From Macrostomum lignano (lineage: Eukaryota): DNA of 64,000 bases. The stretch's first letter is position 1. Each line of letters starts with the position of its first letter. This document shows, piece by piece, positions 1-64,000 of this stretch. The position numbers were made by a program, and so were the translations under genes. The stretch covers positions 62,001 through 126,000 of the forward strand of contig NIVC01002533.1 of the NCBI GenBank assembly GCA_002269645.1. Reading direction: 5' to 3'. Below the pieces are notes generated by a model. The model saw only the letters and a program-made list of their open reading frames with translations. It did no database searches and was not told the DNA's origin.

Positions 1-648
1 AGCCACTCGAGTGCTGAGCTGCTCATTTTATTGCAAGCAGCACAGTGCACTGCAGTCCTGTTGTTGAATCCTCTAAACTTGAAACACTCGACTCCATTCA
101 TCTTCTCTTTGATGAACTGCATTGATTCCGTCTTCTGGAATATGGCCGCAATGTGGATGACTGTGTTATTGTTAGCATCTCTGTCAGTGAGACAGTCTGG
201 TTCGAGCTCGTTCACCAGCCACTCGAGTGCTGAGCTGCTCACAGCATTGCAAGCAGCACAGTGCACTGCAGTCATGTTTTGCATTCCTCTCAGCATGAAA
301 CACTCGACTCCATTCATCTTCTCTTTGATGAACTGCATTGATTCCGCCTTCTGGACCTCAGCCGCAAGGTGGATGGCTGTTTCATTGATTGCATCTCTGT
401 CAGTGAGACAGTCTGGTCCAAGCTCGTTCACCAGCCACTCGAGTGCTGAGCTGCTCACAGCATTGCAGGCAGCACAGTGCACTGCAGTCCTGTTGTTGAA
501 TCCTCTAAACTTGAAACACTCGACTCCATTCATCTTCTCTTTGATGAACTGCATTGATTCCGCCTTCTGGAACTCAGCCGCAATGTGGATGACTGTGTTA
601 TTGTCTGCATCTTTGTCAGTGAGACAGTCTGCCTCGAGTTCGAAGATC
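1..648. repeat. Coding tandem repeat, 3 x 216 bp (72 aa = two ankyrin repeats per unit)
   Basis: agccactcgagtgctgagctgctc recurs at 1, 217 and 433; units are near-identical at the DNA level. Confidence 0.9.
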
Positions 649-1103
649 AGCCATTGGAATGTCGATCCATTATCTGTGTGATTCTCAGCTGCCCTATGCA
701 TCACTGTTTTCTGCCTGCTATCTCTTGCTTCGAATGGGTTCCAGTCCACTTCTGCTGCCTGCAGCAGATGTTTCAAGAACTCCATTGTCTCCGCAGTCTG
801 ACTCTTCGCTGCCAGGTGAGTCACCGAGTCGCCATCGCTGTCAATCAGCCGAAATATGTCGACCCCGTGCCCCATCTCCAGTAATCGAAGAACCGGCAGT
901 CCGTCTCTGTCCCGAGCTGCAGCAAAAATGACGCCTTTGGCGAAGTCTTCTCCAGGTCCGACGATGTTCTCGGACACCTGGAACAGCAGATCATCAGTCA
1001 GCCGTTCGTCTCCGGCTGCTACCGCCTGCTTGATCTGCCTGTAAAGAGTCTGGGACGACTGGGAGGCCTCATATTCGCTGGGCTCGCTGGGACTCAGAGC
1101 TCT
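1..1103 (-). CDS. Ankyrin-repeat protein, large exon (continues beyond left edge of window)
   Basis: Minus frame is open from the acceptor atttcag|AGA at 1103 to base 1: RALSPSEP...DSDGDSVTHLAAKSQ...DSRQKTVMHRAAENH...DADNNTVIHIAAEFQKAESMQFIKEK...RGFNNRTAVHCAAC. These are ankyrin T-x-x-H-x-A-A motifs. Absent from the ORF track because there is no stop inside the window. Confidence 0.85.
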
Positions 1104-3521
1104 CTGAAATGCGGATGGGGTAGATTGTTATATTTAGAGGGTATGTTGTAGCGTATAAAATTGGCAGTGAAGCTCGGGGATATATTAGTAAATTACAGAG
1201 GGCAAAATAGAAACGTTTCGGCTTTGTTCGGTCTTCAGTGCCGTGCTATGTGACTGAAAGGTTGCAGAGCAGCTGTTTTCCGCTATCATGTCGATGAGCA
1301 TTGCTGCGGACTTGTCTGTGCTGTTTTGTTGAGGGCATTCGTCAACCAAAACGCATCTAGCTGGAGAATTTGACATTTGCTCGGGTAGCTAATGAAGGTT
1401 GTGTTGCTGCCTGCCATTACTCCTTGTTAGGTCATTAACAAGGAACTCTATTGCAACGCCGAACTGACTCGTTAAAGCGATATTATTAAGTGTGCAGGAA
1501 TGTTATTGCTGTACTCCTGTCAAATGTGAATGTTTCGAATTCACCAGAGTAACAACCGAATTCGCAAGCCGACGGGCAGTAAAAGTGCATGGCAGAATGC
1601 GCGATTGCAGTGCGGAGCACCGATGCTGATAGTGAAGTCTGCTTGCTGTTCGATCATTGACCCCTAGTTCTTGACTCAGTGACAAAGAGGCTGCCGCAGC
1701 GCTACTGCCGCCCATAACTGCACTGCGCTAGGCGGAATCGTGGAGGTGCCGAATAACTGCTGCTAGAGCGTGCCAGAGCATCTGGTTTCCGCTATCATGG
1801 CAATGGCGAGTAATGTTGTTGTGTCAAGAGTAGACGATATGTGGAACTCATTTGACGTATCCTCTCGGTTGCTCCAGGGTGATTGAGTTCGAGTCTGCTT
1901 GCGTCTGTATCTGTCAGGGTTGCTGCCTGGGTGCTGAGGACCGACTTTCCTGCCAATGATGAAGGATTTTTGAGACCTTTCTTTGTTCGGCATTTGTCGT
2001 AGGTCGATACCGACTGAAGTGGCGGCTTTGTTTCATTGGCTGCGCCGACGGGCTCGTCCTGTTCTCAGCTAGAGATGAGGCGCTACCGAGTGATGCTCAT
2101 CAATGGTGCCCCTTTTCTTTGGTTATTGCGCTTTTACTTTGCTTCCTCAGCTCTACTTAACAAATATGTCAAAGACCTTGTACCACCCAGCTCAACCTCA
2201 GACACTTTGAGATGTTAAGTCAGCAAGCATTTCGATTTTGAGTTCGACTTTCACCTTTCACGAGTGGGAGTCTCTGGGTCTCTCGACGAACTTGGTGAAA
2301 TATTGACTTTCATGTTCACCTGACATCCTTGATGCTGAAGGCCACAAGAGTCCCACAACCTTTTAAATTTCTTTGCACTAGTAGAGGAATGAATGTCCCA
2401 TTGCAAAAACCGGCACTTCGGGAAAGCTTGAACACTTAAATATACAAAGTAACTTCTGATCCCGAATCATTCAGTCATTTTGAATAAACGCAATAAATAT
2501 ATTTATTGTCATTCAATGAGATAGTGGATTCATGAACAGAAAACCAGCTTAACAATAATAAATTGTAATCGAGTAAAGACGTTACACATTAAGTCAACAA
2601 CCAATGAGCCTGAAATGCGATGTGACGTCACGTGATCGCCCTTTTAGATCATGCAGGTCTGAAATGCTGCGACTCCGTGACGTCTCAAAGCGCCACTGAG
2701 ATGCTCGTCATTGTCAACTTTGCGAGAGCTGTTGAGTACATCGCACATAACACAAAAAACAGAAACTGCGGCATGATTCCCAGCCAAGGATTCAGACCAT
2801 ATATTCCCAAATAAGTGGACCCAAATAAGTGCAAATCCCAAGACAAAACTGCCTAATTAGATAATCTGAAGGAGTGCCTTCAGATTTACGAGATTACCAT
2901 GAAGCACAGTTCTAATTAGCACAATAGCACAAAGCACAATTTTAAATATGAAATTGGGCTTAGTTTGCGTGAAACTGCAAGTAAAAAACTACAACTATAG
3001 CCATGAGGTATTAGAAGAGCACAGTGCACATTTTATGGATCGATTATGGATTCGGCAGAGCCGCTTCATCAAGCTCGCACTGGCGCAGGCGCGGCTGTGA
3101 AAGTTTTGTCAAAGTCTGGCGCAATAATCGAGCAAACAAACTTTAAGTGACGCAACAGCGCAGTGCAAACTGCGTCTGCAGCGCTGTCAAAGTGCGCAAT
3201 AAAATTCTGTAAATTTTTCACTGCGCTCAAAACGGAGCAGCGAGTTCAAGGTGAGCGCCTTTGCCAGTGCACGTTTGTGAGAGCAACCCGTTATTCCCAG
3301 GCTCTCTGGCTCTCAGGCTACAGCAGCCTTTCCAATATTCGTGGAGAAGGAAGAAAAGATGACGGAAGACAGGGAGGCGAGAAAAACTGGAGAATCGTGG
3401 TGATATTGAAGGTCAAACCTGAGCAAGATCTACTGAGTTTGATAATTCATGAAGATAAATACAATTTTACGATTTCTACAGTACAGCAAACACAATAGAC
3501 AGACGGCTGCTCAGTGCTCAC

Positions 3522-3656
3522 CTCAGCCATGGAGCTGCCCGAGTCCTGCGTGCCGCAGATCTGCCTTCGGCTGCTCAAGGGCGGCTGAGTCACCCGATCG
3601 CTGCCGAGGTGCTGACGGAGCTGAGCTGCTGGGCAAAGCTTGAGATTGAGATGCGT
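3522..3656 (-). CDS. Probable upstream exon of the ankyrin gene (may contain the start, ATG at 3530)
   Basis: Minus-strand acceptor ttgcattctcag| at 3657 and donor GAG|gtgagc at 3521. Phase 0 at both ends, open frame THLNLK...SSMAE, which joins in frame to the 1103 exon. Confidence 0.5.
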
Positions 3657-3696
3657 CTGAGAATGCAAGAGGGGTTTGAAATGATAGTTGGGTACA

Positions 3697-3962
<266 letters not shown>

Positions 3963-3991
3963 TCACTAAAGCCATGGAGACAGGCACTCAC

Positions 3992-4255
3992 CGGTTGCTC
4001 TTTGCGAGCTGTGTTGTGAGAATTCGGAACTAAAACTGTAAAGTTGTGTCTGTAGCTTCTCCGCTCCAAAAAAAGCCAATGCGGTCTTTGAAAGTTGAAG
4101 TCCACCTGAGCCTGAGACCGATCCGAGCTGAGGCGCTCCAAGAAGCCCCTTCTGCATCTCTTATAGAAAAGCTCGAAACGAAGAAAAGCAGAAAAGAAGG
4201 CTGGCAGAGAGCTAAACTTGCAAGCAGATGGAGAACAATAGCGAGAGCTCAGCAT
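3992..4255 (-). CDS. Possible first exon of the ankyrin gene (coding or 5' UTR)
   Basis: Donor CCG|gtgagt at 3991, phase 0 and in frame with the 3522-3656 exon; ATG at 4255. No recognisable domain. Confidence 0.3.
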
Positions 4256-4759
4256 CAATGCCTGTCTCTGTGCACCTCTGTGAATTGAGCTGAATCGTTT
4301 TCGGATGCACACGGACAGTTAAAGGGCCGCCACTGCACTCATGAGCATAGAGACAGCTCTGGCCCCTTATGCTGTTGCTAGGCAGCTCAGACCCCAACCT
4401 CACCGATGTGGAATCGAGCTCGGAGACGGAGTGCTGGGGGAGGTGGGGACCCCAAAGGCATTTAATTGAATAGTCAGTTTTAAAGCTTGTACGAGCGATT
4501 CAACAGTAACTGAAGGAATCGTGCATATTTGAAAACAATACTGCTGCACAAACTGCAATTGCTACTCTAGCTTGCTCGTGAGAGAGAAGTGCGCTGGCTG
4601 TGTTCGAGTATAATGTTGGTGCGTTACATAAAGGGCAGGTTGGGAATGCAGGTGTCTGCTACGTAGCTACGAGATCAGTCAAGGTTCCCCACATATATTC
4701 CATGTACCATGAACTTGACTCGCTAAAGTAAAAAAATTCATGTATAGACCCTGCGCTCA

Positions 4760-4896
4760 GAATCGGGAATCAGAATTTATAGGGATCAGGATTGGGGATG
4801 AGCATTGGGGATCAGGATCGGGGATCAGTATTGGGAGTCATTTAATGGGGACCAGGATTGGGAATCAGGATTGGGGTCTTTGATTGGGGATCAGGA
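4760..4896. repeat. Degenerate ~12-bp repeat (GGGATCAGGATT)n
   Basis: gggatcaggattgg variants repeated. Confidence 0.7.
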
Positions 4897-7800
4897 CTAT
4901 TGTGAGTCAACAGCTGAATAAATTGAGCCTGAGGAGATCCTCGACCGCGTCCTCGCAGCGGTGCTAAAAACGAAATCATTCGACAAAGATTTGGACAATA
5001 ATTGCAGCCTTTGGGACAACATATTTAACGATTTCGAGTCGATAGCATGGCAATGGCCATCAAATGCCAACAATCATATGCACATGTAAGCGAGTCTGAA
5101 GCGGTGCATGGTTCAAGAATCGAAGCAATTAGACTACGAGCGTAATGATTCCCAAACTGGATAATTTGGCTCATAATGTATAATACGAGCGTACATTAAA
5201 TGTAAGAGTCAGATTCGAATCTACATGTACTTGATTTAATAGATACATGCAGCATTTGATTTTTTATACAGATTCTTCTGCGGTACAAGTACAGTAGATG
5301 GAACTACAGATAAATTTTGTCAAAGCCTATGGGCATTCAATCGAATGTCGAAATTGACACCCGAAACTTACAAAATGCAAATCGACACTTCAGTTCAGGA
5401 CTAAACCAATTAATGTAGCTATAGGAATTCTAGCCAGGAGACTACAGCCTGATGTGGACCGGCCGCGAAGCCTTGATCTTTACCAGTAGATCTAGATCTT
5501 CTCTTCTCTTTTAATCTCCTCCATTAGCGCAACCAGAAATTTGTTGAAGGGGATTCTGCAGAGAGGGCATGAAGACCTAAAAACGGACAGATGGGGTGTG
5601 GCTCGATCTCTACATATATTTTGTCATAAATGCGCTTAACAATCCCTGTTGTCATTTTTCATGCCTCCGCAATGCAACTAAAGGGCCGGGGGCACCCCAC
5701 ACCCCTGAGTGCGCTCCCCCTGATTTCCTCTCTCGCCTCTCCTTCTCTAATGTATCTTCTCTTTCCTATCTTCTCAAGCCCTCTCTTTCCTTTTCTCTCT
5801 GATCTTCTTCTTACATGTACCTTTTCTTCCTCATCAGTCCCGCTTATAATATAAGCTAGATTATTTACATACAGTGTATGGTCATTGAGGTACATGTAAA
5901 ATCGGCCAAGTTTAAACACTAGTCCTAGGGGCATCGCCACCGGGGTGTTCAGGGGCCACGTCCCTCCAGAAAAAGCTGTCAGGGGACATGCGAGTGCTTT
6001 GTCCTCCCGCAACTTTTGTGACCCGGTTGTGGAAATCAGTAATTTTGTTTCAATACAGAGGAGCGACAAAATGAGTGCAAGGACTATACTGTATATGTAT
6101 GTAGTGGTCCTTGAATAAGTGCCTGCGGCACCGAAATGATTGCCTGCGCTGCTAAAATGAATGCGTGCCTCCGGTGCCAAAGCGAGTGTCTGCATCTCCA
6201 AAATGAGGGTTAACTCAAACTATACTCAAAACTAATTATGTAATTTAATAAACACGTAGGGATTTAGTGTTGTACATGTAGAATTCTTGATTACACAGTT
6301 AAATTTTATTATTTAATTTCTTAAAGCACTTTAAAAACTGTTACATCAATTATGTCACAATAACTAAAATTGTATAAATATTTGTTATAAAGACAGTATT
6401 ACATCTTCCGGACTTTTTTAAAGCTCCAATATATATTGCCCCACTTGCAACTCAGGGTGCAGCAGCAGCATAGTCTGTGGGCTGTGACCGACCACTTTCT
6501 AATCATATTTTCGCCTAGCTGCTCAGACAAATGTTTGATTGGATTGTGCTCAAGGCAACCATTGCATTGTTTTAGCAGTTAACTGTTTTCATTCATTATT
6601 TTGCATGTGTACATCTATGTTGTATACACTATACAGTGGTAGCAGAATAAAAGTGGGGCCAACTGGTCAGTGGAGTACCAGCTGGAGCTGGCTGGCTAGA
6701 GTTGAGTAGTTGACAGTTAGGGCCTATGCCATCTGTAGAGGCCCACTATGCCCCATGGAACCGTAGTATTATGAAAATGAAGTCCAGTTGAGGCTGGACT
6801 AGGTAGGGCCTAACCGCCTAATATATATGTTGAAACTGTATCATTTAGCCTAGTAGTAAAACACTAGGCTTAGCCTTGCTATTTAATAAGGCATTCTTCA
6901 AAAACCATTATGCTGTTAGCCTACACAGTATCAATTAATTTTAAGCTTAAATTTGTACCAAAACTTAGAAAATAATGCCAAAAGCCAAAAGGGCATTGAA
7001 TAGTTTAAAGCTTTTTAAGACACTATGCAAATCATGGCATTGCTTGAGCTTGAACTTGAATAACTAGGCCCTATTTAAAATAAGTTGAGTTAATAAAATT
7101 TTTTAGCCACTTTATCAATTTTTCAATAGGCCTATATAAGCCTAAGTGTAGAGAAACATTTATTTAGGGCCTTAATTTAATATTTTCTTTTTTATTAATT
7201 GACCAATTTTAAAAAGCAGGCCCTAATTTATCCTTTTATTGTCTTTTTAGGCCTATACTAGGCTTAAGTCAAATAGGAATTATATAGGCTGGATATAAGG
7301 ATCCTTGTCAACTTGTCAACTGGTATTTTATTGGTATAAGACCAAGATGGCCACACACCAAGATAGCCACAGCTAGGGTAGGGGTCACAGAAAATGACAA
7401 CTGGTTTTCTATTGGATAGCTTTGGGTGGGGAGATGTAGGGTTGCAATGGGGGGTTTAGATAGGCAATCAAAATTTTATCAAGCCTAGTATATTGTAGGG
7501 TTAGAGACAAAAATAGTTATGATAAGATAGGCCTAAGCAGATAAAAGGAGAGGGTAGAGATGAAAGAGACTTGAAGCTAGGTCATACCCTATCCCAATCA
7601 AAGTCAATAGGAAATGAGGAAATAGCCTATATAGACCTATTTCTATCCAAGTAGCCATTTAAGCTATGGCCATCTTAGTATATGGCCATCTGTATGTGGC
7701 ATTTTAGCTTGGCATTTTTGTCACTAAAAGGTGTCATTGTTATTCTTGCCATTTACCATTTACTTTTGTCTACATTCGGAAACACATTTAGATATTCAGA

Positions 7801-8284
7801 TTTGGATTCGGAATTTTTTGTAGATTCAGTTTTAGAAACTTGCAAAAATTTATATTTGGTCTATCACTATGTGACAATAAATTAGCTTTTTTGAATTGCT
7901 TAAAGGACCCTATTTTGGCTAATAATTTAGTTGATTTTTATGATTTTTTTGGCAATGCTATTCATAGTAGAATATTAATACATGCAAAGATTTGTTTAAA
8001 TGCTTTATTACAAGCAAAAAAAACTAGAAAGCTTATAATTTTATGCATAAAAATAAACTTTTTTTCATCTTTTTTCTACTTCACAGTCACTTTTCTATAT
8101 AGTATAGTGCATATGATTTTATACAATTATTTTATAAAGTACATACCAAGTGTATATATAGGCCTACTATTTTCTTAGGAGTGATACATGCCAATTGTGC
8201 ATGTCTACTTTTGGTGTGCAAGGCCAATGCACTCCTAAGTTTTTAGGCATATATTATATGATTCAGACTGTGATACTTGTGGGA

Positions 8285-8980
8285 TCCCATGACCCTGTTA
8301 TCTAGATTGAGACTTTCTCCAACTCCTATCTCCTTTCTTCTTTTTGCTCTATCTATTTCTACTCTCCTCTCTGTTCTTATCTCTTTTCTTTTATCTCTAT
8401 TCTCTTCTTCAAGTTTTTCCTTTACTCTCCCATTTTTTCTCTTTCCTTTTTTATCTTTTTTCTTTCTTATCATCTTTTTTCTTTATTCTTTTATCTCTTC
8501 TTTGTGTCTATATTCTTTTTATCGTCTCTTCTTTCTTTTCCCGTATCTCTCCTTTCCTCTCTATAGTCTCATCTCTACTTTCAGGTTCAGGGCTCTCATC
8601 TTTCTTATCTTTTCTCTTGACTCTACTTTGTCCTCCTTACTCTCTTTTCTTTCTTTTTTACTTTTTCCTTGTTCATCATTTATCTTTTCTCTCTTATCTT
8701 TGTTTTCCTTTCTGTTCTCTTATTTCTCTTTTTATCTATATATTCTCTATTGCATCATCTCTCTTCTTATCTCTCTTGTCTCTTTTCTCCCCTCTTTTCT
8801 CTCTCCTTTCCTCTTTTTTCTTAACTACCTCATTTCTTCTCTTGTTTTTATTATCTATTCTCTTCTTTCTACCCTCTTCCTTTAATTTTCTATTCTTGTA
8901 TTCTCTTTTATTAAATTTTTTATCTCTTTCTTTTTCTTTTTATATTTTCATTTATTTGGCCTTTTCATTCTTTTCATAAA
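8285..8980. repeat. CT-rich low-complexity tract
   Basis: About 700 bp of T/C-rich sequence; the F/L/S-rich ORFs over it are compositional artefacts. Confidence 0.9.
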
Positions 8981-9154
8981 ACAGATATCCATGAGATCAA
9001 AATCCTTTCTATTAAACTGATAAAATGATCTATCAATTTAATAAATATTATCTCTATCAAATTTTAGTCAATCAAGATGCTGTGAAATTAAAATCTATAA
9101 AAATAGTGATGGATAAAAATTTGATTCAATCATTAAGTGTCATGTACTCATACT

Positions 9155-9209
9155 CAGTGCTGTGACCCTCAGAAATGGTCACGTGACCCCACTGGGTTGA
9201 GAACCACTG
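9155..9209. mobile_element. hAT/Charlie-like MITE end fragment
   Basis: Ends in gggttgagaaccactg (reverse complement CAGTGGTTCTCAACC, a common hAT MITE terminus). No matching TSD found. Confidence 0.4.
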
Positions 9210-9528
9210 GCCTAGCTTATACACAGTAACTGCTTATTCTAAGGCACTAATAATAAAACCAATTGAATCTCAATACAGTCCTAGCTATCTATAGCCTTTG
9301 TTTATACTGTATATTGCTAATGTACAAATAGCCCAAACCTCTTATTCCAGGTGAATCATTAAAATTGAATTGCATCCCTAACATGGGGTTTTAAAAAGCC
9401 AAACACATGTCATTTACCCTTCTAATACACAATCCAAGTTGGCGGCTATCTTGGAGAAATTACAAATTAAACCTAGTTGGCTAGTTGATCAATCAGTCTA
9501 CTTAGCTTTAGATATAAGAGGCATTGTA

Positions 9529-10487
9529 TGAGGGTCATCCCAAAAGTTTCAGCAAATGCCTATTAAATTTCAACAAACGAGTGTCAGAACAATGAACATG
9601 TCAAAAACCTTCAAAATAACTTCCGTTGACTTGAATTGTGCGCTCCCAGCAGCCAGGCAACTTCTGAATGCCATCAGCAGCGCTGGATTCACACAAATCT
9701 TTTGCAATGCGGCCGACCTCGCTGAACAGGTCATCCAAGCAATGGAAACGACGTCCTTGGAACTGGTTCTTAAGCTTTGGAAAAAGGTCGAAATCGCAGG
9801 GACTGAGGTCTAGGGAGTAAGGAGGATGAGGCAGCACCTCCCACTGGTAGTCCCGCAGTAGGTCCTGCACAATGTGGGCTGTGTGCAAACTGGCATTGTC
9901 GTGCAGAAGGAGTGGACCAAGTTCCAGGGTCTGTGGCCGCTTTTTGCGCAAGGCCACCTGAAGATGGTGAATAATGAAGCTCGACGAGGGGATTCCAGAC
10001 AGCTCAGCCATTTCTTCGCATGTCCAACGGCGATTGATGTTCAGCAGCCCTTGGATCAACTCGATGTTCAACTCTGTGCAAGCTTCTTTTGGCCTTCCTT
10101 GTCCTCGACATCATCCTTGACATCAGAGCGGCCATTCTTGAATTGACTGTACCAGTTGTACAAGGCTGGCTGCCTCACATTTGGCCCATGGGCCTGCAGC
10201 AACTGACTGTGAATTTGAGCTGCAGGGACACCACAAAGACATTCAGTTTTAATGTATGAATGCTGCTCCAAGTTTGATGGAAATTCCATTTTATCGTTGT
10301 CGGCCAATGTTTGATTTAGTATCTCACAAAATGTTCTTTATAAAACAGAATTTTGCAGCTAGAATGCTAAAAACTTACTCAGACACCCGAAATATGCTCA
10401 TCTTTTGTGTGGTATAAGTGCTGTAGTCCTAAAAGTTGTCTATGGCACAAAATCATTCGATTGCTGAAACTTTTGGGATGACCCTCG
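9529..10487 (-). mobile_element. Mariner (Tc1/mariner, irritans-like TIR) transposon, internally deleted, non-autonomous
   Basis: 27-bp TIRs (t/c)gagggtcatcccaaaagtttcagcaa at 9529-9555 and 10461-10487, each flanked by TA. Transposase remnants include the N-terminal HTH and HDNA...HPPYSLDLSPCDF motifs. Confidence 0.95.
9601..10307 (-). pseudogene. Mariner transposase pseudogene (frameshift near 10070, central deletion)
   Basis: ORFs 10068-10307 and 9601-10071 are in different frames. The WVPHEL linker and the first catalytic Asp region are missing (junction ELSGIPSSS/FIIHHLQ). Confidence 0.9.
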
Positions 10488-10962
10488 TATTTGTAGCAGT
10501 TTATCTTTATAAATCAAACCAATGTTAGTATATAGGCTTATGGCCTATAGGGCCGTTAGCCTGTATAAAACATTCCTAATAGAAAATAGCTAATTCTAGC
10601 CTTGTAAGGCATAGAGCTTGACAAGTCAAAAAGTATTAAAATGGTATTATGAGCTTAGCTTTGGCAAAGTCTTCTATATATAAATGTAGGGTAAATTAAG
10701 CAATTAGATTTGAGAGCAAAGGCTTCTATATATAAGTCCTCTATATGTATTGAAGCATCCATGTTTTTAGTTTAGTACCAGATATTTTTTATCATACCTT
10801 ACTCTTTGATGTCATATAATATAATATTTTTTCATTTATTTAATATTAAAATTAGAATGTGGGCTCTAATCTAAAAATAAGTGCCTTGTAAAATATATAT
10901 TTTTAAATAATTAAAGTATTCATTTTTTTGCTCAGGTGCTTTTTTGTTGATTTATTCTCATT

Positions 10963-11068
10963 CATACATGCGCAACAGTCGGCCAAGTCAGCCGATCTGG
11001 CTGACTGATTTGGCAGCCAACTAAGGAAGTCGCAAAAATGCCCACCTAAAAAATACTAAAGTAGTAGT
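10963..11068 (-). mobile_element. Truncated, decayed copy of one end of the 13406-13702 TIR element
   Basis: catacatgcgcaacagtcggcc...gtcgcaaaaatgccca aligns to the reverse complement of 13621-13702 with 9 differences in 82 bp. Confidence 0.85.
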
Positions 11069-13405
11069 TTATATGAATTTAAACTTAAATTATTGATTAC
11101 TAGGCCTAAAAAGTTGAGTTAATGCATGTTTTTATAATATAACTAAATGGAATTTCATCAAATAAGATTATCCAAAATTTAAAAAAGCCTACCTGTTCAA
11201 CAAAATATGTAATGATTTTGTTAGGTAAATAAAAAGTGTTATAATTTATTAATTAATATACTTTTAAGATTATTTTTTTTATTTAGACATCCTAAAATAG
11301 CCTGGCACCAAAAAGCAAAATTTGGTACCAAAATGTAGGGCACTAAAAGGGAGAGATATTATAGCTCTCTAATTATAACTTTAAGTCTTTAGAAGTCTTT
11401 ATATATAAATTAACTTATATTATTATAAAAATTAGCTTTACAAGTTATTGCGGCAAGCTATACTAGTATTAGGCTATACAACATTTAACCTAGGCTGAAA
11501 TGCAGCAGACATAATAACCATGCATTAGCTATATGTGCATGTAGATATTGACTATCTAGATAATCCATTAAAAAGAAAGTGGCACATTATGTATTAGAAT
11601 AAACTATAAAGTTTCGGAAGATGATTTGTTACACTTTTATATTTATATGCTTACAATGCTTATTATAACAAAGTATATATATATATTACTTTGTTATAAT
11701 AAGCATTGTCAAATAAAAGTTAAAGAAATAACTAGAAGTTTGATTAGCAAAAAATTATATACTTAATAATAAAATTTATTTATAATCCTCAGAATGCATA
11801 TTGACTTATACTAAAAAAGCTATATGCCATATATGTCAGGGACCTCAATATACTCTAGGCCTATGATCTATAATTACATTGTATTATATACTATATACAC
11901 ATTGACTATAGTAACTGATTAGTGCCTTGAACAGGTGCTTATAAAACAATGCCTCAAGGGTATTATGTAAAATTGTAAATGGTAATTGCAGGTCTCCAAG
12001 TCTAAGCTTACCTTGGAAGTGGCCATTATTGGAATAGCCTTCAACTTATAGGTTAGCATTGTCTTAAATTGCCAAATGCAATAAAGCAACCTTTACCTAG
12101 ACTATCATGACAATGTCTTCTAAGTCAATGACTAGGATGCTTAGATATTTGAATTGATTAAATAAAGCATAAGGCAATGATATTCTAGAAAATAGTAGAA
12201 TGTAAGTGGCATGCTAGCATATAATAACTTTGTGTAGCTTATAGTTAATATTTAAAACCTTAAAAACTTCTTCTTAACTAGCTATCTAGCTAGCTGCATA
12301 GCTTTGGGGCTCCAGCAAATTAGTGCCAAGTTGTTGGTATAGACAAGTAAATCAGATTAACACTTGAAAAAAAGGAGCTATAGCAAGGCATTATTTTATA
12401 GCTTTCTTTGCTATGCAAAGCTAAGCCAAATAATGTAGTCAATCTGGATCTCTGTGACAACAAATAGAAATAAGGAGATGTCATTATTTACAACACTAGA
12501 AGTGATAGCAAATTCAGGTTTGTGGCTATGGTTAGTTTGGATAGAAGCATTGGATAAACTATAGAGGTCTATGATTGCCTGGACTATCTTAATAGCTAAA
12601 GAACTCTGGCATGCTATTGAACATTGCTCTAGGCATGCAGTTGCACAAGTTAAATTTTATCATGGGTACATAGCTGTCTATTGCACAAAAAAGAGCATTT
12701 TTTATTTTTATTTTGCCTTTCTACATAAGCTACTGCTGCTATGTAGTATGTCTGATAGTGCTACAGTTAGTATTATGGGCTCTTAGCTCTTGCAAGTCTT
12801 GCTGAAATTGAAAAACCTGATATCATTATCCTTGGCACCCACATTCATCAGGATATTATTCTCACAAGTCAATGTTGTAGCAATAGCTTCATTTTCAACT
12901 AGCCCAATATTCTCCTTAGATGTTGATTCATATTTATTCTTAGACTTGCTTGTAACTTCAAGGCATTTTGAAGATATTGCTGTTATTTTCTTCACAAAGT
13001 CCCTGATAGTTGGATTAGTTGACTTCCTCCAGTCAGATAGGATTTTGACATTCATAGATTCAGGAATTTCACAATGTGAAACATGCTGTTCTTCTCTATC
13101 ATCGATTCAACTAGTGCAATAGTTAGAATTAGATAGTGTATAGTCTAGTAAAACTTTATTTGAAATCATTTCCCACAAAAAATGTGTGCAAGGGAAACAA
13201 TAATAAACTATAACAGAATCAGTTGCAATGCTAGATCTATAGCTCTACTTGTCTTTGCTTTTGTGAGGCATTGGCTAGAGCTAGTGCTATTTTTGTACTG
13301 TGACCCTCTGATCTCGGTGACATTCAGACTTGGAGAAAGTTTCAATATAGAGATTTGAGCAGGGGATAAATATATACAATAGTAAAAGATACATACATAC
13401 TATAA

Positions 13406-13702
13406 CATACATGCGCAACCTCCAAAATTCGGTCGGCCATGCGACTTAGTTTTAACAAAAATGCGACGTAGTTTTTGGCCAAAAGTGTGACTTACATGTA
13501 AAAAACCCTAAAGCAAAATTAACGCAACTTTGGGTAAACGGCAGGAGTAACTATGACTGTCTTATTAGGTCAAAATGCCTCGTCAGCTACTTAGTACTAC
13601 TACTTTAGTATCTATTTGGGTGGGCATTTTTGCGACCTCCTTGGTTGGCCGTCAAATCGGTCGGCCGGATCGGCCGACTCGGCCGACTGTTGCGCATGTA
13701 TG
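13406..13702. mobile_element. Non-autonomous TIR element (MITE; hAT- or P-like), 297 bp
   Basis: Perfect 14-bp TIR catacatgcgcaac / gttgcgcatgtatg. 8-bp TSD tactataa at 13398-13405 and 13703-13710. Subterminal tcggtcggcc/tcggccga repeats. Confidence 0.85.
13532..13595 (+). other. 28S rRNA-derived fragment (helix 69 to R2 target region) inside the MITE; not a functional rRNA gene
   Basis: gggtaaacggcaggagtaactatgactgtcttattaggtcaaaatgcctcgtcagctacttagt versus conserved 28S GGGTAAACGGCGGGAGTAACTATGACTCTCTTAAGGTAGCCAAATGCCTCGTCATCTAATTAGT: 53/64 ungapped identity by hand. Confidence 0.85.
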
Positions 13703-13913
13703 TACTATAAAACAGTAAGACTGCTGAGTCCAGAAATATATATGCTAATATAAAGGCACATAAAATAACTGTCTCACTAAATCAAGGCACTTATCACAAC
13801 TTTAATAGCAATGATAGGGCTAAAAGAGAGGTTTTTAAAGAGCCAGGAGCCCCCACAACATTGTGTGTATATTTCATCGCATTAAACTCCATTCATGATG
13901 TCAATTATTGATC

Positions 13914-13990
13914 ATGTCAGTTCTGCAGTCATCAATTAACATTTTAATAGAGCTTGATCGCTTTCACAATATTGATTTATACCGCAGAGG
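13914..13990 (+). CDS. FAM135: FAM135 first coding exon, variant a
   Basis: MSVLQSSINILIELDRFHNIDLYRR-GG|gtaagt; 77 nt, phase 2. Confidence 0.8.
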
Positions 13991-16900
13991 GTAAGTATTT
14001 GTTTTACAATTGTTGCTATGGTTCCCTTGGTCTAGGCTAGAAGAGTTCTTGAGAGTCTAACATTCTCACAAATCTCAAAAATCCTTAACTAACCTATCTT
14101 TGACATTTCGGTAACTAAAAATACTACCAGTAGTGTAAAAGCAAATTAATGCTATTCTTTGAAACTATTACCCTACTCCAAAAAGTAATAGAAGTTTTCT
14201 AATAAGAATAGCTTGTTTCTGAAACAAAAATTGAGATTCAATGTTCATGTTAATCATTTATATTTTCCATTTCTCCCCCTTCCCTATTCACCAAATTTAA
14301 GAGTTTGCAAACTAAATAATGTCTCACTGTCATCTGAGCCTTCAATTGCTCGTTGAACTAGACAGATTTCATAATATTGATCTTTATGATCGAGGGTAAG
14401 TTCTAAAGATTTGTGTGTGCGTGCTGCTGCCCATCTGTACAGATATTTGATAGATGGCAAGTAAAACTTTGTAATAAAAAATCTTTGTTAATAAGACTGA
14501 GAATTCTCCAAAATCAGTAGCTTGGTGTTATTGAACATGTTTGATTACTTTTTATTAGTTATTATTTAATTAAAGCATTTGATTAATGAATTTATTATAC
14601 TGGCTCGGTTGTGGTAAGCTTTTTGATCTGTTTGCACTTTGTTTAAGAAATCGTTTTAAAGCTTAATTGTACCAGTCAAATTTATATTTATCAAATTTTA
14701 TAATTAAAAACTTTAATTCATCTACAAATAACAAAGTGAGGGTGCCGTTAGCCCAGTGATCTGGCTTCTAAATTGGAATCTCGGCTTGGCTCTGCTCGTG
14801 CAATTAACGGCCCAGCTTGAGGGCACGAAGAGTGTACATCCCTGACCATTAGAAAGTCAAAGGGCCGCTGTACACAAAAGTACATCAAAAGTCTATGCAC
14901 ATTTGTATCCTTTAGCAGCTTAAAGCAGTGTTATAATGTGTACTAGCTGAAAATATAAATGCAAGCTAATTTTTAGCCCCAATAACGTTCGCATATGAAT
15001 GTAACAGTGCACATTGCAAGCACAATGTCAATAGCTTTACATTCCTGTAACTCTTTGCACTGTTCAGACTGTTCTAAAAGTACTTTTTGTGGTTGCCAAG
15101 GTTTCTTTTTAAATCATCTTTTATTCCAATAAAAGTTTTTTACACTACATATCGTCAAAGAAAACTCTACTAAGCTTTAAATAAGAAAAAATAAAACATA
15201 AACCATGAAATATACACCTATTTACTTGTTTTAATTCGCGCAAATTGGTAGTTAGCTAAATAAAATCTATTTATAGCAACTATCTGATATTTTACAACCA
15301 ACCTGCAGCATAATTTACAAGTATTTTTGCGCCATTTTTGCCAGCAAAATTCCTATTATGGTATTTATAGAAGATTTGCTATAAATAGATTCTCTTAGTA
15401 TAAGAGAATATACTATAAATAGATTCTCTTAGTTAAAGGAAATTACCGCCCATGTCCCTGAGTTCGATTTCATGGTTTGTCATAAAATTTGTAGCTTCTG
15501 TGTTAACAGAAAAATCTTACCTGAGAAGATTCAGGGCTGTTGTACACTCTGTCCCGTTGAAAAATGTACTGGGACAAGAATCGCTAAAGTCATTGCAAGC
15601 ATCTTAACTGTCCACTAACTCAAGTAGACTTAAATAGAGTTTGATATTAATGCGGAATGCGATTCCAATTCATAATCTAGTGACTCAGGTGCGCTTTAGA
15701 CGCAACTCAGTAATCCTACAGCGACTCTGGCACGCCTCAGATGCGACTAAATGGTCACAGAGTCGTTTGAGATTCGCAAGACAATAAAATGCCTCAAATT
15801 GACTCTTAGGCGTCAATTGACTTTTGGCGCCTTGTACCGTGGCATCTCGTTGTTTAGAGTCAGTCAGATCAACTAGAGTCACTTGTTTTCTATTTTACCT
15901 GTGTTTCCTGCAACGACTCTACTCTAAATCAATTCTGGGACGCTTCTTAGCCTTGGTACCGTTTTATCTGGTGTGTGAGCGCTTGCGTCTGCTCAGGGGT
16001 CAGTTAAATGGGCAGGATTGTTGGTCCCCTTGTCTGGCTGCGGATCAAATGTCTTAATATGTCAGAAAATCATAATGATATTATAATGATTAGTGATTAA
16101 TTGAACACAAATTGTAGAACTTGATTGTAGTCTTCTAGAGAGAATCGAGTGATTTTAGCCAGGGAATTAATAATAATAATAATAATAATAATCGATTACA
16201 CCTGTCCCAATTGGGCCAGGTATGCAACCGACAGCTCAGCCGCAGCTATTGCGCAGCGCAACTGAAGGCTGCGTACGGCTGTTCAGTGCAAGGACTAGGG
16301 GGTCGCCACACACCCTCAATTACCCCAGCTAATGCTGGCACCCATTTTTACAGCTGGGTGAACTGAAGCAATGCAGAGTTAAGTGTCTTGCTCAAGGACA
16401 CAAATTGTTCCAGTGGTATCGGGAATCGAACCCTCGACCTTCAAGTCGTGAGTCCGACGCTCTAACCACTAGGCTGCAACCCCCTTAACTAGGCAAACAA
16501 ATATGATGACTATTGTATCAATCAGTTAAAAAACCGATTCATTTAAAACCTGTGTCCGCACAGATACTATGAGATCCGTTGCGGTATCAAGCAGAACGGT
16601 CAGAGCCCGCGGTTGACCGGCCCAATCAGCTGCCGTCTGTATCAATCCACTCCGTTGAGCAATAGCGCCTGCTCCGAGTACGGCGTCGAAGCTGCCTATG
16701 TTGACGCCACCGCCTGCGGCGCCGCCGGCGGCGCCAGCGTCTCGGCTTCTACATTGTCTTTGGCATCGACAGCGTCCGCTGCTGCTGGGAATTCATCGAC
16801 TGCAGCAGCTGGACAGTCAGGTGCTGCGGCTTCGGCTTCGTCTTCTTCTTCTAATAGCAGCTTTCGTTGCGCCGCTGTGTCTAAGCTTGTGCAGGTGAGA

Positions 16901-17933
16901 TTGCAAGTTCGATTAACGAAATTTTTGTTATCCCCAGAATATTATTTGTAGAATATTTAAAAAAATATGATGGTAGTAAAATTTTTATATCGGAATTAAC
17001 TATAGCAAATTTTTTTAAATCGATATAAATAATCAAAAAATCTTTGATCAAAAAATCTTTAATTTTTCAGTGATAAATGTAGATATCAAAATGTTAAAAT
17101 AAAAATTATCAATATTTAAATAGTTTTATCTGAGAATTATCGATATTTTAAATATTTAATTGACTTATCAATATGTTTTATATTTAAACGAGAACTATCG
17201 ATATCTTAATTGTTTAAATGAGAATTATCGATACCTTAAGTATTTAAATGAGAATTATCGATATATTAAATGTTAAAATGAGAATTATCGAAATCTTAAG
17301 TATTACTATGAGAATTATCGATATCCCTAATATTTTAGTCGAAATTCAATATCAAGATCTATCTTTATAATTAATGTCATCGAGTTAGCAGTGTCGATAT
17401 ACCTTATTCCGCACGTGGCAATGAGTTAATAATATTGTTATTAAGTTATGAATAACCATATTACTACAAAAAAAATGAAAAATTTTATCTTCCGCACAAA
17501 GGTGATGTACAAAGACCAGCTCAGCCCGCTAGAGGACGCCTTCCTATTTCGCGTCGACTGTCTTGTTGACCCCGAGTGTCCTCTGGACAGCCTGTCCGCC
17601 CTGTCCGTCAGCTTGCTGGTTGAGCTGTGGTTCACTGATGAGGAGAATAGCGACACCATTCGGCCCGCTCTGAAGCTGGTCTCCAGCCGGGAGCTGCGAG
17701 TCACCATGGATCCCACTAGGGGATTTCACTGCTATGTGCCCTGTATATTCGATTATTACTACCTCAGCTGCGTTGAAGTGATGGTGCACGCCTGCCTCAC
17801 CGGCTTCGGCACTGTTAAACTCAGGTGAGTGCGTGGCTGTTGTGTCCGTGTGTGTCTGTCTGTCTGTGTCTGTCTGTCTGTCTGTCTGTCTGTTGTCTGT
17901 GTGTCTGTGTGTCTGTGTCTGTCTATGCCTGTC

Positions 17934-17970
<37 letters not shown>

Positions 17971-20900
17971 AACTCTGTGTATTATACATTTATTCTTCCT
18001 CTTTCACTCTTGCTGACTATTTTTGAATTGCTTAGCTGTTACCCCTAAAATTAGAGATTGATCTAGATACTCGTAATACTTTGTATTTTTCGTTTTGCCA
18101 TTTTTGTTAGTATCAATACAGGTTATATAGTATAGTGTGATTATGTGTATTGACCGATTACTTGACTAGTATATTTTATCAGTTTGCTAGTATTAAATTT
18201 CGATATGGTTACAAAATAACGACTCCCTTCTACTTGCAGTAGTAGCTTTTATAGCTTTTATTGCCGTAAACCACTGTCTAGTGTGTTATTTGAACTGAGA
18301 AGAAAATGTAGTCTTTCTGTAGTAATAAAAAATCGAAAGTACTGTGTGCCTTCTGGTAACTGCAAGGGTCTTATTGGCTTTGTGTTTATGTTATAATACC
18401 TATTTATAATTTAGCCAGTTATGCTCATTTTGAACCAGTTTCATATTACATTCCAAGATCGTGACTAAGGGAAATAATTAATTGGGTTTCCTTCAGCTAA
18501 GCTTCAGTTGGAAATATGCTGCATATGTGTATAGACTCTTCACTGTGTTACTTGAACTATTTAAATAATGCCTTCTACTATAATCTCAGTCAGTTAATTA
18601 ATGCGCATGTGCAAGTGAAAGTATAGAAAGCATTGTCTATTTTGCCTTCTTTTTTTCTCTAGTAAGAGAGTGGCAATGCAAACTTGTAGGTCTTTAAGCA
18701 CAGTTTGTTCATTTAATTTGGTTGAAAAAACCCGGCAGGAAGCATTTAGCAACAAAGCTAAGACTAAAACAGACTTGCTAAGACTTAAAGTGTAAGGAGA
18801 GAAAGGTTTTTAGAAATTGCATAGAGCGTTACAATGTACATGGTGATGAAGTGTACAATGCTGGTACCAATCTAGCTTGTGTGCTGTTGAATTAGTTTTT
18901 GCCTTAGTATTCAAAGCCAACACTGGTTCTAGGCCAAGGAGGCCTAAATGTTTAATCTGGATTTCTAGACGTCAGAATTACGTTTTGTTAATCTATATTG
19001 TTTCATTTTTAATTTATGATACTTTGTGTTTTTAGGCCTAGGGCTTAAACTTAGCTCTAAAACACACTAGTGCAAATAATACACAGTTTGTGAATTGTCC
19101 AGTTTGTGAATTGTACAGTTTGTAAATTGTCCAGTTTGTGAATTGTCCAGTTTGTGAACTGCCAAGTTTGTAAATTGTCCAGTTTGTGAATTGTCCAGTC
19201 TGTGAATTGTCTAGTTTGTGAATTGTCCAGTTTGTGAACTGCCAAGTTTGTAAATTGTCCAGTTTGTGAAGTGTCCAGTTTGTGAATTGTCAAGTTTGTG
19301 AATTGTCAAGTTTGTGAATTGTCTAGTTTGTGAAAGCGCCCCCCAACCCTAAATAACTGGATGCTTTCTAATCCAAGTAGTTTTATTTCTAAATAGATCT
19401 CCATGAAACTTAGGGGGTGAGGGAGTGAGAGAGAGAATGAGGCCAGAGAGGGTTTAGGGGGAGGTTAGGGGCAGTGTGGGGGGTGGGGGGTTCCATCTCC
19501 AGCTTTAATTCGAGTCAGATTTTTTTAAAGCTGGTTTGGTTCTGGTTGGTTGGTTCTGGCCTGGCCTTGCCTGGTGAGGGTGGGGGGGAGGGTAAGTGAG
19601 GCCAAGAGAAGCGAAACCGCGTGCTGTTTTCTTTAGCAAATTTTCTTTTACTTCTTTCTACCTCTCTTCTCTCTCCGTGTGTGTGTGCAGTCAGTTGTTC
19701 ATTGAATTCAATTCTATTATGCGCAAGATTCTTGTGTATGTAATCAAGCCCAAGACTTGGCTGACTGAACACTCGAAAACCCCTGCAGGGGCTCGCACAG
19801 CGGTACCAACCTGGCTAAGCAGGCTTCGGCCGAAAATTTCAGCTCTTTAACTTCGTTGAATGTGCAGAATCCTGAGGATAGCTTGTCAGCTTTGCAAGAT
19901 ATTTTGGTTGGAAAGAATCAGGTCAGTATTATATTTGTGCTTTTATTGGGCCTGCGATTAACAGCTTTTATGACCAACTGTTAATGCATTTTTATACTCG
20001 TAGATTCTTAGCTTGTTAATTTAATTAATTATGTCTTAACTGTTTCTTAGGATTCTCTTCACAAATCCTCAGTTGCTGGGCCACCAGCCTCTCAGATCCT
20101 CAGTTGCAGGGCCAGTCTCCCAGATCCTCAGTTGCAGGGCCAGTCTCCCAGATCCTCAGTTGCAGGGCCAGTCTCCCAGATCCTCAGTTGCAGGGCCAGC
20201 CTCCCAGATCCTCAGTTGCAGGGCCAGTCTCCCAGATCCTCAGTTGCAGGGCCAGCCCCCCAGAACCTCAGTTGCAGGGACACAGCCTCCCAGATCCTCA
20301 GTTGCAGGGCCAGTCTCCCAGATCCTCAGTTGCTGAGCCAGCCCCCCAGATCCTCAGTTGCAGGGACACAGCCTCCCAGATCTTCAGTTGCAGGGACACA
20401 GCCTCCCAGATCCTCAGTTGCAGGGCCAGTCTCCCAGATCCTCAGTTGCAGGGCCAGCCTCCCAGATCCTCAGTTGCAGGGCCAGCCTCCCAGATCCTCA
20501 GTTTCTGGGCCAGCCTCCCAGATCGTCAGTTGATGGACCAGCCTCCCAGATCCTCCTAGAGCCAATCCATGACTATGCTATCCAACACCAATTAATTCAG
20601 TCCCGTTCCTTTCCATCCCCGAACTTCCAGTCAGTCCAGCAGCGCCGCAAGCTTGTGCTAACAGTGCACAACAATGTCTGCCATTTACTACTATCAGCCT
20701 ACGAGTCTTTGCAGGCCAGCCTTAAACAGGCCATCGACCTGCTGCCGCCAATGCAGCAGATGCAACTGGGTAAGTCTGCAATCGGTAACATTCATTATGA
20801 GTTTTAGTAGTTTTTTTACTTTATAAAAAGTTGGTTATCGAGGACTGTTGACTATAAAACTGTGGCATATTTTTATTAATATATAAATGCCATAAATATC

Positions 20901-23900
20901 ATATATCATATTCATCTCCCACTCCCCTATCCAATTAACCCACTTGTAACTGCCGGTAACAGATAAAAACATACGCAAACTTGTCAAACGAGAGAGTAAG
21001 TTATTTATATAACAATAAATGTATAACATGTAGTATGTACACGTAATCTATTTATTAAATATTTGAAGCAGTTTCTTTTTATAATTGTGTGCACACCAGT
21101 TTTTGCTCTTCACTTCTTCTATTGCAATATTACAGAAAATAAGCCGATCATTAAATTATGCTTTGATTAGTTAGTTTCACAATAATAAGTATAATAACGT
21201 GTGTCCCAGAAAGCTTGCCTTCAATATTAATAGTAATAATAATTATCGTACGGCTGTTCAGTCCAAGGACTGGGGGGCCGGGGGTCGCCCCCACACAGCC
21301 TCAATTACCCCAGCTAATTTGCTGGCACCCATTTTACAGCTGAGTGAACTGAAAGTTAGGTGTCCGAATAGCCGAATAGGAGTCAGTTGAAATGATATGA
21401 GGCTTTTCTCAGATAAAACTTGCACTTTTTAATAGAGCATCGCATTTTCTTTCCTCCACCGCTTCCTATATTATACATGTATATATATATTGAAGATCTA
21501 ATCGTCTTGTCTAGTTTGCCTTTACTAGGTGTAGTTCTCTGTTTTAATTGATAAGCATAAATTGTGTTAATGCATCTCTTAACTCTGTATTGTTTGACTG
21601 ATAGTTTAGAATATATTTCAGTTTTTACTGTGATTATTTTTATTACTAACATCTAACAAATTGCTTACGATGTATTGTAGTTCTACTATTAAGTTTATTT
21701 TTTGAGCATGGTTATTATTGTTTCAATATCTACAGATATTTACTGTATCTGTTCTGTGTAGTTGACTTACCGTATAATTAAATGCTTTTTTCAATGATTT
21801 TTATTATCTACAAGGTTAGTAACTAAAGTCATAATATCATGCTTTAGTGTTGTTAATTAAATCATTATCTGATATCATTGTGCTAGATCTAGGATCTAGG
21901 AGCTAGAAAATATGGAATCTGGGATCAAGGATCTGAAATCTGGGATTTAGGATCAGGGATCTAGGATTTGGGATCTAGGATCTACATGTAGGATCTGGGA
22001 TCTAGGATCTACAATCTGGGATTTATGATCTGGGATCTAGGAATTTGGGATCTGGGATCTAGGATTTTGGGATCTGGGATCTAGGATTTCGGGATCTGGG
22101 ATCTGGGACCTGTTATCTGTTATCTAGGATATGGGATGTAGGATCTGGGATCTAGAATCTAGGATCTGACATCTAGGATCTGGGATCTGAGATCTAGGAT
22201 CTGGGATCTGGGATCTAGGATCTGGGATCTGGGATCTAGGATCTGGGATCTAGGATCTGGGATCTAGGATCTGGGATCTAGGATCTGGGATCTGGGATCT
22301 AGGATCTTAAACAAATAGACGTGAGATCTTGTGTCAGCATGACTAAAAATCTGTTAAAAGTACAATATGATTATTGAATAATTAAAAATCTTATATCAAG
22401 TTTTTGCGCCTACAAGTACTATTTGTGCAAAAGTACACACCTAGTTATCTCTGTTCCTCATCGCAATCACACAGACCAGGTGGACTGCTCTTCCCGTCTG
22501 GCCAGCCTATCAGAGCAGATTCACTCTTGTCAAGGCGACGAAGAGCTACTCCGATTGGCTACTGGTCACATGACCGCCCTAGTAACGGATCTCCAGTTGC
22601 TATGGGAACGGTTCATATCAACGGCCTGTTTACAAGAGTCGGTCATCGACCAGTGCGCCAGGCAGTACCACGCCATGCGGGTTCGCCGTTTCGCCGAAGG
22701 CTACTTTCGCACTGAGAAGCTGGTTGGCGATCTATTCAGACTGCAGGACGCGTCTCCTTATGAGAGTCTGGCCCAGCTAATCCGCACTTCGGCTTATTAT
22801 TCTCAGCTAGCTCAGCTGCCTCTGCACTGTCCGGAATTGGACGGCGATCCGGCCACTATGCCTCTGATATTTGAGGACGTCTATCCGCCGCATTCCGGAC
22901 AACCGGAACCGGATCCGTTGGCTGTGCCCGCGCCGCAGGCGGCCGAAACCGGGTCGCCTCAGCAGCCGCGACTCGAGGTAAGAAAGTGTCCATTGTTTCT
23001 AATTAGAGGCTAATTGTAGCTTGAGATGCCATTTCTGTAGCTTGAAATGCCGTTTTTGTAACTTTAGATGCCATTTTTTGTAGCTTGAGATGCCGTTTTT
23101 GTAGCTTTAGATGCCATTTCTGTAGCTTGAGATGCCATTTCTGTAGCTTGAGATGCCATTTCTGTAGCTTAAGATGCCATTTCTGTAGCTTGAGATGCCT
23201 TTTTTGTAGCTTAAGATGTCATTTCTGTAGCTCGAGATGCCATTTCTGTAGCTTGAGATGCCATTTCTGTAGCTTGAGATGCCTTTTTTGTAGCTTGAGA
23301 TGCCATTTCTGTAGCTAGAAATGCCTTTTTTTGTAGCTTGAGATGCCATTTCTGTAGCTTGCGATGCCATTTCTGTAGCTTAAGATGCCATTTCTGTAGC
23401 TTGAGATGCCATTTTTATAGCTTAAGATGCCATTTCTGTAGCTTGAGATGCCATTTCTGTAGCTTGAGATGCCATTTCTGTAGCTTGAGATGCCATTTCT
23501 GTAGCTTGAGATGCCATTTCTGTAGCTTGAGATGCCATTTCTGTAGCTTGAAATGCCGTTTTTGTAGCTTTAGATGCCATTTTTTGTAGCTTGAGATGCC
23601 ATTTCTGTAGCTTGAAATGCCGTTTTTGTAGCTTTAGATGCCATTTTTTGTAGCTTGAGATGCCGTTTTTGTAGCTTTAGATGCCATTTCTGTAGCTTGA
23701 GATGCCATTTCTGTAGCTTGAGATGCCATTTCTGTAGCTTGCGATGCCATTTCTGTAGCTTAAGATGCCATTTCTGTAGCTTGAGATGCCATTTCTGTAG
23801 CTTGAGATGCCATTTCTGTAGCTTGAGATGCCATTTCTGTAGCTTGAGATGCCATTTCTGTAGCTTAAGATGCCATTTCTGTAGCTTGAAATGCTTTTTT

Positions 23901-26900
23901 TGTAGCTTGAGATGCCGTTTCTGTAGCTTGAGATGCCATTTTTGTAGCTAAATTGAAGTGTCATTTTTGCAGATATGATTTCATGTAATTCGGGGATTCT
24001 ATTCAAACACAAGCGTTTCAATATTTAAATCAGTATTTAATTGTGAATGCCTAAACTTTACCGGAGTGTAATTAAATATGATGTGCCGATGATATATAAA
24101 AGCACATAATTATTTAGTTTCATAATCTTGTAATCCCCCCAAACCCCCCAGCAGACACAATCAGCCACGGATGGCAGTTCGAGTTCACCATCTCAAAATG
24201 CCTCCGCCGGCGCCTCATCAATGTCGACATCGACTCCAGCTCAGCAGCAGCGTCAGAATCTACCACCTCCGCCGCCGCCTCCTCGCATCACCTGCATGCC
24301 TGCTCAGCGGGCCCTGAGTTCGAATCTGCGCAGCCTATCAGGCCACGAAGCTCCGCCTGAGCAAGCCAACTCTGAGCACGCTCAGCTCATTGGCTATAGG
24401 AAATTAGTTAATGGCGATTCTTCCACTACTGCGGCTAATTCAACTGGGGTTAGCGTTGCTCACGATTCTCTAACCGGGCCCGGTTCTAACAATGCCAGCT
24501 TATTGACTGTCAGCGGCGGTGCTGGCAGCGGCCGGGGCCTGGGCACGCTTAGCACGGCCTGCAGTTTGCCAGACTTGCACCAAGTAGCTTCTGGATGCGG
24601 GAGCGGAGAACTGTCCGGTACAGGCTGTCTGGCTGATCAGGATCGAGACGGTGATGACGATGACGCAGACGTGATTGTTAGCGGCGGCAGAGGCGGAGCA
24701 GCAGCTCCGGGTTCTACTAGAAGTTCGGGTAGAGAAGAATCCGTGATGGAGGCGTTGTACGGATTCCAACGTCAGCAACAACGGGTTAGCATTTGTTGTC
24801 ATCATTTGATTTATTACTACTTCTGTTTCTATTCTACTATTAGTAGCATACAATTCTGAGTTATTTTTATTCCATTTTTATATTTGGGATTTCAATCAAA
24901 TTTTCTAGAATGCCATTTCCAAGTTTTGAAATGCCATTTCCAAGTTTTGAAATGCCATATTTAAGTTTCGAAATGCCATTTTCAAGTTTCGAAATGCCAT
25001 TTTCAAGTTTCGAAATGCCATTTTCAAGTTTCGAAATGTCATTTCCAGGTTTCGAAATGCCATTTTCAAGTTTAGAAATGCCATTTTCAAGTTTTGAAAT
25101 GTCATTTCCAGGTTTCGAAATGCCATTTTCAAGTTTAGAAATGCCATTTTCAAGTTTAGAAATGCCATTTTCAAGTTTCGAAATGCCATTTTCAAGTTTC
25201 GAAATGCCATTTCCAAGTTTCGGAATGCCATTTTCACCAGGTTTCGAAATGCCATTTCCAAATTTTGGAATACATGTATCATTTCTAAGTTTCAGAATGT
25301 CATTTCCAAGTTTCAGAATGCCATTTTAAAGTTTCGGAATGCCATTTTCAAGTTTCGAAATGCCATTTCAAGTTTCGGAATGTCATTTCCATGATTTGGA
25401 ATGCCATTGCCAAGTTTCGAAATGCCATTTTCAAGTTTCACAATGCCATTTACCAAAAATACGTGCGATTAATTTCATAGAAAATCATGCTTCTTCAAAT
25501 CATTATTCTCGCTAGGGCCTCGATGTGCCACCACCGCCGCCGCCGCCAGCTGCAGCAGCAGGCAGTTTGCACAGCCATCAGCAGTCAGTGCACCTGAGCC
25601 ATGCCAAATCAATGTCAGACCTGAAGCTCAGCAAGCTGGTCAGCGCATTCTCAGAGACTACACTGGCCAATGTGCAACGCAAAGAGGCAATGAAACGAGA
25701 GATGGCGCTGACTCAGTTGGATTCTATCCTGCATCTGTACAGCGATTTCCGACTGTCAGCTTTGGCTTCTACAGATCCGCCATTTCGAGACCTGCCCGAC
25801 CTGGGTAGCGGAGGCGGCTCCTCGGGCAGGCACCTGGTTGTTTGCGCGCACGGACTCGAAGGCAACTCGGGCGATCTTCGATTAGTTCGAGTCTACCTGA
25901 CCATGGCTCTGCCTAATGAACGATTTGACTTTCTAATGTCCGACCGTAATCAATTGGACACTTATGCTGATATTAAACAGATGAGGAACAATCTAGTTGA
26001 GGAGCTGCTAGCGCACCTGAGCGCTGCGTCTCGTCAGCCGACTCATATTAGCTTCATCGGCCACTCGCTTGGTACTATTATAATACGGGCTGCTGTGTCA
26101 GATTCCAGGCTGGCTCATTTGCGTTCGAAATTTCACACCTTCCTAAGCCTGAGCGGGCCTCATCTTGGCGCTCTGTATAACACTTCTAATCTAGTTAATG
26201 CTGGCATGTGGTTTATACAGAAGATGAAGAAGTCTGGCTCGATTCTGCAACTCAAATTGAAAGACAATTCCGATCAGAGACAGACCTATCTGTACGAGTT
26301 GAGTAGCGCATCGGGTTTGGACTCGTTTGCTAATGTACTGCTGGTCAGCTCGCCACAGGACCGATATGTGCCCTACCACAGCTCCCGGGTTGAGCTGGCT
26401 TCCAGGTGAGGGCTTGTTGCTTAGTGTTTTCAATTCTCACCGGCTCTTCTCGCTAATCCCATCGGTTCTCTGCTAATCTGCACACTAATCCCATTGATTA
26501 TCTACTAATTCCAACGGTTCTCAACTTATCTCACACCAAAATAATCGGTTCTCTACTAAAATGTACACTAATCCACTTAGTTCTGTACTAATCTGCACAC
26601 TAATCCCATCGATTAGGGGGCCGTAGCCCAGAGGTAGCGCAGGTGCTCTGGTGTGCCAGCGACCCAGGCTCGATTCCAAGTGCAGTCAAATTAATTTGGG
26701 GCTAAATTCGAATCTCGGCTTGGCTCTGCTCGTGCAATTAACGGCCTTGAGAGCCAACCCCCCAAGGCGCAGTGAAGTGTACATGCCTAACGACAATACG
26801 AGTATAAAGTTAGGGCCGCTGTACACTCCTGTGTGAGTGTGTGCCTGCATACGTATCGGCGCGCTTGTATGCCTGCTCAGGGGAGTCGGCGGAATGGGCA

Positions 26901-27841
26901 GTAATGCCTCTCGCCGGTTGTGTGCCTATGTCGCTTTAAGTGCGCAAGGGTGCACACAACCCCCTGCCTCTAATAAATAAAAATCCCATCGATTATGTAC
27001 TTTATGTACTAATCTGCGCACTAATCCCATCGATTCTGTACTAATCTGCGCACTAATCCCATCGATTCTGTACTAATCTGCGCACTAATCCAATCGATTC
27101 TGTACTAATCTGCGCACTAATCCCATCAATTCTGTACTAATCTGCACACTAATCCCATTGATTATCTACTAATTCCATCGATTATCTACTAATCCCATCG
27201 GTTCTCTACTAATCTGCACACTAATCCCATTGATCGAGAACCGATGGGATTAGTAGATAATCAATGGGATTAGTGTGCAGACTAGTAGAGAACCGATGGG
27301 ATTAGTAGATAATCGATGGAATTAGTGTGCAGACTAGTAGAGAACCGATGGGATTAGTAGATAATGTTACTAGTCTGCACACTAATCCACTCAATTCTGT
27401 ACTAATTTGCACACTAATCTCTTCCATTCTCTACTAATCTGTGTACTAATCTAGTGGCTAATACCATCGATTCTGTACTCGCTAGTTGTCTTGCCATTTC
27501 TCTCGATGCCTTATTCGCTAATTTCCTCACTAATCCAGTCGCAAATAATTCTATCCCAAAGTCACACCAAAGCGAATAATCCCTCACTAATTTGCAGAGC
27601 CCTAAAAGACACGGGCCAAATGTCCGCAGTGTACATGGAGATGGTGTCAAACCTGTTGCAGCGCCTATCCAAGGTGCTAACTGTTCGCTACGATGTTCAT
27701 CATTGCTTTCCAAGCAGTACCAACTCTCTAATTGGCAGGGCCGCTCATATCGCCGTGCTGGATAGCGAAGTATTTCTTGACAAGTTCATCTCCGTATCGG
27801 CTGCTAAGTACTTCTCAACTGTGGGGCTTGACAGTCGCTGA
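13914..27841 (+). CDS. FAM135: FAM135 family protein (N-terminal conserved domain + C-terminal putative lipase/serine hydrolase), spliced gene
   Basis: Exons: 13914-13990 or 14319-14395, 16564-16894, 17502-17824, 19789-19921, 20601-20769, 22475-22977, 24155-24784, 25516-26405, 27598-27841, all with consistent phases. Motifs ELDRFHNIDLYRRGYYEIR, MRVRRFAEGYF, VCAHGLEGNSGDLR, SFIGHSLG (GxSxG) and IGRAAHIAVLDSE match FAM135A/B. Confidence 0.9.
14319..14395 (+). CDS. FAM135: FAM135 first coding exon, variant b
   Basis: MSHCHLSLQLLVELDRFHNIDLYDR-GG|gtaagt; 77 nt, phase 2; polypyrimidine tract and AG upstream at 14300-14301. Confidence 0.8.
14739..14875 (+). mobile_element. SINE family A, 5' partial copy
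   Basis: Shares aatctcggcttggctctgctcgtgcaattaacggcc and gggccgctgtacac with the copies at 26616 and 58141. Confidence 0.75.
16168..16484 (-). mobile_element. SINE family B (tRNA-derived), full length, (TTA)n tail
   Basis: Minus strand begins ggggttgcagcctagtggttagagcg (A box)...ggttcgattccc (B box); body gtgtccttgagcaagacactt and cacccagctgtaaaatgggtgcc; ends in a (tta)n run. Confidence 0.85.
16564..16894 (+). CDS. FAM135: FAM135 exon 2
   Basis: cacag|A TAC TAT GAG ... GTG CAG|gtgaga; YYEIRCG...AVSKLVQ. Confidence 0.85.
17125..17345. repeat. Degenerate ~30-bp AT-rich minisatellite
   Basis: aaatgagaattatcgata...ttaa repeated about 7 times. Confidence 0.7.
17502..17824 (+). CDS. FAM135: FAM135 exon 3
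   Basis: aaag|GTG ATG TAC ... CTC AG|gtgagt; VMYKDQ...RGFHCYVPCIFDYYYLSCVEVMVHA. Confidence 0.9.
17841..17970. repeat. (TGTC)n microsatellite
   Basis: Direct reading. Confidence 0.9.
19085..19333. repeat. 16-bp minisatellite (TGTGAATTGTCCAGTT)n
   Basis: About 15 units. Confidence 0.9.
19789..19921 (+). CDS. FAM135: FAM135 exon 4
   Basis: cctgcag|G GGC ... AAT CAG|gtcagt; phase 2 to phase 0; ...SLSALQDILVGKNQ. Confidence 0.7.
20066..20555. repeat. 28-bp minisatellite (CCCAGATCCTCAGTTGCAGGGCCAGCCT)n
   Basis: About 17 units; source of the overlapping Q/S/P-rich ORFs. Confidence 0.95.
20601..20769 (+). CDS. FAM135: FAM135 exon 5 (5' boundary uncertain)
   Basis: HNNVCHLLLSAYESL matches FAM135 H-x-x-LC-x-x-LL-x-AY; donor CTG G|gtaagt. 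Phase-0 acceptors at 20600 or 20630; 20600 gives spacing closest to vertebrate FAM135. Confidence 0.75.
21247..21353 (-). mobile_element. SINE family B, internal fragment
   Basis: cgtacggctgttcagtccaaggact...tcaattaccccagcta...gctggcacccattttacagctg matches the 16.2-16.4 kb copy. Confidence 0.8.
21885..22306. repeat. (GGGATCT/AGGATCT)n simple repeat
   Basis: Direct reading. Confidence 0.9.
22475..22977 (+). CDS. FAM135: FAM135 exon 6
   Basis: cacag|AC CAG ... CTC GAG|gtaaga; MRVRRFAEGYF...LPLHCPELDGDPATMPLIFEDVY. Confidence 0.92.
23018..23949. repeat. 21-bp minisatellite (TTTCTGTAGCTTGAGATGCCA)n
   Basis: About 44 units filling the intron. Confidence 0.95.
24155..24784 (+). CDS. FAM135: FAM135 exon 7 (low-complexity linker)
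   Basis: cagcag|ACA ... CAA CGG|gttagc; phase 0/0, GC-rich, stop-free. Confidence 0.8.
24905..25452. repeat. 21-bp minisatellite (GAAATGCCATTTTCAAGTTTC)n
   Basis: About 26 units. Confidence 0.95.
25516..26405 (+). CDS. FAM135: FAM135 exon 8 (alpha/beta-hydrolase-like domain)
   Basis: gctag|GGC ... TCC AG|gtgagg; HGLEGN, GHSLG, SGPHLG, SPQDRYVPYHS. Confidence 0.95.
26440..27590. repeat. ~32-bp degenerate minisatellite (CTAATCCCATCGATTCTGTACTAATCTGCGCA) with an inserted SINE and an inverted block
   Basis: Forward units at 26440-26615 and 26982-27234; reverse-complement units at about 27235-27365; forward again afterwards. Confidence 0.85.
26616..26981 (+). mobile_element. SINE family A (tRNA-derived), full length
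   Basis: Head gggggccgtagcccagaggtag (A box)...ggctcgattcc (B box), A-rich tail; 14-bp flanking duplication aatcccatcgatta at 26602-26615 and 26982-26995. Confidence 0.85.
27598..27841 (+). CDS. FAM135: FAM135 last exon
   Basis: tttgcag|A GCC ...; VYMEMVSNLL...NSLIGRAAHIAVLDSEVFLDKF, stop TGA at 27839-27841. Confidence 0.95.
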
Positions 27842-28809
27842 TAACAAATTTATTGCAGCTGAGTTGGTTTGTAAATTGTAGACTTATCAGATGACGAGGT
27901 ATCAATGCATTGAATTGCAGTCAAATTTGCTCTCGCCTTTTACCCTGTAGACTATCTACTACAGAATCTATCTATCTTGTAATTTTAACCCCTTTGCTCT
28001 GCAATTAAGAATCAAAAACCTTGGGGCAGAGTAAGTTATTCCTATTAACGGACTTAACGAATAAAGGTTTTTAGCAGCTAAAGTTATGTATACTACGCTA
28101 CATATCGGTAGTTATCTGGATTCCAGATAGTTTCTTAAAAGTAGAGCAATAAAAAATCTATAAAGATGTTAATTGGTCCTTTCTGAATGATCCTTAATAC
28201 GTTGTTGTTTTCTGTGATTCCCTTTTGTGCGTTACGAGTACTTTGGAAAAATTTTACTTTTCAGTTAATTTCTTTTTTGGGGTAAATTGGTTTACTACTC
28301 AAAAATTGTTGCCATTTTTGTTACAGATAGTAATGAACATGTATAATCTTCTGTACTTTATATGATACCGCTAACTATGATCGCACGTCACTACTGTTTA
28401 TATATGATATTGCATGTATTGTATTGATTAGAGTTTTATGTCACTACCATTTAAAATCAGTTTGCCACGATTAGGATAGAATTCCGGATTGTACGAGTAC
28501 ATTAATGCTACTTAATAGTGATTATCAATGAATATTTATTTTTAGCGGTCTGTAACCTTTTATCTTTGTCATAATAAGCTTGCTATTTAAGTCTAAGGCG
28601 TCGTTTTCTCCTTACTTTTCAGTTTTTAAATCGGTCTATCTGTCGTTTGACCCGAATTCTAAATTTTTAGTTATGAGTATTCATTGATTACATTTATTTA
28701 TTTACTTGGTAAAAAATTGAATTGCTTATAATTTGAAAAAGGTTTGCGCATAAACAGCCTATATTTAACTTCACTATTCTTAGGTACAGAATGCACCTTG
28801 ACAACTAAC

Positions 28810-29380
28810 TAATCCAAAAGTACACAAGGCCTTAGACAAACACCAATCTAAAGTACACAAGATCCTAGACAAACACACCACTCCAAAGTGCACAAGACCT
28901 TAGACAAACCTCCAATCTAAAGTGCACAAGACCCTAGACAAACCTCCAATCTAAAGTGCACAAGACCCTAGACAAACCTCCAATCTAAAGTGCACAAGAC
29001 CCTAGACAAACCTCCAATCTAAAGTGCACAAGACCCTAGACAAGCCTCCAATCTAAAGTACACAAGACCCTAGACAAACACGCCACTCTAAAGTACATAA
29101 GGCCCTAGACAAACACGTCACTCTAAAGTACACAAACCCTAGACAAACACGCCACTCTAAAGTACATAAAGCCCTAGACAAACACGCCACTCTAAAGTAC
29201 ATAAGGCCCTAGACAAACACGCCAATCTAAAGTTCACAAGACCCTAGACAAACACGCCAATCTAAAGTTCACAAGACCCTAGACAAACCACCAATCTGAA
29301 GTACATAAGCCCCTAGACAAACACACCAATCTTAAGTACACAAGGCCCTAGACAAACACACCAATCTAAACACTCTAAAC
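28810..29380. repeat. 34-35-bp minisatellite (CTAGACAAAC...CTAAAGTRCAYAAGRCC)
   Basis: About 16 units, intergenic. Confidence 0.9.
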
Positions 29381-30241
29381 AAACATGCCCTAACTTAAAA
29401 CCCATTCACATCCTTAAATTTATTGCTTGTTTCCAAATGACAGTAAAAGTTTGCGCACCGATAGACATATCCATAAATACTTGTTTGGCTATTTTATTTT
29501 GTTTAACTTCTTTTCTAATTTCTAACGTTGAATTTTTTACTCTGTCTTTGTGTTGTCAGTTTCTGACACTGATTGTTGATTTTTTAGAGTTTAGTTGCAA
29601 GTTTTATGCATTAAACTTAGTCTTCATTTGCTCTTTATTTTATTGTATTACCGTTTTCTTCTTTCGTCTTTGAGGTATACGCAGAAATCAATGAAATCTT
29701 TTAATCGTATAATTATGGTTTCTGTAAACCTAATTTTGTATGATTATAATCATTGCTGACCAAAAATTGTTCCTCCATTAAGAGAATCTTTCTTTTATGC
29801 AAGTAAAAATGCAATATGTACTTTGGTGGAGAAGTTTTATTTTAAAACTATTTGACCCATCTGTACTTTATGCTAAACTATTTTCGCCTCGAGAGCCAAC
29901 AACACTTGTCTGTTTTATTTATGTTTTTAGCATATTGCCTGTCCTTTGCCTATGTGCACAGAATGGCTGTCCCTTCTAAACCAATATTGTGATGTCTGCA
30001 CAATCCAATAGAATGTATTGATTTATGATCATTTATGATAAGCCGCGTTGTTTGTTAATGTTTATCCTAATTATTAAGTAAACTTGCATGCAACCCCACA
30101 GTTAAACAGTTTTTAACATCGAGTAGAGTTTCTTAGAATTCGTTAAGTTCAAATCCATCAGTTTTTATTTGTGAACATCCATCATTTCATTTATGCTAAC
30201 ATTTCGGAAGCCATATTAAATTGAATAGAAACAATCCGGTC

Positions 30242-32535
30242 ATGACTGACGACAACAAGCCAACCTGCGGACAGCGCATGAGCGCCTGCGGCCGGTTCCT
30301 CTACAACAAAGATCGAGGCACCTTTCTCGGCCGAACTCCAAAATCGTGGGCTTTAATCACCATCTTCTATTTGATTTATTACTCTTGTCTGGCTGCATTT
30401 TTTGTCGGCATGCTGAGCGTACTGCTGTTCGGCATCATTGATGACACTAAGCCGATGCTGACTGGCGAACAGTCGCTGATCAGGATGAACCCGGGTCTGG
30501 GCATGCGCCCCATGCCGGATGTTGAACGGACTCTGATTAATGTGAACGCGTCTGATCAGAAGAATCTGGACAGGCTTGTTGGTAATCTGGATCAGCTGGT
30601 TAATTCCTACTCTTCTGTGAATAAATCGCTAGAGGATCCGAATATGGAGTACGCTAACTGCAACTTGGAGGATGCTGAGGTTAGTCTGTGATTTTTTGTG
30701 TATCTTTTGCCCTAATCTACACCTGAGAATCGGCCCTTAACTACACCTGAGAATCGGCCCTTAACTACACCTGAGAATCGGCCCTAATCTACACCTGAGA
30801 ATCGGCCCTAATCTACACCTGAGAATCGGCCCTTAACTACACCTGAGAATCGGCCCTTAACTACACCTGAGAATCGGCCCTTAACTACACCTGAGAATCG
30901 GCCCTTAACTACACCTGAGAATCGGCCCTTAACTACACCTGAGAATCGGCCCTTAACTACACCTGAGAATCGGCCCTTAACTACACCTGAGAATCGGCCC
31001 TTAACTACACCTGAGAATCGGCCCTTAACTACACCTGAGAATCGGCCCTAATCTACACCTGAGAATCGGCCCTTAACTACACCTGAGAATCGGCCCTAAT
31101 CTACACCTGAGAATCGGCCCTAATCTACACCTGAGAATCGGCCCTTAACTACACCTGAGAATCGGCCCTTAACTACACCTGAGAATAGGCCCTTAACTAC
31201 ACCTGAGAATCGGCCCTTAACTACACCTGAGAATCGGCCCTTAACTACACCTGAGAATCGGCCCTTAACTACACCTGAGAATCGGCCCTAATCTACACCT
31301 GAGAATCGGCCCTTAACTACACCTGAGAATCGGCCCTAATCTACACCTGAGAATCGGCCCTTAACTACACCTGAGAATAGGCCCTTAACTACACCTGAGA
31401 ATCGGCCCTAATCTACACCTGAGAATCGGCCCTTAACTACACCTGAGAATCGGCCCTAATCTACACCTGAGAATCAGCCCTAATCTACACCTGAGAATCG
31501 GCCCTAATCTATACCTGAGAATCGGCCCTAATCTACACCTGAAAATCGGCCCTAAACTACACCTGAGAATCGTCCCTAGTCTACACGTGAGAGTCGCCCC
31601 TAAATTACACCTGAGAATCGCAACTAATCTACACCTGAAAATGGCCCCTAAGCTACACCCGAGAATCGCCCCTAAGCTATACACATGAGAATCGCCCCTA
31701 AGCTATACACATGAGAATCAGTCCTAAACTACACCTGAGAAATGCCCGCACCTAAACTATACCTGAGAAATGCCCGCACCTAAACTACACCTGAGAAATT
31801 CCCGCACCTAAACTACACCTGAGAAATGCCCGCACCTAAACTATACCTGAGAAATGCCCGCACCTGAACTACACCTGAGAAATGCCCGCACCTAAACTAT
31901 ACCTGAGAAATGCCCGCACCTAAACTACACCTGAGAAATGCCCGCACCTAAACTATACCTGAGAAATGCCCGCACCTAAACTACACCTGAGGATCGGCCC
32001 TAAACTACACCTGAGAATCTCCTCATCAACCTTATCCCCACAGGCCAACCGGGATTTCGATCCCAAGAAGAAGATCTGCCGCATCGACCCCAGTAAGCAC
32101 TGGGGCAACTGCACCTCAGCCAATAAGTTTGGCTACGAGAGCGCCACCCCGTGCGTGATAATCAAGATGAACAAGATTTATGGCTGGCTGCCGGACATCG
32201 AAGACCCGCAGCTGTCCAACCACACCCTGATGCGTTGCGAACCTGAGAATGACGGCGACAAGGCGACATTCGGCAGCGGCAGTCTGCTGTACTATCCCGG
32301 CGTGACTGTGAACGGCACCGACTATGGCTACTTTAGCAGCGCTCTGTTCCCCTATTTGAACCAGAAGGGCTACACAACTCCGACTGTTGCTGTGAGATTC
32401 CCCAACGCTCGCCGCAATGTCCTACTGATGGTGTCCTGCCGCCTGTATAATATTAAGAACTATCGCTACGACAAGATGGACCGCGACGGTATGGTCCGAT
32501 TCGAACTGCTGATTGTCAACACTGGCAGTAGATGA
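30242..32535 (+). CDS. ATP1B: Na+/K+-ATPase beta subunit, two exons (30242-30679, 32044-32535)
   Basis: FLYNKDRGTFLGRTPKSWALITIFYLIYYSCLAAFF (TM), NPGLGMRPMP, C...WGNC, YGYESATPCVIIKMNKIYGWLP, YFPY-like LFPYLNQKGY...AVRF, final RFEL. Sites GAG|gttagt and cacag|GCC, phase 0. Confidence 0.95.
30715..32016. repeat. 24-bp minisatellite (CTACACCTGAGAATCGGCCCTTAA)n grading into a 28-bp variant
   Basis: Fills almost all of the ATP1B intron; after about 31740 the unit is aaactacacctgagaaatgcccgcacct. Confidence 0.95.
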
Positions 32536-33334
32536 ATGCTGATGGATTGAAGTCAAGAAGTTGGGATTTAGTTTGATCTGAACAATACATATCTGTAGGA
32601 ACCATTAAATTGTTGTTTTTTTATAGTTGGCCAAAAATTTCTAACCAAAATCACACACTTCCAAACTTTCCCGAATGGTGCACGCAAACTGGCTGAATCC
32701 AAACAAATGTTTTCCTATTTTTAATTTATTTATTAGTTCAGTTTTTTGTCTAATTATTTTATTAAACAAGCTGTTTTTTAGTTATATACATTTAGTAGAT
32801 CAAGAAATTAATCTCTCCGCCATCTCAGCTGCTGCGCTTTGAATTTTTTTGCGTTTTCTCTCTCTTCAATACACGAAATAATTATTAATAGTACTCTTTA
32901 TAATTATTAATCCATTAAAATAATTACATAAATCTCAATACGTATTAATGAGTTTAATTGAGAGGCTTGAATCTTTAATTAAGATTATAATTAGAAAGCC
33001 TGTTTTTACTGTTATTTACACCTTAAGTACATTGTATCGCTATATTAATGTGTGTTCCATCTTTTTGAAAAATTTAACTTTCAACGTGTCTCCATTTTTT
33101 CCTTTCTATAGTTGATTTGTTTTAATTAATTAATTAAAAACTTGCGGTTTCGTAGTTTTTATATTTTTAACAACATAGTGAAATCTAGAATGCGAAATAC
33201 ACAAAATTCTAAGTAACGTTTAAGCCTTTTTTAACTCACCATCTGTTTGATTCTCAATATCGTTATGTTCGTTTGTTTTTTTGATGTCTACTGCAATCTG
33301 AGAATTAGATTTAGGTGCTATTATATTATGAAGG

Positions 33335-33782
33335 GGTGAGGTTTCTAAGAAACTATTATAAAAAGATGGGATTTCTAAGAAACTGTTTTAAAAAAGTGTG
33401 ATTTCTAAGAAATTACTGGAGAAAGGTGAGCTTTCTATAATATGCTATAGACAGGTGAGCTTTCTAAGAATATATTTTAAATATGTGAGGTTTCTAAGAA
33501 AATGTTTTAAAAAATGAGATTTCTACGAAACTATTATGAGGAGGTAAGATTTCTAAGTCACTCTAATATGAAAAGGTGAGATTTCTAAGGCACTCTGTTA
33601 TGAAAGGATGAGATTTCTAAGGCACTCTGTTATGAAAGGGTGAGATTTCTAAGGCACTCTGTTATGAAAGGGTGAGATTTCTAAGGCACTCTGTTATGAA
33701 ATGGTGAGATTTCTAAGGCACTCTGTTATGAAAGGGTGAGATTTCTAAGAAACTCGAATATGAAATGGTGAGATTTCTATGC
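33335..33782. repeat. ~31-32-bp minisatellite (GTGAGATTTCTAAGGCACTCTGTTATGAAAGG)
   Basis: Degenerate at the left, homogeneous at the right. Confidence 0.85.
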
Positions 33783-34249
33783 CATTCTTATATTAGGGGT
33801 GATTGATTCATAAGCTAAAAAGCTAATTTAGATGCTATGCTAGATGCTAGTATTTAGCGGTAAGGTTTGCAAGCTGATTCAAAATTTATTGGGGCTAGCT
33901 ATGCTTTGAAAATTTTCTTTAATCTAGGGATTAAATATCGTAATATGTATCTAGTGGTTAGATATAGCATGAGATAATCTCAAATTCTAGAGGTGAGATT
34001 CCTGAAATAGTTTCAAATGATAGAGTTGAGATTGTTGAGTCAGTGATGTATGTTTCGCGTGGACAGTTTCATAGTTAAATGCTGCCTAAATGAACTTTTA
34101 TTCACTTCAAAGTTGTCCAAGCCAGGTATTGGGATTTCTATATTGTCGCCTAATGTATTTATGCAATCAATAAAACTATGCATGCCGATTTTAATTTTGG
34201 CACCGACTGCTAATCAGCTAGCGAGCTCTGACAACCAAGCCGTAACCTC

Positions 34250-34486
34250 ATGGATCCGTGGCGTTTGGCGCCGGAGGACCGGCTGAAATACGAGTCCCAA
34301 TTCGCTGCTTTGGGTCCCTCGGGCGGCTTCATCACCGGCCAGCAGGCTAGGGGTCATTTTCTATTGAGCAATTTGCCATCCACCGAGCTGGCTAGGATTT
34401 GGCAACTGGCCGATTACGATGCCGATGGCCGAATGAGTCTGGCTGAGTTCTGTGCGGCTTGCTTTTTGATTCGGCGCCGGTTGCAG
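34250..34486 (+). CDS. ITSN1: Intersectin exon 1 (EH1)
   Basis: MDPWRL...[37 protein letters not shown]; CAG|gtgcgc. Confidence 0.9.
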
Positions 34487-37400
34487 GTGCGCCTGGAGGG
34501 ATGGCGGTGTCTTTTTGAAGTTCTAGGCGGGAGTGGGGTGGGGCGGTAGCGGCGGCTCTTATGTTTTTAGGCGGAGGGGGATTGGCGGTGGCGGCACTTT
34601 GATGTTCTTTGTGGTAGTGGGTTTGGGGTGGCGGCGGTTTTTTGAAGTTCTTGGCGGGAGTGGGGTGGGGGCGGCGGCGGCTCTTTGAAGTTCTAGGCGG
34701 GAGTGGTGGGGTGCGGGGCCGGTTCTTTGAAGTTATATGCGGGATTGGGGTGGGGGCGGTAGCGGCGGCTCTTATGTTTTAGGCGGAGGGGGATTGGCGG
34801 CGGCGGCTCTTTGAAGTTCTAGACGGGAGTGGGTTGCGGGGCCGGTTCTTTGAAGTTCTACGCGGGATTGGGGTGGGGCTGTGGTGGCTTTTTGAAGTTC
34901 TAGCCAGGAGTCGTGGGGTGCGGGGCCGGTTCTTTAAAGTTCTAGGCGGGATTGGGTGGGATGTGGAGCAGCTCTTTGAAGTTCTAGGCGGGAGTGGGGT
35001 GGGGTGGCGGCGGCTCTTTGAAGTTTTAGGCGGGAGTGGGGTGGCGGCGACGGCGGCGACGGCTCTTTGAAGTGCCGACAGGCGGTAAGGTAGTTAAGCT
35101 GTGGGGGTGCTATATACTATCGCACCATCTTCATTTCAGGGCTATCCATTGCCGGACTCGCTGCCACCCAGTCTGTTGCAGCTTCCTCAAGCAGGGCCAG
35201 TGGCTTCATCAGCAGCTCCATCAAGTGCCGTTTCTCTGTCGGGCTCAATGTCCTCCAATCTTTCCTCTTCGAGTCAGCAGCTGTCTCACTCGTCGGAGGA
35301 TTGGTCCGTGCCCAGCAATATTCGAGCCAAGTACAAGTTGCGATTCAATCAGGAGGATCGGATGCGCAAAGGCTACCTCACTGGCCTGGAGGCCCGGTCC
35401 TGTCTGATGCAGAGCGGGCTCAACCAGACTGTGCTTGCTCAGGTAATTACAGTGCTTAATCCATTGGGGTTTTGCCTGTTATGAATTTTGTATTGCTCTT
35501 GTGACATTGACATTTCTGAACGATTTATCTGTCTAACACCCTCTCGCAAAGTTTAGTCTGTCTAACATTCTGTATCCCCTCTAACCAGTTGGTATGCGTA
35601 ACACCCCTCTCTAACAAGTTGGTATGTCTAACACCCCCTCTCTAACCAGTTGGTATGTGTAACACCCCCTATCTCACCAGTTGGTATGTATAATACCCCC
35701 TCTCTAACAACCAGTTGATGTGTCTGACACCCCCCTCTAACTAATTGGTGTGCCTCACACCCCTCTAACAAATTGGTGTGCCTAACACCCCCTCTAACCA
35801 GTTGGAATGCCTAACGCCCTCTATTTGGCCGTTCAGCCTGTCTATCACCCTCTGTATCTAACCATTTAGCCTGTCTAACACTGTCTCTAACCATTCAGCC
35901 TGTCTAACACCCTCTGTCTCTAAACTTTTGGCCTCTAGCTCCCTGTCTCTGACCTTTTGGCCTGTCTAACACCTTCCTCATCTAACACCCCCAATCCCCG
36001 CAGATCTGGGGCCTGGCCGACATCGATCGTGACGGCCGTCTCGGACCCGACGAGTTTGTCCTTGCCATGTACTTTGTCGATCAGTGCTTAGCCAACAGGC
36101 CTCTGCCGTCTACACTTCCATCCGATATGCTTCCGCCAAGCTTCCGGCAGCAGCAGCAATACCAGCAACAGCAGCCACAACATCAACAGCAGTTTCATCA
36201 ACCGGCTCGTCCAGCTTCCGCGGCATCAGTCGAACCGCCGCCTCAGCGTCGAATCTCCCAGGACAGCGGCGGCGGCGGAGTTGCCGACGTGTTCAAACAG
36301 TCCAGCACTCTGGAAGAGAAACGATTGGAAAATTTCCGTCGAGGCCAAGCTGAATTGGAGAAACGGCGCGAGGCGCTGCAGGAACAGATGCGAGCGATGG
36401 AGGAGGCCCGACTGGCTAAGGAGCGGGCTGAGCAGGTCTGTTTTATGAAGATTCGCGGCGCTTTTCTACCTTGTTCTCGTAATATACAATAGTAGTTAAG
36501 TTGAGACAGTTTTGCAGTCAGAAGAGACATTGAAGTATTGTCAAATTAGGTCAGAAAGGATCAGATAAGATAGGGTCAGAAAGGAACGCATAGAGTCACA
36601 TAGGGTCAGAAACAGTCACATGGGGTCAGGAAAGGATCACATAAGGTCAGAAAGGTTCAAATAGGGTCAGGAAAGGATCACATAAAGTCAGAAAGGATCA
36701 CATAGGGTCAGGAAAGGGTCACATCAGGTCAGAAAGGGTCACATAAGGTCAGAAAGGTCGCATTGGGTCAGAAAGGGTCACATAAGGTCAGAAAGGGTCA
36801 CATTGGGTCAGAAAGGGTCACGTAAAGTCAGAAAGGGTCACATAAGGTCAGAAAGGGTCACATAAGGTCAGAAAGGGTCACATAAGGTCAGAAAGGTCGC
36901 ATTGGGTCAGAAAGGGTCACATAAGGTCAGAAAGGGTCACATTGGGTCAGAAAAGGTCACATAGGGTCAGAAAAGGTCACATAGGGTCAGAAAGGTCACA
37001 AGGTCAGAAAGGTTACATAGGGACACATAAGGTCAGAAATTGTCACATAAGGCCAGGAAGGGTTACGTTCGGTCTCATAGCAAAAGCAAGCCCTTCAAAT
37101 CTTACCAATAAACAGGCAGTTAATTGTCCTTTTTTATCTTCGCCACAGGAGAAGCAAGAGCAAGCCCGCCTAGCCAAAGAGCGCGCCCGCCAGCAGGAGC
37201 TGGAGCGCCAGCGCGAGGCCCAGCGCGCCCTGGAAGCCGAGCGCGAAGCGGCCCGCCGGAAAGCCGCCGAAGAGCGCGAACGGGCCCGGCTGGAGTCCGA
37301 GCGGGCCAGGCTAGAAGCTGTTGAGCAGCAGCGAGCCGCGGCAGCCAATCAGAAGCTGGCCCAGGAGCAGGACCTCCTAGCTCAGGCTGAGCAGCGGGAG

Positions 37401-40400
37401 GCCAACTTTCGTCAGGAGTTGGAGAATCTCACTGAGAAGGGTCGGGAATGCCAGCAGCGGGCTGAGAAGCATCGAGGCGAAATTGAGCAGCACAAGGCTG
37501 AGATTGAGGCTATGCGAGTTAAGCGAGATCAGTTGTTAGCTGATATTAGCGCTAAGCAGGTGCGTAACTGTGTCATTGCCTCTCTGAATGAGCGACTCAA
37601 AAGTGAGTCATTTATGAGTCATCTCTTATGACTCATTGAGTCATTTCTTATGATGCCTCTAATTAATCATTAAATCATCTATTATGAGCCCTCTTAATGA
37701 GTGACTTGAAATGTGGTTTAGATCCGTTTTTTTGAATCTGGCTCTGTCCAGCCTCGTATATTTATGAGCAGCTTAAAGTGGGTCATTTATAAGTGGTTCA
37801 TTATGAGTCATCACCTATGACTCATTTAACAAGTGATCCAGTTTTTTGACTGGAATATATTTTTTATGACCCTCCCTTCCAGGTTGATCTTGAGAAGAAG
37901 CGCTCAGCTGTTGAAGCAATCCAGCGTGCTAAAGAGGAACTGTCGCTGAAGCTGCTGCAGAGCGATCCCCTGGAAGAGCATAGGAAAACGCTGGAATCTA
38001 ATATTTCCACTAAGAAGAAGGACGTTGCTGAGGCTAAAGCCAAGTAATTACAGAGTTGAATTGTATATTGCTACATATTAGTTATTAGGTTAAAAGTACA
38101 CACTAAAATTATATAACAGATTACAAAAGATTCAATTACGTATTGCTTCCAGATTACATGGTTATCATATTAGATTATATTATCTAATTAAACATTACTA
38201 CAGATTAGATTGCAGATTGCTACACAGATTAGATTGCAGATTACTGCACAGATTAGATTGCAGATTACTGCACAGATTAGATTACAGATTGCTACACAGA
38301 TTAGATTGCAGATTGCTACACAGATTAGATTACAGATTACTACACAGATTAGATTGCAGATTACTGCACAGATTAGATTGCAGATTACTGCACAGATTAG
38401 ATTACAGATTGCTACACAGATTAGATTGCAGATTGCTACACAGATTAGATTACAGATTACTACACAGATTAGATTGCAGATTGCTACACAGATTAGATTG
38501 CAGATTACTACACAGATTAGATTGCAGATTGCTACACAGATTAGATTGCAGATTGCTACACAGATTAGATTGCAGATTGCTACACAGATTAGATTGCAGA
38601 TTGCTACACAGATTAGATTGCAGATTGCTACACAGATTAGATTGCAGATTGCTACACAGATTAGATTGCAGATTGCTACACAGATTAGATTGCAGATTGC
38701 TACACAGATTGAATTACTACATATTCAATTTTAAATATTTAAATCCCTTCTGATGCAGATCAACAGAAGCTGAGCGAGCCCTCACCAAGCGAGGCGAAGA
38801 GCTGGCCAACACCAGAAACCGCATAGTCCGCAGTCGAACCGAGGCGGACAAAATTCGTGCAGAAATTTCCAAAGTGAAATCGCGAATACTACAAGAGCAA
38901 CAGAAGCAGCAAAAGCAGACGCAGAAGCAGCCAACAGTGGAAAATGCCAAGCCAAAGCAGCCAGATTTCGGAGCCAATCTGTTCGGCGATAGCGACGACT
39001 TCTTTGCGCCTTCATCGACGTCGCCCTGGCCACCGACGGCGACAACTGGAGGAGGCGGCGGCGAAGAGGCCGCTGCTACAGCCGCTTCTGAGAATGGATT
39101 CGGCTGGGCCGACTCAGACTGGACCTCCACTGGCCCGACCGATAGCAACAATCTTGGCGATATGTTCTCGCAGCAGCAACAGCCGCAGCAAAAGAAGCCG
39201 ATATCAACAGCTGGCAACGCCGTTTCGGGCCATAGAAGCTTTGAAGATGAAATTGAGGCGGAGAAGTCCAGTCAGGACAGGAAAAATTGGGAAGCGTTTC
39301 AAGCCGCTTTCGGTGGATTGAAACAAGCGCCTGCGGCGGCGGCCTCGGAGCCTGTTTATGACGATATTCGAACGAGTTATCGAGCTCTGTACGATTTCAC
39401 TGGCAGTCGGCACGACGAGATGTCCATTCAAGTTGGCGAGTTGATTATTGCTAGCGCTGCTGAGCAGACTGGGGTGGAAGCGAGTTGGTTGTTTGCTAGG
39501 TAATTTGAGCTAATTGTACTCTATTGTATGTTTAGGTACTCAAATATATACTTGGGTACTCAAATAGAATACTCAGATAGACACTTAGGTACTCAGATAG
39601 ACACTTAAGTACTCAAATAGACACTTAGGTACTCGAATAGACACTTAGGTACTCAGATAGACACTTAGGTACTCAGATAGACACTTAGGTACTCAGATAG
39701 ACACTTAGGTACTCAGATAGACACTTAGGTACTCATATAGACACGTAGGTACTTAACAGACACTTAGGTACTCAGATAGACACGTAGGTACTTAACAGAC
39801 ACAAGTACCCAGAATTCGTTAAGCAGACACTATATAGATATAAGACATATAAGATATATCTTAATGAAAATTTCTCCGTGTCCACAGATGCGGTTCCGAC
39901 CGCGCCGGCCTGGTGCCTCGCAACTACGTCGCCGAAGAAGGCACGGCCGAGGCGGCCGCCGCCGAAGCAGCAGCAGCGGCCGAGCCCTACGACAAGCTGC
40001 CCAACGACGCTCCCCCAGTTCCAGCGTCGTTTCCACCCGGTGGACACGACGAAACAGCGAGCGCCTTCTCTAAGGTGACCAAACTGTCGGCGCCATACAC
40101 GGCGGTTGCCATGGCCGAGCATCAGGCGGCCAGCCCGTCCGAGCTGAGTCTGACCATCGGCTGCGAGGTGAGCGTCAGCATGCGCAAGGACAACTGGCTG
40201 TTTGGCCGTTCAATGACTGACAGCTCGGAGGGTTGGTTCCCGTCTGGTTGCGTCACAACCGAGCAGCAGAGTAGCGACTATGTCAACGTGCCGGTAGTGG
40301 CTCCTCCTGCCTCGGCAACCGCCCAGCAACAGAGAATTGTTGTGTCGCTCTACCAGTTCGACAGCGGCACGCCTGGCGACTTGAATTTCGGCGTAGCAGA

Positions 40401-40676
40401 AGAAATTGTTGTGATTAGCGACGGCCTTGGCGGCTGGTGGGAAGGCTACCTGCGAAGGGACCCGGCGCAGAGGGGCATTTTCCCCGCTAACTTTGTCACC
40501 GAGAGGGCCGGCTCGGCTGCTTCCGGTGCGTGCTAGAGATGCTTGTGGCTTGTTTCGTCTGTGTGCCTGTCTGTCTGTGTCTGTGTGCCTGTCTGTCTGT
40601 CTGTCTGTGTCTGTGTGCCTGTCTGTGTGTCTGTCTGTGTCTGTGTGCCTGTCTGTCTGTGTCTGTGTGCCTGTCG

Positions 40677-40714
<38 letters not shown>

Positions 40715-40911
40715 GTGCCTGTCTGTCTGTCTGTCTGTCTGTCTGTGTGCCTGTCTGTCTGTCTGTCTGTGTCTGTGTGCCTGTCTGTCTGTCTGTCTGT
40801 CTGTCTGTGTGCCTGTCTGTCTGTCTGTCTGTGTCTGTGTGCCTGTCTGTCTGTCTGTCTGTGTCTGTGTGCCTGTCTGTCTGTCTGCCTGTCTGTCTGT
40901 GTCTGTGTGCC

Positions 40912-40961
<50 letters not shown>

Positions 40962-40989
40962 CCTGCCTGTCTGTCTGTCTGTCTGTCTA

Positions 40990-41032
<43 letters not shown>

Positions 41033-41087
41033 GCCTGCCTGCCTGTCTGTCTGTCAGTGTGTCTGACTGTCTGCCTGTCTGCCTGCC

Positions 41088-41130
<43 letters not shown>

Positions 41131-41140
41131 GTGCCTGTCG

Positions 41141-41190
<50 letters not shown>

Positions 41191-41200
41191 GTGCCTGTCG

Positions 41201-41256
<56 letters not shown>

Positions 41257-44200
41257 CTGTGTGTCTGGAAAAACCTGGACCTCTCTCCCCTATACTGCTT
41301 TTATTTCCTGTCGCACAAAATTCTTTGTATTCAAAATTCAAAATTCTTGAAACGCATAAAATTCTTATATCATCAATATTTTAGGCGCCGCGGCCGCCAC
41401 ATCTGACCCGTTCGGCGACGCGTCGGCGACCAGCGCCGCAGCAGATCCGTTCGCCGACGCCGCCTCCGCCTTCGACTCGGCGCCCAGCTCCGTATTCGAT
41501 CAGCAGCCTCAGCAACAGCCTCAGCAACAGCCTCAGCAGCAGCCTCAGCAGCAGCAAGAAATCGCCATAGCAACCGCCCCATTCGAAGCCGGCGGCGAGG
41601 GCCAGCTGTCGCTCCGAGTCGGCATGCGAATCGTAGTTAAAAAGAAGCCGGCCAGCGGCTGGTGGAACGGCGAAGTGGTTGAGAACGGCGTCAAACGTAT
41701 CGGCTGGTTCCCAGCTTCCTATACTAAATTGGAACAACCCTCGGTTGCTAACGACCAGCGACCGGCATCCAGACAGAGCGTCACCTCCAATCAGTCCATG
41801 CCTACCAGCGCCGCGCCCGTGGCCTCAGCTGCTCCCCAGGATCGGTTAAAGAAATCCTCAGTTCATACCGCTGGAGCCGCCTCCGTGTCCGCCTCCACCC
41901 CGGACCTGTTCGCCTCGGCTGGTAAGAAAGCCGCTACGCCTACATTATCAGGCTCCATGTCCGCTCAGCAGCAGCCCACGGCGGCGTTGTCAATGGCAAC
42001 CAGCGATGACGCTCTATCGTCTAGTTATAACAAAGCTCCATCGTCTAGCGTTGAACGAGTGGTTGCTAAGTATCGCTATCAGGCTCGAAATGACGACGAG
42101 TTGACGTTTGAAAAAGGAACAATTATCACGGTGAGTAGTTTGTAAGGCTAATTATTGTTTTGCAAATCCACTGTTTGTTCACGTGTTGTGTTCTTTATTA
42201 ATCCCACTTTATTATGCTTCAATCTTATAATCCATTTTTATGTAGATTTTGCCTATGTTGATTGAGTTCATCAAAAAAATGCTAGGCCATAAAGGTGTGA
42301 CGTTTTCGGAGTGAGATTTAGACATTTAGAGTGACAATTCATTGCAAGACTAAGATCATTTTCGGAGTGCTGTATAATTTTATTTTTTAGAGTGACATTC
42401 TGGAATTGACATTTTCAGAGTGACATTATGGGAGTGCCATTTCCAGAGTGACATTATGGGAGTGCCATTTCCAGAGTGACATTATGGAAGTGCCATTTTT
42501 AGAGTGACATTATGGGAGTGTCATTCCTAGAGTGACACTATGGAAGTGCCATTTCTAGAGTGACATTATGGGAGTGCCATTTCTAGAGTGACATGGGAGT
42601 GCCATTTTCAGAGTGACATTATAGGAGTGCTATTTCCAGAGTGACATTATGGGAGTGCCATTTTTAGAGTGACATTATGGGAGTGCCATTTTTAGAGTGA
42701 CATTATGGGAGTGCCATTTTCAGAGTGACATTTTGGGAGTGAAATTTTTGGAGTTATAGAAGTATACAGAGTGGAGAATTAATTTGGAGTGACATTTTGG
42801 GAGTGAAATTTTTGGAGTTATAGAAGTATACAGAGTGGAGAATTAATTTGGAGTGACATTTTTTTCAAGTTTCAACATTGGCACCTATTATTGATTTATG
42901 GTCGAGCCACAGCCAGTTTAAAATTTCATAATTTCAATTTTATTATCCTAGCTGCTAATATACTGCAGGATGTACTTTTTATAGTTGATTTTAGTAAACT
43001 GTAAAATTAAATTCAACTGTACCTTGGCAGATGAAATGTGTATATTTTATCCTAGAACTGTATCCCCCACTCATTTGCAGGGGAATGATCATGAGAAGGA
43101 TTAATTAATTCTCTATATATCAAAAGCTACAAATCATATCTTTTGATTGTTAAAACATTCGATTAATTTATATTTCAATGACAATTTTGATTGATTTTAA
43201 TTAATCATTCACTCTCTTAGAATTATAATAATCAAATAGGGTGCTTTTTAAATCATATTCAATTTATATATTCGACGATAACATTATTTAGTTAAATATA
43301 TTTATAATATCACTACTTTATGAAAACTGATACTCTAATAGGCACAAAAATACAACGCAGGATAGAGTATCATTCTAATAAATGTTTATAGATATTCATA
43401 TCTTCAAATATGCTTCATTTTATTGACGATTTTCAATTATTTAGCGCCACCCTACCAGACTCTCCAGTGGGGTTATGCCACCCTCCCAGACTCTCCAGTG
43501 GGGTTATGCCACCCTCCCAGACTCTCCAGTGGGGTTATGCCACCCTCCCAGACTCTCCAGTGGGGTTATGCCACCCTCCCAGACTCTCCAGTGGGGTTAT
43601 GCCACCCTCCCAGACTCTCCAGTGGGGTTATGCCACCCTCCCAGACTCTCCAGTGGGGTTATGCCACCCTCCCAGACTCTCCAATGGGGTTATGCCACCC
43701 TCCCAGACTCTCCAGTGGGGTTATGCCACTCTCCCAGACTCTCCAGTGGGGTTATGCCACCCTCCCAGACTCTCCAGTGGGGTTATGCCACTCTCCTAGA
43801 CTCTCCAGTGGGGTTATGCCACCCTCCCAGACTCTCCAATGGGGTTATGCCACCCTCCCAGACTCTCCAATGGGGTTATGCCACCCTCCCAGACTCTCCA
43901 GTGGGGTTATGCCACTCTCCCAGAATCTCCAGTGGGGTTATGCCACTCTCCCAGAATCTCCAGTGGGGTTATGCCACTCTCCCAGACTCTCCAGTGGGGT
44001 TATCCCACTCTCCCAGACTCTCCAGTGGGGTTATGCCACCCTCCCAGACTCTCCAGTGGGGTTATGCCACCCTCCCAGACTCTCCAGTGGGGTTATGCCA
44101 CTCTCCCAGACTCTCCAGTGGGGTTATGCCACCCTCCCAGACTCTCCAGTGGGGTTATGCCACTCTCCTAGACTCTCCAGTGGGGTTATGCCACCCTCCC

Positions 44201-47200
44201 AGACTCTCCAATGGGGTTATGCCACCCTCCCAGACTCTCCAATGGGGTTATGCCACCCTCCCAGACTCTCCAGTGGGGTTATGTCACCCTCCCAGACTCT
44301 CCAGTGGGGTTATGGCACCCTTCCTGACCATCCAGTGTGGTTATGCCACCCTCCCAGACTCTACAGTGGGGTTACGTCACCCTCCCAGACTCTCCAGTGG
44401 GGTTATGCCACCCTCCCAGACTCTCCAGTGGGGTTATGCCACCCTCCCAGACCCTCCAGTGGGGTTATGCCACTCTCCCAGACTCTCCAGTGGGGCTATG
44501 CCACCCTTCCTGACCCTCCAGTGGGGTTATGCCACTCTCCCAGACTCTCCAGTGGGGTTATGCCACCCTCCCAGACTCTCTAGTGTGGTTATGCCACCCT
44601 CCCAGACTCTCCAGTGGGGTTATGCCACCCTCCCAGACTCTCCAGTGGGGTTATGCCACTCTCCCAGACTCTCCAGTGGGGTTATGCCACCCTCCTAGAC
44701 TCTCCAGTGGGGTTATGCCAATATGTAGCACTGACTAATGAGTAATAATATATAAGAGCGGGATTCTAAATGAATTTTCTATATTAAGCTGCTAAGCCAA
44801 AGCCAATTTTTGCTAAAGTCATTATCAATTTTAGAGTATTTTTATTATTATCTTTCTTGTACATACCATTATTTTATATGATTCATTTGACTCGCTTAGC
44901 AAAATTAATTAAACAGTAGTATGTTAGGTACATCTGATTCTAAACATGATTAAATGGCTGGCTGTGTTAGACTTTTAATTACTTTTAGTAAAGATTTTTT
45001 GATAGTAGTCGCGTAGATTAGGATATTGATCAAAGGATTTTTATAATTTCGACGTTTTTTACTTTCTTCATTATGTTTTCACCCTAATGTCAACAATAGT
45101 GCAAGTTGTGTGCATGATAGATAGCGTTATGTTTTTAGAATTTCATTTCATAGCATCAAGTTTTTTATATTTAAAATTTGCTTTCAATTTACGTAAATAA
45201 GCAATAACGATTTCTGTTAATCTGCAGAACTTTTTCCTTATCAATACAAAATTTTTCGCAGAAATTTCATTACGTCACAATTGTTTTTTCGCTGTCTTCT
45301 GATTCTTACCGGCGCGAAAATTCCATGACATCGCATGTCTGATTTTTTTCTTAAGGGGAGAAATTTTGTAGACAAAGGAGAGATTGGATAGATAGACAAG
45401 GAAGAAATTGGGTAGATAGACAAGGGAGAGATTGGGTAGATACACAAGGGAGAGATTAGGTAGATAGACAAGGGAGAGATTGGGTAGATAGACAAGTAAG
45501 AGATTGGGTAGATAGACAAGGAAGAGATTGGGTAGACAGACAAGTAAAAGATTGGGTAGATAGACAAGTAAGAGATTGGGTAGACAGACAAGGGAGAGAT
45601 TGGGTAGATAGACAAGGAAGAGATTGGGTAGACAGACAAGGGAGAGATTGGGTAGATAGACAAGGGAGAGATTAGGTAGATAGACAAGGGAGAGATTAGG
45701 TAGATAGACAAGGAAGAGAATGGGTAGATAGACAAAGAAGAGATTGGGTAGACAGACAAGGGAGAGATTGGGTAGATAGACAAGGAAGAGATTGGGTAGA
45801 TAGACAAGGGAGAGATTAGGTAGATAGACAAAGAAGAGATTGGGTAGATAGACAAGGAAGAGATTGGGTAGATAGACAAGGGAGAGATTAGGTAGATAGA
45901 CAAAGAAGAGATTGGGTAGACAGACAAGGAAGAGATTGGGTAGATAGACAAGGAAGAGATTGGGTAGACAGACAAGGGAGAGATTAGGTAGATAGACAAG
46001 GAGAGATTAGGTAGATAGACAAGGGAGAGATTGGGTAGACAGACAAGGGAGAGATTAGGTAGATAGACAAGGAGAGATTAGGTAGATAGACAAGGGAGAG
46101 ATTGGGTAGACAGACAAGGGAGAGATTAGGTAGATAGACAAGGGAGAGATTGGGTAGATAGACAAGGAAGAGATTGGGTAGACAGACAAGGGAGAGATTA
46201 GGTAGATAGACAAGGAGAGATTAGGTAGATAGACAAGGGAGAGATTGGGTAGACAGACAAGGGAGAGATTAGGTAGATAGACAAGGGAGACATTGGGTAG
46301 ATAGACAAGGAAGAGATTGGGTAGACAGACAAGGGAGAGATTAGGTAGATAGACAAGGAGAGATTAGGTAGATAGACAAGGGAGAGATTGGGTAGACAGA
46401 CAAGGGAGAGATTAGGTAGATAGACAAGGGAGACATTGGGTAGATAGACAAGGGAGAGATTGGGTAGATAGACAAGGGAGAGATTAGGTAGATAGACAAG
46501 GGAGACATTGGGTAGATGACAAGGAAGAGATTGGGAGTTGGAGCTGACAGGAAGTATACTAAAATTAGAGAAAGTCCCAGAAAAACGGCCGCATTGCCCC
46601 TAGCAACCAAGCCTTAGCAACAAGTAAATAAGCTATTCATTTGATCCAATCCTACCTGTCTTGCCCAGGTGATCTCCAAAGACGAGCCAGACTGGCACAG
46701 GGGCAGGACGGCTAGCCTACGCGAAGGCCTCTTCCCTGTAAATTACGTTGAACCGCTGCCTCAGCAGGAGCCAAATCGCCAGATGGTGGTCAACGAGTTG
46801 ACTAACAGCGAGAATACCTATTACAACGATCTGTTGGAGGTTTGGAATAAATTTCACGAGCCAATGCTAGAATCTGGACTGCTGACGCAGGACCAGCTGG
46901 ATGCCATCTTTCTGAATTGGACCGACCTGATGAACTGCTCCTACAGTCTGCTCATGGCTTTGAAGGTGAGCTGCTTGTTGTTGCGTTGCTTTTTAATGGG
47001 GAAATCTTTATGGGTTATCGTGTCTGCATAGATTATCGTGTCTATATAGATTATCGTGTGTCTGTGTGAATTATCGTGTGTCTGTATGGATTATCGTGTG
47101 TCTGGATGGATTATCGTGTGTCTGTGTGGATTATCCTGTTTTTTATGGATTATCGTATGTCTGTGTGGATTATCCTGTTTTTTATGCATTATCATGTGTT

Positions 47201-50200
47201 TGTGTGGATTATCGTGTGTCTATATAGATTATCATGTGTCTGTATAGATTATCGTGTGTCTGGATGCATTATTGTGTGTCTATATGGATTATCGTGTGTC
47301 TGTATAGATTATCGTGTGTCTGTATGGATTATCGTGTGTCTGTATGGATTACCGTGTGTCTGTATGGATTATCGTGTGTCTGTATGGATTATCGTGTGTC
47401 TGTATAGATTATCGTGTGTCTATATAGATTATCGTGTGTCTGTATGGATTATCGTGTGTCTGTATAGATTATCGTGTGTCTGTATAGATTATCGTGTGTC
47501 TGTATGGATTATCGTGTGTCTGTATAGATTATCGTGTGTCTATATAGATTATCGTGTGTCTATATGGATTATCGTGTGTCTGTATAGATTATCGTGTGTC
47601 TGTATGGATTATCGTGTGTCTGTATGGATTATCGTGTGTCTATATAGATTATCGTGTGTCTGTATGGATTATCGTGTGTCTGTATTGATTATCGTGTGTC
47701 TGTATGGATTATCGTGTGTCTGTATGGATTATCGTGTGTCTGTATGGATTTTCGTGTGTCTGTATGGATTATCGTGTGTCTGTATGGATTATCATGTGTC
47801 TGTATGGATTATCGTGTGTCTGTATGGATTATCATGTGTCTGTATAGATTTTACCAAACTATACAAACTTGATCAGGTACGCAAAGAGGGCGGCACAGAC
47901 GCCATCGGTGACATCATGCTGCAGCACCTGCCCCAGCTCACCTGCTACGTCAGATTCTGCGGCAGGCAGAGCGCGGCTACTCAACTGCTCACTCAACGGA
48001 TTAACTCCGTGCCCGAGCTCGCCCAACTAGTTCGCCACTGCGAGCAGCAGACCTCTAGCGGCAAGCTGATGGGTTTAATTCAATATTTTGTTAAGCCTAT
48101 GCAAAGAATCACTCGCTATCCGCTGCTGATTGAGAAGCTGCTCAAAGCTACGCCCGAGTCGCATCCGGACAGGGGCAGTCTGCAGGAGGCTCTGGATGAG
48201 GCTAAGAAGCTGTGCCAGACTGTCAATGAGAGCGTGCGAGAGACTGAGAACTCTGGCCGCTTGGAGTGGTGCCAGGTGAGTGCGGGGCCTTGCTGGTCTG
48301 GTGAGTGAGTGACTGAGTCACTGAGTGAGGGAGCGAGTGAGTGAGTGAGTGAATGAGGGAGCGAGTGAGTGAGTGAGGGAGCGATTGAGTGAATGAGGGA
48401 GCGAGTGAGTGAATGAGGGAGCGAGTGAGTGAATGAGGGAGCGAGTGAGTGAATGAGGGAGCGAGTGAGTGAATGAGGGAGGATTGAGTGAGTGAATGAA
48501 TGAGGGAGCGAGTGAGTGAATGAGGGAGCGAGTGAGTGAATGAGGGAGCGAGTGAGTGAATGAGGGAGCGAGTTAGTGAGTAAAGCAGGGAGCGAGTGAG
48601 TGAGTGAGTGAATGAATGAGGGAGCGAGTGAGTGAGTGAGTGAATGAGGGAGCGAGTGAGTGAGTGAATGAAGGAGCGAGTAAGTGAGTGAATGAGGGAG
48701 GATTGAGTGAGTGAATGAGGGAGCGAGTGAGTGAATGAGGGAGGATTGAGTGAGTGAATGAATGAGGGAGCGAGTGAGTGAATAAGGGAGCGAGTTAGTG
48801 AGTAAAGCAGGGAGCGAGTGAGTGAGTGAATGAATGAGGGAGCGAGTGAGTGAGTGAGTGAATGAGGGAGCGAGTGAGTGAGTGAATGAGGGAGCGAGTA
48901 AGTGAGTGAATGAGGGAGGATTGAGTGAGTGAATGAATGAGGGAGCGAGTGAGTGAGTGAGTGAATGAGGGAGCGAGTGAGTGAGTGAATGAGGGAGCGA
49001 GTAAGTGAGTGAATGAGGGAGGATTGAGTGAGTGAATGAATGAGGGAGCGAGTGAGTGAATGAGGGAGCGAGTGAGTGAATGAGGGAGGATTGAGTGAGT
49101 GAATGAATGAGGTAGCGGAATGAGGGAGCGAGTTAGTGAGTGAATGAAGTAGCGACTAGTAACACTTGCTCATAGTTTGACTGACAGATTAAGCAGATCT
49201 GCATTCATCTATTCTCGAAAACAAACCAAACTCCCAGGAGCACGTGATCTGCGAAGGCCTGTCGGAGAAGCTGGTGTTCAACTCGCAGACCAACTGCCTC
49301 GGCCAGCGCCGCCTAGTGCACTGGGGCACCCTGTTCAAGCACAAGGGCGGCAAAGAGCTTGTGGTGTTTTTATTCAACGATTTCCTACTGCTAACAGTGC
49401 CAGTCTTCAACACCCAGGGCCGGCCGTTTGTGTTCCCCTCGCTGGCTCTGGACGGCAATGCCGCGTCAGCTTCAGAAGACGATCAACTGGCCAACAGTCA
49501 GAAGCAGAAATACCGAATGTACAAGAGGCCGATTATACTGAACGATCTGATGACTGTACCAGAGCCAGATCGGGACAGCGGGACGGAGCCGCCGCTGCTC
49601 TGCATTCGGGTGCTGCCTAACGAGGACTGGGTGTTCCGCTGTCAGAGTGCTCAAGATCGGGACAGGTGGAAAGATCGACTAACCAAAACTGCTAAGGAAT
49701 ATCACAATGCTACTGGTGAGGAGTGCTATGTGTGTTAAAGTAACAGTGGATAAATTTGCTTTTTTTGTCTTGTGCAATACATCTTACTTATGTATATTTA
49801 GTTTTTCCGTATCACTTGCTTCACTGCTCAGGACCGTGATACCATTTTTTTCATAAATTAAATCGTATCTCCTTATCATCTGTCTCAGTTCACATTATTT
49901 TTCCTTTCCTTTCTTCTCTTCTCTTTTCCCCATCGCTTCACGCCTCTCATCATTGCCTCTTATCCCTTATCCCCTCTTATCCCTTCTTATCCCTATCATT
50001 CCCTCTTATCCCTTCTTATCCCCTCTCATCCCCTCTCATCCCCTCTTATCCCCTCTTATCCCCTCTCATCCCTTATCATTCCCTCTTATCTCTTCTTATC
50101 CCCTCTCATTCCTTCGCATCCTTTTTTATACCCTCATCCCTTCGTATCCCCTTTTGTCCCTTTCATCCCTTTGCACCCCCTTTTATCCCCTCTCATCCCT

Positions 50201-53200
50201 CCGCATGTCCCTTTCATCCCTTTGCACCCCCTTTTGTCCCTCTCATCCCTTTGCATCCCATTTTATCCCCTTTCATCCCTTCGCATCCCCTCTCATTCAC
50301 TCATGCCCTTGCATCTCATCCCCTCTTATCCCCTTTCATACCCTCTGTTGTTGTTAAACGAGGCTGGGTAGCCAGGGGCTCCCGCGGATCAGCCCAGAGA
50401 AGGGCTCTGCTTCATCTGCTTCATCTGATAGGGGGCACATCTACCAGTGGGCATATAGCCCGAGCAGCCCAGATTGGGACCTGACGTCATGGCCAGGGAG
50501 AGAGCACTAATTGGGGCTACTAGCTCAAGCCTATGGACTAAGACACCGCCAACCCATAAGTGGAATCAAGGACGGTGCTAAGACCGAGTCCACCCAAGCC
50601 ACCACCCAGCAGACAAATCCCGGGAGTGCGCAAAAGAAAGATTGGAAAAGCATTGGATACTACTGAAAGCGGTCCGAGAGCGGGGAAACCCCGAAGTCTA
50701 CGGAAATGGCTTGCATTAATTGGAGTGAGTCTGGGAGGCTTGTTTCCGAGGGCGAGTCTCCTGTCCAGCTCTAATTTGGAGCCCAGGCCAAGGGGTCGGG
50801 GAGGGGCACAAGGAGCAAGAGGACCCGGACTCAGCCGGTATCCCAGATTCGGGACGAACATCAACCCCAGGACTCCAATCCACTGTCAGAGATGAGAGCC
50901 GAGACACAAGGGCAGGGAACTTCCAGAGGAGCCAGCAGGATGGACCGGGCAGGGAGGGCAGAGCTCATAACTCCAGAATTTTGGCGCGGCATTCAAAGGC
51001 CTTACATTAATAAAAACACAAAGATAAAGCACAAGAGGGGATAAAAACAATGGGAGGAGCACCTGAACCCTAAACCCGGGGCTAACTAACTAACTAACTA
51101 AATAAGTAAATCCGGCGCCTCAGCCTATTGAATAAGGCTCTTACGCCACTAGAAAGATATAGGTTCCAAGTTGGGAGTGTACGTATGTACACTAGGTTCC
51201 TAAGCTAGGGAGAGTACTGTGTAAAGGGCAAGTAACAAATCAAAAACCTCCCCGGGGGACAGTGACAGCGGTACGACGCACCAGGGGAAGCCCGTGCCCA
51301 AAACACCAGGTTGGATAGACCCCTTGCCTATTAGGGTTGGCCCGAAGGCCGAGAGCCTTGGCTACCATGCTGGGGCCGACCGCCCACCACCCCCGGGTAC
51401 TCAAGCCAAACGTACATAAACCTCCCCGGGGCCAGAGGGGGTTGAGTGAACCATTCAGGGAAGCCCGTGCCTTCTCCTGGGTTAGATAGGCCAAAACACC
51501 GGTCATAAGACCGCCCCCACGGCCGTGGCGACCCGAAGGAGCCTCCCCCCCAACTAAACCCCGGGTACTCTTGCCAGACAGTCTCTTATCTTTGAAGCGG
51601 CAGGAGGGCTAATCGCCGGGACTATTTCACCCTTTGCTTCGCCATCCCGCCATTTCTATAGTGACCGTGCCAACGGTCTCGTCCTGCTCAGACTCAGTCC
51701 TGGTTCTGGCACACTCCAGCTTTAATAGGGTCGCTGGCTGTACGCTCAGAGGGCACTCCGAGGGGGACCGTCAGAGCACCAACTGGTACAGGTATAAGCC
51801 TGCCTTCCTATACAGCTACCCACAGCCCTTCCTGATCCACTATTACCCTCCAACCCAGCCTACTCACTCATTACAAGCTTTCAGCCAGGCAGAGACAAGT
51901 TTCACAGGGGTACTGCGGTTAGGCGCCTCTATGCGAGACAAAACCAGCACCTGAACCCTAAACCCGGGGCTCAGCCTCAGGGCTGGCATGCTAACTGGGC
52001 TCTACCGTACACCTTTGTGAATGGTCATTTTCTTTCCTGTAGGGCGGGTGCGACCGGGGAGCTCAAGTCCCGTTCTAAGCCACACTGCAGTCCAGAGTAC
52101 GCACTCACTCCAGGTACACCCCCACCTAACCAAGGCCCAGGGCCGAAATAATTGGAAAGAAAAAATAGGGTTATTTTTAGATGAGTACACATGCTTGGGC
52201 GCAACCTTGGGATTCACTCGGCCGTTTCTATTGGCGGCACACACATGTGGGTCGCTATTGGACGGAATAGTAGTCACGTGACTGCTCTCAGCCAATAGCG
52301 ACTTACATGTGTGTGTTGCCAGTAGAAGCGGCCGGGTGATTCCCAAAGTTGCGCATGTACAGTCAGTGACTGTACATACGTACATACGTACATGCGTACT
52401 GTACATCACCTCCGGTGAGGACTCTAATTTGATTGGGCTAGCGAGTGCTAGGCCAATTGGATTGCGCACAACCCCGAGAAATGCCGCCAGAGAGGCAGCC
52501 AGGGTAAAAACAGTCAGAGACCGTCTTTACCGTCATACCCTCTTTCCCTCTCATCCCCTCTTCCCCTCTTCCCCTCTCACTCCCTCATTCGTTCCCTTTT
52601 CTTATATCCTTAAAGTCTTTGTGTGTATCCTGAGCTTCGCATAGCAAGTAGTGCATTGCAGTTTTTTGCATATACAGTATTATTTACGGGATTTTGTTGG
52701 AAAAAATTTGCTTCTAAAACAGCGCTTTGCACTGCCTAGTAACAAGTGACCAATCGTATTTATTTTGTTGATTTGACTTGTTTTCTCTTTTTTTAATTCC
52801 AGGAAGATTTGGTAAGACATGTTGGCAGTTTGCTTAGCTCTTTGGCACTAGGAAATTCAAACTTTTCATTTAAATTCAAATTTCTATAATTCTACTTGGT
52901 TAAGTTGAAGTCATTTTTATTAATTTTTACAGATTTGAACGATTTTAATTTTATAAATTTATAAATCCAAAAGTTCAGATAAGATTATAAATTATTAGAG
53001 ACTTGTGATGAATTGTTAATTATGCTCTCCGTGATTTATTTGATGCTTTTGTCCTTTTCCTGTCCGCATCTTTGTTAGACTTTCTGACACGCTTTTGTCC
53101 TATCAGAATCCGTGAAATTTATCTATAAATCTGTAAATTTATGACAAAATCTTCTAGATTTTCTCAACACAGTCTTGAGTTTCTTAGCACAAATCCTGGT

Positions 53201-56200
53201 GCTCACATATGACTGCTTGTGATCCCATTCTTCTCCAAATGGGATTTCAAGTAGCTCCCATATGAATTATAATCACATTCTTCCCCAAATGGGATTTCAA
53301 TCAGTAGCTCCCATCTGACTGCTTGTGATCCCATTCTTCCCCAAATGGGATTTCAATCAGTAGCTCCAATATGAATGCTTGTGATCCCATTCTTCCCCAA
53401 ATGGGATTTCAATCAGTAGCTCCAATATGAATGCTTGTGATCCCATTCTTCCCCAAATGGGATTTCAATCAGTAGCTCCCAAATGACTGCTTGTGATCCC
53501 ATTCTTCCCCAAATGGGATTTCAATCAGTAGCTCCAATATGAATGCTTGTGATCCCATTCTTCTCCAAATGGGATTTCAAGTAGCTCCCATATGAATTAT
53601 AATCACATTCTTCCCCAAATGGGATTTCAATCAGTAGCTCCCATCTGACTGCTTGTGATCCCATTCTTCCCCAAATGGGATTTTGATCAGTAGCTCCCAT
53701 CTGACTGCTTGTGATCCCATTCTTCCCCAAATGGGATTTCAATCAGTAGCTCCCATCTGACTGCTTGTGATCCCATTCTTCCCCAAATGGGATTTTGATC
53801 AGTAGCTCCCATATGAATGCTTGTGATCCCATTCTTCCCCGAATGGGATTTCAATCAGTAGCTCCCATATGACTGTTTGTGATCCCATTCTTCCCCAAAT
53901 GGGATTTCAATCAGTAGCTCCCATATGAATGCTTGTGATCCCATTCTTCCCCAAATGGGATTTCAATCAGTAGCTCCCATATGAATGCTTGTGATCCCAT
54001 TCTTCCCCGAATGGGATTTCAATCAGTAGCTCACATCTGACTGCTTGTGATCCCATTCTTCCCCAAATGGGATTTCAATCAGTAGCTCCCATATGACTGC
54101 TTGTGATCCCATTCTTCCCCGAATGGGATTTCAATCAGTAGCTCCAATATGACTGCTTGTGATCCCATTCTTCCCCAAATAGGATTTCAATCAGTAGCTC
54201 CAATATGACTGCTTGTGATCCCATTCTTCCCCAAATAGGATTTCAATCAGTAGCTCCCATATGACTGCTTGTGATCCCATTCTTCCCCAAATAGGATTTC
54301 AATCAGTAGCTCCCATATGACTGCTTGTGATCCCATTCTTCCCCGAATGGGATTTCAATCAGTAGTTCCAATATGAATGCTTGTGATCCCATTCTTCTCC
54401 AAATAGGATTTCAATCAGTAGCTCCCATCTGACTGCTTGTGATCCCATTCTTCCCCGAATGGGATTTCAATCAGTAGCTCCAATATGAATGCTTGTGATC
54501 CCATTCTTCCCCGAATGGGATTTCAATCAGTAGCTCCCATCTGACTGCTTGTGATCCCATTCTTCTCCAAATAGGATTTCAATCAGTAGCTCCCATATGA
54601 CTGCTTGTGATCCCATTCTTCCCCGAATGGGATTTCAATCAGTAGCTCCAATATGAATGCTTGTGATCCCATTCTTCTCCAAATGGGATTTCAATCAGTA
54701 GCTCCCATATGACTGCTTGTGATCCCATTCTTCCCCAAATGGGATTTTAATCAGTAGCTCCCATCTGACTGCTTGTGATCCCATTCTTCCCCAAATGGGA
54801 TTTCAATCAGTAGCTCCAATATGAATGCTTGTGATTCCATTCTTCTCCAAATGGGATTTCAAGTAGCTCCCATATGAATTATAATCACATTCTTCCCCAA
54901 ATGGGATTTCAATCAGTAGCTCCCATATGACTGCTTGTGATCCCATTCTTCCCCAAATGGGATTTTGATCAGTAGCTCCCATCTGACTGCTTGTGATCCC
55001 ATTCTTCTCCAAATGGGATTTCAATCAGTAGCTCCCATCTGACTGCTTGTGATTCCATTCTTCTCCAAATGGGATTTCAATCAGTAGCTCCCATATGACT
55101 GCTTGTGATCCCATTCTTCCCCGAATGGGATTTCAATCAGTAGCTCCCATATGACTGCTTGTGATCCCATTCTTCTCCAAATAGGATTTCAATCAGTAGC
55201 TCCCATATGACTGCTTGTGATCCCATTCTTCCCGAATGGGATTTCAATCAGTAGCTCCAATATGAATGCTTGTGATCCCATTCTTCTCCAAATAGGATTT
55301 CAATCAGTAGCTCCCATATGACTGCTTGTGATCCCATTCTTCCCGAATGGGATTTCAATCAGTAGCTCCAATATGAATGCTTGTGATCCCATTCTTCCCC
55401 AAATAGGATTTCAATCAGTAGCTCCCATATGACTGCTTGTGATCCCATTCTTCTCCAAATAGGATTTCAATCAGTAGCTCCCATATGACTGCTTGTGATC
55501 CCATTCTTCCCCGAATGGGATTTCAATCAGTAGCTCCAATATGAATGCTTGTGATCCCATTCTTCTCCAAATAGGATTTCAATCAGTAGCTCCCATATGA
55601 CTGCTTGTGATCCCATTCTTCCCCAAATGGGATTTTAATCAGTAGCTCCCATCTGACTGCTTGTGATCCCATTCTTCCCCAAATGGGATTTCAATCAGTA
55701 GCTCCCATATGAATTATAATCACATTCTTCCCCAAATGGGATTTCAATCAGTAGCTCCCATCTGACTGCTTGTGATCCCATTCTTCCCCAAATGGGATTT
55801 CAATCAGTAGCTCCCATCTGACTGCTTGTGATCCCATTCTTCTCCAAATGGGATTTCAATCAGTAGCTCCCATATGACTGCTTGTGATCCCATTCTTCTC
55901 CAAATGGGATTTCAATCAGTAGCTCCCATCTGACTGCTTGTGATTCCATTCTTCTCCAAATGGGATTTCAATCAGTAGCTCCCATATGACTGCTTGTGAT
56001 CCCATTCTTCCCCGAATGGGATTTCAATCAGTAGCTCCCATATGACTGCTTGTGATCCCATTCTTCTCCAAATAGGATTTCAATCAGTAGCTCCCATATG
56101 ACTGCTTGTGATCCCATTCTTCCCCGAATGGGATTTCAATCAGTAGCTCCAATATGAATGCTTGTGATCCCATTCTTCTCCAAATAGGATTTCAATCAGT

Positions 56201-59200
56201 AGCTCCCATATGACTGCTTGTGATCCCATTCTTCCCCGAATGGGATTTCAATCAGTAGCTCCAATATGAATGCTTGTGATCCCATTCTTCCCCAAATAGG
56301 ATTTCAATCAGTAGCTCCCATATGACTGCTTGTGATCCCATTCTTCTCCAAATAGGATTTCAATCAGTAGCTCCCATATGACTGCTTGTGATCCCATTCT
56401 TCCCCGAATGGGATTTCAATCAGTAGCTCCAATATGAATGCTTGTGATCCCATTCTTCTCCAAATAGGATTTCAATCAGTAGCTCCCATATGACTGCTTG
56501 TGATCCCATTCTTCCCCAAATGGGATTTTAATCAGTAGCTCCCATCTGACTGCTTGTGATCCCATTCTTCCCCAAATGGGATTTCAATCAGTAGCTCCCA
56601 TATGAATTATAATCACATTCTTCCCCAAATGGGATTTCAATCAGTAGCTCCCATCTGACTGCTTGTGATCCCATTCTTCCCCAAATGGGATTTCAATCAG
56701 TAGCTCCCATCTGACTGCTTGTGATCCCATTCTTCTCCAAATGGGATTTCAATCAGTAGCTCCCATATGACTGCTTGTGATCCCATTCTTCTCCAAATGG
56801 GATTTCAATCAGTAGCTCCCATCTGACTGACTGCTTGTGATGCCCCATTCTTCCCCAAATGGGATTTTAAGCAATAGCTCCCATAAGTGATTTATCAAAA
56901 AAATCGATAAAATATATCCCTAATAATTAGCCCACTTTATGCTGTTCGTGCATTCTCTGCTTTAATTTTTAATTGCACCACAACAGCTATGCAATGCGCA
57001 CTACGGTGTGGTTATAGCATTTGTTTGTTTTACTTATTTTTACGTGGTGTCGTTATAGATTCCTAAATCAATATTTTCTGTCTATTAGTAGTATAATAGT
57101 AGTATTATAATCATATTAGTGCTATTATTAAATAGCGACAAGCTTCTATACTGTTGTTTGTTCAACCTGTCTACATGTAGAACGCATGGCTAGAAGGCGC
57201 CTGCATCGAGTAAGTTGCTATCAGCTGATAATTTTAATGAGATGCTCATTGCAATATCATTATTAACACTTTACTTAAAGTTCTTAGCAGCAAATTTAAA
57301 ATTTGAAGCTATAGTATAGTAATGATAATTGTCAAAGACAATGGCTCTTGTTATTTTGTTTAAAAGTGTACGATGTACTTTTAATCTCAAAGTAATCACG
57401 TGTGCAATATAGCTTTTTGCCTTTATATAACCGCCTAAAATTTGCTGCTAATATCAGTAAATAAAGTGTTAATCAAATTCTAATTTTTATTTTGACTCCT
57501 TAAGGACGCTAATATAAAGTAAAATCGTTAACAGTGTCTTTTTCAATTCCATTGCTTGTTCTTTTAAGTCTACATTCGACAATTGGCTGTTCTATCATAA
57601 CCCTACCCCCCAACCCTACCCAACCCTACCCTAACCCTACACACCTACCCCTAACCTTACCCTAACCCAAACCAATATTGTCGACAGTGAGTAGTCATCA
57701 AGTAGCTATTTCTGTTCAATTCACTTATTTACTGCTTTAAAAGTACCAACAAAAATGGTTTGTATTTCATTTCATATTTTTAGAGAAATTGGCTATCGAA
57801 GGTAATAAAAGACGCAGTTTATTATAAATTTCAATAATGATTGAATTATTGAGACTGGGCAACTTCATAGTCTCCACTATATTCATTGTGTCTCAAATAA
57901 CCAGTTATTACGTTTTCCTTTAATTGCCCTTGATAACATAGGCGTCGGCATAGTGTGACTAATTGGCACTAAATTTTATATTATCGTCTTTAACCAATTT
58001 TAATCTCTCGCTTTCAACGATAAACTTTTTTGGCTGGCATAGTTTTAATTTATTAATTAGTTCCATTAATCCAGTGCGGTTCTACTAAAGGTTTAAATTA
58101 ATGAACACTATAGATATTAAACCAAACTATGGTTTTAGAAGGGGGCCGTAGCCCAGTGGTCCAGCAGGCGCTCTGATTTGCCAGCGGCCCAGGCTTGATT
58201 CCAAGTGCAGTCACATTAATTTGAGGCTAAATTGGAATCTCGGCTTGGCTCAGCTCGTGCAATTAACGGCCTTGAGGGCCAACCCCAAGGCACAGTGAAG
58301 TGTACATGCCTAGGGCCGCTGTACACTCCTGTGTGAGTGTGTGCCTGTGCGTATGACTGCTCAGGAGAGTCGGTGGAATGGGCAGTAATGGGCAGAAATG
58401 GGCGGTTGTGTGACAATGTCATTTGAAGTGCGCCAGGTGCACACAGCCCCTGCCTCTGATGAAAAATGGTTATTTATATAAACCGTAGCGCGGTATACGC
58501 ACTACTTATTATTGGCAGTAGTTTTGCAGTTGGCTTAATTAAAACGCATTATTGTAACTCGTCCGCTGCGTCGCTGCACTCTAGCCTCTTTCGCTATAGT
58601 AAAAAACATTGCGTTCGCTGATTGGCTGGGGTGTTTATCTCTCTCTGTCCCGCCTCCATCATTCTACCCTTCTCCTCATTCCTATTGGCTGTGCAGCGTC
58701 GTAGCCTGCCCCCTCCCCCTAGCCAATATAGTTGATTGGCTACAATTACACTAACGAAAAGTCCATTCATTAGGCTTGAATATGATTTTAAAACAGAAGA
58801 TTTTTATTATAAATTCTGGTATTTTAATAAATTTTATTCATATAAAAAACCGATTATAAAATTACTATTAGGGTGATGGTTTTCTTCAACTGTTAAACCT
58901 TGAATTATTTCTTAAATGTATAGCCATTCTGATTGAATCTGATTGCATGTGCTTTAAAGTTTTAATCAGATTGTTCAGAAAGCAACTTATACGGTATCGT
59001 TGATAAAAACATTCGTAATTGTAGTAACTCGTATAAAAGTCGATATTTAGCTTAATAATAAGAGCAACAGACGCTTGCATCAGCCAAGCAAAGTTATTAT
59101 AATTAATTATTATTTAATAATATTGTTTATTTCTTTTGTTGGCGTATAAGTATGAACTCAATAATGCTTGTATTCCTAATGAACCAGTGGGTGTCTTAAA

Positions 59201-60261
59201 TTTTAACAATATTACTTGAGCTGTTTGACTTTATAGGCCAACTCAAGAGTTTTTTTAAACAAAACTTTCCACTTGTACACAGGGCCTCCCATCATAGAGC
59301 CCCACCCACTCGCCCTAGACAAAGCCTACCCTACTCCTAAACAAACAACACCTACCCTCAAATATACGCAGGGCCTTCCCTCAAAAGCCCACTCCACTCC
59401 CCCCTAGACAATTCCTGCCCCCAGATGTACGCAAGGCCTCCCGTCATAAACCCCCACCCCACTCCCCCTAGACAATTACTACCCCCAGATGTACGCAGGA
59501 CCTCTCCACATAACCCCCCGCCCCATTTCCCCTATTCAATTACTGCCCCCAGATGTAACGCAGGGCCTCCCTTCATAAACCCCCGCCCCACTCCCCCTAG
59601 TCAATTACTGCCCCCAGATGTACGCAGGGCCTCCCCTCATAAAACCCCCGCCCCACTCCCCCTAGAGTGAGCCAATCAGCGCCAATTGTTACACAGAGAG
59701 CCTCTCGCACAAGCCTCTACTCCCTCTACAGTTATCTTCCTTATCTTCCAACCACAGCAAACACGCCTAAACTTACTCAGTTTTTATTGTGCTAGAACCC
59801 ACCCTTTCCCCAATAAAAACTACGCAGAAAACAACCAACGCAGCCGGGCCTTCAGCCGGGAGAGCGTCGGTCGGCTACTACTAACAGTAGAGCAGGGCTA
59901 CTCATTGAAGGTTGGCAATCTGGGCGGTGACAACAAAAGCGACCCGTACGCCGAAGTTTCACTAGGCTCGCAACGCCAGTGCACCGAAGTGATTAGAGCT
60001 ACGCTAAATCCGGTGTGGAACAAAGCAATGCAATTTCACATTGCCGACCCCAACGAGGACGTCCTATCCATCACTGTGTACGATCGTGATTTCTTTTCGC
60101 CGAACACTTTCCTAGGCCGAGCCGAACTGCGCATTGCCGATGTGGCCAAAGACTTGGCTAAAGCGAAGCACGGGCCAATCACAAAACGATTGCGATTGTC
60201 CGAGGTTGACACTGGCGAGGTCCAGATTAAGCTGGACTTGCAGATGCACGGCTCGCATTGA
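34250..60261 (+). CDS. ITSN1: Intersectin, long form (EH-EH-coiled coil-5xSH3-DH-PH-C2), 12 exons
   Basis: Exons: 34250-34486, 35140-35442, 36004-36435, 37149-37559, 37883-38043, 38759-39499, 39888-40525, 41385-42130, 46669-46965, 47877-48275, 49238-49715, 59828-60261, all GT-AG with consistent phases. Domain motifs match intersectin throughout (e.g. [55 protein letters not shown]). The ITSN1 versus ITSN2 distinction is vertebrate-specific. Confidence 0.95.
34500..35072. repeat. G-rich ~40-bp degenerate minisatellite
   Basis: ctctttgaagttctaggcgggagtgggg...gcggcgg units. Confidence 0.85.
35140..35442 (+). CDS. ITSN1: Intersectin exon 2 (linker, start of EH2)
   Basis: [10 protein letters not shown]...DWSVP...[24 protein letters not shown]. 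Confidence 0.9.
35545..35990. repeat. ~31-bp degenerate minisatellite (CTAACACCCCCTCTCTAACCAGTTGGTATGT)
   Basis: Intronic. Confidence 0.8.
36004..36435 (+). CDS. ITSN1: Intersectin exon 3 (end of EH2, start of coiled coil)
   Basis: [23 protein letters not shown]...[21 protein letters not shown]. Confidence 0.92.
36548..37050. repeat. 20-bp minisatellite (CATAAGGTCAGAAAGGGTCA)n
   Basis: Intronic. Confidence 0.9.
37149..37559 (+). CDS. ITSN1: Intersectin exon 4 (KERLQ coiled coil)
   Basis: [23 protein letters not shown]...; cacag| and CAG|gtgcgt. Confidence 0.9.
37883..38043 (+). CDS. ITSN1: Intersectin exon 5 (coiled coil)
   Basis: ttccag|GTT GAT ... GCC AA|gtaatt; below the ORF-track length cut-off; phase 0 to 2. 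Confidence 0.85.
38195..38718. repeat. 24-bp minisatellite (CAGATTAGATTGCAGATTGCTACA)n
   Basis: About 21 units. Confidence 0.95.
38759..39499 (+). CDS. ITSN1: Intersectin exon 6 (coiled-coil end, start of SH3A)
   Basis: [21 protein letters not shown]...SWLFAR. Confidence 0.9.
39535..39805. repeat. 20-bp minisatellite (GTACTCAGATAGACACTTAG)n
   Basis: Intronic. Confidence 0.9.
39888..40525 (+). CDS. ITSN1: Intersectin exon 7 (end of SH3A, SH3B, SH3C)
   Basis: GLVPRNYV; ELSLTIG...WLFG...GWFPSGCV; [14 protein letters not shown]...WWEG...GIFPANFV. Confidence 0.92.
40556..41265. repeat. (TGTC)n compound microsatellite
   Basis: Direct reading. Confidence 0.95.
41385..42130 (+). CDS. ITSN1: Intersectin exon 8 (SH3D, start of SH3E)
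   Basis: [18 protein letters not shown]...GWWNGE...IGWFPASY; [19 protein letters not shown]. Confidence 0.92.
42395..42860. repeat. 28-bp minisatellite (GAGTGACATTATGGGAGTGCCATTTYYA) plus a ~64-bp duplication
   Basis: Intronic. Confidence 0.85.
43449..44719. repeat. 31-bp minisatellite (CCACCCTCCCAGACTCTCCAGTGGGGTTATG)n
   Basis: About 41 units; the 31-aa-periodic ORFs in all three frames reflect the 31-bp unit. Confidence 0.97.
45370..46530. repeat. 24-bp purine-rich minisatellite (GTAGATAGACAAGGGAGAGATTGG)n
   Basis: About 48 units. Confidence 0.97.
46669..46965 (+). CDS. ITSN1: Intersectin exon 9 (end of SH3E, start of DH)
   Basis: DEPDWHRG...[10 protein letters not shown]...[16 protein letters not shown]...IFLNW. 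Confidence 0.92.
47022..47850. repeat. 20-bp minisatellite (GATTATCGTGTGTCTGTATG)n
   Basis: About 41 units. Confidence 0.97.
47877..48275 (+). CDS. ITSN1: Intersectin exon 10 (DH)
   Basis: IGDIML...YVRFC...[26 protein letters not shown]...[16 protein letters not shown]. Confidence 0.95.
48300..49150. repeat. (GAGT)-based ~20-bp minisatellite (GAATGAGGGAGCGAGTGAGT)n
   Basis: Intronic. Confidence 0.95.
49238..49715 (+). CDS. ITSN1: Intersectin exon 11 (PH)
   Basis: [22 protein letters not shown]...LFNDFLLLT...[11 protein letters not shown]...RDRWKDRL; ACT G|gtgagg. Confidence 0.95.
49950..50346. repeat. C/T-rich (ATCCCCTCTY)n tract, resumes at 52533-52590 after the insertion
   Basis: Same repeat on both sides of the 50347-52532 insertion. 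Confidence 0.85.
51084..51945 (-). mobile_element. Nested retroposon-like insertion B (862 bp)
   Basis: Exact 26-bp direct repeat agcacctgaaccctaaacccggggct at 51058-51083 and 51946-51971; (AACT)4 run, i.e. a minus-strand (TTAG)n-type tail, abuts the left copy. Confidence 0.65.
52199..52354. repeat. ~156-bp imperfect palindrome centred on agtcacgtgact
   Basis: Arms gcgcaaccttgggattcactcggccgtttctattggcggcacacacatgtgggtcgctattgg and ccaatagcgacttacatgtgtgtgttgccagtagaagcggccgggtgattcccaaagttgcgc are reverse complements with scattered mismatches. Confidence 0.85.
52803..52811 (+). CDS. ITSN1: Candidate 9-nt intersectin microexon (GAAGATTTG)
   Basis: Long polypyrimidine tract ...ttttctctttttttaattccag|gaagatttg|gtaaga; frame-preserving in the phase-1 last intron (adds GRF). 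Confidence 0.45.
53201..56885. repeat. 56-bp satellite array (~66 units), each unit with an internal inverted repeat
   Basis: Unit tgactgcttgtgatcccattcttccccaaatgggatttcaatcagtagctcccata; atcccatt/aatgggat stem. Confidence 0.97.
57598..57673. repeat. Degenerate CCCTAA/CCCTAC (telomere-like) short tract
   Basis: ccctaccc...ctaaccctac...ccctaacc. Confidence 0.5.
58141..58465 (+). mobile_element. SINE family A, full length
   Basis: gggggccgtagcccagtggt...ggcttgattccaagtgcagtca...cctgcctct; colinear with 26616-26981 apart from indels. Confidence 0.85.
59278..59670. repeat. ~60-bp C-rich degenerate minisatellite
   Basis: cccactccccctag...cccccagatgtacgcagggcctccc units. Confidence 0.8.
59828..60261 (+). 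CDS. ITSN1: Intersectin last exon (C2 domain)
   Basis: tacgcag|AA AAC; [11 protein letters not shown]...[11 protein letters not shown]...TLNPVWN...[17 protein letters not shown]...[11 protein letters not shown], stop TGA. Confidence 0.95.
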
Positions 60262-60487
60262 TCTTGTTTGTTTATTTCTTTTATTCAATTCAGTCACTGC
60301 AAAATTTCTTTTTAATATGTATTAGTACATATTCTGGCTACTTATAGTAGTTCTATATACATGCGTATCTCTGTCTATCTTGTCACACTTGTTTGTTTAT
60401 GAATCTGTATGAATATGAGAAAAAAATAAGAGAGCTAAGTATTGCGCCTTGTGTTGACAAGCGGAAAATTTCTTTACTGTATACTAG

Positions 60488-60810
60488 CCCCCGCCCGACC
60501 CCCTTCCCCCTAATGTACACTCGGCCCCCAACCCCTTCCCCCTAATGTACACTCGGCCCCCAACCCCCTTCTCCCTAATGTACATTCCGCCCCCGACCCC
60601 CTTCCCCCTAATGTACACTCGGCCCCCCAACCCCTTCCCCCTAATGTACACTTGGCCCCCAACCCCTTTCCCCTAATGTACATTCCGCCCCCGACCCCCT
60701 TCCCCCTAATGTACACTCGGCCCCCAAACCCCTTGCCCTAATGTACATTCGGCCCCCCCAACCAACCCCTTCCCCCTAGTGTACACTCGGCCCCGCCCAA
60801 CCCCCTTAAT
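60488..60810. repeat. ~32-bp C-rich minisatellite (CCCCTAATGTACACTCGGCCCCCAACCCCTTC)
   Basis: Downstream of the ITSN stop. Confidence 0.85.
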
Positions 60811-61436
60811 GACTAATCTTTGTCAGTTGTTTTGCAGGCTCTCAGTTCCAACGAATATTATTTTTATCCTTTCATTTTCATTATTTAAGTATTGAAGTGT
60901 TGTTATTGTTAGTTATTAAGCTTTCCTATGAGCCCAGCGCTACCAATAATACTATATATAATATTATATGTTACCTTAAATTTTTACAGACTTGTAATAG
61001 AGGCTATGTCATTTGAAAGTTACCTGATTTCTAGTTGTAGCTTATAATATGCAGTACACACAAACTTAGACCAGATTTGAACTGAGTCTGAGAAGCTTAT
61101 GCTGAACTTTCCTGGAATTTCAAATTTCGTTCCCCTCCTCCCTGTCTCGATCGTTTTAATTGATTCTTCTTAATCACCTATTTTTCCGCTTAGATTATGC
61201 ACTTTTTAATTTAAAAAATGAAGTGTTTCGTGATTTCCAGTTTTTTATAAACTCCTTATTTACACCTGTTTATTATTATTGTTTGCTTCTGCGGGAATTA
61301 TTATTGCTTAAATCTGCTGAATTTTTGTTTTAAAAGTAATTTGCTCTGGTATATATATCGTTTTGGATCTTTTGTTTAGTTAGAGGGGCTTGTCGTAGCT
61401 CTTGAATTAATTATCCTATCCAGCTTTTACTACTAG

Positions 61437-62035
61437 TTGTACACTCGTCCCTTAGCCCAACCCCCTACCCCTGATGTACACTCGTCCCTTAGCCCAACCC
61501 CCTATCTCTTATGTACACTCGTCCCTTAGCCCAACCCCCTACCCCTGATGTACACTCGTCCCTTAGCCCAACCCCCTACCCCTTATGTACACTCGTCCCT
61601 TAGCCCAACCCCCTACCCCTTATGTACACTCGTCCCTTAGCCCAACCCCCTACCCCTTATGTACACTCGTCCCTTAGCCCAACCCCCTACCTCTTATGTA
61701 CACTCGTCCCTTAGCCCAACCCCCTACCTCTTATGTACACTCGTCCCTTAGCCCAACCCCCTACCTCTTATGTACACTCGTCCCTTAGCCCAACCCCCTA
61801 CCCCTTATGTACACTCGTCCCTTAGCCCAACCCCCTACCTCTTATGTACACTCGTCCCTTAGCCCAACCCCCTACCTCTTATGTACACTCGTCCCTTAGC
61901 CCAACCCCCTACCTCTTATGTACACTCGTCCCTTAGCCCAACCCCCTACCCCTTATGTACACTCGTCCCTTAGCCCAACCCCCTACCCCTGATGTACACT
62001 CGTCCCTTAGCCCAACCCCCTACCTCTAATGTGCA
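61437..62035. repeat. 37-bp minisatellite (TGTACACTCGTCCCTTAGCCCAACCCCCTACCYCTTA)n
   Basis: 16 units. Confidence 0.95.
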
Positions 62036-62708
62036 CGTTTGTCCCCGCCCATTCTTGTAATATGCTTAAAATTCAAGAAACTTGAAAGTAGTCGGTTTGG
62101 TTAATGTTAAATAAGTATATCGATGTTGTTTTGTCATTAATAAATTAAGCTAATAATTGATCATTATTATAAATACTAATTTAGCTTGCTCCTTGCTCTT
62201 TAGGTTTTAAAAACTTATTAATTGTCAGTTTGTCTCTAGGATTTTTTAATTAAAGAACTCAGCTTCCAAGTTATAATTATAATTATAATTATAATTATCT
62301 TTTTTAATCCTTGGCTACTTTCAAGAATGTTATGTGTACTGCTAGACTAAGTTTTGTTAATCCTTGCAATCATCATTATTGAAAATTTACCTGTGCTGAC
62401 AAAATATTGATATGATTGCAGTCAATTGTTGTTATAATTAAAAATTGCTACTTGCCGCGTATTCAAAGAGCGCAGCGACTTAGTTCGTCTTGTTGAGCCT
62501 ATTGAATAAAAGTTGATTGGCTATGACGTCATTATTTTATTACGTCTATTTTTCAGCTTGTATGCTCAATTTTCAATGAACCGGTGTTGTTTTTGGTATT
62601 TAAAATTTAATTTTTTTAGCTCGTGTTTTATAAGTAGCAATATATTTTCCTTCATGACTTGGGATTGCGCTGCATCCATACGAGTATCTAGCGCATATCT
62701 GTTCGGCA

Positions 62709-62845
62709 GATGTGCAACCGACAGCTCAGCCGCAGCTATTGCGCGGCGCATCTGAAGGCTGCGTACGGCTGTTCAGTCCAAGGACTGGGGGGTCGCCACG
62801 CACACCCTCAATTATCCCAGCTACTGCTGGCACCCATTTTACAGC
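62709..62845 (-). mobile_element. SINE family B, 3' fragment
   Basis: tgcaaccgacagctcagccgcagctattgcgc...gctggcacccattttacagc matches 16.22-16.36 kb. Confidence 0.85.
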
Positions 62846-63519
62846 CTCGCTGTGACGCTGTCGCTTTCACAAGACCGAATATTTTACTGAATATAACTGC
62901 CTTCACAATGCTGAAATTTTGTTCCTTTCAAGTAGATAAGAGATATTCGGGTACATATTTTAACTAGGAAGATACATGCATTCTAACTGAATCTATTGTT
63001 AATTTATTGAGCACAGCAGCTGGCTCTCACCGAAGTGTTAGCGGTTGCTTGTTGCAGCTCAACAGGCATACCGGCAGAGTTCAGAGCAGCCGTTGTCAGG
63101 GCAACCCTGTAGTAGGTGAATCTGCAGTTTCTTCAATTCCATGGCTAATTATTAATTATTATAATTATAGTTCTCTTGGGCTATTTTAACATCTTTTTAT
63201 GATAGTTCCCAAAATCTCGAAAATAGTTTTTCAATGCTCGATCGAAAAGATGAAATTTCTTGTATAGAAGCTGAAGAAAATTTTCTTCTGTGTCGGCAAA
63301 AGAGATAAAGCATCAAAAGGTGACGATTTATATATAAACATGTAATCGCCATGGTTGCGTAAGACTGACGATCGACGAACTAAAAATAAAAAGCTAATTC
63401 GACTGTTTCTTGTTTTTCAAAAAAGGCAGCAGCAGACGGGACTACAATGTTACGAACACTTACGATTGCTGTTTTTCCTCGCTAGGATTATAAAGTATAC
63501 ACCGCACTGCTGCTGCAGC

Positions 63520-64000
63520 TATCCCAGCAACTGAGGATCTGGGAGGCTGGCGCAGCGACTGATGAGGATCTGGGAGGCTGGCGCAGCGACTGATGAGGAT
63601 CTGGGAGGCTGGCCCAGCGACTGATGAGGATCTGGGAGGCTGGCCAAGTGACTGATGAGGATCTGGGAGGCGGGCCCAGCGACTGATGAGGATCTGGGAG
63701 GCTGGCCCAGCGACTGATGAGGATCTGGGAGGCTGGCCAAGTGACTGATGAGGATCTGGGAGGCTGGCGCAGCGACTGATGAGGATCTGGGAGGCTGGCC
63801 AAGTGACTGATGAGGATCTGGGAGGCGGGCCCAGCGACTGATGAGGATCTGGGAGGCTGGCCAAGTGACTGATGAGGATCTGGGAGGCTGGCCAAGTGAC
63901 TGATGAGGATCTGGGAGGCGGGCCCAGCGACTGATGAGGATCTGGGAGGCTGGCCCAGCGACTGATGAGGATCTGGGAGGCTGGCCCAGCGACTGATGAG
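63520..64000. repeat. 31-bp minisatellite (GATCTGGGAGGCTGGCCCAGCGACTGATGAG)n, runs off the right edge
   Basis: About 15 units; its reverse complement shares the core gggccagcctcccagatcctca with the 20.1-kb array. Confidence 0.95.

Follow-up and report, generated by a model that had tools for sequence, protein, structure and literature searches.

The gene in the window, a stretch of 64,000 nt, is the Macrostomum lignano orthologue of FAM135 (Mlig_3_7, NIVC01002533.1). As reconstructed, the whole gene extends over positions 13899–27841 of the plus strand, from exon 1a or 1b to the stop codon after …KYFSTVGLDSR. The joined exons 1, 2 and 3 encode DUF3657 (PF12394) at residues 175–235 (Pfam E = 4.3e-18; 66 bits, the cut-off being 27); the core of this domain lies in exon 3 (17502–17824, plus strand). 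The putative serine esterase domain DUF676 (PF05057) is found at 25516–26406 (Pfam E = 1.7e-49). The N-terminal DUF3657 region and the C-terminal DUF676 domain thus appear in the same order as in FAM135A and FAM135B of other animals, and a query with the C-terminal part yielded FAM135 proteins of many animals at 53–61% identity. The preliminary description had recognized a FAM135 N-terminus here, which agrees with the consensus of 76 orthologue N-termini as well as with both Pfam domains. The window's own annotated FAM135 model, PAA57085.1, begins at exon 2 with YYEIRC, and aligns to the window from 16565 on; the last stop-free segment of the gene ends at 27838. Although two intronic stretches resemble tRNA-derived sequence on inspection, ARAGORN predicted no tRNA anywhere in the window.

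Searching a word index of proteins for the N-terminus gave no match, whether the Ala/Ser-rich stretch was included or omitted, and the word-index listing contained neither FAM135 matches longer than 465 amino acids nor the M. lignano proteins, which came from an exhaustive profile search. A literature search combining Macrostomum and FAM135 yielded no paper.

The first coding exon of this gene is present in two versions on the plus strand. The coding part of exon 1a (13914–13990) is annotated and encodes MSVLQSSINILIELDRFHNIDLYRRG, that of exon 1b (14319–14395) is unannotated and encodes MSHCHLSLQLLVELDRFHNIDLYDRG. In the coordinates of the record NIVC01002533.1 (window plus 62000), 1a occupies 75914–75990 and 1b 76319–76395, and exon 2 starts at 78564. 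Re-reading the sequence reproduced what had been described before, namely 77 nt from the ATG to a phase-2 GG/GTAAGT donor in either exon, exon starts 405 nt apart (13914 and 14319) and the two translations. Each ATG is preceded closely by an in-frame stop codon (TGA at 13896 for 1a, TAA at 14313 for 1b). The N-terminal peptides are SVLQSSINILIELDR for 1a and SHCHLSLQLLVELDR for 1b; residues H3, C4 and H5 of exon 1b replace V, L and Q of exon 1a. Both donors are compatible with the acceptor of the common exon 2 at 16564 (16564–16894, plus strand; …cacag/A TAC TAT…), where GG and A join to give Gly26 and YYEIRC comes next. Exons 1a and 1b are separated by a spacer of 328 nt (13991–14318, plus strand) that has 30% G+C and contains nothing coding, and in which no homology to the sequence 5′ of exon 1a was detectable. 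A splice from 1a to 1b would remove this spacer as an intron; otherwise it would serve 1b as outron or promoter region. Exactly two FAM135-like exon 1 segments were found in the 64 kb.

Searching the window by tblastn with one exon peptide returned the other exon with an E-value of 1.8e-8, the next-best match being near E = 0.5. The two exons share 17 of 26 residues in protein and 41 of 77 nucleotides (53%), which is nearly randomised, and the proportion of synonymous differences is about 1, i.e., saturated. Their nucleotide alignment outscores all but 1 of 300 shuffles, in contrast to the non-overlapping 150-nt flanks of 1a and 1b. This divergence is far above the 0–4% seen between three genomic copies of the locus. 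Residues 13–23 are identical in 1a and 1b despite nine nucleotide differences, all of them synonymous, and when substitutions were placed randomly in this core the peptide stayed unchanged in 0 of 600,000 simulations. We judged selection on the core by this simulation and not by Nei-Gojobori counts, which assign two “non-synonymous” steps to the identical core, an artefact of averaging over multi-step paths (CGC/AGA, TTA/CTT). An identical core next to saturated synonymous sites argues for an old duplication and for purifying selection at the protein level on both copies. The sequence comparison therefore bears out three points of the preliminary description: an ELDRFHNIDLY core that is identical in protein and differs at synonymous positions (9 of 9 differences), an old duplication (saturated synonymous sites, unalignable flanks) and purifying selection (an identical 11-residue core with synonymous-only changes). 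Together, these data identify 1a and 1b, as judged from sequence, as an old tandem duplication of the FAM135 first coding exon.

Both exons align without gaps to the conserved N-terminal motif of the 76 FAM135 orthologues, and E13, F17, N19, D21, L22 and G26 are retained in both. Residue Q5, conserved in 72 of the 76 orthologues, is kept in 1a only and lost in 1b. Exon 1a is nearer than 1b to the orthologue N-termini in 74 of 76 comparisons, which marks it as the ancestral-like, presumably default first exon. FAM135 of other animals has a first coding exon of the same 26 codons. In the trematode Echinostoma caproni, the sole relative whose locus was checked, there is a single exon 1 of 77 nt ending in GG/GTAAGT, and this match suggests that the exon 1 structure is ancestral; E. 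caproni differs from M. lignano in having just one such exon. A weak match within the E. caproni locus, ELNRFHN, was rejected as it runs on into unrelated sequence. A degenerate DNA pattern for ELDRFHNIDLY, used to seek congeners among metagenome contigs, gave no match. Vertebrates differ in another way, with two whole genes (FAM135A and FAM135B) instead of two first exons.

In AlphaFold2 models, residues 4–19 form a strand with pLDDT values of 90–95 in both isoforms. The fold resembles C2 domains such as Munc13-1 C2B and that of cPLA2, with a probability of 1.0 and TM-scores on the target of up to 0.72, and exon 1 is accordingly predicted to encode the β1 strand of a C2-like domain. The models of the 1a and 1b isoforms are indistinguishable, which, given their shared alignment, mainly indicates compatibility with the fold and not functional equivalence.

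The exon pair is present in three genomic copies in M. lignano. Besides the window, these are located on NIVC01000106.1 (1a 518306–518382, 1b 518711–518787) and on the minus strand of NIVC01001182.1 (1a 316777–316701, 1b 316330–316254). Exon 1b is intact and identical in all three copies. Since the introns around it are equally conserved (99–100% identical), this conservation carries no weight. Exon 1a differs between genomic copies at 2 of 77 positions compared to 27 of 170 in the adjacent intron (p = 0.002), which shows that it is constrained relative to its neighbouring intron. Exon 1b is annotated in none of the three copies.

Five of the M. lignano protein models include an exon 1, and in each of them it is 1a. 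PAA90629.1, PAA71183.1 and three UniRef models read …MSVLQSS…RRG/YYEIRC throughout, so that the junction of 1a with exon 2 is represented in five deposited models, two of which are transcript-based; the Mlig_3_7 annotation rests on transcripts (PMC5730564). The 1b peptide and the junction of 1b with exon 2 were absent from every deposited M. lignano protein found. An exact look-up of the full-length 1b isoform in a collection of 15 billion proteins was uninformative, as the 1a control was absent as well. Splicing 1a into 1b leads to an early stop with either AG (ending at 14301 or 14303), as the preliminary description had stated; depending on the acceptor, the product ends in …RRGVCKLNNVSLSSEPSIAR or …RRGLQTK before the stop codon. 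Joint inclusion thus breaks the reading frame, which implies that a productive mRNA carries only one of the two exons and that they are alternatives. Two N-terminal isoforms are probably produced from 1a and 1b; we infer these, and the splicing of 1b to exon 2 itself, from the signature of selection.

Three other explanations were weighed against this reading. Chance resemblance, or an assembly artefact in the form of a falsely duplicated segment, has practically no probability, with nothing found in its favour, and can be regarded as refuted: the E-value of 1.8e-8 together with identical length, phase and donor speaks against chance, and the presence of the pair on three separate contigs against an artefact, as does the nucleotide identity of 53%, too low for a segment that was collapsed or duplicated during assembly. 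We also consider it very unlikely that 1a, 1b and exon 2 are joined in a single mRNA, in which the 1a frame would act as an upstream ORF of 31–44 codons and translation would re-initiate at the 1b ATG. With the acceptor at 14303, the stop codon of the 1a frame (TAA, 14317–14319) does overlap the 1b ATG (14319–14321) in the motif TAATG. However, the transcript-based models splice 1a straight to exon 2 and yield a full-length protein, and a 1a peptide that served as a mere upstream ORF would need neither to keep the FAM135 β1 sequence nor to stay more orthologue-like than 1b.

Exon 1b could, moreover, be a relic that was functional for a long time and is now unused, with only 1a being joined to exon 2. 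The use of 1a in five of five models containing an exon 1 and of 1b in none fits this explanation, as do the loss of the near-invariant Q5 from 1b and its non-consensus acceptor; in addition, the three genomic copies have no power to reveal present-day constraint. Yet the ATG, open frame, phase, GTAAGT donor and 11-residue core of 1b are all intact. The core comprises about 27 non-synonymous sites and would probably not have stayed unaltered through a neutral period of more than roughly 0.1 substitutions per site. As the total divergence is saturated and the core nonetheless unchanged, any loss of function of 1b would have to be very recent. Moreover, minor 5′ isoforms are often discarded by transcript assemblers and by the GenBank filtering described in PMC5730564. 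On balance, we regard a present-day relic as rather unlikely, and an old exon 1 duplication of which both copies were kept, giving alternative FAM135 N-termini, as the likely explanation of the whole.

According to this preferred explanation, each exon would supply an ATG, 26 codons and a phase-2 GG/GTAAGT donor fitting the acceptor of exon 2. A productive mRNA would hold either 1a or 1b, resulting in two proteins that differ only in their first 26 residues, that is, in the predicted strand β1 and the next turn of the C2-like β-sandwich that precedes the lipase-like DUF676 domain. Exon 1b would be the diverged alternative, its unchanged core indicating that translation continued through most or all of the period after the duplication. 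From the interpretation given in the preliminary description, the tandem duplication, its age, purifying selection and the frame break are upheld by sequence comparison; the continued use of 1b, and the route by which it is reached, we infer.

Regarding this route, a TATA-like box, TATATTT, lies 5′ of 1a (13868–13874, plus strand), 46 nt before its ATG, and is kept in all three copies; since the heptamer occurs about once per 2.5 kb on this strand, it is weak evidence. The partial coding sequences PAA90629.1 and PAA71183.1 start with CQLLIM and QLLIM, 15 and 12 nt 5′ of the ATG, and the 5′ ends of these transcript-based models of the other two copies correspond to positions 13899 and 13902 of the window, 31–34 nt downstream of the box. 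There is no AG just 5′ of 13899 in the window, hence the 5′ end of 1a is not a splice acceptor there. Exon 1a seems to be driven by a TATA-like promoter, its putative short 5′ UTR measuring about 15 nt (13899–13913, plus strand). A second TATATTT (14259–14265, plus strand), 60 nt before the 1b ATG, is a candidate core promoter for 1b. This box, too, is kept in all three copies, yet no better than the intron around it, and with 26 occurrences on the plus strand of the 64 kb, the motif gives only a hint. Overlapping its end is the pyrimidine-rich stretch TTTTCCATTTCTCCCCCTTCCCTATTC (14263–14289, plus strand; 25 pyrimidines in 27 nt), which may act as the polypyrimidine tract of a 3′ splice site or else separate a TATA box from a start site. 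Further downstream, AGAG at 14300–14303 (plus strand) offers two candidate 3′ splice acceptors, with the exon starting at 14302 or 14304, i.e., 17 or 15 nt 5′ of the 1b ATG. The AG at 14302–14303 is present in all three copies, whereas copy L002, with TTTAAAAG at this place, has lost the AG at 14300–14301.

That trans-splicing might give access to one of the N-termini was the third route named in the preliminary description, and it is a live option because spliced-leader trans-splicing exists in M. lignano. The spliced leader of this species is 35 nt long. It is added to transcripts of 30–39% of the genes (PMC8629364, PMC5730564), and a YTNCAG motif is reported for the trans-splice sites (PMC8629364). 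Exon 1b shares with such genes a pyrimidine tract and AGs 15–17 nt before the ATG, and addition of the leader would leave an upstream ORF of only 4–6 codons. It differs in its acceptors, TTTAAG/ and TAAGAG/ (TTTAAAAG/ in copy L002), which have no C at −3 and thus do not match YTNCAG; an AAG acceptor is, on the other hand, used in cis by exon 3 of FAM135. Another difference is that, if transcription starts at 1a, the cis donor of 1a lies upstream, which normally favours cis-splicing. It is quite possible, if short of probable, that transcription of 1b starts separately, 3′ of the second TATATTT. The main alternative, spliced-leader trans-splicing onto the AAG or GAG acceptor 15–17 nt before the ATG, is more doubtful. 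A still more speculative possibility, which we consider unlikely, is that the choice is made not by promoters but by competition on one pre-mRNA between cis-splicing of 1a and spliced-leader trans-splicing before 1b. If true, trans-splicing would act as a switch that sets which of two N-terminal versions the C2-like domain has, and the 1b version, in which strand β1 begins with His3-Cys4-His5, may have a different membrane, metal or lipid-modification behaviour.

Mutually exclusive homologous exons arising by tandem exon duplication have been reviewed (PMC9013439, PMC9741552) and surveyed in human (PMC5740500). As in these cases, 1a and 1b are adjacent, equal in length and splice phase and homologous in protein; they are predicted to encode one structural element, appear old and under strong protein-level constraint, and their joint inclusion would lead to a frame shift and premature stop. 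In contrast, the duplicated unit here is the first coding exon and brings an ATG of its own, so transcription start or trans-splicing may determine the choice, and not competition between internal splice sites. With alternative first exons driven by alternative promoters (examples in PMC8260223 and PMC1475603), the pair shares two 5′ exons with an ATG and a donor to a common exon 2 and a TATATTT before each. Such exons are, however, typically unrelated in sequence, whereas 1a and 1b are paralogues predicted to specify the same β-strand, and the promoters here are candidates. The pair represents an ordinary, textbook tandem exon duplication, of which this unannotated instance is new and opens no new question. 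It bears on the annotation of M. lignano, in which PAA57085.1 lacks its start exon and 1b is unannotated in all three copies. Little is understood about FAM135 proteins, which are lipase-like and carry a C2-like domain at the N-terminus, and a natural pair of alternative β1 strands kept over a long time would mark β1 as functionally tunable. In a flatworm amenable to transgenesis, the two exons may also serve as an isoform-specific handle for RNAi and reporters.

Two tandem copies of the first coding exon of a FAM135 gene lie on the forward strand, exon 1a at 13914-13990 and exon 1b at 14319-14395, each 77 nt from its ATG to a phase-2 GG|GTAAGT donor and each preceded by an in-frame stop (TGA at 13896 for 1a, TAA at 14313 for 1b). 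They encode the peptides MSVLQSSINILIELDRFHNIDLYRRG (1a) and MSHCHLSLQLLVELDRFHNIDLYDRG (1b). The common exon 2 (16564-16894, forward strand; acceptor …cacag|A TAC TAT GAG…) completes Gly26 with 1a or 1b alike and continues with YYEIRC…, and exon 3 follows at 17502-17824 on the same strand. Translation with these limits of exons 2 and 3 yields the deposited protein from residue 27 on. Splicing of 1a to the AG ending at 14301 or at 14303 leads to an early stop both ways. The anatomy in the preliminary description, including the equal lengths, the donors, the in-frame joins to exon 2 and the frame break between 1a and 1b, was thus confirmed. By tblastn of either peptide against the window, the two copies match each other with E=1.8e-8, a likeness that we judge not to be due to chance. 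No third copy was found in the window with both peptides, the remainder scoring no better than ~E=0.5, and we therefore count exactly two copies.

At the 1b start codon, a stop overlaps the ATG by one base (TAATG, within 14313-14321), an arrangement known from some termination/re-initiation sites; this stop ends the frame of 1a (acceptor 14303) or that of the ATG of the spliced leader (acceptor 14301). A 26-nt inverted repeat (14180-14205 and 14528-14553, 73% complementary) flanks 1b and could loop it out, but is probably a chance match given the AT-rich DNA.

Pfam assigned DUF3657 ('Protein FAM135') to exon 3 and DUF676 to 25516-26406. When 1.84 billion representative proteins were searched exhaustively with a profile, one near-identical protein (E=1e-145) came up in addition to ~170 FAM135 relatives: PAA57085.1, deposited as 'hypothetical protein BOX15_Mlig001885g6, partial [Macrostomum lignano]'. 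Its gene lies on NIVC01002533.1 (assembly GCA_002269645.1, Mlig_3_7), where record coordinates equal window coordinates plus 62000. This model is 5'-partial and opens with YYEIRC at the first complete codon of exon 2, its 5' end falling exactly on the acceptor at 16564; hence neither 1a nor 1b is annotated in the window copy, and both lie intact 2.2-2.6 kb upstream of the model start. Either a cut of the gene boundary at a trans-splice signal or the loss of a short first exon by the aligner could explain this 5' end.

The 90% cluster of PAA57085.1 holds seven other M. lignano proteins, two of them from other contigs of Mlig_3_7: PAA90629.1, starting with CQLLIMSVLQSS…, and PAA71183.1, starting with QLLIMSVLQSS…. 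Three short UniRef models from an older assembly start with MSVLQSS…. In all five exon-1-bearing M. lignano models 1a is joined directly to exon 2, and the 1b start, MSHCHL, occurs in none of them (0/5). RNA-seq assemblies (StringTie/TACO plus de novo transcripts) underlie the Mlig_3_7 annotation, whose gene boundaries were taken from trans-splicing and poly(A) evidence (PMC5730564), and the junction of 1a with exon 2 is therefore supported by transcripts.

Both exons were scored against the N-terminal 26 residues of each of 76 FAM135 orthologues, for which a consensus was also derived. Exon 1a outscored 1b in 74 of the 76 (mean BLOSUM62 score 68 vs 59), the difference lying wholly within residues 1-12. 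Q5, present in 72/76 orthologues, is kept in 1a and replaced by His in 1b. The lineage-specific residues L11, D15 and R16 are common to both exons, as would be expected if the duplication arose within the Macrostomum lineage. In the trematode Echinostoma caproni, FAM135 has just one exon 1, also 77 nt from ATG to GG|GTAAGT and followed by a very short intron, so that the exon boundary is ancestral; no second copy was found in its 25.5-kb contig, and the duplication is therefore not shared with that flatworm.

The duplication is old, as had been proposed. Only 41/77 nucleotides are identical between 1a and 1b, 11 of the 15 degenerate codons for the same residue differ, the proportion of synonymous differences is ~1 (saturation), and alignments of the 150-nt flanks score no higher than those of shuffled sequence. 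Since the three genomic copies of the locus (the window and two other contigs, L002 and L003) differ by just 0-4%, the exon duplication must be far older than the recent polyploidy of the species. The proposed purifying selection on both exons held as well: codons 13-23 (ELDRFHNIDLY) carry nine nucleotide differences and no amino-acid difference, and nine random substitutions simulated on either copy left the peptide unchanged in 0/600,000 trials. As synonymous sites were not preserved, the constraint acted on the protein rather than the nucleotides, and in both lineages. That 1b has been translated is argued chiefly from this protein-level constraint. The core, with ~27 non-synonymous sites, would probably not have stayed unchanged through a neutral period of more than ~0.1 substitutions per site, which limits the time 1b could have been dead. 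On these sequence comparisons, we consider it likely that both exons are expressed, giving two isoforms.

Both exons are also present in L002 and L003. Exon 1b is identical in all three copies, but the surrounding introns are 99-100% identical too, so that this identity says nothing on constraint. For 1a the comparison is informative: between the window and L003, the exon differs at 2/77 positions, whereas the intron just downstream (13991-14160) differs at 27 of 170 aligned positions by substitution and has a further 42 gap columns (Fisher p=0.002). The window copy is a mosaic. Its sequence upstream of ~14160 is almost that of L002, with ~16% divergence (plus indels) from L003, whereas ~14238-16829 matches L003 at 100% and diverges from L002 by 1-4%; the switch at ~14160-14240 falls between 1a and 1b. 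The pattern points to recombination or gene conversion between homeologous copies, or to an assembly chimera. Downstream on the same strand lie genes for a Na/K-ATPase β-subunit of 309 aa (30200-32532, in two large coding blocks) and for a large, ~1750-aa EH-domain protein (34232-36489); this gene order recurs in L003, and L002 shows the ATPase gene only.

Exon 1b could be chosen in two ways, between which we lean slightly, from sequence features, toward an own promoter. A candidate second TATATTT box lies at 14259-14265, 60 nt before the 1b ATG, and a start ~31 nt downstream of it would give a ~29-nt leader. Alternatively, a 3' splice site ahead of 1b could accept the spliced leader. In M. 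lignano, 30-39% of genes are trans-spliced to a leader of 35 nt whose last bases are ATG (PMC8629364; PMC5730564). Ahead of 1b, AGAG (14300-14303) follows a 27-nt tract in which 25 bases are pyrimidines (14263-14289), and a leader joined at 14302 or 14304 would place an upstream ORF of just 6 or 4 codons, respectively, in front of the 1b ATG. However, the acceptors read AAG| and GAG|, the reported motif being YTNCAG (PMC8629364), and the cis donor of 1a upstream normally favors cis-splicing. Loss of the first AG in L002 also speaks against this route, although an AAG| is recreated two bases later there; in its favor, exon 3 of the FAM135 gene itself uses an AAG acceptor.

For 1a, the partial coding sequences of PAA90629.1 and PAA71183.1 begin 15 and 12 nt before the ATG, corresponding to 13899 and 13902, and no AG was found just upstream of these positions in the window. 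A TATATTT box at 13868-13874, 31 nt upstream of the model 5' end, is conserved in all copies, although this heptamer is frequent in such AT-rich DNA. This hints at, but does not prove, a conventional start site with a very short leader. The three copies differ just ahead of the leader. In L003 (~9990-9998) the sequence is TTCCAG|ATGTCAATT, which matches the trans-splice acceptor motif YTNCAG perfectly; in the window (13891-13899) it is TTCATG, and in L002 (~9993-10001) TGCATG, identical to the final six bases of the spliced leader of M. lignano (…TTGCATG). Trans-splicing of exon 1a may be confined to one of the copies, or this may be a coincidence. Two out-of-frame ATGs, at 13895 and 13898, open a 13-14-codon ORF (13895-13939) that overlaps the start codon of 1a and would act as an upstream ORF only with transcription beginning farther upstream than the annotated 5' ends indicate. 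The window copy alone carries a 315-bp insertion (13399-13713; inverted ends …ACATACATGCGCAAC … GTTGCGCATGTATGT…) ~200 bp before the 1a ATG, which L002 and L003 lack. Related copies (88%) occur at 10963-11068 in the window, 7394-7499 in L002 and 4757-5048 in L003. The insertion resembles a small non-autonomous DNA transposon that sits in the promoter region of 1a.

FAM135 residues 1-240 (exons 1-3, including DUF3657) are predicted to form a C2-like β-sandwich. AlphaFold2, run with a 29-sequence alignment, modeled residues 1-55 and 125-240 as a confident β-sandwich, with a disordered Ala/Ser-rich insert of ~70 residues (56-124) between strands. Residues 4-19 form the first strand (pLDDT 90-95), 20-25 a turn, and strand 2 begins at residue 26; the 1b isoform gave the same model. 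Foldseek against the PDB matched the C2 domains of Munc13-1 (C2B), cPLA2, CEP120 and NEDD4L with weak E-values (3e-3 and above), probability 1.0 and TM-scores on the target of at most 0.72. In the model, exon 1 is thus an integral strand of the domain, not a floppy tail, and the C2-plus-lipase-like layout would recall that of cytosolic phospholipase A2. Both exons retain the hydrophobic positions that face inward (8, 10, 12 and 14) and differ mostly at residues 3-6; such pairs with a kept core and partial divergence are usual among homologous alternative exons. That the difference alters membrane or partner binding, or that H3-C4-H5 provides metal binding or lipid modification, is speculation.

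Tandem exon duplication leading to mutually exclusive homologous exons is well documented (PMC9013439, PMC9741552, PMC5740500, PMC8373072). Exons 1a and 1b share adjacency, equal length, equal phase, homology and frame incompatibility with such pairs; of the transcript evidence expected for each exon of a pair, that for 1a is present. Given these structural features, and as our literature search found no paper linking Macrostomum and FAM135, we class the pair as a previously unannotated tandem exon duplication, a case of a known phenomenon.

Repeats resembling tRNA-derived elements or SINEs were seen by eye in the FAM135 introns and elsewhere (14738-14830, 16300-16480, 26627-26833, 58219-58473); ARAGORN called no tRNA in the window. 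Introns and intergenic regions hold many long minisatellite or microsatellite arrays (3741-4030, 20029-20560, 23046-23948, 24860-25470, 40213-41300, 45244-46613, 48119-49169), which give rise to long spurious stop-free frames.

Follow-up and report, generated by a model that had tools for sequence, protein, structure and literature searches.

A spliced leader-derived 5′ terminus on a non-coding retroposon in an intersectin-like gene of Macrostomum lignano

SLACS elements reside in spliced leader (SL) exons, where the SL promoter drives their transcription, so that their RNA begins with the first SL bases. The composite SVA retroposons, assembled from hexamer, Alu-like, VNTR and SINE-R modules, carry a poly(A) tail and depend on L1 for their mobility; 5′-transducing subfamilies exist, and elements of this type can gain foreign 5′ sequence from upstream transcription or splicing. 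Crocodilian SINEU elements are SINEs with heads derived from U1 and U2 snRNA, which have been attributed to template switching with subsequent inheritance (PMC4494074). NeSL is an SL-exon-specific non-LTR lineage whose targets include spliced leader exons (PMC4640811). The trypanosomatid retroposons L1Tc, ingi, NARTc and SIDER carry Pr77, an internal Pol II promoter to which TBP and SNAP50 bind, both of which are SL RNA gene promoter factors (PMC8190864). In parasitic flatworms, 597 candidate SL loci were discarded as partial leaders associated with LTR or LINE elements and were read as trans-spliced transposable element transcripts (PMC12582326). The SL RNA gene of M. lignano is a 109-bp unit, present in eight copies in the deduplicated assembly (PMC8629364), and the published Macrostomum SL consensus is CCGTAAAGACGGTCTCTTACTGCGAAGACTCAATTTATTGCATG (PMC5173321). 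Here we describe a retroposon of M. lignano that begins with a slightly modified version of the 5′ half of this leader.

Structure and genomic context of the insertion

In the 64-kb stretch of M. lignano DNA analyzed here (the window), a CT-rich minisatellite is interrupted at positions 50347–52532 by a clean 2186-bp insertion. It is directly flanked by two perfectly matching copies of an 11-bp target site duplication (TSD), TCATACCCTCT, at 50336–50346 and 52533–52543 of the plus strand. These are the only occurrences of the 11-mer in the window, and two or more matches were obtained in 0 of 100 shuffles. When the insert and one TSD copy are removed in silico, a single continuous period-10 CT-rich array extends over the junction (TRF). 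At its 3′ end the insertion bears a short microsatellite tail of three units only, (AAC)3 (50347–50355, minus strand; the plus strand begins GTTGTTGTT). A poly(A) tail is absent from the insertion, and self-BLAST of the insert found no terminal repeats (TIR or LTR). The split CT-rich tract with its 11-bp TSD and the minus-strand (AAC)n tail, all noted in a preliminary description of this DNA, are thus confirmed. A second occurrence of AACAACAAC, the only other one in the window, lies at 28201 and is surrounded by unrelated AT-rich DNA; it was rejected as a related site.

A six-frame Pfam scan of the insertion detected no protein domain at E ≤ 1 and no coding capacity for a reverse transcriptase (RT) or an endonuclease. 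Neither of the two longest ORFs (155 and 174 aa) has a homologue among 5.8 billion clusters or 1.84 billion representatives, the latter giving 0 matches for the 174-aa ORF. The previously reported lack of an RT ORF is borne out by these searches. No Rfam family was found in the insertion, and similarity to tRNA, 5S or 7SL was not detected by Rfam at E ≤ 10; a ribozyme-processed 5′ end was rejected, as neither an HDV nor a hammerhead match was obtained. Because the 11-bp TSD is perfect, the minisatellite is restored upon excision, the tail is a microsatellite, and TIR, LTR and protein domains are all lacking, we conclude that 50347–52532 is a non-coding insertion of the target-primed reverse transcription (TPRT) type.

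The 2186 bp were initially taken for a single element, which is incorrect. A second, unrelated retroposon of 862 bp, also non-coding (51084–51945, minus strand), sits inside an outer element that measures 1298 bp without it and carries the SL-like head. The nested retroposon ends in a (TTAG)4.5 tail (51084–51101, minus strand) that abuts the 3′ copy of its own TSD. This 26-bp duplication of outer-element sequence, AGCCCCGGGTTTAGGGTTCAGGTGCT, occupies 51058–51083 (3′ TSD) and 51946–51971 (5′ TSD) on the minus strand, the two copies being identical at 26/26 positions. The nested retroposon contains two diverged tandem units of ~175 bp (~51230–51580), has no Pfam domain and shows no significant similarity to the SL. 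Its identification as a tRNA-SINE was rejected, as no tRNA was found; kinship with the outer part was likewise rejected in view of the lack of significant similarity.

The outer element is thereby divided into a highly structured 5′ part of 587 bp (51946–52532, minus strand) and a non-coding 3′ part of 711 bp (50347–51057, minus strand). Its first 353 nt fold with an energy of −183.7 kcal/mol (z = −12.9), and the fold of its 3′-terminal 74–144 nt is not better than that of shuffled sequences (z −0.7 to −1.5). A long imperfect palindrome (52199–52354; 81% over 158 nt) with arms of ~75 bp contains CCAAT/ATTGG boxes and a central CACGTG. It is more stable on the plus strand than on the minus strand (−126.7 vs. 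−102.9 kcal/mol; 8 vs. 2 G·U pairs), and its match to miRNA-like hairpins is sub-threshold only. BLASTN against the remainder of the window revealed no other copy of the whole insert, the outer part or the nested part. No second copy was found in protein, metagenome, prokaryote-genome or viral-contig collections, leaving one known copy, and neither a partner LINE nor a common 3′ end was found in the collections searched.

The element is intronic and antisense to an intersectin-like, flatworm-like host gene, since a PH-domain exon (49193–49735, plus strand; PH_13, E = 2.3e-38) precedes and a C2-domain exon (59671–60258, plus strand; C2, E = 2.5e-22) follows the same intron. The DH domain of this gene is at 47076–48308. 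An SH3 exon lies at 41360–42142, and 43475–44698 is a tandem-repeat ORF. The window also contains a FAM135/DUF676 exon with best relatives at 53–63% identity; the corresponding NJ tree is only suggestive and compatible with a non-parasitic flatworm.

The spliced leader-derived head and its hairpin

The first 22 nt of the outer element, CGGTAAAGACGGTCTCTGACTG (52511–52532, minus strand), match nt 1–22 of the SL at 20 of 22 positions, 15 of them consecutive; the exceptions are nt 2 (C>G) and nt 18 (T>G). Alignment begins with the first base of the element, so that the start of the element RNA would fall within one base of the SL RNA start, and similarity ends at SL nt 22; beyond this point the local score is 16, compared with 15.3 ± 2.1 for shuffles. 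The preliminary description had given an SL start matching 20/22 at the exact terminus, and comparison with the published consensus (PMC5173321) confirms it. Its further claim that the SL 3′ half is missing, hence that this is no retrocopy of a trans-spliced mRNA, also stands, as nt 23–44, the junction-proximal half, are absent from the element. The head is the sole significant SL match in the window (E = 4e-4), which contains no SL gene. With 2146 of the 4^22 possible sequences lying within two mismatches, the probability of a random match at a fixed position is ~1e-10. The head therefore originates from the SL.

The SL exon is invariant among M. lignano, M. cliftonense, M. hystrix and two environmental SL RNA genes (L001 and L003), which makes the two differences in the head specific to the element. 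The environmental genes came from searches with SGTAAAGACGGTCTCTKACTG: in the metagenome scan, L001 was the sole match and no element head was found; among 185,579 prokaryote genomes, a MAG contained a flatworm SL gene (L003), and two bacterial sequences matched by chance; three viral-contig scans gave no match. Both genes are intact and free of insertions, are 91% alike from −7 to +109, and possess a full SL exon, a GT splice donor, an Sm-like site and 3′ stem-loops. The window and L001 also carry Na/K-ATPase beta genes, which are distant paralogues of each other (28–34% identity). As the element has neither a splice donor nor an Sm site and the similarity stops at nt 22, its classification as a functional SL RNA variant, an SL RNA gene or a pseudogene was rejected.

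The head and the bases following it form a 13-bp hairpin, GGTAAAGACGGTC-TCT-GACTGTTTTTACC (element nt 2–30; 52503–52531, minus strand), as had been proposed earlier. Folding gives 11 Watson–Crick and 2 G·U pairs closing a UCU loop, with ΔG of −16.5 kcal/mol (z = −5.9), a stability equaled in 0 of 200 shuffles; the corresponding plus-strand value is −9.2 kcal/mol. Element bases 23–30 are complementary to nt 2–9, and a random adjoining sequence would provide such an 8-nt complement with an estimated probability of ~1e-4. According to a substitution scan of the 66 possible single substitutions, C2>G stabilizes the hairpin most and T18>G comes second, and as a pair they rank 2/2079 among double substitutions (−16.5 vs. 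−10.5 kcal/mol). Because both departures from the SL are those that best stabilize the hairpin, we propose an inherited and selected head, on a post hoc comparison of two substitutions in one copy. The pattern points to selection acting on the 5′ hairpin rather than to the decay of a dead copy.

The 3′ arm of the hairpin includes a T5 run resembling a Pol III terminator, read from the sequence at element nt 23–27 (52506–52510, minus strand). Given this run and the lack of tRNA, 5S or 7SL similarity, Pol III transcription is disfavored. The SINE label suggested in the preliminary description does not fit an element of 1.3 kb that lacks both an A/B box and a tRNA-like part and contains a T5 run at nt 23–27. 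Among the hallmarks of SINEs, a head from a small RNA gene is present (22 nt only), and a Pol III promoter and a length of roughly <700 bp are not.

Possible origins of the head

We are evenly balanced on the reading that we favor, in which the outer element is a non-autonomous non-LTR retroposon whose SL-derived head was inherited and remodeled. An ORF-less 1.3-kb element would have inserted antisense into the intersectin-like intron by TPRT. Its ancestor would have gained SL nt 1–22 once, either because RT switched templates to SL RNA or because transcription read through from an SL gene. The first route, which has been suggested for SINEU heads, may represent a third origin beyond the two considered in the preliminary description, an SL-RNA-headed SINE-like family and a non-autonomous derivative of an SL-gene-targeting element. 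Two substitutions and the 8-nt complement would then have remodeled the inherited head into the stable 13-bp 5′-terminal hairpin. Its most likely role would be at the 5′ end of a Pol II transcript, which it would define and protect. In Ascaris the SL promoter is intragenic, and the head may also bring such a promoter or a protein-binding element. Mobilization would presumably be provided in trans by a LINE recognizing the 3′ end and the (AAC)n tail.

Tentatively, we extend this reading to a multicopy, Pol II-transcribed, ORF-less Macrostomum family, in which the inherited SL-derived hairpin head, by borrowing an element from within the SL RNA gene, would supply the transcription start, the cap or 5′-end identity; we consider this joint reading possible but doubtful. 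If the head is indeed a family feature, SL RNA is to be added to the known sources of retroposon heads (tRNA, 7SL, 5S, 28S and U1/U2). The question of SINEU-type transcription could be addressed in M. lignano, where transgenesis works (PMC5730564). The hundreds of discarded partial leaders associated with transposable elements in parasitic flatworms may not all be trans-spliced transcripts of such elements, and SL-like heads in repeats can contaminate the annotation of trans-splicing sites based on SL reads.

A one-off chimera seems unlikely to us. It would have formed, at the present retroposition or at a recent ancestral one, when RT, on reaching the 5′ end of the element RNA, jumped into SL RNA or the SL of a trans-spliced mRNA at ~nt 22, leaving a functionless head with differences due to drift or RT errors. 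SL-bearing RNAs are very abundant templates, such a jump predicts exactly the observed arrangement of SL nt 1–N followed by the element, reaching SL nt 1, and a single copy is known; template switching also explains U6/U1/U2–L1 chimeras and SINEU heads (PMC4494074). However, a fresh copy should equal the invariant SL, whereas 2 of 22 positions differ even though the TSDs are intact at 11/11 and 26/26 positions. At 9% divergence, TSDs are estimated to remain intact in ~13% of cases, and age is therefore not sufficient to exclude a chimera. Both differences are those that stabilize the hairpin most, with the pair at rank 2/2079, and the 8 nt after the head complement nt 2–9 (~1e-4 for random sequence, estimated). 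Were the chimera real, it would be an ordinary by-product of reverse transcription beside an abundant RNA.

Distinctly unlikely is descent from a site-specific retrotransposon resident in SL genes, with a master copy located within an SL RNA gene after SL nt 22 and driven by the SL promoter, so that its RNA would begin with SL nt 1–22, the copy described here being off-target. The element starts within one base of the SL RNA start, and such an origin needs no 5′ ribozyme, none having been found. SL-exon-specific non-LTR lineages exist (NeSL, PMC4640811), and co-transcription of R2 with its target is presented as established in work cited in PMC4494074. However, SL-gene-specific retrotransposons encode an RT and a restriction-like endonuclease and occupy a fixed site in the SL gene, whereas the copy at 50347–52532 has neither enzyme and interrupts a CT-rich minisatellite unlike the SL site. 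The window holds no SL gene, the recovered SL RNA genes are intact, though they are only two and from other taxa, and nothing in these observations directly indicates SL-gene targeting. Moreover, the head departs from the SL and looks optimized for the hairpin, which would not be required of a passive flank.

We consider it very improbable that the element is a retrocopy of a trans-spliced retroelement transcript from which SL nt 23–44 were lost later, although the 597 parasitic flatworm loci have been read in this manner (PMC12582326). In trans-splicing it is the SL 3′ end (...TTGCATG) that becomes joined to the body, and the 5′ half is what a 5′ truncation would drop. The element keeps this half and lacks the junction-proximal 22 nt, which requires an exact ad hoc internal deletion; neither a junction of ...ATTGCATG with the body nor poly(A) is present. 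Finally, chance or convergent likeness to the SL, or a diverged SL RNA gene or pseudogene, is barely credible: 20-mers of the head do recur in very large collections (two bacterial matches in 596 Gb) and both the element head and the SL form hairpins, but a match of ~1e-10 probability begins here at an independently defined insertion terminus, and the element has no donor, no Sm site, no similarity past nt 22 and no Rfam match.

Comparison with known systems

SLACS, CZAR and CRE of trypanosomatids and NeSL-1 of nematodes resemble the Macrostomum element in the physical linkage of a retroposon with SL RNA sequence. However, they are autonomous, encode an RT and a restriction-like endonuclease and reside in SL genes, whereas the element is ORF-less and lies in an intronic minisatellite. 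Chimeras of U6, U1 or U2 with pieces of L1, Alu or mRNA likewise combine a small-RNA 5′ part and a retroposon body within one TSD, but these are one-off products identical to the source RNA, and the head described here departs from its source at two hairpin-stabilizing positions. The discarded loci of parasitic flatworms also show a partial SL adjoining LINE or LTR elements; the retained part of the SL and its position are undescribed for them (PMC12582326), whereas our element keeps the 5′ half at its exact terminus, unlike what trans-splicing predicts.

Pr77, too, is a short 5′-terminal module; it is conserved and common to autonomous and non-autonomous trypanosomatid retroposons (PMC8190864). 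However, it is not SL-derived and encodes an HDV-like ribozyme, whereas the element gave no ribozyme match. SVA and other composite Pol II retroposons share with the element a kilobase size, a non-coding and modular structure, a foreign 5′ sequence and mobilization in trans by a LINE, which is predicted in our case. There is no sequence relation between them, and the element has an (AAC)n tail instead of poly(A).

SINEU elements are similarly non-autonomous, derive their head from a gene for a spliceosomal small RNA transcribed by Pol II and have no known internal promoter, and in both cases T-runs speak against Pol III. In contrast to SINEU, the head is here 22 nt of SL RNA remodeled into a hairpin, the body is 1.3 kb rather than <500 bp, and one copy is known. 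To our knowledge, an SL-fragment head has not been described before on such retroposons. If a multicopy family exists, it would be the first class of retroposons headed by SL RNA and would parallel SINEU and, functionally, Pr77.

Two nested retroposons in an intersectin-like gene

Positions 50347–52532 form a discrete insertion bounded by an 11-bp target-site duplication (TSD), since TCATACCCTCT flanks both of its ends and the surrounding CT-rich array is continuous after excision. Its plus-strand junctions read ...CCCTTTCATACCCTCT/GTTGTTGTTAAACGAGG ... GTCTTTACCG/TCATACCCTCTTTCCC...; the 11-mer occurs just twice in the 64-kb window (50336–50346 and 52533–52543), and none of 100 shuffles contained two matches. 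Once 50347–52543 is removed, Tandem Repeats Finder reports a single unbroken period-10 array over the junction. No terminal inverted repeats or long terminal repeats were found in the insertion. The minus strand terminates in (AAC)3, identifying it as the sense strand of a retroposon of the target-primed reverse transcription type. The insertion codes for nothing: a six-frame scan produced no Pfam families at E ≤ 1, the longest ORFs have no homologues in two very large protein libraries, and Rfam searches returned no family at gathering score and, at E ≤ 10, nothing beyond hairpin look-alikes below threshold, with no ribozyme, tRNA, 5S, 7SL or snRNA.

The preliminary description had correctly read the split CT-rich tract, the TSD, the (AAC)n tail and the lack of a reverse transcriptase (RT) ORF; its view of the 2186 bp as one element did not hold, as an 862-bp retroposon is nested in a 1298-bp one. 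A perfect 26-bp direct repeat, AGCCCCGGGTTTAGGGTTCAGGTGCT on the minus strand (51971–51946 and 51083–51058), brackets the 862-bp segment (51084–51945, minus strand), and a (TTAG)4.5 tail at the segment's 3′ end touches the second copy, which marks the segment as a further non-LTR retroposon in the same orientation. It is unrelated to the outer element, with no significant similarity to it or to the spliced leader (SL) RNA. Because this segment is nested, the SL-headed outer element comprises 1298 bp (52532–51946 and 51057–50347). The 26-bp TSD is unusually long and holds a telomere-like GGGTTTAGGGTT motif, and the nested body contains two diverged tandem units of ~175 bp each.

The insertion is intronic and antisense in an intersectin-like gene on the plus strand (34232–60258; EH domains at 34.2 and 36.0 kb, SH3 at 41.4–42.1 and 46.6 kb, DH at 46.8–48.3 kb, PH at 49.2–49.7 kb, C2 at 59.7–60.3 kb), and large satellite arrays adjoin it. 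The same intron carries a 56-bp satellite (53201–56885, ~66 copies, 91% matching, unit GCTCCCATATGACTGCTTGTGATCCCATTCTTCCCCAAATGGGATTTCAATCAGTA), and some 213 units of (GTGA)n make up a long microsatellite (48301–49147) immediately after the DH exon. Further arrays of 4- to 8-bp period lie in inverted orientation 37 kb apart (40457–41250 and 3697–3966); several such arrays give rise to long spurious ORFs, e.g., 43366–44695 and 47070–47800. About 12 degenerate (TAACCC)n units form a short telomere-like tract at an interstitial site (57598–57673), and a Tc1/mariner-type DDE transposase fragment (9604–10110, minus strand; Pfam DDE_3, E = 6e-7) is also present. The window further encodes an ankyrin-repeat protein (3–1127, minus), a FAM135/DUF676 serine esterase (25516–26406, plus) and a two-exon Na/K-ATPase beta subunit (30200–32532, plus). 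The nearest relatives of the FAM135 sequence in public data are 53–63% identical, and in a neighbour-joining tree it falls next to parasitic flatworms, at the end of a long branch. The richness in satellites agrees with what has been described for M. lignano (PMC5730564), and a Macrostomum-type host is argued for mainly by the SL match.

A spliced-leader head at the 5′ terminus

PMC5173321 gives the M. lignano leader as CCGTAAAGACGGTCTCTTACTGCGAAGACTCAATTTATTGCATG, and a later paper used its 35-nt core (PMC8629364). The leader start given in the preliminary description agrees with it: the first 22 nt of the outer element (the head; 52532–52511), CGGTAAAGACGGTCTCTGACTG, are identical to SL nt 1–22 at 20 of 22 positions, 15 of them consecutive, and the alignment begins at the element's first base. 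The match is real: by our arithmetic, it would arise by chance at any one fixed position with a probability of about 1e-10. Similarity ends at nt 22 (local score 16 vs. 15.3 ± 2.1 for shuffles), and the SL 3′ half, as had been noted, is absent from the window. The head is the sole significant SL similarity within the window. On the plus strand of the nested element, antisense to it, AGACAGTCTCTTA (51576–51588) matches SL nt 7–19 at 12/13 positions; with E about 7 this lacks significance and is probably due to chance.

A pattern scan of environmental DNA recovered two genuine SL RNA genes: L001 (617–725 of JGI metagenome contig Ga0302322_100095745) and L003 (1591–1699 of the 3.7-kb contig JAGQZA010000190.1, labelled "MAG: Flavobacteriaceae bacterium HKST-UBA79"). 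The latter is eukaryotic (flatworm) contamination of the bacterial MAG into which it was binned. In both genes a 44-nt exon identical to that of M. lignano precedes GTAAG and two stem-loops with ATTTTTAG between them; with GTAAG as donor and ATTTTTAG as Sm-like site, the L003 gene is complete. The two loci share only the stretch from −7 to +109 (91% identity), and the exon is invariant across five taxa or loci. Their differences are confined to loops and linkers, their upstream flanks are unalignable beyond TCTTTG, and the L001 gene has a Na/K-ATPase beta-like gene 1 kb downstream of it.

Remodelling and origin of the head

Element nt 2–30 fold into the 13-bp hairpin with a UCU loop proposed earlier (dG −16.5 kcal/mol, z = −5.9); the plus-strand equivalent is weaker (−9.2 kcal/mol) because two of the pairs are G·U. 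The four innermost pairs (CGGT/ACTG) are already present in the SL. The stem is extended by bases 23–30 (TTTTTACC), complementary to nt 2–9, and by both non-SL bases, which form the pairs G2–C30 and C14–G18. Every possible change from the true SL was enumerated within the element's context: among 66 single substitutions C2>G is the most stabilising and T18>G the second, and among 2079 double substitutions the observed pair ranks second. Since the SL exon is invariant, both TSDs are intact (11/11 and 26/26) and both changes stabilise the hairpin, a fresh, functionless, decayed SL copy fits the pattern poorly; the test, being post hoc and based on a single sequence, is suggestive of a replicating lineage in which the head evolved and the 5′ hairpin was selected for.

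Three origins each predict SL nt 1–N at the exact 5′ end. The RT may have switched template onto SL RNA, which is how SINEU heads and U6-L1 chimeras are proposed to have arisen (PMC4494074). A second route is read-through from the SL promoter by a master copy sitting inside an SL gene, the situation of SLACS, CRE and NeSL. SL-specific NeSL is documented (PMC4640811). This second route has no direct support here: our element has no RT, its target is non-SL, and SL genes are intact in both recovered loci. A trans-spliced retrocopy with an internal deletion is disfavoured, because the junction-proximal SL half is the missing part.

Whatever the head's origin, its changes optimise the hairpin, which speaks for a module that by now is inherited and functional. 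Most likely it would define and protect the 5′ terminus of an RNA made by Pol II; it may also reuse a promoter or protein-binding site lying within the SL gene. The T5 run at nt 23–27 would terminate Pol III.

The first 353 nt of the outer element show strong folding (z = −12.9), which is largely due to a palindrome at 52199–52354, with arms of about 75 bp and ATTGG/CCAAT boxes around a central CACGTG; no significant structure was found at the 3′ end. As RNA, the palindrome folds to −126.7 kcal/mol on the plus strand vs. −102.9 on the minus (8 vs. 2 G·U pairs). The better-folding strand is antisense to the element and sense to the host pre-mRNA, and the palindrome's miRNA-like hairpin match is sub-threshold only.

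Relation to known elements

The SL-headed insertion is a real feature. A strict SINE is ruled out by the outer element's length and by Pol III criteria, and an SL-specific LINE by the lack of an ORF and the non-SL target. An association of SL with transposable elements is itself not new, because partial leaders beside LINE/LTR elements have been reported from parasitic flatworms, where they were discarded (PMC12582326). New in the literature, as far as we found, is a piece of the SL 5′ half that sits exactly at the terminus and has been turned into a hairpin. In form, the nearest analogue is SINEU, with snRNA-derived heads, probable Pol II transcription and no known promoter; in function, it may be Pr77, a hallmark of trypanosomatid elements to which factors of the SL promoter bind (PMC8190864).
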